Shown here in pieces: positions 1-64,000 of a stretch of 64,000 nt of DNA. This DNA is from Diplonema japonicum. Its lineage: Eukaryota > Protista > Euglenozoa: Diplonemea. The position numbers and the translations under genes are program-made. The stretch is from NCBI GenBank assembly GCA_964019335.1, contig OZ025752.1, positions 62,001 through 126,000 on the forward strand, written 5' to 3'. How positions within the stretch are numbered: the first letter of the stretch is position 1; each line of letters opens with the position of its first letter. The notes under the pieces are model-generated. The model was not told the DNA's origin. It did not search any database and worked only from the letters and a program-made list of their open reading frames with translations.

Positions 1-1
1 G

Positions 2-2923
2 CCGTGGCACATCTTCGTGGAGGACTCGAACGGGGAAAAAGTGCACCACAAGGAGTTCTTGCTCCTCACGTCGAAGCAGGTGAACGACCCTCGATACGAG
101 GTGCCGGAGAAGGATCTGAAGAAGGTGGAGATCAACTTCGTGCTGCCCATCCGGGACGGGCACACGCACTACATCATCCGGGCGGTGTCGGACCGTTGGC
201 TGCAAGCGGAAGACTACGCGGACATGTTCCTGAACGGTGTGATCATGCCGGAGGACCTGCGCCCCTTCACGGAGCTGCTTCCCTTGAAGCCGCTCGAGTT
301 GAAGACGGTTCTCGCCTACCCCAAGTACAGGGAGATGATGCGTTTCTCGCATCTGAACTCGGTGCAGACGCAGTGCTTCCACACGCTGTACCACACGGAC
401 CTCAACGTGCTGTTTGGTGCCCCTACCGGGAGCGGGAAGACGGTCGCCGCTGAAATGGCCATGTTCAGGGTTTTCAACCAAGCGGGGGAGGTGGGGAAGG
501 ACAAGATCGTGTACATCGCACCGTTGAAGGCTCTTGTGAAGGAGCGGATGAAGGATTGGGCGAAGCGGTTCGGGGAGGGAATGGGGAAGACCGTGCTGGA
601 GCTGTCAGGGGACCACACCCCCGACATCGGGAGGCTCACGAAGGCGGACATCCTGTGCTGCACACCGGAGAAGTGGGACGGTATCAGCCGAAACTGGCAA
701 AGCAGGTCCTACGTGCAGTCCGTCGCTCTCGTCGTTCTTGACGAGATCCACATGCTCGGCGGAGACCGCGGCCCCATCCTCGAGGTCATCGTCAGCAGAA
801 TGCGCTACATGGGTTGGCATATCGGGAGGAAGATCAGGGTCATCGGTCTATCAACCGCTCTAGCCAACGCTTCCGACCTCGCCTCATGGATGGGGATAGA
901 CGGTGTGGGGCTGTACAACTTCAGGCCGCAGGTGAGACCCGTCCCGTTGGAGCTGCACATCCAAGGATACCCCGGGAGGAACTACTGCCCGAGGATGGCG
1001 ACGATGAACAAACCGTGCTTCACGGCGATCGAAAAGCACGCGAAGATCGTGAACGCGGACGGGGTGGAGACGATAAAGCCCGTCATCATCTTTGTGTCGA
1101 GCAGGAGGCAGACGAGGCTGACAGGAATCGACCTGATCTCGTTCCTGTCCATCTCGAGCAACCCGTCCCTCTTCACCGCCGAGGTCGCGCAGGACGAGCT
1201 CGACCACTACGTCTCGCAGATAAACGACGAGCACCTGCGACACATGCTGGCCTTCGGGATAGGAATGCACCACGCGGGTCTAACAGAAGGAGACAAGGAC
1301 ATCATGGAACACATGTTCGTGTCCGGGAAGCTGAAGATCCTGGTGGCCACCTCGACTCTCGCCTGGGGGGTGAACTTCCCAGCGCACCTCGTCATCATCA
1401 AGGGGACGGAGTTCTACGACGCGAAGACGAAGAGCTACGTGGACTTCTCGTTGACGGATGTCTTGCAGATGATGGGGCGTGCGGGGAGGCCGCAGTTCGA
1501 CACCTCTGGAACGGCGGTGGTGATGGTCCACGAGCCGAAGAAAGCCTTTTACAAGAAATTCGTACACGACCCCTTCCCGGTGGAGTCGTCGCTTCACTCG
1601 AAGCTCCACGAGCACATCAACGCTGAAATCGTGTCAGGCACCATCGCCAAGAGGCAGGACACCGTTGACTACCTCACCTGGACTTACCTCTTCAGAAGGC
1701 TGTACAAGAACCCAACCTACTACGGTGTGGAGAGCGCGGACCACAACGCGATCTCGAGATTCCTCTCCGGGTTGGTTGAGAAGGTCCTGCGCGATCTCAT
1801 GGCAGCGAAATGTCTCGAGGAGCCGGACCCGGAAGACGAGGACTACGATCCAGACGCGCTGATCCCGTCTGTTCTGGGAAGGATCGCTTCCTTCTACTAC
1901 CTGTCGCACACAACGGTGCTCTTGTTCGAGGACGGGATCCAGGACAACTCTTCTCTTCAGGATGTCCTGAAGCTTTTGACGGAGGCCGCGGAGTTCTCGG
2001 AGCTCCCTGTTCGTCACAACGAGGACAAGCTCAACGCGGATCTGGCACGGCATGTTCCCTTCCAAGTGGACACGCGCATGCTCGACTCACCGCACGTGAA
2101 GACGCACCTGCTTCTTCAAGCGCACTTCTCGCAGGCCCCTCTGCCCATTTCGGACTACATCACCGACACCAAGACCGTCCTGGACAACTCCATCAGAACC
2201 ATCCAAGCCATGGTCGACATCTCGGCGAACAACGGGCTGCTCTTCGCGACGCTGAAGTGCATGCAGCTGTTGCAGATGATCATCCAAGGGAGGTGGGTCT
2301 TCGACAACTCGCTACTGCAGCTCCCGCACATCACGGTGGGCCACATCCAAACCTTGAAGCGAAGCAACATAGGGTGTCTCCCCGACTTCATCAACACAGA
2401 CCCGCTGGTTGCAAGAAAGCTTCTAAAGGACCTCGGGATGTCTCACAAACAGGAGGCAGACATATGCCGCGCCGCGCAGAGCTTCCCCGTGATTGACGTG
2501 AGGCTGTACTACGACATCGAGACAGAGGATGAGGACGGGGACGAGTGCGAGCCAACGATAAAGGTGACTGTGGAGCTGATCCGTGCCTCTGCGATGACAC
2601 GCACCACCTATTCACCTCGCTTCCCCAAGCCCAAGGACGAGCAGTGGTGGGTCATCCTCGGCGACCCCCTCACGGGAGAGCTGCTTGCCCTGAAGAGGAT
2701 CTCCAGGTTGCGCGGGTTCAGCTCCACCACCCTGACCTTCGAGTGGGACGAAGAATGGGACGAATCCTTGAAGGAGGTCACCAACCAAGAGGGGGACCGC
2801 GTCCCGGGCTACTCCTTCTGCGCCTACCTCATCTGCGACAGTTATGTCGGTCTTGACTTGCAATACTCCTTCGACGTCATGAAGCCCTTGCAGACAGAGG
2901 CGGACAGTGGTGATGAGGAGTGA
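2..2923 (+). CDS. ASCC3: ASCC3/Slh1-type Ski2-like helicase, 5'-partial (second helicase cassette plus Sec63 domain)
   Basis: Frame is open from the window edge. Motifs: GAPTGSGKT (Walker A), TPEKWDGISRNW, DEIH, YCPRMATMNKP, ATSTLAWGVNFPA, QMMGRAGRPQFD, and a Sec63-type tail (FPKPKDEQWW...YLICDSYVGLD). An intact DEIH second cassette favours ASCC3 over Brr2. Confidence 0.9.
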   Translation, partial: PWHIFVEDSNGEKVHHKEFLLLTSKQVNDPRYEVPEKDLKKVEINFVLPIRDGHTHYIIRAVSDRWLQAEDYADMFLNGVIMPEDLRPFTELLPLKPLELKTVLAYPKYREMMRFSHLNSVQTQCFHTLYHTDLNVLFGAPTGSGKTVAAEMAMFRVFNQAGEVGKDKIVYIAPLKALVKERMKDWAKRFGEGMGKTVLELSGDHTPDIGRLTKADILCCTPEKWDGISRNWQSRSYVQSVALVVLDEIHMLGGDRGPILEVIVSRMRYMGWHIGRKIRVIGLSTALANASDLASWMGIDGVGLYNFRPQVRPVPLELHIQGYPGRNYCPRMATMNKPCFTAIEKHAKIVNADGVETIKPVIIFVSSRRQTRLTGIDLISFLSISSNPSLFTAEVAQDELDHYVSQINDEHLRHMLAFGIGMHHAGLTEGDKDIMEHMFVSGKLKILVATSTLAWGVNFPAHLVIIKGTEFYDAKTKSYVDFSLTDVLQMMGRAGRPQFDTSGTAVVMVHEPKKAFYKKFVHDPFPVESSLHSKLHEHINAEIVSGTIAKRQDTVDYLTWTYLFRRLYKNPTYYGVESADHNAISRFLSGLVEKVLRDLMAAKCLEEPDPEDEDYDPDALIPSVLGRIASFYYLSHTTVLLFEDGIQDNSSLQDVLKLLTEAAEFSELPVRHNEDKLNADLARHVPFQVDTRMLDSPHVKTHLLLQAHFSQAPLPISDYITDTKTVLDNSIRTIQAMVDISANNGLLFATLKCMQLLQMIIQGRWVFDNSLLQLPHITVGHIQTLKRSNIGCLPDFINTDPLVARKLLKDLGMSHKQEADICRAAQSFPVIDVRLYYDIETEDEDGDECEPTIKVTVELIRASAMTRTTYSPRFPKPKDEQWWVILGDPLTGELLALKRISRLRGFSSTTLTFEWDEEWDESLKEVTNQEGDRVPGYSFCAYLICDSYVGLDLQYSFDVMKPLQTEADSGDEE

Positions 2924-2974
2924 TGATGAGCAGTGTGCTTTTTAAAAAATACAATAAAAGAAAAAGAAAAGGGG

Positions 2975-3172
2975 AAGGAGGAGGGAGGAGCTACAGTGTT
3001 TGAAACAAAGTGTCTTTTTTTTTTTCTTTTTTTTTTCAAGTTTTATATCTTCGACGTAACAAAAAAAATTACCTAACCAACATAAAAGAACCTCGTGGAT
3101 AGAAGCGATCTTATTCCCATTTCCCTTTTGACCCGGTTTATTTCCCCTCCTGTTTTCCGTTTTTTCTATTTT
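2975..3172 (+). repeat. Diverged ~200-250 bp direct repeat, copy 1 (copy 2 at ~6455-6706), flanking the kinase-ankyrin gene
   Basis: The blocks tatcttcgacgtaa, aaccaacataaaagaacctcgtggataga, agcgatct, tttgacccg and cctgttttccgttttt occur in the same order at both sites. Confidence 0.8.
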
Positions 3173-3286
3173 ATTCCTCTTTTTCCACCACGCACACACA
3201 CACACACACAAAGGCGTTCACACTAGAAACAATAAGACGAAACGAAAGTACTTTTTCATTTAAAAAAACGACAACAATAATAACAT

Positions 3287-6200
3287 ATGGATCCGTCGGT
3301 ACTTCTTAAGTACGAGCAAGGGAAGTGCCTCGGGTCTGGCGGACAAGGGTCGGTGTACAAGGCGGTGAGGAGGGTGGATGGAGGTATCTTTGCGATGAAA
3401 GTGTTGAAGGCGTTCGCAGAAGAGGTGCACAAGAAGAACGTGAAGGAGGTGCAGCACATGCTGAAGCTGAAGCACAGGAACCTGGTTCCCTGCCTTGACT
3501 TCTTCGAGTCGACAAAGCAGCTGGCAAAGGAATCCCTTGAGAAGGTGTGGCAGGTCCACATCGTGATGCCCCTGTATGGGAAAGGGGACCTCTGCTCATT
3601 CGTCGAAAAGGAGGGACCTCTCTCTCCGGAGAGGGCGGACAGGCTCTTGCGGGAGATGGGAGGGGTCCTTCAGTACATTCACGGTGAGGGCTTCATCCAC
3701 AGGGACGTGAAACCCCAAAATATCATGGTGTCGGGGAAGGGACCTCTTTCTGCGGCCAGTGTCGTTGGGGACGGCGGGGGTGAGGCAGAGTTCATCCTGG
3801 CCGACCTGGGACTGTCGAAGGAAGTGTCCTCCGGTGGGGTAGCGAGCTCCTATTTAGGCACACCAGCTTACATGGCACCCGACTTCTCAAAGGACAGCTA
3901 CACCAACAAAGTAGACATGTGGGCCCTCGGGGTGACTGTGTGCAACGTGGTGCTCGAAGAAGACCTGAGGGATCTCTTTCTGCGGTACCTGCATTTTAAC
4001 CGGGAGCTTGTGATGGAGAAGCTTCAGACCCACCTCCCCCCTGCCCTCTGGAGGGTTGTGGTCCGCCTCCTCTCCATCAACCCTTTGGAACGCCCCAGTG
4101 CACAGGAGATGCTGCAGACAGGACCGCCTGTGATGGTTCCTCAGCCGACTGGAATAGCTCTTCTTGCTTTTGGGAGTGTTGGTGGAGTGGAGAGGAAGAA
4201 GAAGCTCTGCGTGGCAGTGGGAGCAGGAGCGGAGGAGGTTCGGGTGGCGGCAGCAAAGGCCTTCTCTTCGGGGGGGCAGGAGCTCCTCAGGGTGCTCTGG
4301 TTGGAGGTCTTCGACAAGGACTTCGGGGAGTTCGTGGAGCAGGAGGACGGGGACATGGTGTTCGAGGACAAGGGACGGGTCCGTGTCGTGTTTGAAGCAC
4401 CGCTCCCGACCACCACTTCTTCAATCACCAGTGGCGGCAGCAACATGCACCCACCAGCAGCAGAAGCGTTCCCGACCACCACTGAGGCTGAACAAGGAGT
4501 TGAAGCGCTCCCGACCACCACTTCTTCAACCACCAGTGGCGGCAGCAACATGCACCCACCTGCTTCGAACAGCACGACCCTCACAAAAGAGGAGGGGAGG
4601 CTTGCCTTGGTCAGCGCTGTTTCAAAAGGAGACCTTGAGGAGATGAGGGATCTTGTTCTGGAGCGGGGTGTCGACCCTGGTGCTGCGGACAGCAATGGTT
4701 TCACAGCCCTGCACTATGCAGCTCGCGAAAACAACTGTGTCGAGGCTGTGGCTGCTCTCGTCTATTCTTACCACCAGGACCCTGGTGTCAGAACCAACGC
4801 TGGTTGGACACCAGTCCATGAAGCAGCAAAGAACGGAAACTTTGAAGCAGTTAAATATTTCGTCGAAACTCTCGGTCAAGATGCAGGTGTCAAAAGCAAG
4901 AACGGTCGGACACTGGTTCATGCTGCAGCAAAGTACGGCCACCTCGAGACTGTTAAATATCTCGTCGAAACATGCGGTCAAGATGCAGGTGTCAAAAGCA
5001 ACGACGGTTGGACACCGGTTAATGCTGCGGCATGTTCCGGCCACCTCGAGACAGTTAAATATCTCGTCGAATCTCGCGGTCAAGATGCAGGTGTCAAAAG
5101 CAAGAACGGTCGGACATCGGTTCATGCTGCAGCAAAGTACGGCCACCTCGAGACAGTTAAGTATCTCGTCGAAACATGCGGTCAAGATGCAGGTGTCAAA
5201 AACAACGACGGTTGGACACCGGTTAATTCTGCGGCATGTTCCGGCCGCCTCGAGACACTTAAATATCTCGTCGAAACATGCGGTCAAGATGCAGGTGTCA
5301 AGGACAACTACGGTTGGACACTGGTTCATGACGCAGCACTATGCGGCCAACTCGAGATAGTTAAATATCTCGTCGAAACTTGCTGTCAAAGCGCAAGTGT
5401 CAAAAACAACTACGGTCTGACACCGGTTCATTGTGCAGCAGAGTCCGGCCACCTCGAGACAGTTAAATACCTCGTCGAAGCTCGTTGCCAAGATGCAGGT
5501 GTCAAGAACAACAACGGTTGGACACCGGTTTATCATGCAGCACTATCCGGCCACCTCGAGACTGTTAAATATCTCGTCGAAACTCGCGGTCAAGATGCAG
5601 GTGTCAAAGACAACGACGGTCAGACACTGGTTCATGCTGCAGCACTATCCGGCGACCTCAAGACTGTTAAATATCTCGTCGAAACTTGCTGTCAAAGCAC
5701 AGGTGTCAAAAACAACTACGGTCTGACACCGGTTCATTGTGCAGCAGAGTCCGGCGACCTCGAGACAGTTAAATATCTCGTCGAAGCTCGTTGCCAAGAT
5801 GCAGGTGTCAAGAACAACAACGGTTGGACACCGGTTTATCATGCAGCACAGTCCGGCCACCTCGAGACTGTTAAATATCTCGTCGAAACTCGCGGTCAAG
5901 ATGCAGGTGTCAAAAGCAACGACGGTCTGACACCGGTTCATGCTGCAGCACTGTTCGGCGACCTCGAGACAGTTAAATATCTCGTCGAAACTCACAGTCA
6001 GCTCGCAGGTGTCAAATGCAGCAACAGTTGGACACCGGTTCATTGTGCAGCACTATCCGGCCACCTCGAGATAGTTAAATATCTCGTCGAAACATGCGGT
6101 CAAGATGCAGGTGTCAAAGACAACGACGGTTGGGCACCGGTTCATTGTGCAGCACAGTCCGGCGACCTCGAGACAGTTAAATATCTCGTCGAAACTCGCG

Positions 6201-6313
6201 GTCAAGATGCAGGTGTCAAAGACAACGACGGTCGGACACCGCTTGTTCTAGCCAAAGAGCACGGCTACCCCAAGGTGGTTAGCTATCTGTCGCAGAGGGC
6301 AATGAGGAGTTGA
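3287..6313 (+). CDS. Ser/Thr protein kinase + probable beta-grasp (PB1/UBL-like) domain + ~16 ankyrin repeats (34-aa period)
   Basis: GSGGQGSV glycine loop, FAMK, HRDVKPQN, DLG, GTPAYMAPD and DMWALG. A 102-nt tandem repeat encodes GxTPVHxAAxxGHLETVKYLVE. Intronless 1008-aa ORF. Confidence 0.9.
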   Translation: MDPSVLLKYEQGKCLGSGGQGSVYKAVRRVDGGIFAMKVLKAFAEEVHKKNVKEVQHMLKLKHRNLVPCLDFFESTKQLAKESLEKVWQVHIVMPLYGKGDLCSFVEKEGPLSPERADRLLREMGGVLQYIHGEGFIHRDVKPQNIMVSGKGPLSAASVVGDGGGEAEFILADLGLSKEVSSGGVASSYLGTPAYMAPDFSKDSYTNKVDMWALGVTVCNVVLEEDLRDLFLRYLHFNRELVMEKLQTHLPPALWRVVVRLLSINPLERPSAQEMLQTGPPVMVPQPTGIALLAFGSVGGVERKKKLCVAVGAGAEEVRVAAAKAFSSGGQELLRVLWLEVFDKDFGEFVEQEDGDMVFEDKGRVRVVFEAPLPTTTSSITSGGSNMHPPAAEAFPTTTEAEQGVEALPTTTSSTTSGGSNMHPPASNSTTLTKEEGRLALVSAVSKGDLEEMRDLVLERGVDPGAADSNGFTALHYAARENNCVEAVAALVYSYHQDPGVRTNAGWTPVHEAAKNGNFEAVKYFVETLGQDAGVKSKNGRTLVHAAAKYGHLETVKYLVETCGQDAGVKSNDGWTPVNAAACSGHLETVKYLVESRGQDAGVKSKNGRTSVHAAAKYGHLETVKYLVETCGQDAGVKNNDGWTPVNSAACSGRLETLKYLVETCGQDAGVKDNYGWTLVHDAALCGQLEIVKYLVETCCQSASVKNNYGLTPVHCAAESGHLETVKYLVEARCQDAGVKNNNGWTPVYHAALSGHLETVKYLVETRGQDAGVKDNDGQTLVHAAALSGDLKTVKYLVETCCQSTGVKNNYGLTPVHCAAESGDLETVKYLVEARCQDAGVKNNNGWTPVYHAAQSGHLETVKYLVETRGQDAGVKSNDGLTPVHAAALFGDLETVKYLVETHSQLAGVKCSNSWTPVHCAALSGHLEIVKYLVETCGQDAGVKDNDGWAPVHCAAQSGDLETVKYLVETRGQDAGVKDNDGRTPLVLAKEHGYPKVVSYLSQRAMRS

Positions 6314-6315
6314 CA

Positions 6316-6450
6316 TAGCACAACAGCCATCTAACCTGCCGAAGTAACATCCTGACCTGAAGGCAGCTGAGGCACTCATGATGACTTAGTCCCATCCTGT
6401 ATCAAACAGAACCTACCACCACAGCAGCCGACCAATCAGACGCAGCAGCG
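6316..6450 (+). mobile_element. LINE ORF-end/3'UTR fragment directly after the kinase-ankyrin stop codon
   Basis: ctaacctgccgaagta...gaaggc[a/g]gctgaggcact...acagcagccgac...cagacgcagcag matches the LINE copy at ~50575-50746. Confidence 0.7.
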
Positions 6451-6487
6451 TAGAAAGAGAGGAGAGCAGCAGTGTCGGAAACTAAGT

Positions 6488-6526
<39 letters not shown>

Positions 6527-6719
6527 CTCCATTCAAGTTCTGTATCTTCGACGTAAAGAAAACATACCTTTAGCCAACCTTTAACCAACATAAAAGAACC
6601 TCGTGGATAGACTTGGATGCGGCTGGGCAAAGCGATCTCATCCCCCCCCCCCCCCCCCCCTTTGACCCGATTTATCCCCCCCCCTGTTTTCCGTTTTTCT
6701 ATTTTCGATCGGGAGAAAG

Positions 6720-6792
6720 GAACACGTTTCGTTAAGTATCTGAAAAATAAGGATACGGATACGGTTCCCCATTTCTTGCCAACATAGCCCTG
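6720..6792. mobile_element. Right-end remnant of a hAT-like MITE
   Basis: Ends in ttgccaacatagccctg with ggatac repeats, similar to the right TIR ctgccagcatagcccta of the element at 33238-33428. Confidence 0.5.
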
Positions 6793-7499
6793 GGGGGGGG
6801 GGGGGGGGGTATCGAGGAGGGTGAGCGAGGGGCCGAAGGCCACACCACAGCAGAAAGGTTCGATCAAGAGATAGGTTGAGACCCTTCAGGTGTCCTGCCA
6901 CATACCGCAGGTACCCTTAAATGTCTCTTTTTTTTTCTTTTCTTCTTTACTTTGTTTCGTTGCCTGTTCTAGTGTTCTACAACCATACAAAGGTTTCTAC
7001 AGGTTACAAAACTAACACCAACTCAGAGAATGAACCGTCTTCAGCACATGTTGTTGTTGCTGGCAGCCCTCCTCGCAGGCAGTGCTGCTGCGTCGCCTCT
7101 CAGCTGCACCGGAAATTTGCTCCTGTGAGCCTTCAGAGTGTCGAATCATGTTCATGTTATCCACGCCCATGTCGCTGGTTTTCGGATGGTCAGCTCAGCA
7201 TGTTCACAGTGCGCACCACACATTATTGCCGCACACCTGTTTATATTGTTTTCGTTTTTTTTATTTTCCGCTTGCAATATCATTTCAGCCCCCCCCCCCC
7301 CCCCCCTTTCTTATTTCAATTTCTGGTATCTTGATCTTCTGATTGGAACCCACAATTCGCGAGGTGCGCCCCCTGTCATCAAGTAGACAGTGCGTGCTTG
7401 TCCCTCCTTTATCTCTAATATTTATTCCTCCCCTCCCCTCCCCTCCTTTATTCCAATTGTACTTTGCATCAAACAACAACAAAAAGGTTTTAAAAAAAA

Positions 7500-8900
7500 A
7501 TGAAAACTTTACTTGCTGCTGTTGCACTGGGGGCCTTGCTCGCCTCCGTGGAAGGCGATGCGGCCAGTCCTCCCGCTTGCGGGCCGCGTGTGAGGAAGGG
7601 GTGGTCGATGCTGTCGTGCGCTGAGAGGGAGCACTACATCGATGCGGTGCGGACGTTCCACTCGGAGAACACCTCCGACTACCACGACTTCTCGCAGCTG
7701 CACCAGAACAACGGGGGGTACGCGCACTGGACGTCTGCCTTCCTCCCCTGGCACCGCTGGTTCTTGGTCGGCTACGAGAACGCCCTGCGCTCCCTCCCCG
7801 GGTTCGAGTGCTTGACGGTCCCGTACTGGGACTGGGAGAGGGACGACGCGGCGGAGCGCTTCAGCACACCTTTCAGGGCGAAGACCTTCGGAACGCAGGC
7901 CGGTGTGGGGGGCTGGCCCAACTACTGCGTGACGGAGGGGGTGGCGGCGGGGTGGACGGCGTCGGACCGGCAGTGCCTCTCCAGGAATTGGGGCGGGGCC
8001 GGGTTCGCAGGGGCGATGGAGATCTCGGCGATCATCACCTCGAACACAGACTTCGCGGACTTCCGCCCCACCTTGGAGGGGAACCCGCACGCCGCCCCGC
8101 ACATCTACGTCAGCGGCCACATGGGGTCGTACCTGAGCCCCGACGACCCGCTCTTCTTCGTGCACCACGCGAACGTGGACAGGATATGGGCCCTGTGGCA
8201 GGACTACCACGGCTACGACGAGGTCCCGAAGGAGGCCCTCAACGAGACCATCTACTTCCCCGCGTCGCCGGTTGAGGACATGAGCCTGGAGGGGACGCTG
8301 CCCTTCAGCGTGGACGGGAGCAGGATCCCCACCTTCTTCCAGGACCACCCCGCCACCATCCGCGACATGCACAGCATCACAGACCTCCCGCACGGTGCGA
8401 GCTACACCTACGGCACGGACAACATTGCGGACCTCATCGGGAGCCCTTCAGAAGGGAGCTGGGATCTGGTTGTTCCCGGGGCGGCCCCGAAGCTGACGTG
8501 TTGCGGGGACGGGACGGTGGACACTGCGGAGATGGGGGGTGCCGAGGAGTGCGACGACGGGAACACTGTTGACGGGGACGGCTGTTCCTCCACCTGTGCG
8601 AGCGAGGGGAGCTCCACCAGGAGGGAGGGGGCCGCTCTCGACACCGACTTTAAGGATGACCGTGCCAGCTACAAGGAGCACTACCTCTCAGACAAGGAAA
8701 TCGAGTTGATGTTCGACGAGGCAGACGCGACGAGGGAGAAGGAAGGGGAGAGCAAGTCTGCTATGTTTAAAGACCTTGCGCGGGAGGAGTGCTACAGACA
8801 CTCCACCTCCCAAGACCAGATCTCCGACTCTTTCATCTCCATGATGAGGGCACCGGTCTCTGCCCGTGCGCTGTACAAGCCTTGCGGCTCTCTGGGGTGA
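7500..8900 (+). CDS. Secreted tyrosinase (type-3 dicopper) with a Myxococcus-type Cys-rich repeat
   Basis: Signal peptide MKTLLAAVALGALLASVEG. CuA site H...AHWTSAFLPWHR and CuB site PHAAPH...DPLFFVHHANVDRIW. The segment CGDG...EECDDGNTVDGDGCSSTC fits the myxo-disulfide/DUF4215-type repeat. Confidence 0.9.
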   Translation: MKTLLAAVALGALLASVEGDAASPPACGPRVRKGWSMLSCAEREHYIDAVRTFHSENTSDYHDFSQLHQNNGGYAHWTSAFLPWHRWFLVGYENALRSLPGFECLTVPYWDWERDDAAERFSTPFRAKTFGTQAGVGGWPNYCVTEGVAAGWTASDRQCLSRNWGGAGFAGAMEISAIITSNTDFADFRPTLEGNPHAAPHIYVSGHMGSYLSPDDPLFFVHHANVDRIWALWQDYHGYDEVPKEALNETIYFPASPVEDMSLEGTLPFSVDGSRIPTFFQDHPATIRDMHSITDLPHGASYTYGTDNIADLIGSPSEGSWDLVVPGAAPKLTCCGDGTVDTAEMGGAEECDDGNTVDGDGCSSTCASEGSSTRREGAALDTDFKDDRASYKEHYLSDKEIELMFDEADATREKEGESKSAMFKDLAREECYRHSTSQDQISDSFISMMRAPVSARALYKPCGSLG

Positions 8901-11594
8901 GCATGGGGAGGCAAACGGATTTCAAACAAAACTATTTAGTCGAAGAATTTTTTTACCTCCGCTCCACTCCCTCCCCCCCTTTTTTTTTTGCGGCTTTAGC
9001 TTTATCGTGTTTTTCTTTTCTTTTCCCCCCCCCTACAAGTACCTATTTTTTTTAACTATACACAAAGAAAATGATTCGATTTCCTTAACCTTACGAACGA
9101 GGCATAAGTTGCAATGAATTGTTTTCTCTTTTTTTTTTTCTCATTTTTTTTTGTAGGTGGAGGACGAGAACAAAGGAACGTCACTTTTTCTATTTTTTTT
9201 GTTGGAACTAGTAAACAACGTTTGAAAAGAACCCCCCCCTTTTTTTTGCAAAACCTATTTTCTCATAGAATAGAAAAAGAAAATGATTCGATTTCCTTGT
9301 AAATGTATATGCACAAGTCGCAAATGAATGAATTGTTTTTCTTACACCCCTCGTTTCTTTCGCCTTCTTTGAGGCATACACATGGCACTGTCATGGGTTT
9401 TCCGTTTTGTTTTCCAAAAAAAAAAAAAGAATAAACTATCCTTGAACCAAGGTTTTATCTCAATCTTTTGCTTTTTTATTTCTCCACATCTTTCCTCACT
9501 TTTTTTTTTCCTTTTTCAAATTCAATTAGAGTGGAACAAGGTTTCCTTTTTTTTTTTTTTTTTTTTTTTTTTATCTCCCTCCCTCTCCTCGCGACTCGTT
9601 TCGCCGAGCACACTGCAGAAATAATTTTTTGTTATTTTTTCGAGTCGAGTGCTTTTGCACGAAAACGGGGATCGTGGTTTTGAGGGGAAAGAAAAAAAAT
9701 TAAAACAAAAGAAAAGTTGAAGATTTATCCCTTGCTTGCTGCTCACTTCTTGAATGGCCATGGTGACAACTGCACCGCAAGTTTCCCCGTGATCACCTCT
9801 CAAAATTTTTCAAACTTGAAGTCTAAAAAAGTACGAAAATTTTCCTCCCACCACTCATTAATGAATTCCTCCCGCCCTGCTTTTTTTTTTTCTTTCTTTC
9901 TCTTTTCTTCTCTTTTTATTCCCACTTGCAACATCATTCCAGCTACCTACCCCAATAGAAACAATAAAGAAAAGTAAATTTTTATTTAAAAACTACAACA
10001 ACAACAACAACAACAAAGTATGGATCAATCGGTACTTTGTCAGAAGTACGAGCAAGGGGTGCGCCTCGGGTCTGGCGGACAAGGGTCGGTGTACAAGGCG
10101 GTGAGGAGGGTGGATGGAGGTATCTTTGCGATGAAGGTGTTGAAGGCGTTCGCAGAAGAGGTGCACAAGAAAAACGTGGAGGAGGTGCAGCACATGCTGA
10201 AGCTGAAGCACAGGAACCTGGTTCCCTGCCTTGACTTCTTCGAGACGACAAAGCAGCTGGCAAAGGAATCCCTTGAGAAGGTGTGGCAGGTCCACATCGT
10301 GATGCCCCTGTATGGGAAAGGGGACCTCTGCTCATTCGTCGAAAAGGAGGGACCTCTCTCTCCGGAGAGGGCGGACAGGCTCTTGCGGGAGATGGGAGGG
10401 GTCCTTCAGTACATTCACGGTGAGGGCTTCATCCACAGGGACGTGAAACCCCAAAATATCATGGTGTCGGGGAAGGGACCTCTTTCTGCGGCCAGTGTCG
10501 TTGGGGACGGCGGGGGTGAGGCAGAGTTCATCCTGGCCGACCTGGGACTGTCGAAGGAAGTGTCCTCCGGTGGGGTAGCGAGCTCCTATTTAGGCACACC
10601 AGCTTACATGGCACCCGACTTCTCAAAGGACAGCTACACCAACAAAGTAGACATGTGGGCCCTCGGGGTGACTGTGTGCAACGTGGTGCTCGAAGAAGAC
10701 CTGAGGGATCTCTTTCTGCGGTACCTGCATTTTAACCGGGAGCTTGTGATGGAGAAGCTTCAGACCCACCTCCCCCCTGCCCTCTGGAGGGTTGTGGTCC
10801 GCCTCCTCTCCATCAACCCTTTGGAACGCCCCAGTGCACAGGAGATGCTGCAGACAGGACCGCCTGTGATGGTTCCTCAGCCGACTGGAATAGCTCTTCT
10901 TGCTTTTGGGAGTGTTGGTGGAGTGGAGAGGAAGAAGAAGCTCTGCGTGGCAGTGGGAGCAGGAGCGGAGGAGGTTCGGGTGGCGGCAGCAAAGGCCTTC
11001 TCTTCGGGGGGGCAGGAGCTCCTCAGGGTGCTCTGGTTGGAGGTCTTCGACAAGGACTTCGGGGAGTTCGTGGAGCAGGAGGACGGGGACATGGTGTTCG
11101 AGGACAAGGGACGGGTCCGTGTCGTGTTTGAAGCACCGCTCCCGACCACCACTTCTTCAATCACCAGTGGCGGCAGCAACATGCACCCACCAGCAGCAGA
11201 AGCGTTCCCGACCACCACTGAGGCTGAACAAGGAGTTGAAGCGCTCCCGACCACCACTTCTTCAACCACCAGTGGCGGCAGCAACATGCACCCACCTGCT
11301 TCGAACAGCACGACCCTCACAAAAGAGGAGGGGAGGCTTGCCTTGGTCAGCGCTGTTTCAAAAGGAGACCTTGAGGAGATGAGGGATCTTGTTCTGGAGC
11401 GGGGTGTCGACCCTGGTGCTGCGGACAGCAATGGTTTCACAGCCCTGCACTATGCAGCTCGCGAAAACAACTGTGTCGAGGCTGTGGCTGCTCTCGTCTA
11501 TTCTTACCACCAGGACCCTGGTGTCAGAACCAACGCTGGTTGGACACCAGTCCATGAAGCAGCAAAGAACGGAAACTTTGAAGCAGTTAAATAT

Positions 11595-11629
11595 CTCATC
11601 AAGATTTCATTCCCGGAAAAAAAAAAAAG

Positions 11630-11661
<32 letters not shown>

Positions 11662-11666
11662 ATCAA
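11595..11666 (+). mobile_element. Short poly(A)-tailed insertion with 8-bp TSD
   Basis: ctcatcaa (11595-11602) - gatttcattcccgg - A-tract - ctcatcaa (11659-11666). Other ankyrin repeats carry a single ctcgtcgaa at this position. Confidence 0.85.
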
Positions 11667-11762
11667 AACTCGCGGTCAAGACGCAGGTGTCAAAAACAAC
11701 AAACGGTTGGACACCGGTTCATGAAGCAGCACGGTCCGGCCACCTCGAGATAGTTAAAATAT

Positions 11763-11811
11763 CTCGTTGAAAGGTGAGGTGCGGCATCACGCACTCTTTC
11801 CGTCTCATACA

Positions 11812-11849
<38 letters not shown>

Positions 11850-11856
11850 GTTGAAA
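11763..11856 (+). mobile_element. Short poly(A)-tailed insertion with 10-bp TSD
   Basis: ctcgttgaaa (11763-11772) - 40-nt body containing the hairpin gtgcg/cgcac - A-tract - ctcgttgaaa (11847-11856). Confidence 0.85.
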
Positions 11857-12024
11857 CTCTCGGTCAAGATGCAAGTGTAAAAGGCAACAACGGCTGTACA
11901 CCGGTTCATGGTGCAGCACTGTACGGCCACCCTCGAGATAGTTAAATATCTAGGTATCAAATGCAAGGCAGGTTTGACACCGGTCAGTCGACAGTTTCAT
12001 ATCTCAAAAAAGCTCTCTTGTTAA

Positions 12025-12267
12025 TGCGGTCGATCAGCTGAAGTCCGGGCATCAGGAGCTGGAAGACTACACTCGAACCTCCTCCTGAAATGCCCTGTAA
12101 CAAAGCGGCCAGGGCGAAGCACTTCGACACCCTGATGCTAAAACACATCCTTGGGAAAGACCCCCCGAAAAGCGATCCTTCCTTGAAGAGACCGAAAACC
12201 TACCCCACCACAGCAACTGACTAACCCGCCGACGTAACAAAGTCGAATTGGGCGAATTGAAAGTGTG

Positions 12268-12300
<33 letters not shown>
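12025..12300 (+). mobile_element. Degraded 3' end of an Ingi/I-like LINE
   Basis: Homologous to ~34390-34710 (atcagctgaagtccgggcatca...cacttcgacaccctga...gactaacccgccgacg...gaattgaaag), followed by an A-tract. Confidence 0.8.
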
Positions 12301-12302
<2 letters not shown>

Positions 12303-14619
12303 GTAAATAGTTTCGTGCACCTCTATTCTCTTTTTTTTTATTCGACTTTCTGTTTTCGTCTGCATTATTTATCCCTTTTCACCTGTTTTTTTTTTTTTTT
12401 TTTTTTTTTTTTGACGGCGACCAAGCTGAAAGGACTGAGAGAAGATTACCGGAAAGAAAGGATTGGAAGATATAAACGACAGCTAGGCACTACGGTGGGT
12501 AGCAGGGAACGACCCCAAAAGGGGAGCATCATAAGGTAGGCACGCCACCGCGGCGGGCCGTTGCTAACCACTTCGTTCCTATCATAGTGAATTTTTTTTT
12601 TTTTCGCTTTTTATTCTCACTTGCAATATCATTTTCAGCCACCTCTTTCATAGTTTAATAGTTTCACGGGTAGTAGTTAGGCTTTGGGTGAGCCACTTTA
12701 GCAAGTCGAGGAGGAAGTGGAATCTAAAAATCAGAAAAAAGAAATATGGAAACGGAAAAAAAAAAAAAAAAATGCTATTCGTAGGTGTTGCTACCTCCGG
12801 GCAATCAGCCATGAGAAATGGATGAAGGTGGCAATGGTGGGGATTATAGAAAACGGGACGGAGGGCAGCAAGTGGATGGAAGCCGCTCACCGCCGTGTTA
12901 TCCAGAATACATAGAATACATAAACACTTGACAGAAGCAGTCAATCGAAATGCCTGAAGAATAGATCCTGTTCCTCCACAAAGCTTTGGCAAGAAAAAGG
13001 GCCCTTCAGGTTGGCACCCACAACCCCCCAGCTGCCGCCGCTATGTGGCTCCCGATCCCCAGCATGCACATTGGTTCGTTCGGCGCATTCGACGGCACTG
13101 GTCAAGCGACTGGCACCTTCCGAAGAAGGGCCTCCCACGTCCGCCGGGTTGAGCAGAGGATGCCCCGGGACGGCCGTTCCAGCCTGATCATGTCGCATTA
13201 TAATATATTTCTCATCTTCTAGAAGAAAATGAGGTTTTTGCCCTCGTAGCTCGTCGGGCCAGCACTCTTACTTGCGTAACATCTTCGTGGTCTTTGGTAT
13301 GGCGCTGCCTGACGTTGTGCCATTGCAGCGTCGAGAAGAACAGCCAGTCAGTCGCCATGGAGTAGTGATCCTTTAAGGCTCTTCTATCTCCATGCCGCGT
13401 GTACTGTTGCTGTCTCTCGACGTCTGGGCACACGCCTTCCTTTCGCTTCTCCTTGTCGCCGTCGTGGGTGGGTGAGGCATGACTTCTAGCTCCTCCGTCC
13501 GCAGGTTCTGTCGTTTCCGATGGTGGGGCCGAGGTCGGGCCGGTCGTCGCCGCCGGTCAAGTCTATGACCACCCTCTCATGTCCCTGTGACTCATCGTCC
13601 GTCTCCTTCGTGCAAGTTGAGTCACCGGTTACGTTGCACTCGCAACGGTACGCAGAATCTGAGAGTTCACACCTACAGTGCTTTTGAGCAGTATTGCAAG
13701 CACGGGGTCAGAGTCGCGGTTGGCTTCTGTGCGGCACCGGCGATTCAGACCTCCCGACATTTTGAGGGGTTAGGGGGGGCTGTGGCATGCCCCAAGCAGC
13801 AGAGGCGGGACGTTGGTTGATGACTGCAGCAGAGCGCGGAATCAACGTGGTACTGTGGGTAGGGCAGGCACATGAGAAAGGTCATGCAACTGCTCGGCAC
13901 CTTTAGCTGTATGCGTCTCGCGGCTACCTTTCAGGTAGTTCCGAGGAGAGAAGTAAGCACTTTGAAGGGGTCGGACCCTTTAGACAGTGCAGCACAGAAC
14001 GTTGTTGCGGATGTTACAATGGACACTGCCTGCTTAATTCCTGGTACGTGGGAGGCTCCTCTTGAGGATGTCAGTCACCTTTTTCCTTTTTTCAACTCTC
14101 TGTTTTCGTATGCAGTATTTATTCTTTTCCACCCCTTTTTATCTATTTTTTCGCTTCTCTATTCTAACTTAAAATCATTTCAGCTGCCTGACGAGACGCC
14201 AGCAGCCTCCCAAGCCCTTGCAGCTTACGAAAAAAAAAGGCATGAAAGAAATCTTCGCACGATTTGGCATGTTAAGATTTCCGAAGTGCTCTAAGCCGCT
14301 CCCTCCTTTCCATGTGGCAGGCCCCCCCCAGCCCAAATAAGTACAACCCAAATAAGTTTATTCCAAATAATTCTTTTTTTTTGGAGCCCAAACACCCCCC
14401 CTCCACTGCCCAAATAAAGGGATTATTCGGACCCCCCCTTTTATATTTCTTTTTTTTTTTTTCGGGGCAGCAGGACACCTTGGGCATGCCTGCCCAGGTG
14501 CTCCCAGGTGAGCGACGACACCTCCCCTTAAGCGAGTCAGGGGGTCTGTTTTGTGTGCCGTGAGGTGAAAATATTCCCTAATGGCGGTGAACAAACCTCT
14601 GCTATGAGACGAGGGCCTT

Positions 14620-14932
14620 TGTGTGCCTTTTTTAAGGGGGAAAAATGTTTTGTGTGAAATAGAGGAGGAGGGGGGGGGGAGCCTGTCTGAGAATACGGAA
14701 CTACCTCACCCCCATCCAGTCGTCCAGAGAAGAAAAAAAAAAGCGGGGGTTTTCGTCTTCAGACTTTGGTTTTCTCTCTCCCCCCTCTTTTTATTTCTTT
14801 TCTCGTATTTTTTTTTCCTCCTTGTCATTGTTTCCCTGGCTCTCGTTGTTGTTTGTGTGTTGCTTTTTTTTTTCTTTTTTCTTATTATGTGGTATGCTTT
14901 TTTTTACTTATGTGTGTATGTGTGTGGTGTGC

Positions 14933-14983
<51 letters not shown>

Positions 14984-15200
14984 CGGTTGTGGAAAGATGA
15001 AGAAAGGGGGAAAAAAAAGAGAAAAAAGGGAGCCTGTCTGAGAATACGGAACTACCTCACCCCCATCCAGTCGTCCAGAGAAAAAAAAAAAAAAAAAAAA
15101 AAAAAAGCGGGGGTTTTCGTCTTTCAGACTTTGGCTTTCTTTGCCCCTCCTATTTCTTTCCTCCTATTTTTTTTTCCCTTCTTGCCGTTTGTGTTTTTGT

Positions 15201-15244
<44 letters not shown>

Positions 15245-16060
15245 GAAACATGCTTTTTTTACTTATGTGTGTGTTTTGTGTGGCGTGCCTTTTAAAAAAA
15301 AAAAAAAAAGAAAAAAAAATACAAATACTTTTTTGTGGAAAGATGAAGAGTGGGGAAAGAGGGGGGGAAAAAAATGAAGAAAAAAAAATCACCTGTCTGA
15401 GAATACGGAACTACTTCACCCCCATCCAGTCGTCCAGAGTATAAAAAAAAAAAAAAAAAAAAAAAGCGGGGGTTTTCGTTTTTCAGACTTTGGCTTTTTT
15501 TTTTTCTTTCTTTCTTCTTCTTCTCTTCTTCTTTCTTCTTCCTTCCTTAGAAACCAATTGATGAAGTATGCGTTGGGGCTGTCCTCTTGGGTGCGAATGG
15601 GTGTTGCCTTCCCCTCCCACCTTTTTTTTGGGGGGGGGGGTAGAACTGGCTCACAGAGAAGGACGTATTCTGAAGTGCACAGCAAAGCAACCCGCACACC
15701 GAAATTTATCAAAATCTTTTTTTTATGTGTGGAATGCTTTTTTACTTATGTGAACCTTTTGTGTGGTGTGCCTTTTAAAAAAAAAAAAAAAAGAAAAAAA
15801 AAAAACTTTTGTGGAAAGATGAAAAGGGGGGAGAGAGGGGAGGGGGCAAAAAAAAAAAAAAGGGAGGGGGAAAAAAAAAAGGGAACGTCTGAATTGACGA
15901 AACTACCTCACCCCCATCCAGTCGTCCAGAGAAAAAAAAAAAAAAAGCGGGGGTTTTCGTTCTCAGATTTGCCTCTTTTTTTTCTCTCTCTTTTTTTTCT
16001 CTTTTTTTTTCCTCTCTTTTTTCAGGCGTCCTGTCACATACCGCAGGTACCCTTAAATGT

Positions 16061-16092
<32 letters not shown>

Positions 16093-16509
16093 CAATCCTG
16101 GTACTCATATGTGTATGTTTTGTGTGGTGTGCCTTTTAAAAAAAAAAAAAAACGAGGAAAGACGAAGAGGGGAGGGGGAGAAAAAAAAAGGGGGAACCTG
16201 TCTGAGAATACGGAACTACCTCACCCCCATCCAGTCGTCCAGAGACAAAAAAAAAAGCGGGGGTTTTCGTCTTCAGATTTGCCTCTTTTTTCTTCTCCCC
16301 TTCTCTCTTCTTCGCCTCCTTACCAATGGATGAGCTAGCACTGAGACTGTCCTCTTGGATGCGGAGTGTGCCTTTCCCCACCTTTTTTTTTGAGGGGGTT
16401 TGGTGATTGCTAACCACTTCGATTCATTATCATGGTGAATTTTTTTTTTAAATTATTTTACATGTGGTATGCTTTTTTTACTCATATGTGTACCTTTTGC
16501 GTGGTGTGC

Positions 16510-16543
<34 letters not shown>

Positions 16544-17271
16544 AGGGAACCTGTCTGAGAATACGGAACTACCTCACCCCCATCCAGTCGTCCAGAGACA
16601 AAAAAAAAAAAAAAAAAAAAGCAGGGGTTTTCGTTTTCAGATTTGCCTTTTTTTTTTCTTTTTTTTTTCTTCTTTTCTCCCTTTCTTTCTTCTCCGCCTC
16701 CTTACCAATGGATGAGCTATTCCTTGAGACTGTCCTCTTGGATGCGGAGTGTGTCTGCCTGGGGTTCCTTCCAGGGTTGGTGATTGTTAACCACTTTGCT
16801 TCATATCATAGTGAATTTCCTTTTTTTTTTCTTCTTCTTTTAATGTGTGGGATGCTTTTTTTACTTATGTGTGTACCTTTTGTGTGGTGTGCCTTTTACA
16901 AAAAGAAAGTTTTTTTTTTTTTTTTTTTTTTTTTGGAAAGATGAAGAGGGGGGGAGAGAGGGGAAAAAAAAAAGGGGGGAGCCTGTCTGAGAATACGGAA
17001 CTACCTCACCCCCATCCAGTCGTCCAGAGAAAAAAAAAAAAAAAAAAAGCGGGGGTTTTCGTCTTTCAGACTTGCCCCCCATTTTTTTCTTCCTCTTCTC
17101 CTTTTCTTTCTTCTTCGCCTCCTTACCAATATGCCATGCATCGAGGCTCTCTGTAGCGGTGGGTGTGTTTTCCTCCCACCTTTTTTTGGGGGGTTTTTTT
17201 TTTTTTTGGCAACTGTTTACCACTTTGTTACTTATCATAGTGAAAAAACTTTTTTTTAAATGTGTGGAATG

Positions 17272-17312
<41 letters not shown>

Positions 17313-17530
17313 ATGTGCGTATGTTTGTGTGGTGTGCCTTTTTTTTCCAAAGAAAACGATACATGGAGAGATGAAGAGGGGACTGAGATAGAGGGGTAAG
17401 CGGGAAAAAAAAAAAAAAAAAAAAAAAAAAGGAACCTGCCTGAAAATACGGAACTACCTCACCCCACATCCAGTCGTCGAAAAAAAACAAAACAGAAAAA
17501 AAAAAGCAGGGGTTTTCGACTTCAGACTTT
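14620..17530 (+). repeat. Tandem array of 8 units (~310-490 bp period), each with a conserved hairpin-forming core; candidate ncRNA cluster
   Basis: The core cctgtctgagaatacggaactacctcacccccatccagtcgtccaga-(A)n-gcgggggttttcgtcttcagac starts at 14682, 15033, 15392, ~15887, 16197, 16550, 16982 and 17435. Spacers share gtggtgtgcctt and gtggaaagatgaa blocks. Confidence 0.9.
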
Positions 17531-17727
17531 TCCTTCTTTTTTTTTTTTTTTTTTTTTTTTTCCCAAGCGGGACATCCCTTTATGACTGCAAAACTTTATC
17601 GATTTTCTTTTTTTTTTCACTCTCCTTCTTAGTAAAAAAAAATTTTTTTTTTTGTCCACACTTTTTCTAACTCCCATTTTTTTTTTTTTTTTTTTTTCCT
17701 TCCATTTGAAACACCAAATCCAAGGGC

Positions 17728-17754
<27 letters not shown>

Positions 17755-17758
<4 letters not shown>

Positions 17759-18725
17759 GGAAAAGATGCTACTTTGATATTTCCGTGGGTGAGACACCAG
17801 AAGGCAGGGTTGTGATAGAGCTCTTCGACGATGTGGCCCCTAAGACGGCCGAAAACTTCCGCGCCCTGTGCACGGGCGAGAAGGGCGGAATCCCGGAACA
17901 CGAAGAGATAAAAATGCATTATAAAGGAAGCAAGTTCCACAGAGTCATCCCTGGGTTCATGTGCCAGGGAGGAGACTTCACAGCCGGCGACGGCACCGGA
18001 GGATGGTCAGTATTCGGTGAAAACTTCGATGATGAAGAGTTCGTAAAAACCCACTCCGGACCGGGCATCCTCTCCATGGCAAATGCCGGCCCTAACACAA
18101 ACTCATCCCAATTCTTCATCACCACTGTTGACTGCCCCCATCTCAACGGCAAACATGTTGTCTTTGGAAAAGTAATCAAGGGAATGTCAACCGTCAGAAA
18201 AATGGAGCTCACACCCACCAAGAAATATGACGTTCCTGAAAAAGATGTCACAATCACAGATTGCGGTACCCTGGAAGACGGTGAAGCGGACGGAGTTGCA
18301 TCCGATCCTTCTGATCAATATGAGGAATTTCCGCAGGACTGCACACCCGCCTTGACCGAGGAGGAGAAGGTGAAGGCCGGCGACGCCGTGAAACTTCTTG
18401 GAAACAACCATTTCAAAGCGAAGGAATTCCCGCAAGCTATCGCAAAGTACCAGAAGGCCAACAGGTACCTTTCTGCCGTCATACCTACGGACAGTAACAA
18501 GGCTGAGATTATCAAGCAGCAGATTGCTTGTTTCTCCAATATGGCCCAATGTTACCTGAAGTTGTCGAAGTGGCTCGAGGCCAAGAACGCCACTGCAGGG
18601 GCGATGAAACTGGAAACTGGTGACACCAACGCAAAAGTTGTCTTCCGGCATTCGCAAGCCCTCTTTGAGCTTAACCAGCTGGAGGAGGCGAAAACCTTCG
18701 CTACCAAGGTATTAAAGGGGAAGGG

Positions 18726-18783
<58 letters not shown>

Positions 18784-18912
18784 CAGGCAAAGGAGCTCTC
18801 TCCCGAGGACAGTGGTCCCAAGGATCTTCTTGCGAAAATTGCGGCAAAGAGCAAAACGCTTAAGGACAAGAGGAAGGCAGCGGTGAAGAAGTGGCTTTCT
18901 TCTGAGGAGTAG
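17755..18912 (+). CDS. CYP40: Cyclophilin-40 (PPIase + TPR), join(17755..18708,18787..18912)
   Basis: Motifs [47 protein letters not shown] and [10 protein letters not shown], plus three TPRs. Removing the intron restores the TPR segment ...FATK|AKELSPED. Confidence 0.93.
18709..18786 (+). other. GT-AG intron with an internal poly(A) tract (78 nt, phase 0)
   Basis: aag|gtatt...(A)n...acccag|gca. It interrupts a TPR helix with in-frame poly-Lys. Confidence 0.9.
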
Positions 18913-19353
18913 AGTGAGTGAAGCGAGAGTTTAAAAAAAAAAAAAAAAAGACTTGTTGGTTTTTTTTTTTTTTTCCTTTGCCTTTTTTTTTTTAATCACT
19001 TTTTTTTATTTTCTTATCTTAAACAAAGTGTGTTGCTTCTCCCTTCTTCCCCCCCCCCCCCCCAGCTTTCCATAGTTTTTTAGAAGAAAAAAAAAAGCGG
19101 GAATTATTTATTTCCCCATCTCCCCCCCTTTTTTTTTGCTCCTTTTATTTTTCTCTTTTAAAAAAAATGACCGATCTTGCAAAAAAAAAAAGAAATATTA
19201 TAGTTTCCCCCAATCCCATTACCACCTCAATTTTTTTTTTATTGGTTCTTCTTTTTCTTTTTTTTTTTCCCCCCGGCTCTTTTCTTTTTTGCCCCCCCCC
19301 CTAAATTTCCGTGCAAAGGGGGTTAAAAAAGAAAAAGAAAAAGAAAAAGAAAA

Positions 19354-20511
19354 ATGGCGTCTTTTTCAGACAGGCTAAGCGCATTAAAAGCACAGGTAGG
19401 GACCAAACGCAAAGCAGCAGCGAGCACTGCAGAGGAGCAACGGAGGAAGAAGATCCTGACGGTGAAGAAGCTGAAGGGGGACGAGGCACTTCGGAAAAAA
19501 CGAGAGGAGGTGGAAAGCCAACAAAAAAAAACGGGTATATGGGCAGTCCTGAAAACAGGCATGAAAATGGAATGGCCCGTGGGCAAGGCAAAGCTGCAAA
19601 ACAACCTCCCCACACACAAAGGCAGTCACCACTCCACCTGGATAGTTGACGTCGCGTCCGAGGGGACCTTCCACGCTAGGATACTAAATGAGGAGTTCGA
19701 AAAAAAAAGCACGCGAGAAATTCGAAAAATTCTGAACCATTCCATCGCAAGGGAGCACACCATTCAAACCCTGGTGGGCCGCACCGGAATCGGGTTTCGA
19801 ACCGCATTTTCTCTAAAAGAATTTAACTGCATCATCCACCACAAATCAACAGAGAGCGATCTGAAAAAATGTGAAGAAAGTGATGTTCAGGGTAAAATTG
19901 CATTATTTTCAAGCGTGTTGAAGAAGCTTCACGGTACAGAAGCGCCTGCTGCCTTGAACGGGCACAGTTGGAATGTTTTTACAGGGATTGAAGATTTAGT
20001 GAGCTGGATTAAATCTGAAGGGAAGCCCCTTCCAATTGGGGAAAGATTTCAGGAAATCGAAACGCTGATTTCACAGTGGCGGGAAATTCTGAGCGCGCAC
20101 CATCCTGACGGCCTGTCAAAATCTTACGTTTGCCACAATAATCTCCGTGCCGCCGATCTTTTTTCTTCAACGTCCTCTTCACGAATCTTTATTACAGATT
20201 TTTCGTACGCCGCGTTGGGTGACCGCTACTACGACCTTGCACAGTTCGCACGTTTGAACAAACTGTCCTCTTCGCAAAACATAATTCTCCTCAAATCGTA
20301 CTTTGGGGATTATCAGCAGCGGCAGTTAGCTTGTTTCAGCCTTCTCTCATGCTTAGGTAAGCTCTTTGAAGGCCTGCAGGAGTACGTGTGTGGTGAAATC
20401 GACGGCTCGAAGGAAGTTATGCAAAATGGCGCGGCAAAGGTGGGAAAATTCTTGGAGGAAGCTAACGATGAGACACTGGTGAAGCTGGTGGGGGAGGAGT
20501 TGATGAAATGA
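19354..20511 (+). CDS. Choline/ethanolamine kinase-like (APH-family) protein, possibly a pseudokinase
   Basis: VCHNNLRAADLF and IFITDFSYAALGDRYYDLA resemble the family motifs CHNDL...N and IDFEYA...RxFDL. The N-terminus is basic and coiled-coil-like. Confidence 0.7.
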   Translation: MASFSDRLSALKAQVGTKRKAAASTAEEQRRKKILTVKKLKGDEALRKKREEVESQQKKTGIWAVLKTGMKMEWPVGKAKLQNNLPTHKGSHHSTWIVDVASEGTFHARILNEEFEKKSTREIRKILNHSIAREHTIQTLVGRTGIGFRTAFSLKEFNCIIHHKSTESDLKKCEESDVQGKIALFSSVLKKLHGTEAPAALNGHSWNVFTGIEDLVSWIKSEGKPLPIGERFQEIETLISQWREILSAHHPDGLSKSYVCHNNLRAADLFSSTSSSRIFITDFSYAALGDRYYDLAQFARLNKLSSSQNIILLKSYFGDYQQRQLACFSLLSCLGKLFEGLQEYVCGEIDGSKEVMQNGAAKVGKFLEEANDETLVKLVGEELMK

Positions 20512-20746
20512 TCACATCATTTTTTTTTTTTTTTCTTTCTTGCATCGTTTGATTTCCATACACCAACATCGCTTGACACGGTATCGCAGCTTTAGGTTTC
20601 TTTTGCTCGAGTCTGGTAGTCCGAAGTAATAGTTTGCTACAGCGCCACTTGATATCATATTGTAGCGGCTCGTTTAGTGAGTCGGCTTACCTTTAAAAAA
20701 AAAAAAAAAAAAAAAAAAAAGGCGGGGGTGGTACACACATTCACAC

Positions 20747-20791
<45 letters not shown>

Positions 20792-20798
<7 letters not shown>

Positions 20799-21313
20799 CC
20801 CGAGTTCTATGTTATGATGAGCTAGCTACGTCCCCAGCACTGTCTGAGGGCAGCGCGTCTACCTGGGAATTATCTTCTGCAGATGAAGGTGCGACTGTGT
20901 GCGGGGGTGCCACGGCTGTTTCGTTTGACGTTGAGGAGCAGAGGGGAGAGCTGAAGAGGGAGAGAGAGTTGCAGTGGGCAGTGGTGGTAGCGGACATGCA
21001 CGCAGGGCTGTCGTGGGGGGACGAGGACGGTGTTAAAGTTTTGAAAATATTGCTGGAAGAGGCGGCTCGACTAGATGTGCGGAGAAACGGCCCAGCGGTG
21101 CTGCCAAAATGGCGGGAATACTCTCGTGAGTTCCTGGCTTCCTTGGAAACCCAGTCTCAAACCCCTTGGGGGATAAGAGGTCAGTTGGTTAACTGCCACA
21201 CCTTCCTCCCTGGGCCACACCCTGACTCTTTTCACATTGATCACTTCTCGTCTACTCTGCGAAGGCAGAACGTCCTTGCTAAACTTCGTCAGTCCGGGTC
21301 CCTCTTTCTGTGA
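20792..21313 (+). CDS. Hypothetical protein (173 aa)
   Basis: Clean ORF with coding-like composition between homopolymer-rich spacers. The ATG follows an A-tract, as in neighbouring genes. Confidence 0.65.
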
Positions 21314-21352
21314 TTTTTCTTTTTTTTTTCTTTTTTTCTTACTCTTAGTACC

Positions 21353-21393
<41 letters not shown>

Positions 21394-22492
21394 GTAGAAG
21401 AGATAGTAAGAGAGAATGTGCTTCCCCCTACTCAACTTCTTATTTCTCAACACCCTTTTTTTTTCCCTCCCTCCTATATTTCCCCCTCTTTTTTTTTTTT
21501 TTTTTTTTTTTTTCTGCGCGGGAAAACCAGTTTTTGCGTGGGGAGGAGGGAGGGGGGAAGGGATTTCCCCCCCCATTCCTTTCCGCCCTTTTCTCCATTG
21601 CCATCTGGTCTTTGTTTTTACCACTTTGGTATTCTTCTCCCCAAATGCGTAGCCCCGGGGAAGGGGGGGGGGGGGGGATCTTTAGAATTTCTTTCTTTTA
21701 AAAAAAAAGTTAATTTTCTTTATTCCATTTTCTTTTCTTTTCTTGCATAAATCTTTAAAAAAAAAAAAAAAAAAAGCAACAGATATCTCAAGGTTTTTTT
21801 TTTTTAGCCAAGCATCAGTTTACCCGAATAATAAAAAAAAGAAAAGAAGAACAAAAAAGAGGGAAAAAATTGTAATCAATTTTTTTTGCGAACTTTGATA
21901 GGTTTGCCTTGGATATCGTAGTTTTTTTTTTTTTTTTTTTTTTTTTTATTTAAAAAGTCGGTGGAAAAGAACCAAAAAAGAGAAAATGGGAGCCACTAAC
22001 ATAACAAAGCTTCTTTTTTTTTCCCCTTCTTTTTCCGATTTTCTTTTTTTTTTTTTTTTCAAATTCACCCCCCTATCCACATCAGTATACTAAAAATAAA
22101 ATAAAATAGCACAATGGATTAAATTTTTAAAAAAAAAAGCATGACTTTTTTCGTTTCACCCCCCCCCCCCTTTTTTTGCTTCTCCACATCTTGCCTTCTG
22201 CCTCCCTAGATGAGGATAATTATTTTCAAATTTTTTTTTTTTTCCCTTTTTTTTTTCTACCAATAAGTTTTTTTTTTTTTCCCCATCCCCCCCCCCCCCC
22301 TCCTCCATTTTTTCGAAAAAAGAAAAAAGAGAAGAAAAAAAATATACTGCTGGGGCACTATTGGCAGCCATAAAGTAACTTACAAAATTGGGGGAAAAGG
22401 AACTCTTTTGAATTTTTCTAAGTACCCCAAACATTGCCAATCTTATTCCAGAAAAGTCCAGACGACCACCAATATAATAGTGGCATAGCTGT

Positions 22493-22544
<52 letters not shown>

Positions 22545-22704
22545 AAGAACGGGCTGCACCCCTTTTTTTTTATTCCTGCAAGAAAAATGTCCCCCTTTCC
22601 CCCCAAAAAAAAAGAAATTAAGGGTTTCCGTTTTTTTACCGAAATTTTAAGGTGGTTCCGTGCCTGTATCAAGAAGGAGAAAAAAAAAAAAAAAAAAAAA
22701 GTTA

Positions 22705-23245
22705 TTTATTGCCAACAAATAATGAGTCATTATTTAACTCGAGTTCCCGAATTTTTTGCACGAGGGCCCTGCGGGCCCTCGTGCAAAAAAACGGTAACGA
22801 GTGTTAAATAATGGCTCATTTGGCGGCAAGTAAGTCGTTTTATTTCACTTTTCGTCATTTGAGTCACTCACTCTTCACTGCTTTCACTGCTGTTTTTTTT
22901 TTCACGCAGGTCAGCTTTTTGGGGATTTTCCTAAGGTAATACAGGGTAGCTATTTCGCCGTGGCATTTAAAGGCACTTATTCCCACTTTTAAGGGCTGGA
23001 ATGGCCTCAGATGGCCAAAAATAGTCAAAATACCCCCACCCCAAAAAACTTTTTCAAGGGGTTGGGTGCATTTTTTTTTCACGGCGAGACTCATTTTTCC
23101 ACTCTGAAGGGCCATTATTTAACTGCAAAATCTCATTATTTAACTAGTTAAATAATGGCGATTTCGCGTTAAATAATGGCCGTTTCGCGTTAAATAATGA
23201 GGCCCTTAGTGAGTGAAGAAAATGACGAAGAGTGAAATAAAAAAA
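22705..23245. mobile_element. Nested-palindrome non-autonomous element (Crypton/foldback-like)
   Basis: 18-bp perfect stem at 22752-22769/22773-22790, a 24-bp palindrome at 23134-23157, 7 copies of CATTATTTAAC in both orientations, and an inverted pair at ~22838-22860/23220-23242. Confidence 0.6.
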
Positions 23246-23336
23246 AAAAAAAAAAACCTTGTCAAAATCCCCCATTCTTCTCTTTTTCGCTCTTTAGTTG
23301 TGCTATTTGGGCGTGATTCTGTACTTTTCACTTTTT

Positions 23337-23373
<37 letters not shown>

Positions 23374-23527
23374 GGGGTGGGGAGGGACACATTCTCTTTT
23401 TTTTTTTTAAATTTTTTCTTCTTCTTCTTGCAGTTGCGGGGAAGGGGGAAAAAAAAAAGGAAAAAAGAAGAACGACGTGGACTTTGTTTGAATGTCGCAG
23501 GACAAAAGCTGGTGATTGCAAAAAGAG

Positions 23528-23569
<42 letters not shown>

Positions 23570-23640
23570 CGTAAACCAAAATGCCTGTCTACTTCTCTTT
23601 GCGGTTGGGCCGACAAATTTCTTCCCTCCCACCCATCATA

Positions 23641-23690
<50 letters not shown>

Positions 23691-24544
23691 CATTAAAAGA
23701 AAAGATTTTTTTTTTTCTTTTGTGTCCTTGCAAATAAAAAAATGAACACGAACGGGGAAAAAAAAAAAAAAAGAAATTGTGTTATGTTGTGTTTTTTTTT
23801 TTTTTTTGATTTCCGTCCCCCCTCCCCCGTCCCCCCCACTTCAAACATTTGAGCTTCCGACAGACCGTGAAAAATATTTCCCCCCTTCTTTTTTTTGAGG
23901 GGGGGGAAGAAGAGAAGAGGGGAAAAAAAAAAAGAGGGGAAACCAAAAGGAAAATTATTTTTTTCGGTAAGGTAGGAGGAGGGAGAAAAATCACTGTTTA
24001 AAAGAAGAAAGGGGGGGGGGGGGGGGGGGGAGAGGGACAACTTCTGCGACGACAACCATTTTTCTTTTTTTTTTTTTTAAACGTTGTTGTTGTAATTATC
24101 AAAAAATAAAATGAAGTGACTTTTTTTTTTTTTTTTTTTTGTATCTCCCAGGCAAATAAGTATCCAAGCAACCCCCCCAGATAATGTCTCGAGCACTTAC
24201 AACCCACCCAGTGGGAGCTGCCCGGCATTTCGAAAAAGAAGTGAAATAATATATAAAAAAATTTAAGGGCGATTCTATCGGTCATCACGCTTAGAAAAGC
24301 TCTTTTTTTTTTCCCCCTCCCCTTTTTAAAAAAAATATATCTTAGGCCGACAATCCCCTCATAAAGTTCGCCAGCGCAACCTTTTTTTTTTTTTTTTTTT
24401 TTTCCTACTCTATATATACATTGCCACACTACGAGCCTACCCTCCAAAACCCGCAATTGTAAGAGAGGATACAGTTAACTATAAAAGTGAAAGAAAAAAA
24501 AAAAAATGTGCAGGGCTGATAACTGTCTGGTTTTTTTTTTTTTT

Positions 24545-25165
24545 TTTTCATTTAATTTTGAGCAGCTCTCTCAAAGAATTTAGGCCGGAAGATATAAATC
24601 AGGTTTTCACTTTATTTCACGCCCAAACCTGGGCGTGAAATAAAGTATCTGATTTTTTTCCTCATGTTTTTAAGCCAAACGTTGCTGATTTTGCTGGGCG
24701 TGAAAATCAGGTACTTTATTTCACGCTCACAGTCATTTCTAGCAAAATGGGAAGAAAACCGAAGGCGACCGGGAAGCGAGCCAAGGGCATCAGCCTCGAG
24801 AAGAGGCCAAAGCTGTGATGGAAGACACGCTTCCAACGGCAAGCAAAATAGCCTACAAGAAGGAGTGGGAGGTTTTGCACCTACCACTCGATCAAACCCA
24901 CGCCCCTTCAGCCCTGCCCGCTTCGACACAGCCCACTTCTTCAGTGCACAGAATCACGTTTGACATAACGTCAACGTCAATTCGCCGAATTGATCATACC
25001 AAACCCAGTACCGTGTTCAGGAAAGACTCGCGCATTGCGCCGCTACAAGCAGGCAGCAGCGAAGCCACACTTAGCACCTAAATTCTTTTCGAGAGCAGCT
25101 CATCATTAAATAAAATGCAGTATTGAATAAAATCAGGCTATCTGATTTTCATTTAATAAATAGCT
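24545..25165 (+). mobile_element. Crypton-like (tyrosine-recombinase) deletion derivative
   Basis: Inverted repeats at 24559-24584/25077-25102 and a 17-bp hairpin at 24609-24646. The internal peptide EEAKAVMEDTLPTASKIAYKKEW resembles the LP..S...Y...W N-terminus of Crypton YR proteins (recalled similarity, not searched). Confidence 0.5.
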
Positions 25166-25811
25166 ATTTTTTTTTTTTTTTTTTTCCCAGGCAGATTTTT
25201 CTTTGAAGGCCGCTGAAGGCCACTGGAACGTAGGAGTCAGGGAATTTTGTCAGTCCGGTTGTTTGTTCACTTTTACAGCTTGTTTCTCCCCCCCCCCTTT
25301 TTTTTTCTTTGCTCATTCTTCTAGCCAAAACTGGGAAGGCCAAGCCTATTTCCCTTCGTATATGTCAACTCTCAGTCCCCCACCCACCTACCCCCTTTTT
25401 TTTTCGTTTGAAAAATTTTTTTCTTTTGGTTTCCTTGCTTTCATCTTCTCTTCCTCCTTTTCTTTTTTATCTTTTCTTTGGTGGGTTGCTGCTAGCACCC
25501 TCTCCCACCACCATCGTGATGTTTCTTTTCTTTTCTTTTCTTTTTGGGTTGATTTTTTTTTCCTCTTCTCTTTGGGTCCGACTACGATGAAAAGTTCTTT
25601 GCAAAAAAAAAAAGAAAAAAAAATGAAAATTTCAAAAGGACAAACCATTAGTGGAAAAAAAAGGGGGGGGGAAGCGACAAAAGAGAGTCAAAAGAAATTC
25701 GACAACACTTTTAAAAAAAAGGGGGGGGGGGGGAAATGAAGAAAACTTGTTTTTTTTATTCCCGTGTAGCCCCTAACCCCAGGAATAAAAAACGAAATAA
25801 AAAAAAAAGAA

Positions 25812-25847
<36 letters not shown>

Positions 25848-26025
25848 CAGGCATTTCATGCCGGTTTTTTTTTTCCCCATCTCCGTTCCCTCTCCCCTAC
25901 ATTTTCTTTTTTTTTTTTTTCCCTTTCCAATTTTTTTTTTTTTTTTTTTTTTCTAAAAAAAAATTTTTTTTTTTCCTCAATTTATTCCAAAAAGTTCAAA
26001 AGGGGAAAAGAAAAAAAAAAAAAAA

Positions 26026-26821
26026 ATGGGTGCGCCGGAACACGACCAGAACAGCCATGTGACTCCCGTCGATGATCCGAAGGGAGAGATCGACAAGAGC
26101 AAGCAGGTTGACAACGATGACGAGGGGGATGAGGAGGCCGCCACCAGCATCGACAAGACTAAAGAGCAGCTTGCCGAGGAGGCGATCAGGAGGTGGCAGC
26201 AGTTCCACTACCCTTCCTGGGCCAGATACATGATTTACACCATGTTCGCCTGCTGTGTCATCAACCAGATCATGACTCTGGACCAGTGGCACGGAACCCA
26301 CATGTGGAGGAAACCCTTTGACCTGTTCCCCACAAACAACATTCCTGGTGGATGGCAGGAGGACGATCTTCGCTACGGATGTGCGATCCTGGGTCTACTC
26401 TCGTCGTGCTTTTCCTTTGTGCTGTCGCCGACTGCTGACAAGTTCAAGTTCATGTTCCTAGTAATGTTCACATCTGGTGTCCTTGGTTTGGTCAGCTTCG
26501 GAATGGATCTGTTCCACCTCAACGTGTGTTTTGCTTTAAAAAAAAAAAAAAAAAAAAAAAACCCAGAGGGCGACGGAGCTCCCGCAGTGCAACCAGATCA
26601 ACGACAACATGACCAACAAGTACATCTGCAACTTTGCTCGTTTCCGTGCCACCGTCATGTTCGACATCATCAGCGGTGTCTTTGGGATCTGCATGTCGTT
26701 CTTCATCCTTCACCAGGCCCTTACCGGTACTGTGTCGAGGAGGATGATCTTCAACGAGCAGAAGGGTACCTGGGACAAGATCGTCCTCTCCCCCGATGAT
26801 GCCTACAGCAAGGTGTTTTTG

Positions 26822-26856
<35 letters not shown>

Positions 26857-27314
26857 CTTCCCCAAGCGTTTTGCTCGTCAGAGGCCGTTCTTCAACCTGG
26901 CTGTGTTCCTTCTCGCCTGTATCAACGGGACGCTCCTTGCTCTTACCATCACTCAGACCACCGGGGATCTTCTCCAGTTCAAGGGCGAGGCAACCCCGAG
27001 GTACAACCCCTTCCGCACCACGCCCGTTGACCAGTACATCATCCAGGGGGACGAGGCTATTAGATACGGTATGGGAAAAAAAAAAAAAAAAAAAAAAAAA
27101 ATGCAGGTAGCTGGCCGTTGTTGAACTTCGAGATCCGTTTGTCGACGAACGCCCTGGCGCTGGTTGTGCTTGCGTTCCTTATCCAGTGGAGGAGAGATGG
27201 ACGCTTTGCGCAGTTCTGCGTGCTTCTGCTTCTTCTCGCTGCCTCTGTGCTGTACTTGTCTGCCTTTTCGCTTGACTACATTGAGTACGATGCTGTATGT
27301 GTTTCATTTTTTGG

Positions 27315-27361
<47 letters not shown>

Positions 27362-27636
27362 ACATATATACTACCCAGGCTTTCGACGATGGGTGCCAGT
27401 TTGCCAAGGCCAACAGCCAGGAGTGCGTGTACTCCAGGTACCTGGCTACCCTTATCTTTGATGGTTTCTGTGGATTCCTCCTTCTTTTCTTCTCTGTCTT
27501 CAACCTGTACCAGTGGCTCCTGCAGGCTGCCAAGCCTCGCGAGGTCATCGAGGGACGCACCTACGGCTGGTGGTGGAACGGAGAGTGGGCCGCCAAGAAG
27601 CAGGCGAAGGCTGTTAACAGAGCCCTTGAGGAATAG
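26026..27636 (+). CDS. Multipass membrane protein, two internally repeated 4-TM modules (467 aa); join(26026..26523,26567..26812,26855..27068,27107..27294,27379..27636)
   Basis: Four GT-AG A-tract introns join three ORF-track frames into one continuous reading frame. The two halves align (GW..LR / SWP..IR; F..D; C..C..RF/Y.AT..FD). Confidence 0.85.
26524..26566 (+). other. A-tract intron 1 (43 nt)
   Basis: aac|gtgtg...(A)n cccag|agg. Splicing restores the frame into the ORF at 26609. Confidence 0.85.
26813..26854 (+). other. A-tract intron 2 (42 nt)
   Basis: aag|gtgtttttg(A)n g|gcc. In frame; would read as poly-Lys if retained. Confidence 0.8.
27069..27106 (+). other. A-tract intron 3 (38 nt)
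   Basis: tacg|gtatggg(A)n tgcag|gtagc. Splicing restores the frame into the ORF at 27118. Confidence 0.85.
27295..27378 (+). other. A-tract intron 4 (84 nt)
   Basis: gct|gtatgt...(A)n...acccag|gct. In frame. Confidence 0.85.
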
Positions 27637-28827
27637 ATAATAGTATTAAAAAAAAAAAAAAAAGCCCCCTTCCCCAACCCCCCTTTTTTTCCCCTTTTTT
27701 TTTCTCCCTTTATAGACGAAAACAATTTGGAGTGTAATAGTGGGGGGGGGGGGGGTAGGGAGGAAAAGGAGGAAAGAGAGAGAGAGAGATGTTGAGGGAA
27801 AAAAAAACTTTTTTTTTGTAACAAACCCCTTTACGAGATTTTTTTTTTTTTTTTTTCCTTTCCTCCACCCCAACCACCATTTTTTTTTTCTTCTTTTATA
27901 TCCGTTTTGTAGGAGCTAGGTTTTTTTTCCCCCCCCTTTTTTTTTCTTAGTTTACTATTGAAAAAAAAAAAAAAAAAAACTGACTTGTAACAGCATTTTT
28001 CTTTTCCTATTTTCTTTTTTTTTCTTTAGCAGCGCTCTCTCTTCTCTTTCTTGGTAATTTCTTCCTTGTCCCCCTCCTTTGTGTTACTTTACAACTTCTC
28101 CCCCCCCCCCCCCCCCCTTCCCCCCCAATGACATGAATTGTGTTTTCTTCCTTTTCCCATACCGGTTTTTTTTTCTCATGAAAAGCAATATTTTTTGTTT
28201 TTTTTTGCCCCCCCTTTCCCCAAGAAAAAAAAGTAACATTTTTTCATTTCCCCCCCGACCCCCACCACTTTTTTTTTAACTGAAGGCCTTTTTTTGTTTT
28301 GTGCTTTCCCCCCTGCCCTTTCCTTCTTTTTTTTTTTTTGGAAAGGGATGTAAGTCAAAGATGAGTAATAGAAGGGAGGAAAACAAAAAAAAAAAAAAAA
28401 CAGGTGGCCGGCCCTTCCCCCCCACTCCGGAGTGTAGTCACTGGTTCAGAGGCAGTGTTTCCACTCCACCCTTTTTTTTACCCCCCCTTTTATTCCTCCC
28501 TATATTGTTTACCCCCCCCCCCCCCCCACACCACAAAAAAAGAAAGAATATCCCCCCTGCCCAACAAGTTTTTCTTTTTTTTTCTTCATTTCATGTAGCT
28601 ATTTTTCCTTCTTTTTTTTTTATTTTTTTTTAAAATTTGATGGAGGCACTCTATTTCTAGCCGGAACAGCAAAAGGGGAGGGAAAAAAAAGGAGAAAAAA
28701 AAAAAACCGATGCATTCGCTAAAGGATAGTGGCGAGAGATGTGGTGAAGGAACCCTCAGACACCCCATAGATGGTCTTGTGAGTGCTTGCGGAGCGCGAC
28801 AAAAGGAGGGCAAAAGGAGGATGAGCA

Positions 28828-28931
28828 TGCTGTTAAGGCAGATGGCAGATGCAAGTGCTTACGATTACCTACCGAAGCGACTTCAGGAAGGCAAGGAATT
28901 CGTGGTGGCGATGGTGAGTTCGGACTGGAGG
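28828..28931 (+). pseudogene. Fragment of the UBL-DUF4116 family
   Basis: Encodes ADASAYDYLPKRLQEGKE..VAMVSSD, which matches the full-length copies. Confidence 0.75.
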
Positions 28932-29094
28932 ACGGACATTGAAAAAAAAAAAAAAAGAAGAAAAAAAGGCCCTTGCAGTATTTCCGTGCTTAATGGGGCC
29001 TGATACCGTGTGTGTGGATGATGACAGACAACTATGTGATGGCGGCTCCCCGCCAAAATCGAAAGGTTATTTCATTTTTTTTTTTTTTTTTGGT

Positions 29095-29530
29095 TGGGAA
29101 CCTGTTGAAAAGGTGGCTACCGTACATTGGATGGAGCTGGAGCAGATTGACGGACTGCAAGAACACGGGATGGCCAGAAATTTATAAGTACATATAACAA
29201 TCGATTGAAAGAAGAAGAACGTTTACCAAGGGATGGCCAGACACGTCGTCAGGGAAGCTGTGAGGAAGGCCCGGTGCAGGGACCTCACAAAGGAATAGGT
29301 GTGGAAGGAGGAGAAGGACCCGGTGGTAGCCTACCAGTGTAGGAGGGGTCGTAGCAGGAGCAGTCCCCTACATAAGCCCACACGCCGGTGCGGGACCGAA
29401 AACTGTACCACTCAACCCGGCAAGGAAAAGGATCTGGAGAAGGTTGACTTGAAAAGTGAGCTTCCCCAAAATTATAGATGCGACATATGCACGCCCACTT
29501 GCGCAGGAAGAGCTAGCGAGGGACGGGTCC
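29095..29530 (+). mobile_element. Degraded fragment of the second non-LTR-like family
   Basis: LLKRWLPYIGWSW and a later CDIC segment match the ORFs at 41455 and 42724. Confidence 0.55.
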
Positions 29531-29754
29531 CTCTTGTGTAAGCCCTTTGACCTGTAGCCTGTGCCCGTAGGTGTAGGGAGCCGTACGCACTTTTTCAGAA
29601 TTTGCTGCGTACGCGTACGCCGACAACGTAGCCCTAAGGGTGGTCCTCAAGTGGGATTTGACCTAAACATCGCCCCCCCCCCCCTTTTTTTTTGCGTCAA
29701 TTACTGTGTATAACGAAAATCACCGGAAGGAAACATGCCCCTCATCTTAAGGAT

Positions 29755-29856
29755 GTCAGTCACTTTTATTCTATTTTATTCGATTTTCTGTTTTTTATGC
29801 AGTATATGTCCCCTCTTCCCCTGTTTTTTACTTACCTTACTTTAATATCATTTCAG
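29755..29856 (+). promoter_or_regulatory. Pyrimidine-tract + CATTTCAG splice-acceptor cassette (probable trans-splice acceptor); representative copy
   Basis: Homologous copies at 14070-14183, 36129-36243 and 56839-56955. The AG lies 22 nt upstream of the ATG of the UBL gene. Confidence 0.6.
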
Positions 29857-29878
29857 CCACCCCCTCATAACAGCCAAC

Positions 29879-31777
29879 ATGGATGTGTTCGTAAAGGACG
29901 CTGCAGGGAAGCGCAAAGAGATGGTGGTGAAGGAGCACAGCACGCTTGCGGAGGTGGTGGAGGAGGCAGAGAGGGTGCTGGGCTATGAGGTGAAGGGGTG
30001 CACGGAGCTGTGGTACGATGGGGCTGTGGTGGCAGAGGGAGGGGACAGCAGCTTCTGCGGGCTGACGGGGATCAGTGCAGGCGACGAAGTGCAGGCCGTC
30101 TACTCCAATGCGAAGATGAAGGAAGAATTCAAGACAGGCAAGGTCCCCTTCGACCACACTTCCCCTGATGTGATGCGAGGCGATGCTGAGATCGCTCTTC
30201 TCGCAGTGAAGAGGGACACGAACTTGTTGAGGCACGCCCTCCCCTCCCTTAGGGGGGACAAGGGCTTTATGCTGTCTGCATTGAAGGCTTTCAGGTATTC
30301 CGATATCCTTCGCCATGCCACCCCCGAGCTCCTCGACGACGCTGGCTTTGCGGCCGACGCCATCATGACAAGACCATTAGATCTTCTTATCTTTTCCAAG
30401 AGGTTGCAGACCGACCCGAGGTTGCGCCTTCTCCACAAGGCCAGTCACCAGCGATTGCTCCCCGACCCTGTCCTTTCTGACGACACGGAGGTCGCCATGC
30501 TTCAGATCAAGATGTGGTCTGAAGCCAACTCACAGGGTCGTCTGCGGTATCGTCGTTTGCGTTTTAGTAACAAGAATGACCACTCGTGCTGTCTGCAGCA
30601 TGTCTCTGAGCGTCTGCAGGGTGACAAGGAGTTTGTGCTGGCTGCTGTGGAGTATGACGGGATGAGCTTGAAGCACGCAGCGGGGCCCTTGAGGAACGAC
30701 CCTGATGTTGTTCGTGCAGCTGTGCAGCAGAATGGGATGGCCTTGGGTTTTGCATCTGAGAAGGAGGAAGAAGAGGAAGGCTCGCAGAGCTACGGGAAGC
30801 TGCGAAAAGGTGTCCTTCGTTCACTGTGCATACGACGCATGGTCACTGTCCCAACAGGTACCCTCAAGCCTGGGCTTGTGAAGCTGCTGAGGCAGTATGA
30901 CAAAGAGAAGAGGCAGGAGAAAAAAGCAAAAGAGGCAAAAGAAAAGGAAGAAGAGAAGGCAAAAGCAAAAGAAAAGGGGGGAGAGAAGGAGAAAGCCATT
31001 GGGGAAAAGAGAGAGCTTGATGGGCCAGCTGGAGACCAACCCCCTGCAAAAAAACAGAAGACAGAAGTGGTGGGTGAGGAGTTGTCCTTCAGAAGCAACC
31101 CGGAGTTTGCGATGTTGGCGGTGAAGCAGGACTGGGTGGCCGTTTGCCACCTCACAGGTGCGGCGAGGGACAGCAAGGAGGTGGCATTGGAGGCTGTTAA
31201 GGTAGATCCAAGTGCTTACAGTTACCTACCAAAGCGACTTCAGGAAGACAAGGAAGTGGCGCTGACGATAGTGAGTTCAAACGGGAAGCGTGTGCAGTGC
31301 CTCCTAAAGAAGCTGAAGAAGGACAAGTGTGTGGTGCTGGCGGCGGTGAAGCAGAACGGGACTGCATTGAAGTATGTGAAGCAGTACTTCGATGACGACA
31401 GGGATGTGGCCTTGGTGGCTTGCATCAGCGGCGGGTGGCCTTACCTCTCCGACAGGCTGAAGGGGGACAAGCAGCTCGCGATGAGGGCGGTGGCGCACGA
31501 CGGAAAGCTCTTTGAGCAGTTCAGCCCAGAGCTTCGGAGCGATAAGGACGTGGCACTGATCGCTGTGAAGAGGATGGCAATGCTCTCCACATCCAGTGGA
31601 CACACAACCTTGAAGATGGTGGGGGAGAACCTGGCACCATTACTGGAATTTGCTTATGCCGTATTGAATGATAGTGACTGCACAGGAGTTGATGAGCTCA
31701 AGAAGAAAAAAGAAAAAAAGAGCGTGAAGCGCAGCACCCGATTCGTTGAATCTGAATCCGAAGAAGAAGAAGATTGA
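29879..31777 (+). CDS. UBL + DUF4116-like repeats + SAP-like motif + bipartite NLS, copy A (632 aa)
   Basis: The N-terminus MDVFVKDAAGKRKEMVV...ELWYDG...GISAGDEVQAV aligns with ubiquitin. D(K/R)E(V/F)VLAAVxxxGxAL..(A/L)S..L repeats follow, with LRSLCIRR...GTLKPGLVKLL (SAP-like) and KR-x11-KKQK. Confidence 0.85.
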   Translation: MDVFVKDAAGKRKEMVVKEHSTLAEVVEEAERVLGYEVKGCTELWYDGAVVAEGGDSSFCGLTGISAGDEVQAVYSNAKMKEEFKTGKVPFDHTSPDVMRGDAEIALLAVKRDTNLLRHALPSLRGDKGFMLSALKAFRYSDILRHATPELLDDAGFAADAIMTRPLDLLIFSKRLQTDPRLRLLHKASHQRLLPDPVLSDDTEVAMLQIKMWSEANSQGRLRYRRLRFSNKNDHSCCLQHVSERLQGDKEFVLAAVEYDGMSLKHAAGPLRNDPDVVRAAVQQNGMALGFASEKEEEEEGSQSYGKLRKGVLRSLCIRRMVTVPTGTLKPGLVKLLRQYDKEKRQEKKAKEAKEKEEEKAKAKEKGGEKEKAIGEKRELDGPAGDQPPAKKQKTEVVGEELSFRSNPEFAMLAVKQDWVAVCHLTGAARDSKEVALEAVKVDPSAYSYLPKRLQEDKEVALTIVSSNGKRVQCLLKKLKKDKCVVLAAVKQNGTALKYVKQYFDDDRDVALVACISGGWPYLSDRLKGDKQLAMRAVAHDGKLFEQFSPELRSDKDVALIAVKRMAMLSTSSGHTTLKMVGENLAPLLEFAYAVLNDSDCTGVDELKKKKEKKSVKRSTRFVESESEEEED

Positions 31778-32230
31778 AGAACACTGAATCTGCATCTGAA
31801 TCTGATTTAAAAAATCTTATCTGACACCGGTAGTTTTTGAGAGGATAGAGTCCCCTTTTTTTTTAGCGCACTCTTCGTTCTTTTTCTTTTATGGGCCAGT
31901 CATGGTACGTTGGTAAGAGCAAGACCTCCATGACAACTACGGAGCTCGATAGACTACTGGTTCAGCGGGGAGGCTGCAGAGGAGTTGATGAGCTCAAGAA
32001 GAGCGTGTTGCGCAGCACCCTGCCAAGGAGAACACTGGAATTAAAAAAAAATTCTTATTTTTTGACACCGGTAGTTTTTGAGAGGATAGAGTCCCTTTTC
32101 TTTTAGCCTATTTGGGCGATTGCATTCTCTTGAGACACATCTCTTGATTTTTATTGTGACTCTGTTTTTCTCTCGTTCTGCCCCCCCTTTCCCTTTACAA
32201 CATTTCAGCCACCCCCTCATAACAGCAAAC

Positions 32231-32610
32231 ATGGATGTGTTCGTAAAGGACGCTGCAGGGAAGCGCAAAGAGATGGTGGTGAAGGAGCACATGCTGAGAT
32301 CGCTCTTCTCGCAACGCAGAGGGACACGAACTTGTTGAGGCACGCCCTCCCCTCCCTTAGGGGGGACAAGGACTTTATGCTGTCTGCATTGAAGGCTTTC
32401 AGGTATTCCGATATCCTTCACCATGCCACCCCCGAGCTCCTCGACGACGCTGGCTTTGCGGCCGACGCCATCATGACAAAACCATTTGACAGTCTTCCTA
32501 TGTTCTTCAGCTGTACACTCTGGAGAGCCCCTTGTGCTACGACGTGAAAGCGGCGATGCGTGAGGTGGAGTTCCGCGGGGAGCGACAGCGCTACGAGCCG
32601 ATGAAGGACG
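32231..32610 (+). pseudogene. Deleted UBL-DUF4116 copy fused to a ~100-nt piece of the ART-ankyrin gene
   Basis: Internal deletion after gagcac. The segment 32510-32609 is near-identical to ~46004-46103. Confidence 0.85.
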
Positions 32611-33237
32611 TCCCCCAAAGAACACGAAGATCTTACGCAAGTAAGAGTGCTGGCCCGGCGAGCTACGAGGGCAAAAACCTCATTTTCTTCTAGAAGATGA
32701 GAAATGTATTATAGTGCGACATGATCAGACTGGAACGGCCGCCCCGGGGCATCCTCTGCTCAACCCGGCGGACGTGGGAGGCCCTTCTTCGGAAGGTGCC
32801 AGTCGCTTGATCAGTGTCGTCGAATGCGCGCTATATTTTATAAGTACATATAACAATCGATTGAAAGAAAAAGAACGCATACCAAGGGTTTGGTACGGCC
32901 GTGCCACAAGATGAACCGGATGCTGTCCGAACCCTGCCGCATGACTCTGTCATGGCGTGAGATTTGTTTGCTGGTCTCCTTTTTCGTTTTTCTGCCCACT
33001 GTCGTCTTCCGGAGTTGAACCGTGCCCACGGGGTTGTATTTTCTGTTGCGCTGAACCTCCGATAGCATGCATACCCAAGTAAAAGACAGCCTACCTCTCT
33101 GTCAGGTACTTTTATTCTATTTTATTCGACTTTCTCACCTGTTTTAATTGTTTAAGTGGGTTCAGAAGGGTTTCTAAATATTCTTTTTGAAATGTGATCA
33201 ACATTAGTAGTGAAATCGTCCCCCCCCCCCCCCCCCT

Positions 33238-33428
33238 TAGGCCTATGCTGGCATGGAAACGCGTTTCCATGCATTTTTTGAAAAAAAGGGAAACGGATAC
33301 GGAAACGGAAACGGAAACGTTTCCTTATGTTTCCTTAAGAAGGAAGCCGTTTCCATAAGAATTTTGAAAAGTATGGAAACGGGAACGGAAACGGAAACGT
33401 TTCCACGTTTCCTGCCAGCATAGCCCTA
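33238..33428. mobile_element. hAT-like MITE
   Basis: TIRs taggcctatgctggcatggaaacg / cgtttcctgccagcatagcccta with internal GGAAAC subterminal repeats. No clear 8-bp TSD. Confidence 0.7.
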
Positions 33429-33458
33429 GGCATAGTGGTGAGACGGCTCGCACCAAAT

Positions 33459-33494
33459 TCTCGCATCATTCTCGCATGCGAGAATGATGCGAGA
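33459..33494. repeat. Perfect 36-bp palindrome
   Basis: tctcgcatcattctcgca|tgcgagaatgatgcgaga. Confidence 0.9.
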
Positions 33495-33639
33495 TTTTTT
33501 TTTTTGGCCGAAACTTCAACAGGGAAAGCCAGGTGCCTGAGTGTCAAAATCTTCGAAGGACCTGTGCTCTGCCCCGTGGTGGGGCAGGAGTTCATAGACG
33601 GGTGGGCGATGTTGTGTTTGGTCGCAGGTACCACCAACC

Positions 33640-34980
33640 ACCAAGCAGCAAACATGAATGGCAAGGCAAGGAGAGGTCGGATGGACACCCCGCTGGTAGA
33701 CAACGGACAAGTTATCCACGAAGACTTTGAAAGGGCGGAAATCCTCGGGAAGTACTTCACTTCCATCAGCAAGTCCGAAAAAAACGACTACGAACCCTAG
33801 CACATCCAACTCCCCCCGACAGACTCAGAGAAAGCAGCGGCCCTCCAGACGATCTCCAAACTGCCCAAGGCCGACATCACCGTGTACACCGACGGATCAC
33901 CGACGAACGGGAAGTACAACGGAGCTCAGCGCAGGAGTCTGCGATCTCTGCGACAGCTACCAAGCGGAGATGACGGCAATCAGTGTGGCGCTCGCGAAGC
34001 TGGTGAAAGAAGACACACGAGAACAGCAGATCAACCTCCTGACCGACTCGATGGCAAGCTTGATGAAACTGAAACAGGGCCCATGTGGCTGGAGTGTGGC
34101 GAGACATACACGCGCTGACGAAAAATGGGAACTACCTCACATGCTGCTACGTCCCAGGCCACTGCGGACTAGAAGGGAACGAGAAAGCAGATGAGCTGGC
34201 GGAAAAAGGCAGGGAAGAAGAGGCAACCCAAAAAATCAGCATGGGCGCAGCGAAGAACCACCTGCATCAGACAGAGAAGCAAAACATAGTTGCTGGGTTT
34301 AAAGAAGGAGAGGACATACTACAAGTGGGCAGGGAAGACAGAAGCACCCAAAAGGATGGAAGGGCTCAGCAGAAAAGAAGAGGTGATGATCAATCAGCTG
34401 AAGTCCGGGCATCACAAGCTGTTGAAGAAAGACTTCAAGCAACGCATTTGCGAAAGATGCGGACCCGCAACAGAGAGAACGCTCGAACACCTCCTCCTGA
34501 AATGCCCTGCTACCAAAGCGGCCAGGGCTAAACACTTCGACACCCTGACGCTAAAGCACATCCTTGGGAAAGACCCCCGAAAAGCGATCCTATTCCTTGA
34601 AGAGACCGAAAACCAACCCCCCAAACCCACCACAGCAACCGACTAACCCGCCGACGCAGCAAAGCCGATCAAGGCGGCTGAGCGAATTGAAAGAGTGAAA
34701 AAAAAAAAAAAAAGCCCCCCCTCAAACCCACCCCAATATATTTGAAAAAAAAAAGAAAAAAAAAAAAGAAGAGGCTGAGGACCGGCACCCTCAGTAGCCT
34801 TCAAAAAAAAAAAAAAAAAAATGCCAAACAACCAGCAAAGCTTGTGGGTAGAGAACACCAGTACGGTCATGAGTACTCGGGCAACCGGGTGAGCGTCTCG
34901 AGACACTTCCAACCCACCTAGTGGGTGCGGCCTTAGCAAGTCGAAAAGGAAGTGGAATTTAAAAAAAAAAAAAAAAAAGA
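33640..34980 (+). mobile_element. Internally deleted Ingi/I-like LINE (RNase H, CCHC, structured 3'UTR, poly(A))
   Basis: Motifs VYTDGS, LLTDSMASL, YVPGHCGLEGNEKADELA and CERCG...LEHLLLKCP. The 3'UTR is shared with 50760-51054. Confidence 0.85.
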
Positions 34981-34984
34981 AGCG

Positions 34985-35946
34985 GCGGAAACCGTACTTG
35001 TGTTTCTTCCTCGTTCAGAAGAGGCTTGCGACCCGCAGTAACGGGTGCGACGGGGATAGACCTTGGAGCATACCAAAGCGGTGTTCCCAGTCTGATATAG
35101 TCTGGACGTCCTTCGCGCGGTACCAGCCCTGGGCCGCCGTGGTACCATGGCTGGCTGCGTAGCGGCCTATTTTGGCCTTTTCAGCCTCATTTACACGGGA
35201 AAAACAGAACCAGCTCGCTGCAGGAAAATACCCCGGGTCCGTCCCTCGTGTTGCACCCCCCCCCAAAAAAAAGGCTGGAGTTTAACAGCTTCGAAATCTC
35301 CCTGGGCTACCCAAGAAACGCTTCAGCTCTGGGTAAAATGTGTCTTTCTCCCCTGTTGCTATAAACTTATAAAGTCATCGGGCTGGGCACCCACCGAGCC
35401 CATCTTGCTCATCCTAGATGACTACAATGGCCACACTACGGATGATTTTGTGAACTTGTTTTTAGAAACAAACGTTCACTTAGCTTTTGTCCCTCCAGGC
35501 CTCACCTATTTGTGCCAGCCCTGGACATAGGACTGAACACCTCAATGAAGGCGACAATCAAGACCAAGTATAAAAAGTGCTCTATGAGGAGGCTGGACAA
35601 GTATGTGGAAGAAGGGAACCGTCAGGAAGGGTGGACGGCCACATCGGGAAGGGGCCAGAGAAGTGTTGGATAACACGATTGTCGGCGTCTGGAATGTGTT
35701 TAGGGGGCTCGGAAAATGAGAAATAAAAAGCACAAGAACAACCCTAAAGCAAGCACAAGGAGTGGTTCGGTTCGACAAGTTTGTGGTAGAAGCGAACAAT
35801 CAGGATCTGAAGTGTCTTTTAGTTCTTAGAAAAGTCCGTTGTTTCTCTTGCTACAGAAACTAGTTTCATCCGTTCTGGTCCAGCCCTTTAAAAAAAGAAA
35901 AGGGGGTCCGGACAATTTTTCTTCCGGTGATTTTTGTTTTACAGTA
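34985..35946. mobile_element. Rearranged pogo-like transposon remnant (inverted 5' piece, 3' piece, right end)
   Basis: ~34990-35189 is the reverse complement of ~53763-53970, and 35190-35536 matches 54440-54781. It ends in ttttacagta. Confidence 0.8.
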
Positions 35947-36265
35947 TTTGGGAAAAAACACATTATTTGGGAGGGAATTATTCGGGCCCCCTTTAGATAG
36001 GAACTCACACCACAAGAGGCTGTCCTCAAAGTGGGATAGTCTTTTACTATGAGTTTTTTTTTTTTTTTGCGTCAATTACTGTGTATAACGAAAATCACCG
36101 GAAGGAAAATGCCCCTCATCTTAAGGATGTCTGTCACTATTATTCTATTTTTATTCGACTTTCTGTTTTTTATGCAGTATATGTCCCCTCTTCCCCTGTT
36201 TTTTTTTATTGTTCTCTCCCACCTTACTTTAATATCATTTCAGCCACCCCCTCATAACAGCAAAC

Positions 36266-38410
36266 ATGGATGTGTTCGTAAAGGACGCTGCAGGGAAGCG
36301 CAAAGAGATGGTGGTGAAGGAGCACAGCACGCTTGCGGAGGTGGTGGAGGAGGCAGAGAGGGTGCTGGGCTATGAGGTGAAGGGGTGCACGGAGCTGTGG
36401 TACGATGGGGCTGTGGTGGCAGAGGGAGGGGACAGCAGCTTCTGCGGGCTGACGGGGATCAGTGCAGGCGACGAAGTGCAGGCCGTCTACTCCAATGCGA
36501 AGATGAAGGAAGAATTCAAGACAGGCAAGGTCCCCTTCGACCACACTTCCCCTGATGTGATGCGAGGCGATGCTGAGATAGTTCTCCTTGCAGCGCAGAG
36601 GGACACGAACTTGTTGAAGTACGCCCTCCCCTCCCTTAGGGGGGACAAGGGCTTTATGCTGTCTGCATTGAAGGCTTTCAGGTATTGTTATGGTTCCGAT
36701 ATCCTTCACCATGCCACCCCCGAGCTCCTCGACGACGCTGGCTTTGCGGCCGACGCCATCATGACAAGACCATTAGACAGCCTTCTTAACTTTTCCAAGA
36801 GGTTGCAGACCGACCCGAGAGTGTGCCTTCTCCACAAGGCCACAAAACAGCGATTGCTCCCCGACCCTGTCCTTTCTGACGACACGGAGGTCGCCATGCT
36901 TCAGATCGAGATGTGGGACAGGGCCCACGAAGCCACGCCATGGGACTTTTCTGACGACCACTCGTGCTGTCTGCAGCATGTCTCTGAGCGTCTGCAGGGT
37001 GACAAGGAGTTGGTGCTGGCTGCTGTGGAGTATGACGGGATGAGCTTGAAGCACGCAGCGGGGCCCTTGAGGAACGACCCTGATGTTGTTCGTGCAGCTG
37101 TGCAGCAGAATGGGATGGCCTTGGGTTTTGCATCTGGGAAGGAGGAAGAAGAGGAAGAAGAAACCTCGCGGAGCCACTGGAAGAAGCGAGTGGGAGTCCT
37201 TCGTTCACTGTGCATACGACGCATGGTCACTGTCCCAACAGGTACCCTCAAGCCTGGGCTTGTGAAGCTGCTGAGGCAGTATGACAAAGAGAAGAGGCAG
37301 GAGAAAAAAGCAAAAGAGGCAAAAGAAAAGGAAGAAGAGAAGGCAAAAGCAAAAGAAAAGGGGGGAGAGAAGGAGAAAGCCATTGGGGAAAAGAGAGAGC
37401 TTGATGGGCCAGCTGGAGACCAACCCCCTGCAAAGAAACCTAAAACAGAAGTGGTGTCGTTCAGAAGCAACCCGGAGTTTGCGATGTTGGCGGTGAAGCA
37501 GAACTGGATGGCCGTTTGCCACCTCACAGGTGCGGCGAGGGACAGCAAGGAGGTGGCATTGAAGGCTCTTCGGGCAGATAATGATGCTTACGATTACCTA
37601 CCAAAGCGACTTCAGGAAGACAAGGATGTGGCTGTGGCGATGGTGAGTTCGGACGGGAGGCGTGTGCAGTACCTCCCCAAGAAGCTGAAGCAAGACAAGT
37701 GTGTGGTGCTGGCGGCGGTGAAGCAGAACTGGATGGCCGTTTGCTACTTGCAATTTCATTTCTTCAGCCACAGGGACAACAAGGAGATGGCATTGGAGGC
37801 TCTTCGGGCAGATAATGATACTTACGATTACCTACCAAAGCGACTTCGTAATGACAAGGAAGTGGCGCTGACGATGGTGAGTTCAAACGGGATGCGAGTG
37901 CAGTGCCTCCCCAAGAAGCTGAGGAAGGACAAGTGTGTGGTGCTGGCGGCGGTGAAGCAGGACGGGACTGCATTGAAGTGTGTGAAGCAGTACTTCGATG
38001 ACGACAGGGATGTGGCCTTGGTGGCTTGCATCAGTGGCGGGTGGCCTTACCTCTCCGACAGGCTGAAGGGGGACAAGCAGCTCGCGATGAGGGCAGTGGC
38101 GCACGACGGAAAGCTCTTTGAGCAGTTCAGCCCAGAGCTTCGGAGCGATAAGGACGTGGCACTGATCGCTGTGAAGACGATGGCAAAGCTCTCCACATCC
38201 AGTGGACACACAACCTTGAAGATGGTGGGGGAGGGTCTGGCACCATTACTGGAATTTGCTTATGCCGTATTGAATGATAGTGACTGCACAGGAGTTGATG
38301 AGCTCAAGATGAGCGTGTTGCGCAGCACCCTGCCAGAAGGAGAACAAATGCCGACAACTTCTGATAAATCCGAAGAAGAAGGAAGAACACTGAATCTGAA
38401 GAAGAATTAA
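36266..38410 (+). CDS. UBL-DUF4116-SAP-NLS copy B (714 aa, one extra repeat block)
   Basis: Intact ORF paralogous to copy A. Confidence 0.85.
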   Translation: MDVFVKDAAGKRKEMVVKEHSTLAEVVEEAERVLGYEVKGCTELWYDGAVVAEGGDSSFCGLTGISAGDEVQAVYSNAKMKEEFKTGKVPFDHTSPDVMRGDAEIVLLAAQRDTNLLKYALPSLRGDKGFMLSALKAFRYCYGSDILHHATPELLDDAGFAADAIMTRPLDSLLNFSKRLQTDPRVCLLHKATKQRLLPDPVLSDDTEVAMLQIEMWDRAHEATPWDFSDDHSCCLQHVSERLQGDKELVLAAVEYDGMSLKHAAGPLRNDPDVVRAAVQQNGMALGFASGKEEEEEEETSRSHWKKRVGVLRSLCIRRMVTVPTGTLKPGLVKLLRQYDKEKRQEKKAKEAKEKEEEKAKAKEKGGEKEKAIGEKRELDGPAGDQPPAKKPKTEVVSFRSNPEFAMLAVKQNWMAVCHLTGAARDSKEVALKALRADNDAYDYLPKRLQEDKDVAVAMVSSDGRRVQYLPKKLKQDKCVVLAAVKQNWMAVCYLQFHFFSHRDNKEMALEALRADNDTYDYLPKRLRNDKEVALTMVSSNGMRVQCLPKKLRKDKCVVLAAVKQDGTALKCVKQYFDDDRDVALVACISGGWPYLSDRLKGDKQLAMRAVAHDGKLFEQFSPELRSDKDVALIAVKTMAKLSTSSGHTTLKMVGEGLAPLLEFAYAVLNDSDCTGVDELKMSVLRSTLPEGEQMPTTSDKSEEEGRTLNLKKN

Positions 38411-38607
38411 AAAAAAAACTTTTTTTTGACACCGGTAGTTTGTGAGAGGATAGAGTCCCCTTTACTTTTAGCCTATTTGGGCGATTGCATTCTCTTGAGA
38501 CACATCTCTTTTTCTCAGTGATTTTTATTGTGACTCTGTTTTTTCTCTCTCGTTCTGCCCCCCCTTTCCCTTTACAACATTTCAGCCACCCCCTCATAAC
38601 AGCAAAC

Positions 38608-40545
38608 ATGGATGTGTTCGTAAAGGACGCTGCAGGGAAGCGCAAAGAGATGGTGGTGAAGGAGCACAGCACGCTTGCGGAGGTGGTGGAGGAGGCAGAG
38701 AGGGTGCTGGGCTATGAGGTGAAGGGGTGCACGGAGCTGTGGTACGATGGGGCTGTGGTGGCAGAGGGAGGGGACAGCAGCTTCTGCGGGCTGACGGGGA
38801 TCAGTGCAGGCGACGAAGTGCAGGCCGTCTACTCCAATGCGAAGATGAAGGAAGAATTCAAGACAGGCAAGGTCCCCTTCGACCACACTTCCCCTGATGT
38901 GATGCGAGGCGATGCTGAGATCGCTCTTCTCGCAGTGAAGAGGGACACGAACTTGTTGAAGCACGCCCTCCCCTCCCTTAGGGGGGACAAGGGCTTTATG
39001 CTGTCTGCATTGAAGGCTGTCCACCGTGCTGATGAGGTCATTCACCATGCCACCCCCGAGCTCCTCGACGACGCTGGCTTTGCGGCCGACGCCATCATGA
39101 CAAAACCATTTGACAATCTTCTTAACTTTTCCAAGAGGTTGCAGACCGACCCGAGAGTGTGCCTTCTCCACAAGGCCAGGCAACAGCGATTGCTCCCCGA
39201 CTCTGTCCTTTCTGACGACACGGAGGTCGCCATGCTTCAGATCAAGATGTGGGACAGGGCCCACGAAGCCACGCCATGGGACTTTTCTGACGACCACGAG
39301 TGCTGTCTGCAGCATGTCTCTGAGCGTCTGCAGGGTGACAAGGAGTTGGTGCTGGCTGCTGTGGAGTATGACGGGATGAGCTTGAAGCACGCAGCGGGGC
39401 CCTTGAGGAACGACCCTGATGTTGTTCGTGCAGCTGTGCAGCAGAATGGGATGGCCTTGGGTTTTGCATCTGGGAAGGAGGAAGAAGAGGAAGGCTCGCA
39501 GAGCTACGGGAAGAAGCGAAAAGGTGTCCTTTGTTCACTGTGCATACGACGCATGGTCACTGTCCCAACAGGTACCCTCAAGCCTGGGCTTGTGAAGCTG
39601 CTGAGGCAGTATGACAAAGAGAAGAGGCAGGAGAAAAAAGCAAAAGAGGCAAAAGAAAAGGAAGAAGAGAAGGCGAAAGCAATAGAAAAGGGGGGAGAGA
39701 AGGAGAAAGCCATTGGGGAAAAGAGAGAGCTTGATGAACCAGCTGGAGACCAACCCCCTGCAAAGAAACCTAAAACAGAAGTGGTGTCCTTCAGAAGCAA
39801 CCCGGAGTTTGCGATGTTGGCGGTGAAGCAGAACTGGATGGCCGTTTGCCACCTCACAGGTGCGGCGAGGGACAGCAAGGAGGTGGCATTGAAGGCTCTT
39901 CGGGCAGATAATGATGCTTACGATTACCTACCAAAGCGACTTCAGGAAGACAAGGATGTGGCTGTGGCGATGGTGAGTTCGGACGGGAGGCGTGTGCAGT
40001 ACCTCTCCAAGAAGCTGAGGAAGGAAAAGTGTGTGGTGCTGGCGGCGGTGAAGCAAAACGGGACTGCATTGAAGTATGTGAAGCAGTACTTCGATGACGA
40101 CAGGGATGTGGCCTTGATGGCTTGCATCAGTGGCGGGTGGCCTTACCTCTCCGACAGGCTGAAGGGGGACAAGCAGCTCGCGATGAGGGCAGTGGCACAC
40201 GACGGAAAGCTCTTTGAGAAGCTCAGCCCAGAGCTTCGGAGCGATAAGGACGTGGCACTGATCGCTGTGAAGAGGATGGCAATGAACTCAAGGTACGGTG
40301 GACACACAACCTTGAAGATGGTGGGGGAGGGTCTGGCACCATTACTGGAATTTGCTTATGCCGTATTGAATGATAGTGACTGCACAGGAGTTGATGAGCT
40401 CAAGATGAGCGTGTTGCGCAGCACCCTGCCAGAAGGAGAAAAAATGCCAACTTCGATCGGTCGAAGAAGATTCAAGAAAAAAATAATATTCGTTGAATCT
40501 GAATCCGAAGAAGATGAGAACACTGAATCGAATAGGAGACAATAG
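38608..40545 (+). CDS. UBL-DUF4116-SAP-NLS copy C (645 aa)
   Basis: The ATG at 38608 follows the CATTTCAG cassette. The stop codon is supplied by an inserted retroposon. Confidence 0.85.
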   Translation: MDVFVKDAAGKRKEMVVKEHSTLAEVVEEAERVLGYEVKGCTELWYDGAVVAEGGDSSFCGLTGISAGDEVQAVYSNAKMKEEFKTGKVPFDHTSPDVMRGDAEIALLAVKRDTNLLKHALPSLRGDKGFMLSALKAVHRADEVIHHATPELLDDAGFAADAIMTKPFDNLLNFSKRLQTDPRVCLLHKARQQRLLPDSVLSDDTEVAMLQIKMWDRAHEATPWDFSDDHECCLQHVSERLQGDKELVLAAVEYDGMSLKHAAGPLRNDPDVVRAAVQQNGMALGFASGKEEEEEGSQSYGKKRKGVLCSLCIRRMVTVPTGTLKPGLVKLLRQYDKEKRQEKKAKEAKEKEEEKAKAIEKGGEKEKAIGEKRELDEPAGDQPPAKKPKTEVVSFRSNPEFAMLAVKQNWMAVCHLTGAARDSKEVALKALRADNDAYDYLPKRLQEDKDVAVAMVSSDGRRVQYLSKKLRKEKCVVLAAVKQNGTALKYVKQYFDDDRDVALMACISGGWPYLSDRLKGDKQLAMRAVAHDGKLFEKLSPELRSDKDVALIAVKRMAMNSRYGGHTTLKMVGEGLAPLLEFAYAVLNDSDCTGVDELKMSVLRSTLPEGEKMPTSIGRRRFKKKIIFVESESEEDENTESNRRQ

Positions 40546-40666
40546 CCACAAAAGCCTGTGGAAAACGAAGCAGCAGGGGAACCCCTACATACGTGTGAGG
40601 GCACAGGTCTTAGAGGCGTCACAAGAGCAGCAATGCGACTCATTTATGAGTTAGATTTTTAAAAAA
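40530..40666 (+). mobile_element. Short retroposon (SINE or truncated LINE tail) with gaatc TSD
   Basis: gaatc at 40525-40529 and 40667-40671. A 3' hairpin actcat-tt-atgagt precedes the A-tail. A second copy lies at 41166-41315. Confidence 0.75.
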
Positions 40667-40899
40667 GAATCTCTATCCGAATCTCATTAAAAGAAATCTT
40701 TGAAACCGGTAGTTTTTGAGAGGATAGAGTCCCCATTCTTTCTTTTAGCCCACTCCTCTTTTTTTTTTTTTTTTTTTTTTTTGTGGGCGAGCGATGGTAC
40801 CTTGGCAAGAGGTCTAGGCAGCGTCAGCCACCCCCTCATAACAGCAAACGGCCTCAACAGCAGCAGTTTAAAAAAAAAAAAAAAAAAACAGCAGCAAAC

Positions 40900-41360
40900 A
40901 TGGATGTGTTCGTAAAGGACGCTGCAGGGAAGCGCAAAGAGATGGTGGTGAAGGAGCACAGCACGCTTGCGGAGGTGGTGGAGGAGGCAGAGAGGGTGCT
41001 GGGCTATGAGGTGAAGGGGTGCACGGAGCTGTGGTACGATGGGGCTGTGGTGGCAGAGGGAGGGGACAGCAGCTTCTGCGGGCTGACGGGGATCAGTGCA
41101 GGCGACGAAGTGCAGGCCGTCTACTCCAATGCGAAGATGAAGGAAGAATTCAAGACAGGCAAGGTGAGCAAAAATAGGAGACAATAGCCACAAAAGCCTG
41201 TGGGAAACGAAGCAGCAGGGGAACCCCTACATACGTGTGAGGGCACAGGTCTTAGAAGCGTCCCAAGAGCAACAAAGCGACTCATTTACGAGTTAGATTT
41301 AAAAAAAAAAAAAAAAAGACAGGCAAGGTCACTTTCAACGACACTTCCCCTGATGTGAAG
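40900..41360 (+). pseudogene. UBL-family copy interrupted by a retroposon and truncated
   Basis: The UBL is intact. Gene sequence resumes after the second TSD copy (cactttcaacgacacttcccctgatgtga) and then breaks off. Confidence 0.8.
41152..41329 (+). mobile_element. 150-nt poly(A)-tailed retroposon with 14-bp TSD aagacaggcaaggt
   Basis: TSD copies at 41152-41165 and 41316-41329. The empty site is seen in the intact paralogs. Confidence 0.9.
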
Positions 41361-41364
41361 CCTC

Positions 41365-42513
41365 ACCTCCCCACAGCTATGGCAGCGAGTCAATGAGATT
41401 GTTACACTGTACCGGGAGCGAGAGGACGACGAGGAGAGGGGGCCGCTAGGGGTCTTGCTGAAGAGGTGGCTACCCTTCTTGAACAAGGGGTGGTCCTTCA
41501 TTGAAGGTTTGCGCGCTCTGGTGCCCAGTGCGAGACGCCATGAAGTAAGACAGGCGATCAGACCGGCTGTTGCAAAGGAATTGATCCACGGCAGGTCGTC
41601 TTTTGCTGGAATGGAAGCGGGTGCATGTCCGTCCACGAACGCCTGGTGGAGGAAGCTCCAGTCACGGAGACCGCTGATATCGTCAGACTGCGGCGGATCA
41701 TCAGCGGTGCAGTGTTCACGGTACACCCTCGAGTGTGGGAAGCAATTGGATGAACGTGAGGGTGTGGAAAGCTCGTCTCTAGCGTGCGACGTCTGCGACC
41801 ATCGATGCCAGACGACGACAGAAGTCACGGAGCACGCCCTATGGGAATGTGCACCAGCGAGAGCTGCCCTGACAAACGAAAGATATGGCGGGATGACACG
41901 AAGTGACCTACCTGCAGTGACCGCCCTCCACGGGATCATTCCAAGGGGCGCAACGGGGGCTGCGAAGCAACAGGCGGCAGTCGTGCAACGATACCTGTTG
42001 GATGTCGTGTCAAGACGAGACGCCAGAGCGGCTGAACGGAGCACCAGAATCCTCACCACCAACCCGTGGGATGGGATCACAACGGGGAAGCACACTGTGC
42101 CCACAGTGGAGCTGTTGAAATCGAACGGAGCGTCGGGAAAGGTCCTAATGTTCTACATGAAGAGCGTCCTCAGGTGGCTGAAAAGCCTAAGATGGTACGC
42201 AGGCAGGAAGTTGACGTCCGTCACGACGATGGAGCTCGCAGTAGACTATGAGCAGGCCACCCGACAGTCCTTGGCTGGACCCCTCGACGACCAGGACTGG
42301 CTCACAGAGAAGGCTGGAAGGATGCGATACATCTTAGGACGTATTCAGAAATGCACAGCAAAGAGTGGGAAGAATGCTTTCCCCGCCAACGCAAAGACAA
42401 GGGTACACACCCTTCGACATCTTGGGGGCCCGACGACACACGGCTACGACAGGAGACCACTCTTCTCCTCGAGCCAAACCGCCCCCTATCCTAAAACCAT
42501 TTCAGCTACCTAG
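41365..42513 (+). mobile_element. C-terminal fragment of a non-LTR-like ORF (second family)
   Basis: CDVC...EHALWEC zinc knuckle of the type found downstream of RT, plus LRW...ELAVDYE and GYDRRP shared with 42724-43980 and ~61800-61990. Confidence 0.6.
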
Positions 42514-42662
42514 CACGACTCCAAGCAATGTTTCTCGCCCAGATGCCGTCCATCTCATCGCGACAAACAGCCACCGCAGGCACCAGACAGCAACCGCAGA
42601 ACGGTGACCGATTAGTGTGAATTTCTCCCTGAACGGTGAGTACCCACCCGCACACCGAAATT

Positions 42663-42705
<43 letters not shown>

Positions 42706-42799
42706 AAGAACAAGAAAAACTTTTTGATAAATGAATTGTTAGTGCTAAAAAGAGTTGGGTTTATCCTTCTACAGGTTAATCCCGGCTGTGCACAAACAA

Positions 42800-43980
42800 C
42801 AATCAACCGACTCTTTTTTTTTTGCCGGTGGCTTCCCCGAATAGGATGGAGTTGGGCGCAGCTACTAGGTTGCAACACATCTTGGGCCGAACGCGGACAC
42901 ATCTTTAGAGAGGTGGTGAGGAAGGCCCGAAGTAGGACGCTGGCGGTCGAGAGGAGCACGATAAGCGGGATAGAGCCGGGGGCGGACCCCAAGACGAACC
43001 GATTATGGAGGACGGCCAAGGACCCGCTCATGTCCTACAGCCTGAGACGAGTGATCGCAGGAGGGGTTCCCTACCTAAACCCGCACGCAAATGCGAACCG
43101 AAAGAGCGTCCCACTGGCGCCTGAAGGTGACGACAACGGTGACGACGAGGAGAACATGGGCCAGGCACCAACGACGGAGGTATCGCACACGCAAGGATTC
43201 AGATGCGACCTGTGCAAGTCTCCACACCCGGACACGGTGACCTTACTCCGCCATCAGCTGTATGAGTGCGCCTGTGCACAAGAGGAACTGGCACTAGACG
43301 GAATGGAGCCGTTGCGCAACAGATCAGGATGGTCCCTATGTCTGGAGCTGCACGCGATACTGCCGAGGGGGCATGTCTTCGCACACCTGGAGAAGCTGCA
43401 GCGATACATGGCTGTGGTGGTCGGGAAACGGGATGTGGAGCTCATGCAAATAGACAACGCCAGCACACAGCCGCTGCCGTGGGTACGCAATGTGGAGGGA
43501 AGGAGATGCCTCGTGCCAACGGCGGGGGAGCTCGAAGGAGTGGGAGGAATCGTCGCAGAATTCTTGAACCCGCTGCTGCAGTGGTTGTCACAGCTACGAT
43601 GGGTGAAAGAGGACACCAGCTCTGAAGTGTCAGCGGTGGAATTGGCCATCGACTTCGAATGGACGACAGGCAAGTTACTGGGAGGTCTGCTGGAAGATAG
43701 GGCTCGCAAGATCAAAGCATTGATAAGAAAGCTGAACGCGGCATGCAGGGCACGGAAGAAGCCACGCCCCTTCCCAGCGGATGAACAGAAGAGAGTGAAG
43801 TCCCTCATCGCAATAGGTGGGAAGACGGCTATGGGTTTCGCCAGGAGGCCCATCTTCGCCACCCACTCCACGCACGACAAGCTGATGGAACTGAAAGCCG
43901 CTTACAAGCGAGACCGCATCACACGACTCCGCTCAAGGCCTCGATTGGAACGAAAGCAATGCTCCAGAAGGGGAGTATAA
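42800..43980 (+). mobile_element. C-terminal fragment of a non-LTR-like ORF (second family, diverged)
   Basis: RWLP.IGWSW, CDLC...RHQLYEC, LRW...ELAIDFE and GFARRP. Confidence 0.6.
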
Positions 43981-44319
43981 ATAGATAGCCCCCCCCAACC
44001 CACCCAAGGGCGGCCCTCCATGAGGGGGTTTGTCCTGCACTTTGAGTTTTTTTTTTCTTGCTGCACATGCTGTTTGTAACAGGTTATGCAGTGTCTTTTT
44101 CTTGTCCCTATTTATTCTTTCCCTTTCAGCAAACATTTCAGTGAGTTACCTGGTAGTAACCTACAGACAGTAGAAATATGAATGGTGGTCTTTCAGGTGG
44201 GGCAGGAATAGCAGGTTATTAAACTTGGCCTCTTTGGCTAACGATTGGCCTATCTATCTACAATCGGCAGGATCAACCAGGTTTCGACGGCCAGTCTAAA
44301 TACAAAGAAATGCTGGACT

Positions 44320-44386
<67 letters not shown>

Positions 44387-44449
44387 TACGTTGACATTTG
44401 CCGGGGGTTTTATCCCGCTATATTCTAACTTAAAACCATTTCAGCCGCC

Positions 44450-44756
44450 GCAACAAGAGGGTCATTTGTTGACATTTTCTTCCGAACGAACTCATATTTC
44501 TTCTTTGAGTTTCAAAGAGAAGAAAAAAAAAAAAAAAAAAAACCCCTCCCGTACCACCAATATATTTGACAAAAAAAAGAGAGGATACTGAGGACCAGCA
44601 TCCTCAGTAACCTTCAAAAAAAAAAAAAAAAAAAATGCCAACCAGAAAAGCTTGTGGGAAGAGAACCCGGGCAACCTGGTGAGCGTCTCAAGATACTTCC
44701 AACCCACCTAGTGGGTGCGGCCTAGCAAGTCGAAACGGAAGTGGAATTTAAAATTT

Positions 44757-44788
<32 letters not shown>

Positions 44789-44799
44789 AAAAAAAAAAA
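44450..44799 (+). mobile_element. LINE 3'UTR insertion with ccgcc TSD immediately after a CATTTCAG acceptor
   Basis: ccgcc at 44445-44449 and 44800-44804. The body matches the structured LINE tail. A decayed UBL start follows at ~44828. Confidence 0.7.
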
Positions 44800-45299
44800 C
44801 CGCCTCCCCACTCCAACAGCAGCAAACATGTATGTGTTCAAAGGGCGATACGAAAAAGCGCAAGAACAAACTGAAATGAACAAGTGAACAAACAGCAGCA
44901 CCATCAACAACAAAACCTATTAGAATAGAGCAACAGAGACAGGAACGGCAGGGAGACGAAGGCAAGGACAGCAAACAGCAGCTCTGACAAAACAGCAGGC
45001 GCTGTATCAAACAAAAGAAAGGAAAAAAGAAAGCCCAGCAAAGAATAACGTCCTGGTTGAAGGCTCTTACAGTATTTCCGTGCTTAACGGAGCCGATACC
45101 GTGTGTGTGTGGGTGACGACAGGATACTTATGACTGGTGACCCTCACAAAATCGAAAAGTTATTTCTTCATTTATTTCTTTTTTTTTTTTTCTTTTCCTC
45201 AATTATTTTTTTTCTTTTTTTTTTTTGCAAAGAGCCGAAGAGTCTTTCACCCATCACAGAAGTCCCACCCCCCTGCAAAGTTATTTTTGCGGGATCAAC

Positions 45300-48266
45300 A
45301 TGACAACGACAGCCGGACCGGGTGTGCAGGCAGCGAAGGCACTGACGTCGCCTCCTCCAGCAGGAGAGCAAGCTGTGAAGACAGCGTGGGAAACGGTGGA
45401 GCAGCTGCGTGGACAGTTGGCGAGCAGCGCGGGGGGAACCACCACAACCACCACGCCAGAAGTGGAAACACAAAGAAGGCAGCTGAAAGTGGAGCTGGAC
45501 GCGGCGCTGGGGAAGTGGCACGACGCACTGTGCGACAGCGTGATTGCTGTGATGCAGAAGTTCCTGAAGCGCAGCAAGGAGCGCGGTGTGGGGGACTGCG
45601 TGTTGTCACTGGTGTCGGAGGCGCGGAAAGAGCTGCAGAAGGCTGTGAAGGCGTTCAAGGTGGCTGGAGGGGTGGCGCCAGCGAGCAAGGGAGGGGTGAG
45701 CCGGTACAGCGACGGGCTCGGCGAGATGGACGTGGACCGAGGGTGGAGCGAGTTCTTCGAGGGTGGTGCGTCGTGTGCGAAGCTGATGCTGGCGACGGTG
45801 GAGGCTGCGATGGGGACGGAGAACTCGGGGTATGTGACGTGTGCTGCGTGTGGGACTGCGCTGAATGCGGGGAGCAAGGAGCGGCACCTTGCGAAGTGCG
45901 GGAAGCTGGAGGCGGCGCAGCGGGCTGCTGGTGGGGTGTTCGAGACAATGACAGCGGAGTGGGCTGTGCGGCAGGTGGAGGGGGCGACCGAGCCCTATCT
46001 TCGGCTGTACACTCTGGAGAGCCCCTTGTGCTACGACGTGAACGCGGCGATGCGTGAGGTGGCGTTCCGCGGGGAGCGACAGCGCTACGAGCCGATGAAG
46101 GACTTCGCCTATTCCCTGCACCGAGCAATGGCATCGCAGCCGAAGTACGAGGGGACCGTGTTCCGTGCAATGGACTTCCGGGTGAGCGAGTCACTGTACT
46201 CTGTGGGAGCGGTGGTGACGATGCCGCACCCCACGAGTGCAAGCGAGGACCCTGGGGTGGTGAGGGACTTCCTTGGGACGAAGAAGGGCGGCGGTGGTGG
46301 CCACGACGACGAGGTGCAGGGGACGATCCTCGTGCTGCGGGTGCTGTCGGGGCGGAGCATCGCTCGCTTCAGCCGCTTCCCCGAGGAGAAGGAGGTTCTG
46401 ATCGCAGCGAACACCCAGTTCCGGGTGGTGGGGCGCCCTGACATCGGTGTGATGCGTCTGCTGGAGGTAGCTCTCGACACAAGCTTGCGTCGCGTGGTGG
46501 TGGTGGAGCTGCAGGAAATCGACTTCGATCACTGGGGCAGGCTTGAAGATGTCATGACACAGGTGGAGCGGGTCCGCAACGCGAAGCTGCTCGACACGAT
46601 CAAGACGAAGCTCAAAATGACAGAAAACTATTTTGACCTCCATCCGGTGACGCGCGAAGGAAGGTTTGTAGGCTACCCGCTCAGCACGGCAATGCCTGTT
46701 GTGGACGGGAAGACACTGCTGGAGGCTGCAGCTGAATTGGAGCACAACGAGCAGGTGGTGTCGCTGTGCTGTGCCAACCTGGGACCCGCAGGCCACTCTG
46801 AGGCTCTGAGCGCAGCGCTCGCAGCAGTGTTGCGGAGGAACAAGAACGGGAGCCACGACAAGAATGCGGCGGTGCTGCTGAGCAAGGGTGCGGACCTTGC
46901 GGGCTTGCCAAAGGAGCTGCGCACAGCAGGTGTCGGGCTGCTTGCGTGTGCTTGCAAGCGGGCGGTGTTGAACAAGGTGGTGCAGGCGCTTGGCGACACG
47001 TTTTGGGGAGCGCACAACGAAAAGGGCCCGCGGCAAGGTTGGACAGTGCTGCATGCGGCGGCCGCAAGGAATCGCGCTGACCTTCTGAAGGATGTCCTCC
47101 TCTCTGGTCCCCTGGCGGCGGATACGGTGGATGCGTTTGGCAACACTGCGTGCTTTGTCGCCGCTGAACACGACTGCGTGGACGCATTGCGCGTCCTCAT
47201 CACGGAAGGAAAAGCTGACGTGAACAAGGCCAGCAACAACGGTACTACCCCGTGTTTCATGGCGGCTCAAAATGGCCACGCCGACGCATTGCACGTCCTC
47301 ATCACGGAAGGAAAAGCTGACGTAAAACAAGGCAACAAACATGGTGTCACCCCGTGTTACATGGCAGCTCAAAATGGCCACGCCGACGCATTGCTCATCC
47401 TCATCACGGAAGGAAAAGATGATGTGAACAAGGCCAGAAACAACGGTATTACCCCGTGTAGCATGGCGGCTAGTCAGGGTCATGCCGATGCATTGCGCAT
47501 CCTCATCACGGAAGGAAAAGCTGATGTAAACAAGGCCGGCACCAAAGGTAATACCCCGTGTTACATGGCGACTCAAAATGGCCACGCCGACACATTGCGC
47601 ATCCTCATCACGGAGGGAAGAGCTGACGTAAACAAGGCCGGTAACGACGGCGCTACCCCGTGTTACATGGCGGCTCTTAATGGCCACGCCGACGCATTGC
47701 GCGTCCTCATCACGGAAGGAAAAGCTGACGTGAACAAGGCCCTCAACAACGGTGTTACCCCGTGTTACATGGCGGCTGAGAATGGTCATGCCGATGCATT
47801 GCGCGTCCTCATCACGGAAGGAAAAGCTGACGTGAACAAATACGAGAACGACGGCGCTACCCCATGTTACATAGCGGCTTTCAGTGGCCACGCTGACGCA
47901 TTGCGCATCCTCATCACGGAAGGAAAAGCTGATGTAAACAAGGCCGACAACGAAGGTATTACCCCGTGTTACATCGCGGCTTGCTACGGTCACGCCGAGG
48001 CATTGCGCGTCCTCATCACGGAAGGAAAAGCTGACGTGAACAAGGCTGATAACGAGGGTATTACCCCCTGTTGCACAGCGGCTTGTGGGGGTCACACCGA
48101 TGCATTGCGCATCCTCATCACGGAAGGAAAAGCTGACGTGAACAAGGCCGACAACGAAGGTAATACCCCGTGTTACATTGCTACTCAGGTGGGTCACACC
48201 GATGCATTGCGCATCCTCATCAAGGAAGGAAAAGCTGACGTGAACAAGGACTTCACACCGGTGTGA
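45300..48266 (+). CDS. C2HC (UBZ-like) zinc finger + R-S-E clade ADP-ribosyltransferase + ~12 ankyrin repeats (988 aa)
   Basis: CAACG...ERHLAKC zinc finger. ART motifs LYT...VNAAMR, VFRA (R), TSAS (S) and FPEEKEVL (ExE). 102-nt ankyrin repeats ADVNKAxNxGxTPCYxAAxxGH. Confidence 0.88.
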   Translation: MTTTAGPGVQAAKALTSPPPAGEQAVKTAWETVEQLRGQLASSAGGTTTTTTPEVETQRRQLKVELDAALGKWHDALCDSVIAVMQKFLKRSKERGVGDCVLSLVSEARKELQKAVKAFKVAGGVAPASKGGVSRYSDGLGEMDVDRGWSEFFEGGASCAKLMLATVEAAMGTENSGYVTCAACGTALNAGSKERHLAKCGKLEAAQRAAGGVFETMTAEWAVRQVEGATEPYLRLYTLESPLCYDVNAAMREVAFRGERQRYEPMKDFAYSLHRAMASQPKYEGTVFRAMDFRVSESLYSVGAVVTMPHPTSASEDPGVVRDFLGTKKGGGGGHDDEVQGTILVLRVLSGRSIARFSRFPEEKEVLIAANTQFRVVGRPDIGVMRLLEVALDTSLRRVVVVELQEIDFDHWGRLEDVMTQVERVRNAKLLDTIKTKLKMTENYFDLHPVTREGRFVGYPLSTAMPVVDGKTLLEAAAELEHNEQVVSLCCANLGPAGHSEALSAALAAVLRRNKNGSHDKNAAVLLSKGADLAGLPKELRTAGVGLLACACKRAVLNKVVQALGDTFWGAHNEKGPRQGWTVLHAAAARNRADLLKDVLLSGPLAADTVDAFGNTACFVAAEHDCVDALRVLITEGKADVNKASNNGTTPCFMAAQNGHADALHVLITEGKADVKQGNKHGVTPCYMAAQNGHADALLILITEGKDDVNKARNNGITPCSMAASQGHADALRILITEGKADVNKAGTKGNTPCYMATQNGHADTLRILITEGRADVNKAGNDGATPCYMAALNGHADALRVLITEGKADVNKALNNGVTPCYMAAENGHADALRVLITEGKADVNKYENDGATPCYIAAFSGHADALRILITEGKADVNKADNEGITPCYIAACYGHAEALRVLITEGKADVNKADNEGITPCCTAACGGHTDALRILITEGKADVNKADNEGNTPCYIATQVGHTDALRILIKEGKADVNKDFTPV

Positions 48267-49045
48267 AGCCCACGTCTCTTGCAATATCATTTCAAAGAAG
48301 AAAAAAAAAAAAAAAAAAAAAAAATACCATCAGTCAAGGAAACAAAGACCTACGGCCCAAAGCGGGTTACCCAGAACCGTGGAGCCATTTTTGAAAAAAA
48401 CCGGAAATTTACAACAACATTCGAAGTAGGCATTCTTTTGAGGTCTGGCCGCGAAATAGAAAAATAATAATAATAATACCGGATTTGTACTTATATTTTT
48501 ATGTGAAGTCCCAAATTGGGCAAAAAATTCGAAAAAGGTACATAATATTTCAGAACACCATTAAGACAGAACATAAAAATTACAAAAATAAAAAGAAAAT
48601 CCCAGAAAATATCCCTAAAAATAAAAAATCCCAAGACAAAAACAAAATACCCCCCAGCCGGGGAGGGGGGTGGTATTACCGCAATTCTAGTTCACTATTG
48701 CCCAGTCCTGCATGTAAAGCACACCACATAGTCGCAGGACGGGCAGACCCTCCCGCGGGTGCTCATGTCATTTTTTTTTTCCTTCGGTCGGGAACGGTGC
48801 TCTCCAAACCTGCTGGGACGCTAGTAGGATCCATTGAAGGGTGCCTCTCGCCTGATGAGGACAGCACCTGGAGGAGTTGCGAGATATTTCCGAAACTGAG
48901 AGATGCCTAGTACTGACCATACCCCCTCCCCTTCTTCTAGGGGGCTGCGGCTCTCGCGCGGAGTTTGCATGTGACATCATCTTTTTCCTCTCGTTCTACC
49001 CCCCTTTCCCTACAACATTTCAGCCACCCCCTCATAACAGCCAAC

Positions 49046-50200
49046 ATGGATGTGTTCGTAAAGGACGCTGCAGGGAAGCGCAAAGAGATGGTGGTGAAGG
49101 AGCACAGCACGCTTGCGGAGGTGGTGAAGGAGGCAGAGAGGGTGCTGGGCTATGAGGTGAAGGGGTGCACGGAGCTGTGGTACGATGGGGCTGTGGTGGC
49201 AGAGGGAGGGGACAGCAGCTTCTGCGGGCTGACGGGGATCAGTGCAGGCGACGAAGTGCAGGCCGTCTACTCCAATGCGAAGATGAAGGAAGAATTCAAG
49301 ACAGGCAAGGTCACTTTCGACCACACTTCCCCTGATGTGATGCGAGGCGATGCTGAGATCGCTCTTCTCGCAGCGCAGAGGGACACGAACTTGTTGAGGC
49401 ACGCCCTCCCCTCCCTTAGGGGGGACAAGGGCTTTATGCTGTCTGCATTGAAGGCTGTCAGGTATTGCTATGGTCCCGATATCCTTCACCATGCCACCCC
49501 CGAGCTCCTCGACGACGCTGGCTTTGCGGCCGACGCCATCATGACAAAAGCAGTGTTCGGTAATCTTAGATTTTCTGTGAGGTTGCAAACCGACCCGAGA
49601 GTGTGCCTTCTCCACAAGGTCACGAACCAGCGATTGCTCCCCGACCCTGTCCTTTCTGACGACACGGAGGTCGCCATGCTTCAGATCAAGATGTGGGACA
49701 GGGCCCACGAAGCCACGCCATGGGACTTTTCTGACGACCACGAGTGCTGTCTGCAGCATGTCTCTGAGCGTCTGCAGGGTGACAAGGAGTTTGTGCTGGC
49801 TGCTGTGGAGTATGACGGGATGAGCTTGAAGCACGCAGCGGGGCCCTTGAGGAACGACCCTGATGTTGTTCGTGCAGCTGTGCAGCAGAATGGGATGGCC
49901 TTGGGTTTTGCATCTGAGAAAGAGGAAGAAGAGGAAGAAGAAGAAGTTTGCGATGTTGGCGGTGAAGAAGGACTGGATGGCATTTTGCCACCTCACAGGT
50001 GCGGCGAGGGACAGCAAGGAGGTGGCATTGGAGGCTGCAAGTGCTTACGGTTACCTACCAAAGCGACTTCAGGAAGACAAGGAAGTGGCGCTGGCGACAG
50101 TGAGCAGGAACGGGTTGTATGTGCAGTGCCTCCCCGAGAAGCTGAAGTCAAGTGTGTGGTGCTGGCGGTGGTGAAGCAGAAGCTCATCGGTCATAGGTAG
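49046..50200 (+). pseudogene. UBL-DUF4116 copy D (SAP/NLS block deleted, frameshifted)
   Basis: A deletion at ~49945 shifts the frame, and the 3' end is truncated. Confidence 0.8.
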
Positions 50201-50216
50201 TTTTTGAGAAGAAAAA

Positions 50217-50853
50217 TGGAAATATTAGCAAGGCTAAATAAGGAAAAGACGTGCAATAAGTGGGCAGGTAGAACGGAAGCACCCAAAAGGATGGAAGGGC
50301 TGAACAGGAAGAAAGAGGTGCTGATCAACCAGCTGAAGACTGGGCACCATGACCTGCTGAAGGTGGGATACGCCGAGCAGCGAATTTGCGTAAAGTGTGG
50401 CCCCAACACGAAGCGAACCCTCCAACATCTCTTCCTAGACTGTCCGTCATCCAAAGCAAGCAGGGACAAACACTTCGACACCCTGACGCTGAGACACATC
50501 CTTGTGGAGAACCCACGAAAAGCAATCCAATATCTCGAAGATACAGGGGACCTGCCCCCCTCCGCAACAACTCCACAACAACCAACTAACCTGCCGAAGT
50601 AGCATGCCAATCAGAAGGCGGCTGAGGCACTTCTGATTCATTCAGAATCCCGAGATCCCATCCCAGATCCCCAATCCTGTTTCTCGCAGAAACAGAGAAC
50701 ACCACCAACCCCCCCACTACAGCAGCCGACGAGACAGACGCAGCAGTGAAAATAAAAAAGCCCCCCTGAACAAGTTTACCCCCACCCCTATAACGTGATA
50801 AAAAAAAAAGAAAAAAAAAAAAGAGGATACTGAGGTCCGGCACCCGCAGTAGC

Positions 50854-50887
<34 letters not shown>

Positions 50888-51054
50888 GTAAAGTGCCAAA
50901 CAACCAGCAAAGCTTGTGGAATGAGAACACCAGTACGGTCATGAGTACCCGGGCAACCGGGTGAGCGTCTCGAGACACTTCCAACCCACCTAGTGGGTGC
51001 GACCTTAGCAAGTCGAAAAGGAAGTGGAATTTAAAAAAAAAAAAAAAAAAAAAA
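50217..51054 (+). mobile_element. 5'-truncated LINE insertion (CCHC + 3'UTR + poly(A))
   Basis: CVKCG...LQHLFLDCP. The empty site gagaagaaaaagtcccc is seen in the duplicate at ~63439-63455. Confidence 0.9.
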
Positions 51055-51379
51055 GTCCCCTTTTCTTTTAGCCCACTCCTCCCTCTTTTCTTTTTATAGG
51101 CCATAGTACGTTGGTAAGAGCAAGACCTACTAGTGGTTCAGCAGGGAGGTCCAGGAATGAAAAGACAGTGTGGTGCAAAAGATTTCAGGCAAGACGACAA
51201 TCCATGAAGCGCTAGTGACATGTCTGAAAAGACTGAGAAAATTGAAAAAGGGAACTTTTTTTTCTTCTTTTTTTCCCCCGTAATTTGTCTCATCTAGGAT
51301 TAGGTGCTGCTGCAGAAGGGGAAAAAAAAAAACATTTTTCGTTGGGGGGGTTTTTTTTTTTAAAGCTGCTAGTGCAATC

Positions 51380-53681
51380 ATGAGGAAAACACGACACCTT
51401 GACAAGGAGCTGACGACAGTGTTGAGAAACGGGTCGATTGGAGCTCTGGCGAACGCAACCATGAACACGTGGAAAAACGTGTGTGAAGGCGTCCGGAAGC
51501 TAGATTGGAACTTGGAGACAGAAAGGGACCTGCTGAAAGGGGACCTGGACGAGGCACTGATTGAAGTACAACGGCTGGACGAAGCCCTAGCACAAAGGGT
51601 GCGGGAGCTTGACAAGAGAGCGAGAATGCGGAGGGAAGCAAAGTATGAAGAGCGTTTGAACACACACTTCCGCGAGGAAAGGCGGAGGATGACGGCCTTT
51701 GTGAGGAACTCCCAAACGGCAGGAGCACAAGCCGTGGCGAACAGCGAGGGGGCGATGACGGCGGACCTCAGAGAGATGGATGATGCACGAGGAATGGGAC
51801 AGGATCTTCTGCCTGTACGAAGTGGGCGGAGAGCCGAAGTACCAAGACTTCAAAGAACGATACGGTGCATACATTGAGAAGAACGAGATGGCCTTGCTCC
51901 CGCTGACGGGGAGCGACTTGCGAGAGGTGCTGATGAAGAAAACCGCCCCCCGATAGGCGGTGGTGATGATACGCGAAAGGAAGACTTCGTGGTGGGAGAC
52001 CTGCAAGAAGGAGAGAACGTTCTGACAATGGGAGACATCAACCTACACGAGGCGTGGAGCGCGTTCGCAACGCAGAGCGAGGGCGGCAGGAAGGTGATGA
52101 CATGGGTCGCGGAGACGGAAAGGATAATTTGGAACGACCCACGCAAACCAACCTGGCAAAGAAATATACAACGCTCCAGCCCAGACATCGTGATCGGGCA
52201 GCCAAGGTGGCCGAGGAAATGGAAACTGCTGGAAGGCTGGGTATCGGATCACCGACCAGTCATGACAGAAGTCCCATACGAGAAAACCACAGAGCAAAAA
52301 GCAGCACGAAAGGTACTACAATGGCAGTGACGAAAAGCAGACTGGGCAAAGTACACATTGGACCTTGAACACAAAGCTCCCAAGGTGGAAAGGTGCAAAG
52401 ACCCCAAAGAAGCGATAGCACGACTCATCGGACACATAAGAAGAGCATCCCGAGAAAACATCCCCCGCATCCCACAGAGACCAAGAGAAGAAAGAGAGCT
52501 GTGGTGGACCGAAGAGATACGAAAACTGCAAGACGAGGAAAACACCCTGAAACAAAAGCTCGGAGAACATGGAGGGAGCGAAGAAGAAGGGGAAGAACTG
52601 CAGAGACTGGGGAGCAACTGATGAAGAGTGAAAGGGAAAAGGCTTGGTTGGAGGTGACAAAGAAGCTGGGGAACGTGGGAGGAATAGGGCCGGTGTTCCG
52701 AATAGTTAGGGCAATGGACGGAAGAGCATCCAAGACCAACACCGACGTACCCTTAGTCGTGAAGAATGACGTTATCCACAAAAAAGCAAAGAAGGCTGAG
52801 ATCCTAGGGGAGTACTTTGCATCCATAAGCAAGTCAACCCAAGGACACGGCTACAACCCCGACCTCAAACAAAGTAATCACGACGCCTCCGAAGTACCTT
52901 TCAACATTGAAGAACTGAACAACGCTCTCGGTGAAATAAAAACGCACAAGAGCCCCGGCAAAGATGGTTTGCACAATGAGATGCTGAAGCAACTGGGTCC
53001 GAAAGCGAAAAAAACTCTCCTACATGTATTCAACCTATCATGGCAAGGAGGCTGTGTCCCACAAAGCTGGCGAGATGCACTCACAAAGCCCTTGCCCAAA
53101 CCGATGAAGGACCTCACGGACCCCAGCAGCTATCGTCCCATCGACCTCACCAGCAACCTGTGCAAGCTCGCTGAGAGGATGATAAAGGCAAGACTCAACT
53201 ACTTACTGGAAGATTCGACATCGAACGTGCACAAGCTCTGCAACACACAAGCCGGATTTCAAGCAGGCCGAACAACAATAGAACAGGTTGCAGCACTCAC
53301 ACAGAGGCTTAAGGGCGGTCAAAAAAAGAAGAAAGTCTCCTACACCATATTCCTCGACTTCGAAAAAGCATTCGACACGGTGCAAAAAGCAAAGCTAATG
53401 GAGAAGCTGACGGCCATGAAGCTCCCACCGCTGTACTTCCACACCGGCGCCTTCCTACAGAATAGACAGGCAGCAGTAAATCTGGAAGGAGTGACAAGCG
53501 ACAACCGTGAGAAGGAAGAAGGCGTACCGCAGGGAACGGTGCTCTCACCATTGCTGTTCCTGTTCTACGTGGACAACATAGCGAAAGCCCTTGAAGAGGA
53601 AGGACAAAGGGTCTTCGCATCGCGGACGACATGACAGCTGTGATCACCGCAGACAACCACGCAGAAGCACAGAAAAAGGCT
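51380..53681 (+). mobile_element. Ingi/I-like LINE, frameshifted (coiled-coil ORF fragment, APE endonuclease, reverse transcriptase)
   Basis: APE motifs GDINLH, SSPDI and SDHRPV. RT motifs KSPGKDGL, YRPIDLTS, QAGF, FLDFEKAFD, GVPQGTVLSPLLF and a frameshifted ADD. Confidence 0.9.
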
Positions 53682-54782
53682 TACCCCCAGGGAAGTGCAA
53701 GAGATCAACACCTTGCACGCCGCCAAGAAAGCAAGAAAGCCTCCTGCGAAGCTCAAGCTTGCTGAGGCTGAAAAGGCCAAAAATAGGCCGCTACGCAGCC
53801 ACCTATGGTACCACGGCGGCCCAGCGCTGGTACCGCGCGAAGGAAGACATCACGGTGCCAACGTCCAGTATATCAGACTGGAAACACCGCTTTGGTAACT
53901 CCAAGGTCGATCCCCCTGCCGCACCCGTTACTGCGGGTCGCAAGCCTCTTCTGAACGAGGAAGAAACAACCAAGCTCTTTGCTTGGATCCAGGTGCAGAA
54001 CGGAAGGGGGGTGCCGGTAGCAGCGTCGGACATCTGCCTGTATGCAGAGGGTCTCCTGCGCTGCAACCCGCTGCGGAAGGAGAACCTCGAGGCGTTTGGG
54101 GGAACGGTGTCTTTCTCCCAAGCCTGGGCCAACCAGCTGTGCTCCAAGCATGGCATGACAAGCCGCCGCCCAAAAACAGGGAAGTCTAGCAGCCTCAATG
54201 ATACCCAAGCAGCAAGGAGGTTCGCAGAGTACGTCGGAAGGACCATCAAAGAACATGGGATCAGGCCAGAGTTGACCTGGAACATGGACCAGACGGCGCT
54301 TCCCCTGCTGCCGCTGGGGAAGAAGACGAAGGCTAAAAGGGGTTCCAAGGTTGTCAAGGTTAGGGGCTTGGGGGACAAGCGTGCCGTCACCGGACAGTTT
54401 TGCGTTTCCCTGTCTGGTGGCAAACTGCATCCGCAGTTAATTTACACGGGAAGAACAGAACCAGCCCGCTGCAGGAAATACCCCGGGTCCGTCCCTCGTG
54501 TTGCACACCCCCCAAAAGGCTGGAGTTTAACAGCTTCGAAATCCCACTGGGCCACCCAAGAAACGCTTCAGCTCTGGGTAAAATGTGTCTTTCTCCCCTG
54601 TTGCTATAAACTTATAAAGTCATCGGGCTGGGCACCCACCGAGCCCATCTTGCTCATCCTAGATGACTACAATGGCCACACTATGGATGATTTTGTGAAC
54701 TTGTTTTTAGAAACAAACGTTCACTTAGCTTTTGTCCCTCCAGGCCTCACCTATTTGTGCCAGCCCTGGACATAGGACTGAC
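53682..54782 (+). mobile_element. pogo-family transposase (CENP-B-like HTH + DDE_1, DD35D), frameshifted
   Basis: GRKPLL, WNMDQT and LILDDY. QP(L)D is split by a 1-nt deletion that is shared with the copy at ~35520. Confidence 0.85.
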
Positions 54783-54866
54783 GACTCATGTGTCATCTGA
54801 CACAAATACGGTTTCCGCCGCTTCTTGGGTGGACGAAACTTCGTCACTCACTTAAAATCATTTCAG

Positions 54867-56232
54867 CAACCTCTCATGGCAAAAAGGCTGCGTGCCCCAA
54901 CGCTGGCGTGACGCCCTTACGAAGCCCTTACCTAAGCCGATGAGAGATCGCACAGAACCCTGCAACTACCGTGATAAAGACACGGCTGCACTTTCTACAA
55001 GAAGACCCCGGGTCGGACCAACACGGACTATGCCACACACAAGCTGGGTTCCAAGCAGGCAGGTCCACCGTGGAACAGATAGCAGCCCTGACACAGAAGC
55101 TGAAGGACGGACAAGCAGAGAAGAAGGTGACTTTCTCGATATTTCTGGATTTCGAAAAGGCCTTCGACTCAGTCCAGAAGTCTCGGCTGATGAGAAAGCT
55201 GGAAGAAATGAACACACCCCCACTGTACCTGAATTGGATCTGGAGCATTCCTGCACAACAGGCAGGCAGCAGTGAGCATGGACGGGGTGAAAGGAACGAA
55301 CCGCGAGAAAGAAGAAGAGTGCCTCAGGGAACAGTACTCTCACCACTACTGTTCTTATACCATGTAGACGACATCGCAAGGACACTGGAGGCACAAGGGA
55401 ACGAGATCCTGGCATCACTGTACGCGGACGACATGGCGGCGATTGTCACTGGAGACAGCCATGAGGAAGCGCAGACAAAGGCACAGGCAGTTCTTGAGAA
55501 GATAGACGCCTGGGCAGAACGCTGGGGACTGAAACTGTCACGCAGGAAGACTTGTTACATGACAACAGGCAGCAAGAACAAGCAACAGAGCACACTGTAC
55601 TTCATGGAGAGCACACAGAAGACTGAAGTGAAGTACGAGGAGAACCCCATGTTCCTAGGAGTCATCTTTGACGAGAAAGTGACCTTCAAAGCACACGTAA
55701 GTTATGTGAAAAGAAGGCTGAATGAGAGGCTCAAGGTGCTGAGTGCACTGTCAGGCAAGGAATGGGGAAGCATGGCCAGAAGGTGACGTGAAAGACCTCC
55801 AAAAGATCCACAACGTTGCAGCCAGGAGCATCACCAGCTGCCAAATCTCTACCCCCGTCGAGACTCTCATGAGAATAGCGCGACTCTGGCCGATCGAGAG
55901 TCTGGTACGTGGGAACTACCTCACATGCTGCTACGTCCCAGGCCACTGCGGACTAGAAGGGAACGAGAAAGCAGATGAGCTGGCGGAAAAAGGCAGGGAA
56001 GAAGAGGCAACCCAAAAGATCAGCATGGGCGCAGCGAAGAACCACCTGCATCAGACAGAGAAGCAAAACATAGTTGCTGGGTTTAAAGAAGGAGAGGACA
56101 TACTATAAGTGGGCAGGGAAGACAGAAGCACCCAAAAGGATGGAAGGGCTCAGCAGAAAAGAAGAGGTGATGATCAATCAGCTGAAGTCCGGGCATCACA
56201 AGCTGTTGAAGAAAGACTTCAAGCAACGCATT
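54867..56232 (+). mobile_element. Second Ingi/I-like LINE fragment (RT, RNase H end)
   Basis: FLDFEKAFD, VPQGTVLSPLLF, YADD, FLGVIFD and YVPGHCGLEGNEKADELA. Confidence 0.88.
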
Positions 56233-56489
56233 TTGCGCATTTTGTCCCCCTGGGCTCACCTACATGGTTCAACCGATGGATATTGGGTTGAACGCAGCTG
56301 TAAAGTAATCTATTAATTAAGAAAGGTAGTAGGCCACACGAAGGCTCGACAAGCTGATTGCCTCAGGGGCAGCCAGGGAGGACAAAGATGCAGAAAGGGA
56401 ACCCTGGGGGTTTCTTCGCGCGGTTGCCGTTTGCAGCCCAGGCCAGTATAATATGTAGGTGGTAGTGGACCAGGCCCCCTGACGGCCTT

Positions 56490-56577
56490 ACCTTAAAAAA
56501 ACTCCCGTACGGAAAAATTCCCGGACGCCAAAAAAACTCGGACATTTTTCCGCCCGGGAGTTTTTCGTTTTACAGTA
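56490..56577. mobile_element. Tc1/pogo-like terminal remnant
   Basis: Ends in gacatttttccgcccgggagtttttcgttttacagta, similar to 35911-35946. Confidence 0.45.
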
Positions 56578-57108
56578 TAACAATCGATCGAAAACAGAAG
56601 AACGTATACCAGTGAATTGGAGGAAAGACACACGGCGTGCGGAGGTGATATATGTCGCAGGCCCCGTCCGCCGACGCGTCTGAACCAGCACTTCCTGGCG
56701 ACCAGGCCGTCTTTTCCCTTTTCCTACTTCACTTCGTTCCGTTATTTTCATTATTCTTTCCGGCGATAGACTGATACGGGCCATGGAAGCAACCTCTGCT
56801 TAATTCCTGGTACGGGGAGGCAGGGTCCTCTTGAGGATGTCAGTCACCTTTTCCCTTTTTTACTCGACTCTCTGTTTTCGTATGCAGTATTTATTCTTTT
56901 CCACCCCTTTTTATCTATTTCTTCGCTTCTCTATTCTAACTTAAAATCATTTCAGAGGCCCCGCAGTTTAACCAGCTCAGCTCGGTCAATGAGCGCAAAA
57001 AACGGATTACCTTTTCCCGTTTGAAAATGTCTTCGCCCCTTTTTTTCACCATTTTTTCCAGTGACCTTCCATGGTAATTTTGTCATTCAGCGGCCAACAG
57101 CAGCAAAC

Positions 57109-59040
57109 ATGGATGTGTTCGTAAAGGACGCTGCAGGGAAGCGCAAAGAGATGGTGGTGAAGGAGCACAGCACGCTTGCGGAGGTGGTGGAGGAGGCAGA
57201 GAGGGTGCTGGGCTATGAGGTGAAGGGGTGCACGGAGCTGTGGTACGATGGGGCTGTGGTGGCAGAGGGAGGGGACAGCAGCTTCTGCGGGCTGACGGGG
57301 ATCAGTGCAGGCGACGAAGTGCAGGCCGTCTACTCCAATGCGAAGATGAAGGAAGAATTCAAGACAGGCAAGGTCCCCTTCGACCACACTTCCCCTGATG
57401 TGATGCGAGGCGATGCTGAGATAGTTCTCCTTGCAGCGCAGAGGGACACGAACTTGTTGAAGTACGCCCTCCCCTCCCTTAGGGGGGACAAGGGCTTTAT
57501 GCTGTCTGCATTGAAGGCTTTCAGGTATTGTTATGGTTCCGATATCCTTCACCATGCCACCCCCGAGCTCCTCGACGACGCTGGCTTTGCGGCCGACGCC
57601 ATCATGACAAGACCATTAGACAGCCTTCTTAACTTTTCCAAGAGGTTGCAGACCGACCCGAGAGTGTGCCTTCTCCACAAGGCCTGGCAACAGCGATTGC
57701 TCCCCGACCCTGTCCTTTCTGACGACACGGAGGTCGCCATGCTTCAGATCAAGATGTGGGACAGGGCCCACAGAGCCAAGCCATGGGACTTTTCTGACGA
57801 CCACTCGTGCTGTCTGCAGCATGTCTCTGAGCGTCTGCAGGGTGACAAGGAGTTGGTGCTGGCTGCTGTGGAGTATGACGGGATGAGCTTGAAGCACGCA
57901 GCGGGGCCCTTGAGGAACGACCCTGATGTTGTTCGTGCAGCTGTGCAGCAGAATGGGATGGCCTTGGGTTTTGCATCTGAGAAGGAGGAAGAAGAGGAAG
58001 AAGAAACCTCGCAGAGCTACGGGAAGAAGCGAGTGGGAGTCCTTCGTTCACTGTGCATACGACGCATGGTCACTGTCCCAACAGGTACCCTCAAGCCTGG
58101 GCTTGTGAAGCTGCTGAGGCAGTATGACAAAGAGAAGAGGCAGGAGAAAAAAGCAAAAGAGGCAAAAGAAAAGGAAGAAGAGAAGGCGAAAGCAATAGAA
58201 AAAGGGGGAGAGAAGGAGAAAGCCATTGGGGAAAAGAGAGAGCTTGATGGGCCAGCTGGAGACCAATCCCCTGCAAAGAAACCTAAAACAGAAGTGGTGT
58301 CCTTCAGAAGCAACCCGGAGTTTGCGATGTTGGCGGTGAAGCAGAACTGGATGGCCGTTTGCCACCTCACAGGTGCGGCGAGGGACAGCAAGGAGGTGGC
58401 ATTGAAGGCTCTTCGGGCAGATTTAGGTGCTTACGATTACCTACCAAAGCAACTTCGTGATTATGACAAGGAAGTGGCTGTGGCGATGGTGAGTTCGGAC
58501 GGGAGGCGTGTGCAGTACCTCTCCAAGAAGCTGAAGAAGGAAAAGTGTGTAGTGCTGGCGGCGGTGAAGCAGAACGGGACTGCATTGAAGTATGTGAAGC
58601 AGTACTTCGATGACGACAGGGATGTGGCCTTGGTGGCTTGCATCAGCGGCGGGTGGCCTTACCTCTCCGACAGGCTGAAGGGGGACAAGCAGCTCGCGAT
58701 GAGGGCGGTGGCGCACGAAGGAAAGCTCTTTGAGAAGCTCAGCCCAGAGCTTCGGAGCGATAAGGACGTGGCACTGATCGCTGTGAAGAGGATGGCAATG
58801 CTCTCCACGGAAAAATATGGCAATGCTCTCCACCGTGGACACACAACCTTGAACATGGTGGGGGAGGGCCTGGCACCATTACTGGAATTTGCTTATGCCG
58901 TATTGAACATGCGCGGCTGCAGAGGAGTTGATGAGCTCAAGAAGAGCGTGTTGCGCAGCACCCTGCCAGAAGGAGAACAAATGCCAGATTCTGATAAATC
59001 TGAGTCCGAAGAGGAGGCATCTGAATCTGAATCTGAATGA
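57109..59040 (+). CDS. UBL-DUF4116-SAP-NLS copy E (643 aa)
   Basis: Intact paralog with ATG at 57109. Confidence 0.85.
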   Translation: MDVFVKDAAGKRKEMVVKEHSTLAEVVEEAERVLGYEVKGCTELWYDGAVVAEGGDSSFCGLTGISAGDEVQAVYSNAKMKEEFKTGKVPFDHTSPDVMRGDAEIVLLAAQRDTNLLKYALPSLRGDKGFMLSALKAFRYCYGSDILHHATPELLDDAGFAADAIMTRPLDSLLNFSKRLQTDPRVCLLHKAWQQRLLPDPVLSDDTEVAMLQIKMWDRAHRAKPWDFSDDHSCCLQHVSERLQGDKELVLAAVEYDGMSLKHAAGPLRNDPDVVRAAVQQNGMALGFASEKEEEEEEETSQSYGKKRVGVLRSLCIRRMVTVPTGTLKPGLVKLLRQYDKEKRQEKKAKEAKEKEEEKAKAIEKGGEKEKAIGEKRELDGPAGDQSPAKKPKTEVVSFRSNPEFAMLAVKQNWMAVCHLTGAARDSKEVALKALRADLGAYDYLPKQLRDYDKEVAVAMVSSDGRRVQYLSKKLKKEKCVVLAAVKQNGTALKYVKQYFDDDRDVALVACISGGWPYLSDRLKGDKQLAMRAVAHEGKLFEKLSPELRSDKDVALIAVKRMAMLSTEKYGNALHRGHTTLNMVGEGLAPLLEFAYAVLNMRGCRGVDELKKSVLRSTLPEGEQMPDSDKSESEEEASESESE

Positions 59041-59411
59041 TGAAATAAAAGAGACGGTAGCCCCCTTTCTTTTGTTTAGCCTGTGGGGTGGCGATTGCAT
59101 TTTCTTGGCCTGACGAGAGCGTGTTGCGCAGCACCCTGCCAGAAGGAGAAAAAATGCCAACTTCTGATAAATCCGAAGAAGAAGGAAGAACACTGAATCT
59201 GAAAGAAGAATTAAAAAAAAAACTTTTTTTTGACACCGGTAGTTTGTGAGAGGATAGAGTCCCCTTTACTTTTAGCCTATTTGGGCGATTGCATTCTCTT
59301 GAGACACATCTCTTTTTCTCAGTGATTTTTATTGTGACTCTGTTTTTTCTCTCTCGTTCTGCCCCCCCTTTCCCTTTACAACATTTCAGCCACCCCCTCA
59401 TAACAGCAAAC

Positions 59412-61376
59412 ATGGATGTGTTCGTAAAGGACGCTGCAGGGAAGCGCAAAGAGATGGTGGTGAAGGAGCACAGCACGCTTGCGGAGGTGGTGGAGGAGGC
59501 AGAGAGGGTGCTGGGCTATGAGGTGAAGGGGTGCACGGAGCTGTGGTACGATGGGGCTGTGGTGGCAGAGGGAGGGGACAGCAGCTTCTGCGGGCTGACG
59601 GGGATCAGTGCAGGCGACGAAGTGCAGGCCGTCTACTCCAATGCGAAGATGAAGGAAGAATTCAAGACAGGCAAGGTCACTTTCAACGACACTTCCCCTG
59701 ATGTGATGCGAGGCGATGCTGAGATCGCTCTCCTTGCAGCGAAGACTAGCCCAAGCTTGTTGAGGCACGCCCTCCCCTCCCTTAGGGGGGACAAGGGCTT
59801 TATGCTGTCTGCATTGAAGGCTGTCCACCGTGCTGATGAGGTCCTTCGCCATGCCACTCCCCAGCTCCTCGACGACGCTGGCTTTGCGGCCGACGCCATC
59901 ATGACAAAACCATTGCCCAATCTACTCAAGTTTTCCAAGAGGTTGCAGACCGACCCGAGAGTGTGCCTTCTCCACAAGGCCACAAAACAGCGATTGCTCC
60001 CCGACCCTGTCCTTTCTGACGACACGGAGGTCGCCATGCTTCAGATCAAGATGTGGAGCAAGTCAGAAGCCAACTCACAGGTTCGTCGATCAGGGTGGGG
60101 GCATCGTCGTTCCTATAGGATGCGTCGTCTGCGTTTTAGTAACAAGAATGACCACGAGTGCTGTCTGCAGCATGTCTCTGAGCGTCTGCAGGGTGACAAG
60201 GAGTTGGTGCTGGCTGCTGTGGAGTATGACGGGATGAGCTTGGAGCACGCAGCGGGGCCCTTGAGGAACGACCCTGATGTTGTTCGTGCAGCTGTGCAGC
60301 AGAATGGGATGGCCTTGGGTTTTGCATCTGAGAAGGAGGAAGAAGAGGAAGGCTCGCAGAGCTACGGGAAGAAGCGAATGGTAGTCCTCCGTTCACTGTG
60401 CATACGACGCATGGTCACTGTCCCACCGAACACCCTCAAGCCTGGGCTTGTGAAGCTGCTGAGGCAGTATGACAAAGAGAAGAGGCAGGAGAAAAAAGCA
60501 AAGGCAAAAGAAAAGGAAGAAGAGAAGGCGAAAGCAAAAGAAAAGGAGGGGGAGAAGGAGAAAGCCATTGGGGAAAAGAGAGAGCTTGATGGGCCAGCTG
60601 GAGACCAACCCCCTGCAAAAAAACAGAAGACAGAAGTGGTGGATGGGGAGTTGTCCTTCAGAAGCAACCTGGAGTTTGCGATGTTGGCGGTGAAGAAGGA
60701 CTGGGTGGCCGTTTGCCACCTCACAGGTGCGGCGAGGGACAGCAAGGAGGTGGCATTGGAGGCTGTTAAGGCAGATGTAAGTGCTTACGATTACCTACCA
60801 AAGCGACTTCAGGAAGACAAGGAAGTGGCGATGACGGCGGTGAGTTCGGACGGGAAGCGTTTGAAGTACCTCTCCAAGAAGCTGAGGAAAGACAAGTGTG
60901 TGGTGCTGGCGGCGGTGAAGCAGAACGGGACTGCATTGAAGTGTGTGAAGCAGTACTTCGATGACGACAGGGATGTGGCCTTGGTGGCTTGCATCAGCGG
61001 CGGGTGGCCTTACCTCTCCGACAGGCTGAAGGGGGACAAGCAGCTCGCGATGAGGGCGGTGGCGCACCACGGAAAGCTCTTTGAGAAGCTCAGCCCAGAG
61101 CTTCGGAGCGATAAGGACGTGGCATTGATCGCTGTGAATAGGATGACAATGTTCTCAATGCACCGTGGACGCACCGCCTTGAACATGGTGGGGGAGGGCC
61201 TGGCACCATTACTGGAATTTGCTTATGCCGTATTGAACATGAGCGGCTGCAGAGGAGTTGATGAGCTCAAGAAGAGCGTGTTGCGCAGCACCCTGCCAGA
61301 AGGAGAACAAATGCCAGATTCTGATAAATCTGAGTCCGAAGAGGAGGCATGTGAATCTGAATCTGAATCTGAATGA
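59412..61376 (+). CDS. UBL-DUF4116-SAP-NLS copy F (654 aa)
   Basis: Intact paralog. The upstream ~59115-59411 duplicates ~38310-38607. Confidence 0.85.
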   Translation: MDVFVKDAAGKRKEMVVKEHSTLAEVVEEAERVLGYEVKGCTELWYDGAVVAEGGDSSFCGLTGISAGDEVQAVYSNAKMKEEFKTGKVTFNDTSPDVMRGDAEIALLAAKTSPSLLRHALPSLRGDKGFMLSALKAVHRADEVLRHATPQLLDDAGFAADAIMTKPLPNLLKFSKRLQTDPRVCLLHKATKQRLLPDPVLSDDTEVAMLQIKMWSKSEANSQVRRSGWGHRRSYRMRRLRFSNKNDHECCLQHVSERLQGDKELVLAAVEYDGMSLEHAAGPLRNDPDVVRAAVQQNGMALGFASEKEEEEEGSQSYGKKRMVVLRSLCIRRMVTVPPNTLKPGLVKLLRQYDKEKRQEKKAKAKEKEEEKAKAKEKEGEKEKAIGEKRELDGPAGDQPPAKKQKTEVVDGELSFRSNLEFAMLAVKKDWVAVCHLTGAARDSKEVALEAVKADVSAYDYLPKRLQEDKEVAMTAVSSDGKRLKYLSKKLRKDKCVVLAAVKQNGTALKCVKQYFDDDRDVALVACISGGWPYLSDRLKGDKQLAMRAVAHHGKLFEKLSPELRSDKDVALIAVNRMTMFSMHRGRTALNMVGEGLAPLLEFAYAVLNMSGCRGVDELKKSVLRSTLPEGEQMPDSDKSESEEEACESESESE

Positions 61377-61799
61377 TGAAATAAAAGAGAGCGGTAGCTC
61401 CCTTTCTTTTGTTTAGCCTATGGGGTGGCGATTGCATTCTCTTGGCCTGACGATCCTGTCATTTCTCCTCACTTCTCACCCCCTTCTTTCTTATTTTTAT
61501 TTCTTCTTCTTTGTTTTAAAGAAGTTCACACCCCGTGGAAGTCGTTGCAAGAACATATTTCTTTTTTTTTTTTTCTTTTTTTTGTACGGGGAACGAACAC
61601 GGGAAGGGCGACCTATTAGAGACAGGCCGCTCCTGCAGTACAAGAGCGCCTTGCCGGCCAGAAGGGAAGACTCCGTTCACCAGCGACTCGAAAGGCAAAC
61701 ACCGACAGCCGGCACCAGGCTGCAGCTACAGCTAAGCCCCTGTAATCAAGTAGACAGTTTATGATTCGTTGCACACGTAACGACACGTGTTGCAATCAA

Positions 61800-61990
61800 A
61801 AGGGCAACCGGGTGAGCGTCTCCCAGGCGGCGTTCCCAGCAGCGCGAGTGGATCGCGTCAACTCCCTGCGCTGTATAGGAGGACCGACCACACACGGGTA
61901 TGACAGGAGGCCAGTACTCCCGGAGCGAACCATGAGCAGCATCGAAGGCTTGCGTGACACGTACCTGTCGCAGACCCCGACAAGGCTGCC
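61800..61990 (+). mobile_element. Fragment of the second non-LTR-like family
   Basis: FPAARVDRVNSLRCIGGPTTHGYDRRP matches the end of the 41455 ORF. Confidence 0.65.
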
Positions 61991-62487
61991 CCGCAGTTTT
62001 ACCACCGCAGTAGGAACCCGCCAGAGCCCCCAGAACGCCGGTGAGCGCAAAAACGCATACCTTAAAAGAATAGTTTTTTTTCTTTTTTCTTTTTTTTTTT
62101 TGAACACGAGAAGGCCGGTGAACGTATTCCCAGGGCATTCTTCACGGCGTTTGCGAAAAGAAGAAAGTCTAAAAACCCACTTACCTGGGGGTCCGTGATT
62201 GATTTTAAAACAAACCATCGATCAGGACCTGATCAGGACCCGACCGGATAAATCGATTTTCTTTTCTTTCTTTTCTTTCTCTCCACCCAGCTCGCTTATT
62301 TGGCGCGATTGGCGATTTTTTTGTTTAAGAGGAATGAAAGTGTCCCCGCCCCCTTTCACTATTTTTTTCCAGCGACCTTCTTCCACCCTTTTATTTTACA
62401 TTTTCGCTTCTTTATTCCCCCACTTGCAATAACATTTCAGCGGCCTTCTTCCATGGTAATTTGTCGACGGCCCCAACAGCAGCAAAC

Positions 62488-63433
62488 ATGGATGTGTTCG
62501 TAAAGGACGCTCCAGGGAAGCGCAAAGAGATGGTGGTGAAGGAGCACAGCACGCTGAGATCGGTCTTCTCGCAGCGCAGAGGAACTTGAACTTGTTGAGC
62601 ATACGCCCTCCCCTCCCTTAGGGGGGACAAGGGCTTTATGCTGTCTGCATTGAAGGCTGTCAGGTATTGCTATGGTCCCGATATCCTTCACCATGCCACC
62701 CCCGAGCTCCTCGACGACGCTGGCTTTGCGGCCGACGCCATCATGACAAAAGCAGTGTTCGGTAATCTTAGATTTTCTGTGAGGTTGCAAACCGACCCGA
62801 GAGTGTGCCTTCTCCACAAGGTCACGAACCAGCGATTGCTCCCCGACCCTGTCCTTTCTGACGACACGGAGGTCGCCATGCTTCAGATCAAGATGTGGGA
62901 CAGGGCCCACGAAGCCACGCCATGGGACTTTTCTGACGACCACGAGTGCTGTCTGCAGCATGTCTCTGAGCGTCTGCAGGGTGACAAGGAGTTGGTGCTG
63001 GCTGCTGTGGAGTATGACGGGATGAGCTTGAAGCACGCAGCGGGGCCCTTGAGGAACGACCCTGATGTTGTTCGTGCAGCTGTGCAGCAGAATGGGATGG
63101 CCTTGGGTTTTGCATCTGAGAAAGAGGAAGAAGAGGAAGAAGAAGAAGTTTGCGATGTTGGCGGTGAAGAAGGACTGGATGGCATTTTGCCACCTCACAG
63201 GTGCGGCGAGGGACAGCAAGGAGGTGGCATTGGAGGCTATTAAGGCAGATTATAAAAAAAAAGATACAAGTGCTTACGATTACCTACCAAAGCGACTTCA
63301 GGAAGACAAGGAAGTGGCTGTGGCGACAGTGAGCAGGAACGGGTTGTATGTGCAGTGCCTCCCCGAGAAGCTGAAGAAGGACAAGTGTGTGGTGCTGGCG
63401 GTGGTGAAGCAGAAGCTCATCGGTCATAGGTAG
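62488..63433 (+). pseudogene. UBL-DUF4116 copy G; part of a segmental duplicate of ~49046-51330
   Basis: Same variable alleles and same SAP deletion as copy D, plus a UBL deletion. The downstream flank matches 51055-51330. Confidence 0.85.
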
Positions 63434-64000
63434 TTTTTGAGAAGAAAAAGTCCCCTTTTCTTTTAGCCCACTCCTCCCTCTTTTCTTTTTATAGGCCATA
63501 GTACGTTGGTAAGAGCAAGACCTACTAGTGGTTCAGCAGGGAGGTCCAGGAATGAAAAGACAGTGTGGTGCAAAAGATTTCAGGCAAGACGACAATCCAT
63601 GAAGCGCTAGTGACATGTCTGAAAAGACTGAGAAAATTGAAAAAGGGAACTTTTTTTTTTTATTTTTTTCCCCGTAATTTGTCTCATCTAGGATTAGGTG
63701 CTGCTGCAGAAGGGGAAAAATAATTCTTTATGACTATATGTCTTTGTTGTTCGCACGAGCAAAAAAGGTTTTTAAAAAGCTGCGAAAGTTTTTTGCTCGG
63801 CACAAGTTGCATATAGTTATAAAATCATTTTTTGAAAGATAAATATTTGTAACAAAAAAAAATTTTTTTTCGTTGGGGGTTTTCTTTTCTTTTTTTTTTT
63901 CTCTCTTTTTTTTCAAAAAAAAAAAGAAGAAGTTCCCTTTTTTTTCCCCCATGGATCTGTTCTTCACGATGCATAACATGAAACTGTCGCAGGGCGACGG

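Follow-up and report, generated by a model that had tools for sequence, protein, structure and literature searches.

The window analyzed here is a 64,000-nucleotide stretch of the Diplonema japonicum genome (contig OZ025752.1). On its forward strand, positions 40900-41163 hold the first 88 codons of a gene copy made of DUF4116 repeats, which run up to the insertion point of a short insert and are 100% identical to, e.g., 59412-59675. The paralogs of this host copy are intronless open reading frames (ORFs) of 630-715 codons, built of DUF4116 repeats. The full paralog at 59412-61376 scored DUF4116 with an E value of 1.9e-69. A protein homologue search with exon 1 of the host copy (88 amino acids) gave no match. 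Beyond the insert, the host copy resumes for a final 31 paralog-matching bases (41328-41358, forward strand) that are 100% identical to 59676-59706. Past 41358 it departs from every paralog, and the frame then continues to a TGA at 41394-41396. Read from the sequence, exact splicing would give a host product of ~110 residues ending at this TGA, and without splicing the frame meets a stop 7 codons into the insert. Upstream of the gene, a run of A19 followed by CAG (40870-40891) lies 8 nt before the ATG of the host gene family in the layout of a cis-intron 3′ end, and a T24 run lies ~90 nt further upstream. Either run is a candidate spliced-leader acceptor mark.

The sequence past the break at 41358/41359 belongs to a 5′-truncated dispersed repeat with a long ORF (41359-42660, forward strand), in which a Cys-x2-Cys...His-x4-Cys motif is encoded. 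Contigs of other sequencing runs continue this repeat in the 5′ direction with sequence unrelated to that 5′ of 41358. Relatives of its ORF (41455-42513) were found at 42826-43872 and at several loci on contigs C13, C85, and C43, and no Pfam family matched it. Because this repeat replaces everything past 41358, the host copy is a dead 5′ fragment, under no selection. The two repeats at 41359-42660 and 42826-44050 are diverged copies with 29% amino acid identity, the same Cys/His motif, and no Pfam match, and a long T-run follows each of them within ~300 nt (42670-42703 and 44321-44375). The 3′ part of this dispersed repeat was extremely abundant in sequencing run X4 and was also present at 95-99% in runs X1-X3, from two other organisms, as the only part of the locus that these runs contained.

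The insert itself occupies 41166-41315. It is 150 nt long, ends in an A-run, and has a perfect 14-bp duplication on both sides, as read directly from the window sequence. The left duplication copy, aagacaggcaaggt, lies at 41152-41165, and its sequence occurs once in each of six paralogs; the right copy, again aagacaggcaaggt, lies at 41316-41329 (both forward strand). Between them are a 135-nt body (41166-41300) and a pure A-run of 17 (41301-41317), the final two A's of which can be assigned either to the tail or to the duplication, so that the poly(A) tail is 15-17 nt long. In a self-comparison of the window, 40892-41165 was 99.3-100% identical to the six uninterrupted paralogs (100% for those at 36258, 38600, 57096, and 59404, 99.6% for 29871, and 99.3% for 49038), and 41316-41358 was 100% identical to 59664-59706. 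An exact 14-bp repeat at the edges of an insert that the paralogs lack is not a product of chance.

The duplication carries potential splice sites. The left copy holds AAG|GT, a formal donor at 41163|41164, and the right copy holds three AGs: at 41317-41318 (the end of the A-run plus G), at 41321-41322 (CAG), and at 41326-41327 (AAG). It is the last of these that restores the paralog sequence (gcaAG|gt, at 41327|41328). Alignment with the six empty-site paralogs gave a clean 164-nt gap, and excision of 41164-41327 as a hypothetical 164-nt GT-AG intron on the forward strand would return the exact paralog sequence. The structural part of the earlier note stands up well against these data. The A-tailed insert and both copies of its 14-bp duplication are where it had placed them, all six paralogs are empty at the site, the two competing AGs upstream of the restoring one are present, and the truncation of the host copy is real. 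The duplication does contain AG|GT, in phase, which makes exact excision formally possible; the restoration that the note had claimed agrees with the alignment and is a formal excision only.

When the whole assembly (62.5 Mb, 132 contigs) was searched, the insert body proved to be a 5′-truncated copy of an ~170-nt retroposon, which we call SINE-A. The search returned 16 matches on eight contigs, the window copy included, and we count no fewer than 14 genomic copies. The flanks of these copies are unrelated to one another except within three duplicated groups. Most copies finish in GAGTTAGATTT followed by A-runs of 11-52, and seven extend ~36 nt further at the 5′ end (GAAGACCCTGGGGGTGGTGCC...), giving the ~170-nt unit, which has no coding capacity. 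Truncation at the 5′ end varies: the window copy lacks ~36 nt and another (L012) lacks ~62 nt. Duplications of 7 and ~12 bp flank other copies, for an overall range of 7-14 bp. The earlier reading of the insert as a retroposon copy is thus well supported by its dispersed A-tailed relatives with different flanks and 5′ truncations. Only the window copy (1 of 16) lies in a coding region; one other forms the 3′ end of a gene, and the rest sit in A-rich intergenic DNA. An Rfam scan of three full-length copies found no known RNA family, with nothing near the gathering score, and no polymerase III-type head (tRNA, 7SL, or 5S) such as a SINE in the strict sense would have.

Positions 2-135 of the insert are identical (134/134) to copies on contigs C91, C49, and C107, and 98.5% identical to three more. 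Because of this 134/134 identity, the window copy is very young, and the perfect duplication and the pure A17 run are further signs of its youth. The first base of the insert (G, at 41166) is absent from the family sequence. The potential donor GTGAGC thus has three sources: the duplication gives GT, the untemplated base gives G, and the element gives AGC. Four tandemly duplicated loci (L009, L010, L013, and L014; G000:C85, 108-204 kb) carry a SINE-A derivative with an internal 17-nt deletion. Their duplication is ~12 nt long (CTGATTTCAAGG), the target ends in CAAGG|T as at the window target, and the 5′ junction also reads GTGAGC, behind 10 unexplained bases.

An older SINE-A copy, 94-95% identical, was found by self-comparison of the window at 40531-40666 (forward strand), at the 3′ end of the neighboring paralog. 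It gives paralog 38608-40545 its final four codons and stop (NRRQ*), and ORF 38485-40545 terminates inside it. The same NRRQ* frame also stops the unspliced copy at 40900. This resemblance had suggested that the insert might be a retrocopy of the 3′ untranslated region of the gene family's own mRNA; that idea was rejected because the genome search placed independent A-tailed copies in unrelated places.

Candidates for the machinery that moved SINE-A are present nearby. LINE remnants at 51380-56300 and 50216-50800 encode Exo_endo_phos_2, two RVT_1, and RNase H domains; an ORF (53591-54775) with DDE_1 and Tc5 HTH domains breaks into them. A LINE 3′ fragment terminates in an A-rich tail at ~50800. 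We found no 3′ sequence common to the window LINE remnants and SINE-A. The window also holds a second short A-tailed retroposon family (44636-44778, 50887-51054, and ~34727-34978) that ends in GGAAGTGGAATTT(A)n, contains GGTGAGCG internally, and has the core AAAGCYTGTGGGAA in common with SINE-A.

The introns of this genome fit the published description of D. japonicum, in which the donor is (G)/GTATG, the acceptor is CAG, and the median length is 41 nt (PMC12621601); a set of 10,131 D. japonicum introns with RNA support has been published. In this species, uniquely, A is the commonest base at the polypyrimidine-tract position of introns, a trait that was reported and left unexplained there (PMC12621601). 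Five introns lie in the window, four of them in the gene at 26026-27636 and one in a cyclophilin gene (18709-18786). Those of 43 nt and 38 nt are proven by a corrected frame shift, and the others are assigned by analogy. Each opens with GT(A/G)T, has 7-20 nt before an A-run of A24 to ~A60, and closes with a short tail, which in the five introns reads CCCAG, G, TGCAG, a 23-nt stretch with a CCCAG end, and CCCAG. In a whole-genome pattern count, GTATG followed by 0-20 nt, A20, 0-8 nt, and CAG gave 348 matches versus 14 in the control, and the looser form with A16 and 0-15 nt gave 580 versus 48. Genomic introns typically finish in A(n)CAG, A(n)CCAG, or A(n)CCCAG. With GTGAG as the donor, the same A-run/CAG pattern gave 94 matches versus 54 in the control, and several of these hold an internal GTATG. 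GTGAG is a rare donor at best in this genome, and some GTGAG sites may be used.

Further sampling was done on 264 kb of available sequence, made up of the window and G000:C13:100001-300000. A-runs or T-runs of at least 16 bases numbered 228 in this sample, ~1 per 1.2 kb. An ORF-based intron finder recovered the window introns from it and almost none on C13. Elsewhere in the genome, a pair of paralogous introns (C52:318493-318568 and C15:676949-677021) has an exon whose last 9 nt (GCGATCCTG) are reverse-complementary to bases 11-19 of the intron (CAGGATCGC); pairing of the two would form a hairpin with the 5′ splice site in its loop.

How far does the insert resemble such an intron? The match in layout that the earlier note had seen to all five resident introns held in part. 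Both have GT-AG ends and carry their A-run just ahead of the 3′ splice site, whereas donor type, length, and acceptor type differ. Resident introns are ~40 nt long, start with G|GTATG or GTGTG, and have CAG straight after the A-run. The hypothetical intron would be 164 nt long (four times the median) and would start with GTGAGC, not the G|GTATG or GTRT of the species, and its restoring AAG is the third AG after the A-run. The A17 run is in fact followed by a CAG, at 41320-41322, but the paralog-restoring acceptor is instead the AAG at 41325-41327. Most likely, the insert is not cut out precisely.

One alternative is that the A17 tail and the first AGs after it act as an imprecise 3′ splice signal or as a site of spliced-leader addition. 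If the A-run recruits the splicing machinery, the AGs at 41318 or 41322 are likelier acceptors than the restoring AG. Joining 41164 to 41318 would leave nine extra in-frame bases (ACAGGCAAG) and a duplicated Thr-Gly-Lys, while joining to the CAG at 41322 would leave five bases and throw the reading out of frame. It is just as possible that the insert's tail mimics a site of leader addition, because the same A-run plus CAG layout is also found 8 nt before the family ATG (40870-40891), where it may be a leader acceptor; leader addition in the insert would start a new, 5′-truncated mRNA. The frame-fixed window introns (26525-26567, 27070-27107, and 27296-27379) all take the first AG that follows their A-run, which is consistent with this reading, as is the direct termination of many genomic introns in A(n)CAG. 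However, the sample holds few frame-verified introns, and the donor would remain off-consensus for either splice. Overall, we regard a signal of this kind at the insert as unlikely.

A broader conjecture is worth stating alongside. The diplonemid spliceosome may read an A-run as a 3′ splice signal, in which case sense-oriented A-tailed retroposons would bring their own acceptor and need only a GT at the 5′ junction. Such insertions would then be raw material for a minority of new introns, and introns with ...ATTT(A)n or ...GGAATTT(A)n would be survivors of them. We offer this tentatively, as an idea that is more probably wrong than right by a good way.

Birth of an intron at this locus, with splicing of 41164-41327 and exact restoration of the reading frame, fares worse still. 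The in-phase AG|GT in the duplication, the return of the paralog sequence on removal, and an A-run ahead of the acceptor in the style of resident introns all speak for it, as does the modest excess of GTGAG donors over the control (94 versus 54). Against it, the donor is not the GTATG of the species (PMC12621601), and at 164 nt the intron would have four times the median length of 41 nt. Restoration needs an AAG that is third among the AGs after the A-run and has a consensus-type CAG 5 nt upstream of it, and the host is a truncated fragment under no selection. We therefore consider precise splicing here to be very unlikely. In sequencing run X4, contigs of ~100-150 nt break off where the filled site and the paralogs diverge. 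Since the spliced form would equal the paralog (59404-59706) up to 41358, junction reads that do not reach 41359 are indistinguishable from reads of the paralog.

The presence of AG|GT in the target is itself unremarkable. AGGT is present in 5.5% of the 14-mers in long ORFs of the 264 kb available, and ~1 in 18 coding targets is expected to contain it. An ankyrin gene copy in the window carries two further young A-tailed inserts flanked by target-site duplications. In the first (11609-11659), a 14-nt body is followed by an A-run, and the duplication is CTCATCAA; in the second (11777-11846), a 40-nt body that starts with GGTGAGG is followed by A34, and the duplication is CTCGTTGAAA. Neither of these can be excised as a GT-AG intron with restoration of the target. 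One of three inserts is thus excisable where the prior is 1 in 18, so the outcome at the DUF4116 copy is unremarkable. The ankyrin inserts show that coding DNA does receive very short 5′-truncated retrocopies in this genome, and they suggest that nicking is preferred after ...AATAT. Both of them (within 11595-11856) occupy the same position in consecutive ankyrin repeat units, and an uninterrupted copy at 4840-5100 is without either.

The earlier note had gone further and proposed that target-primed retroposition of short A-tailed RNAs may be the intron generator here. Taken as a general claim, this would make the A-runs of the genome's introns fossil poly(A) tails. Where both splice sites come from one duplication, the upstream exon and the intron must finish with the same bases. 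The comparison that the note had called for, between the bases before the intron AG and the end of the upstream exon, did not show this agreement. By manual tallies of the pattern listings, upstream exons ended in AG in 77 of the 580 GTATG...A16...CAG matches (13%). Among 97 distinct introns, all of which end in CAG, the exon end (within a 14-nt upstream flank) was G in 47, AG in 7, and CAG in none. The exons before the five window introns end in AAC, AAG, ACG, GCT, and AAG. In ~25 introns with tails of at least 8 nt, the tail did not resemble the end of the exon, with the exception of C15:676949, where AACCTGCAGT is repeated; this repeat is one base off register, and the C52 paralog does not have it. 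The tails instead share a short C-rich consensus (CAG, CCAG, CCCAG, or CACAG), which indicates a signal; they are not copies of exon ends.

The A-runs themselves were also searched for duplications. For ~300 A-runs of at least 12 bases in the 264 kb, the 9-mer that follows the run was sought within 400 nt upstream, and 8 matches were found versus 6 and 2 in controls. Genuine duplications were present only at the A-runs starting at 11813 and 41301 (2 of ~300), and the remaining matches were tandem repeats. The great majority of A-runs show no sign of recent retroposition.

Some observations do lean toward the general proposal. A-tailed micro-inserts with duplications occur in coding sequence, and a minority of GTATG introns have ...ATTT, ...GATTT, or ...GGAATTT directly before the A-run, motifs that resemble the 3′ ends of SINE-A and of the second short family. 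AATTT plus A12 was found in GTATG introns 16 times versus 0 in the control, and the intron at C10:304283 contains GTTAGATTT(A)n, with which SINE-A finishes over its final nine bases. However, ATTT precedes 5% of all A-runs and so is not specific to introns, and the GTTAGATTT-bearing intron has no duplication and continues after its A-run into an ordinary T-rich stretch. With exon ends (AG in 77/580, CAG in 0/97), intron tails, and A-run duplications at control level all in disagreement with it, retroposition as the generator of these introns is hard to credit.

We are left with a reading that we consider probable: a young retroposon insert in a dead gene fragment, made by recent target-primed retroposition and "excisable" by coincidence. 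The insertion is plain in the data, as a sense-oriented, 5′-truncated copy of SINE-A RNA with a 14-bp duplication; entry of that RNA copy into the DUF4116 gene copy produced the duplication. SINE-A was probably mobilized by an endonuclease/reverse-transcriptase LINE of the type in the window. We infer target-primed reverse transcription on good grounds, because the window holds both LINE remnants and an A-tailed LINE 3′ fragment. The AG|GT in the duplication would be a coincidence of the target sequence. As the A-run ahead of the 3′ splice site serves as a species-wide signal, one that any poly(A) tail mimics, we infer that the likeness to resident introns reflects this signal and not a shared origin.

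If the insert were spliced, it would be a retroposon caught in the act of becoming an intron, in a lineage with an odd A-rich intron signal. Retroposon introners and the A-run trait (PMC12621601) were already known, and a functional reading of the insert, judged from what the DNA itself offers, is attractive yet unlikely. As it stands, the locus is a clean and datable retroposition that documents an active short retroposon family and target duplications of 7-14 bp. It also yields a useful negative: the resident A-runs lack the duplication footprint expected if they had arisen from poly(A) tails through an AG|GT target.

Introners that take a splice site from their target are already established (PMC9860276; PMC12130899). 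The earlier note was correct that described introners are mostly DNA transposons; yet non-LTR retrotransposon introners are on record and make up ~5% of classified introner families (PMC12130899). The locus is like an introner in that a mobile element and its duplicated target present an in-phase GT and AG. It is unlike one in that introner families comprise many spliced copies in unrelated genes, whereas SINE-A has 1 of 16 copies in a coding region, and that copy lies in a dead fragment. Compared with LINE-dependent short retroposons, SINE-A differs in having no tRNA, 7SL, 5S-like, or ribozyme head detected with Rfam and no LINE found with a matching 3′ end, and in having the core AAAGCYTGTGGGAA in common with the other short family of the window, whose copies finish in GGAAGTGGAATTT(A)n. 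In other respects the likeness is close: dispersed copies, a poly(A) tail, variable duplications of 7-14 bp, 5′ truncation, no coding capacity, empty paralog sites, and one added, untemplated base where the 5′ end joins the target. Taken together, the event is a textbook short-retroposon insertion.
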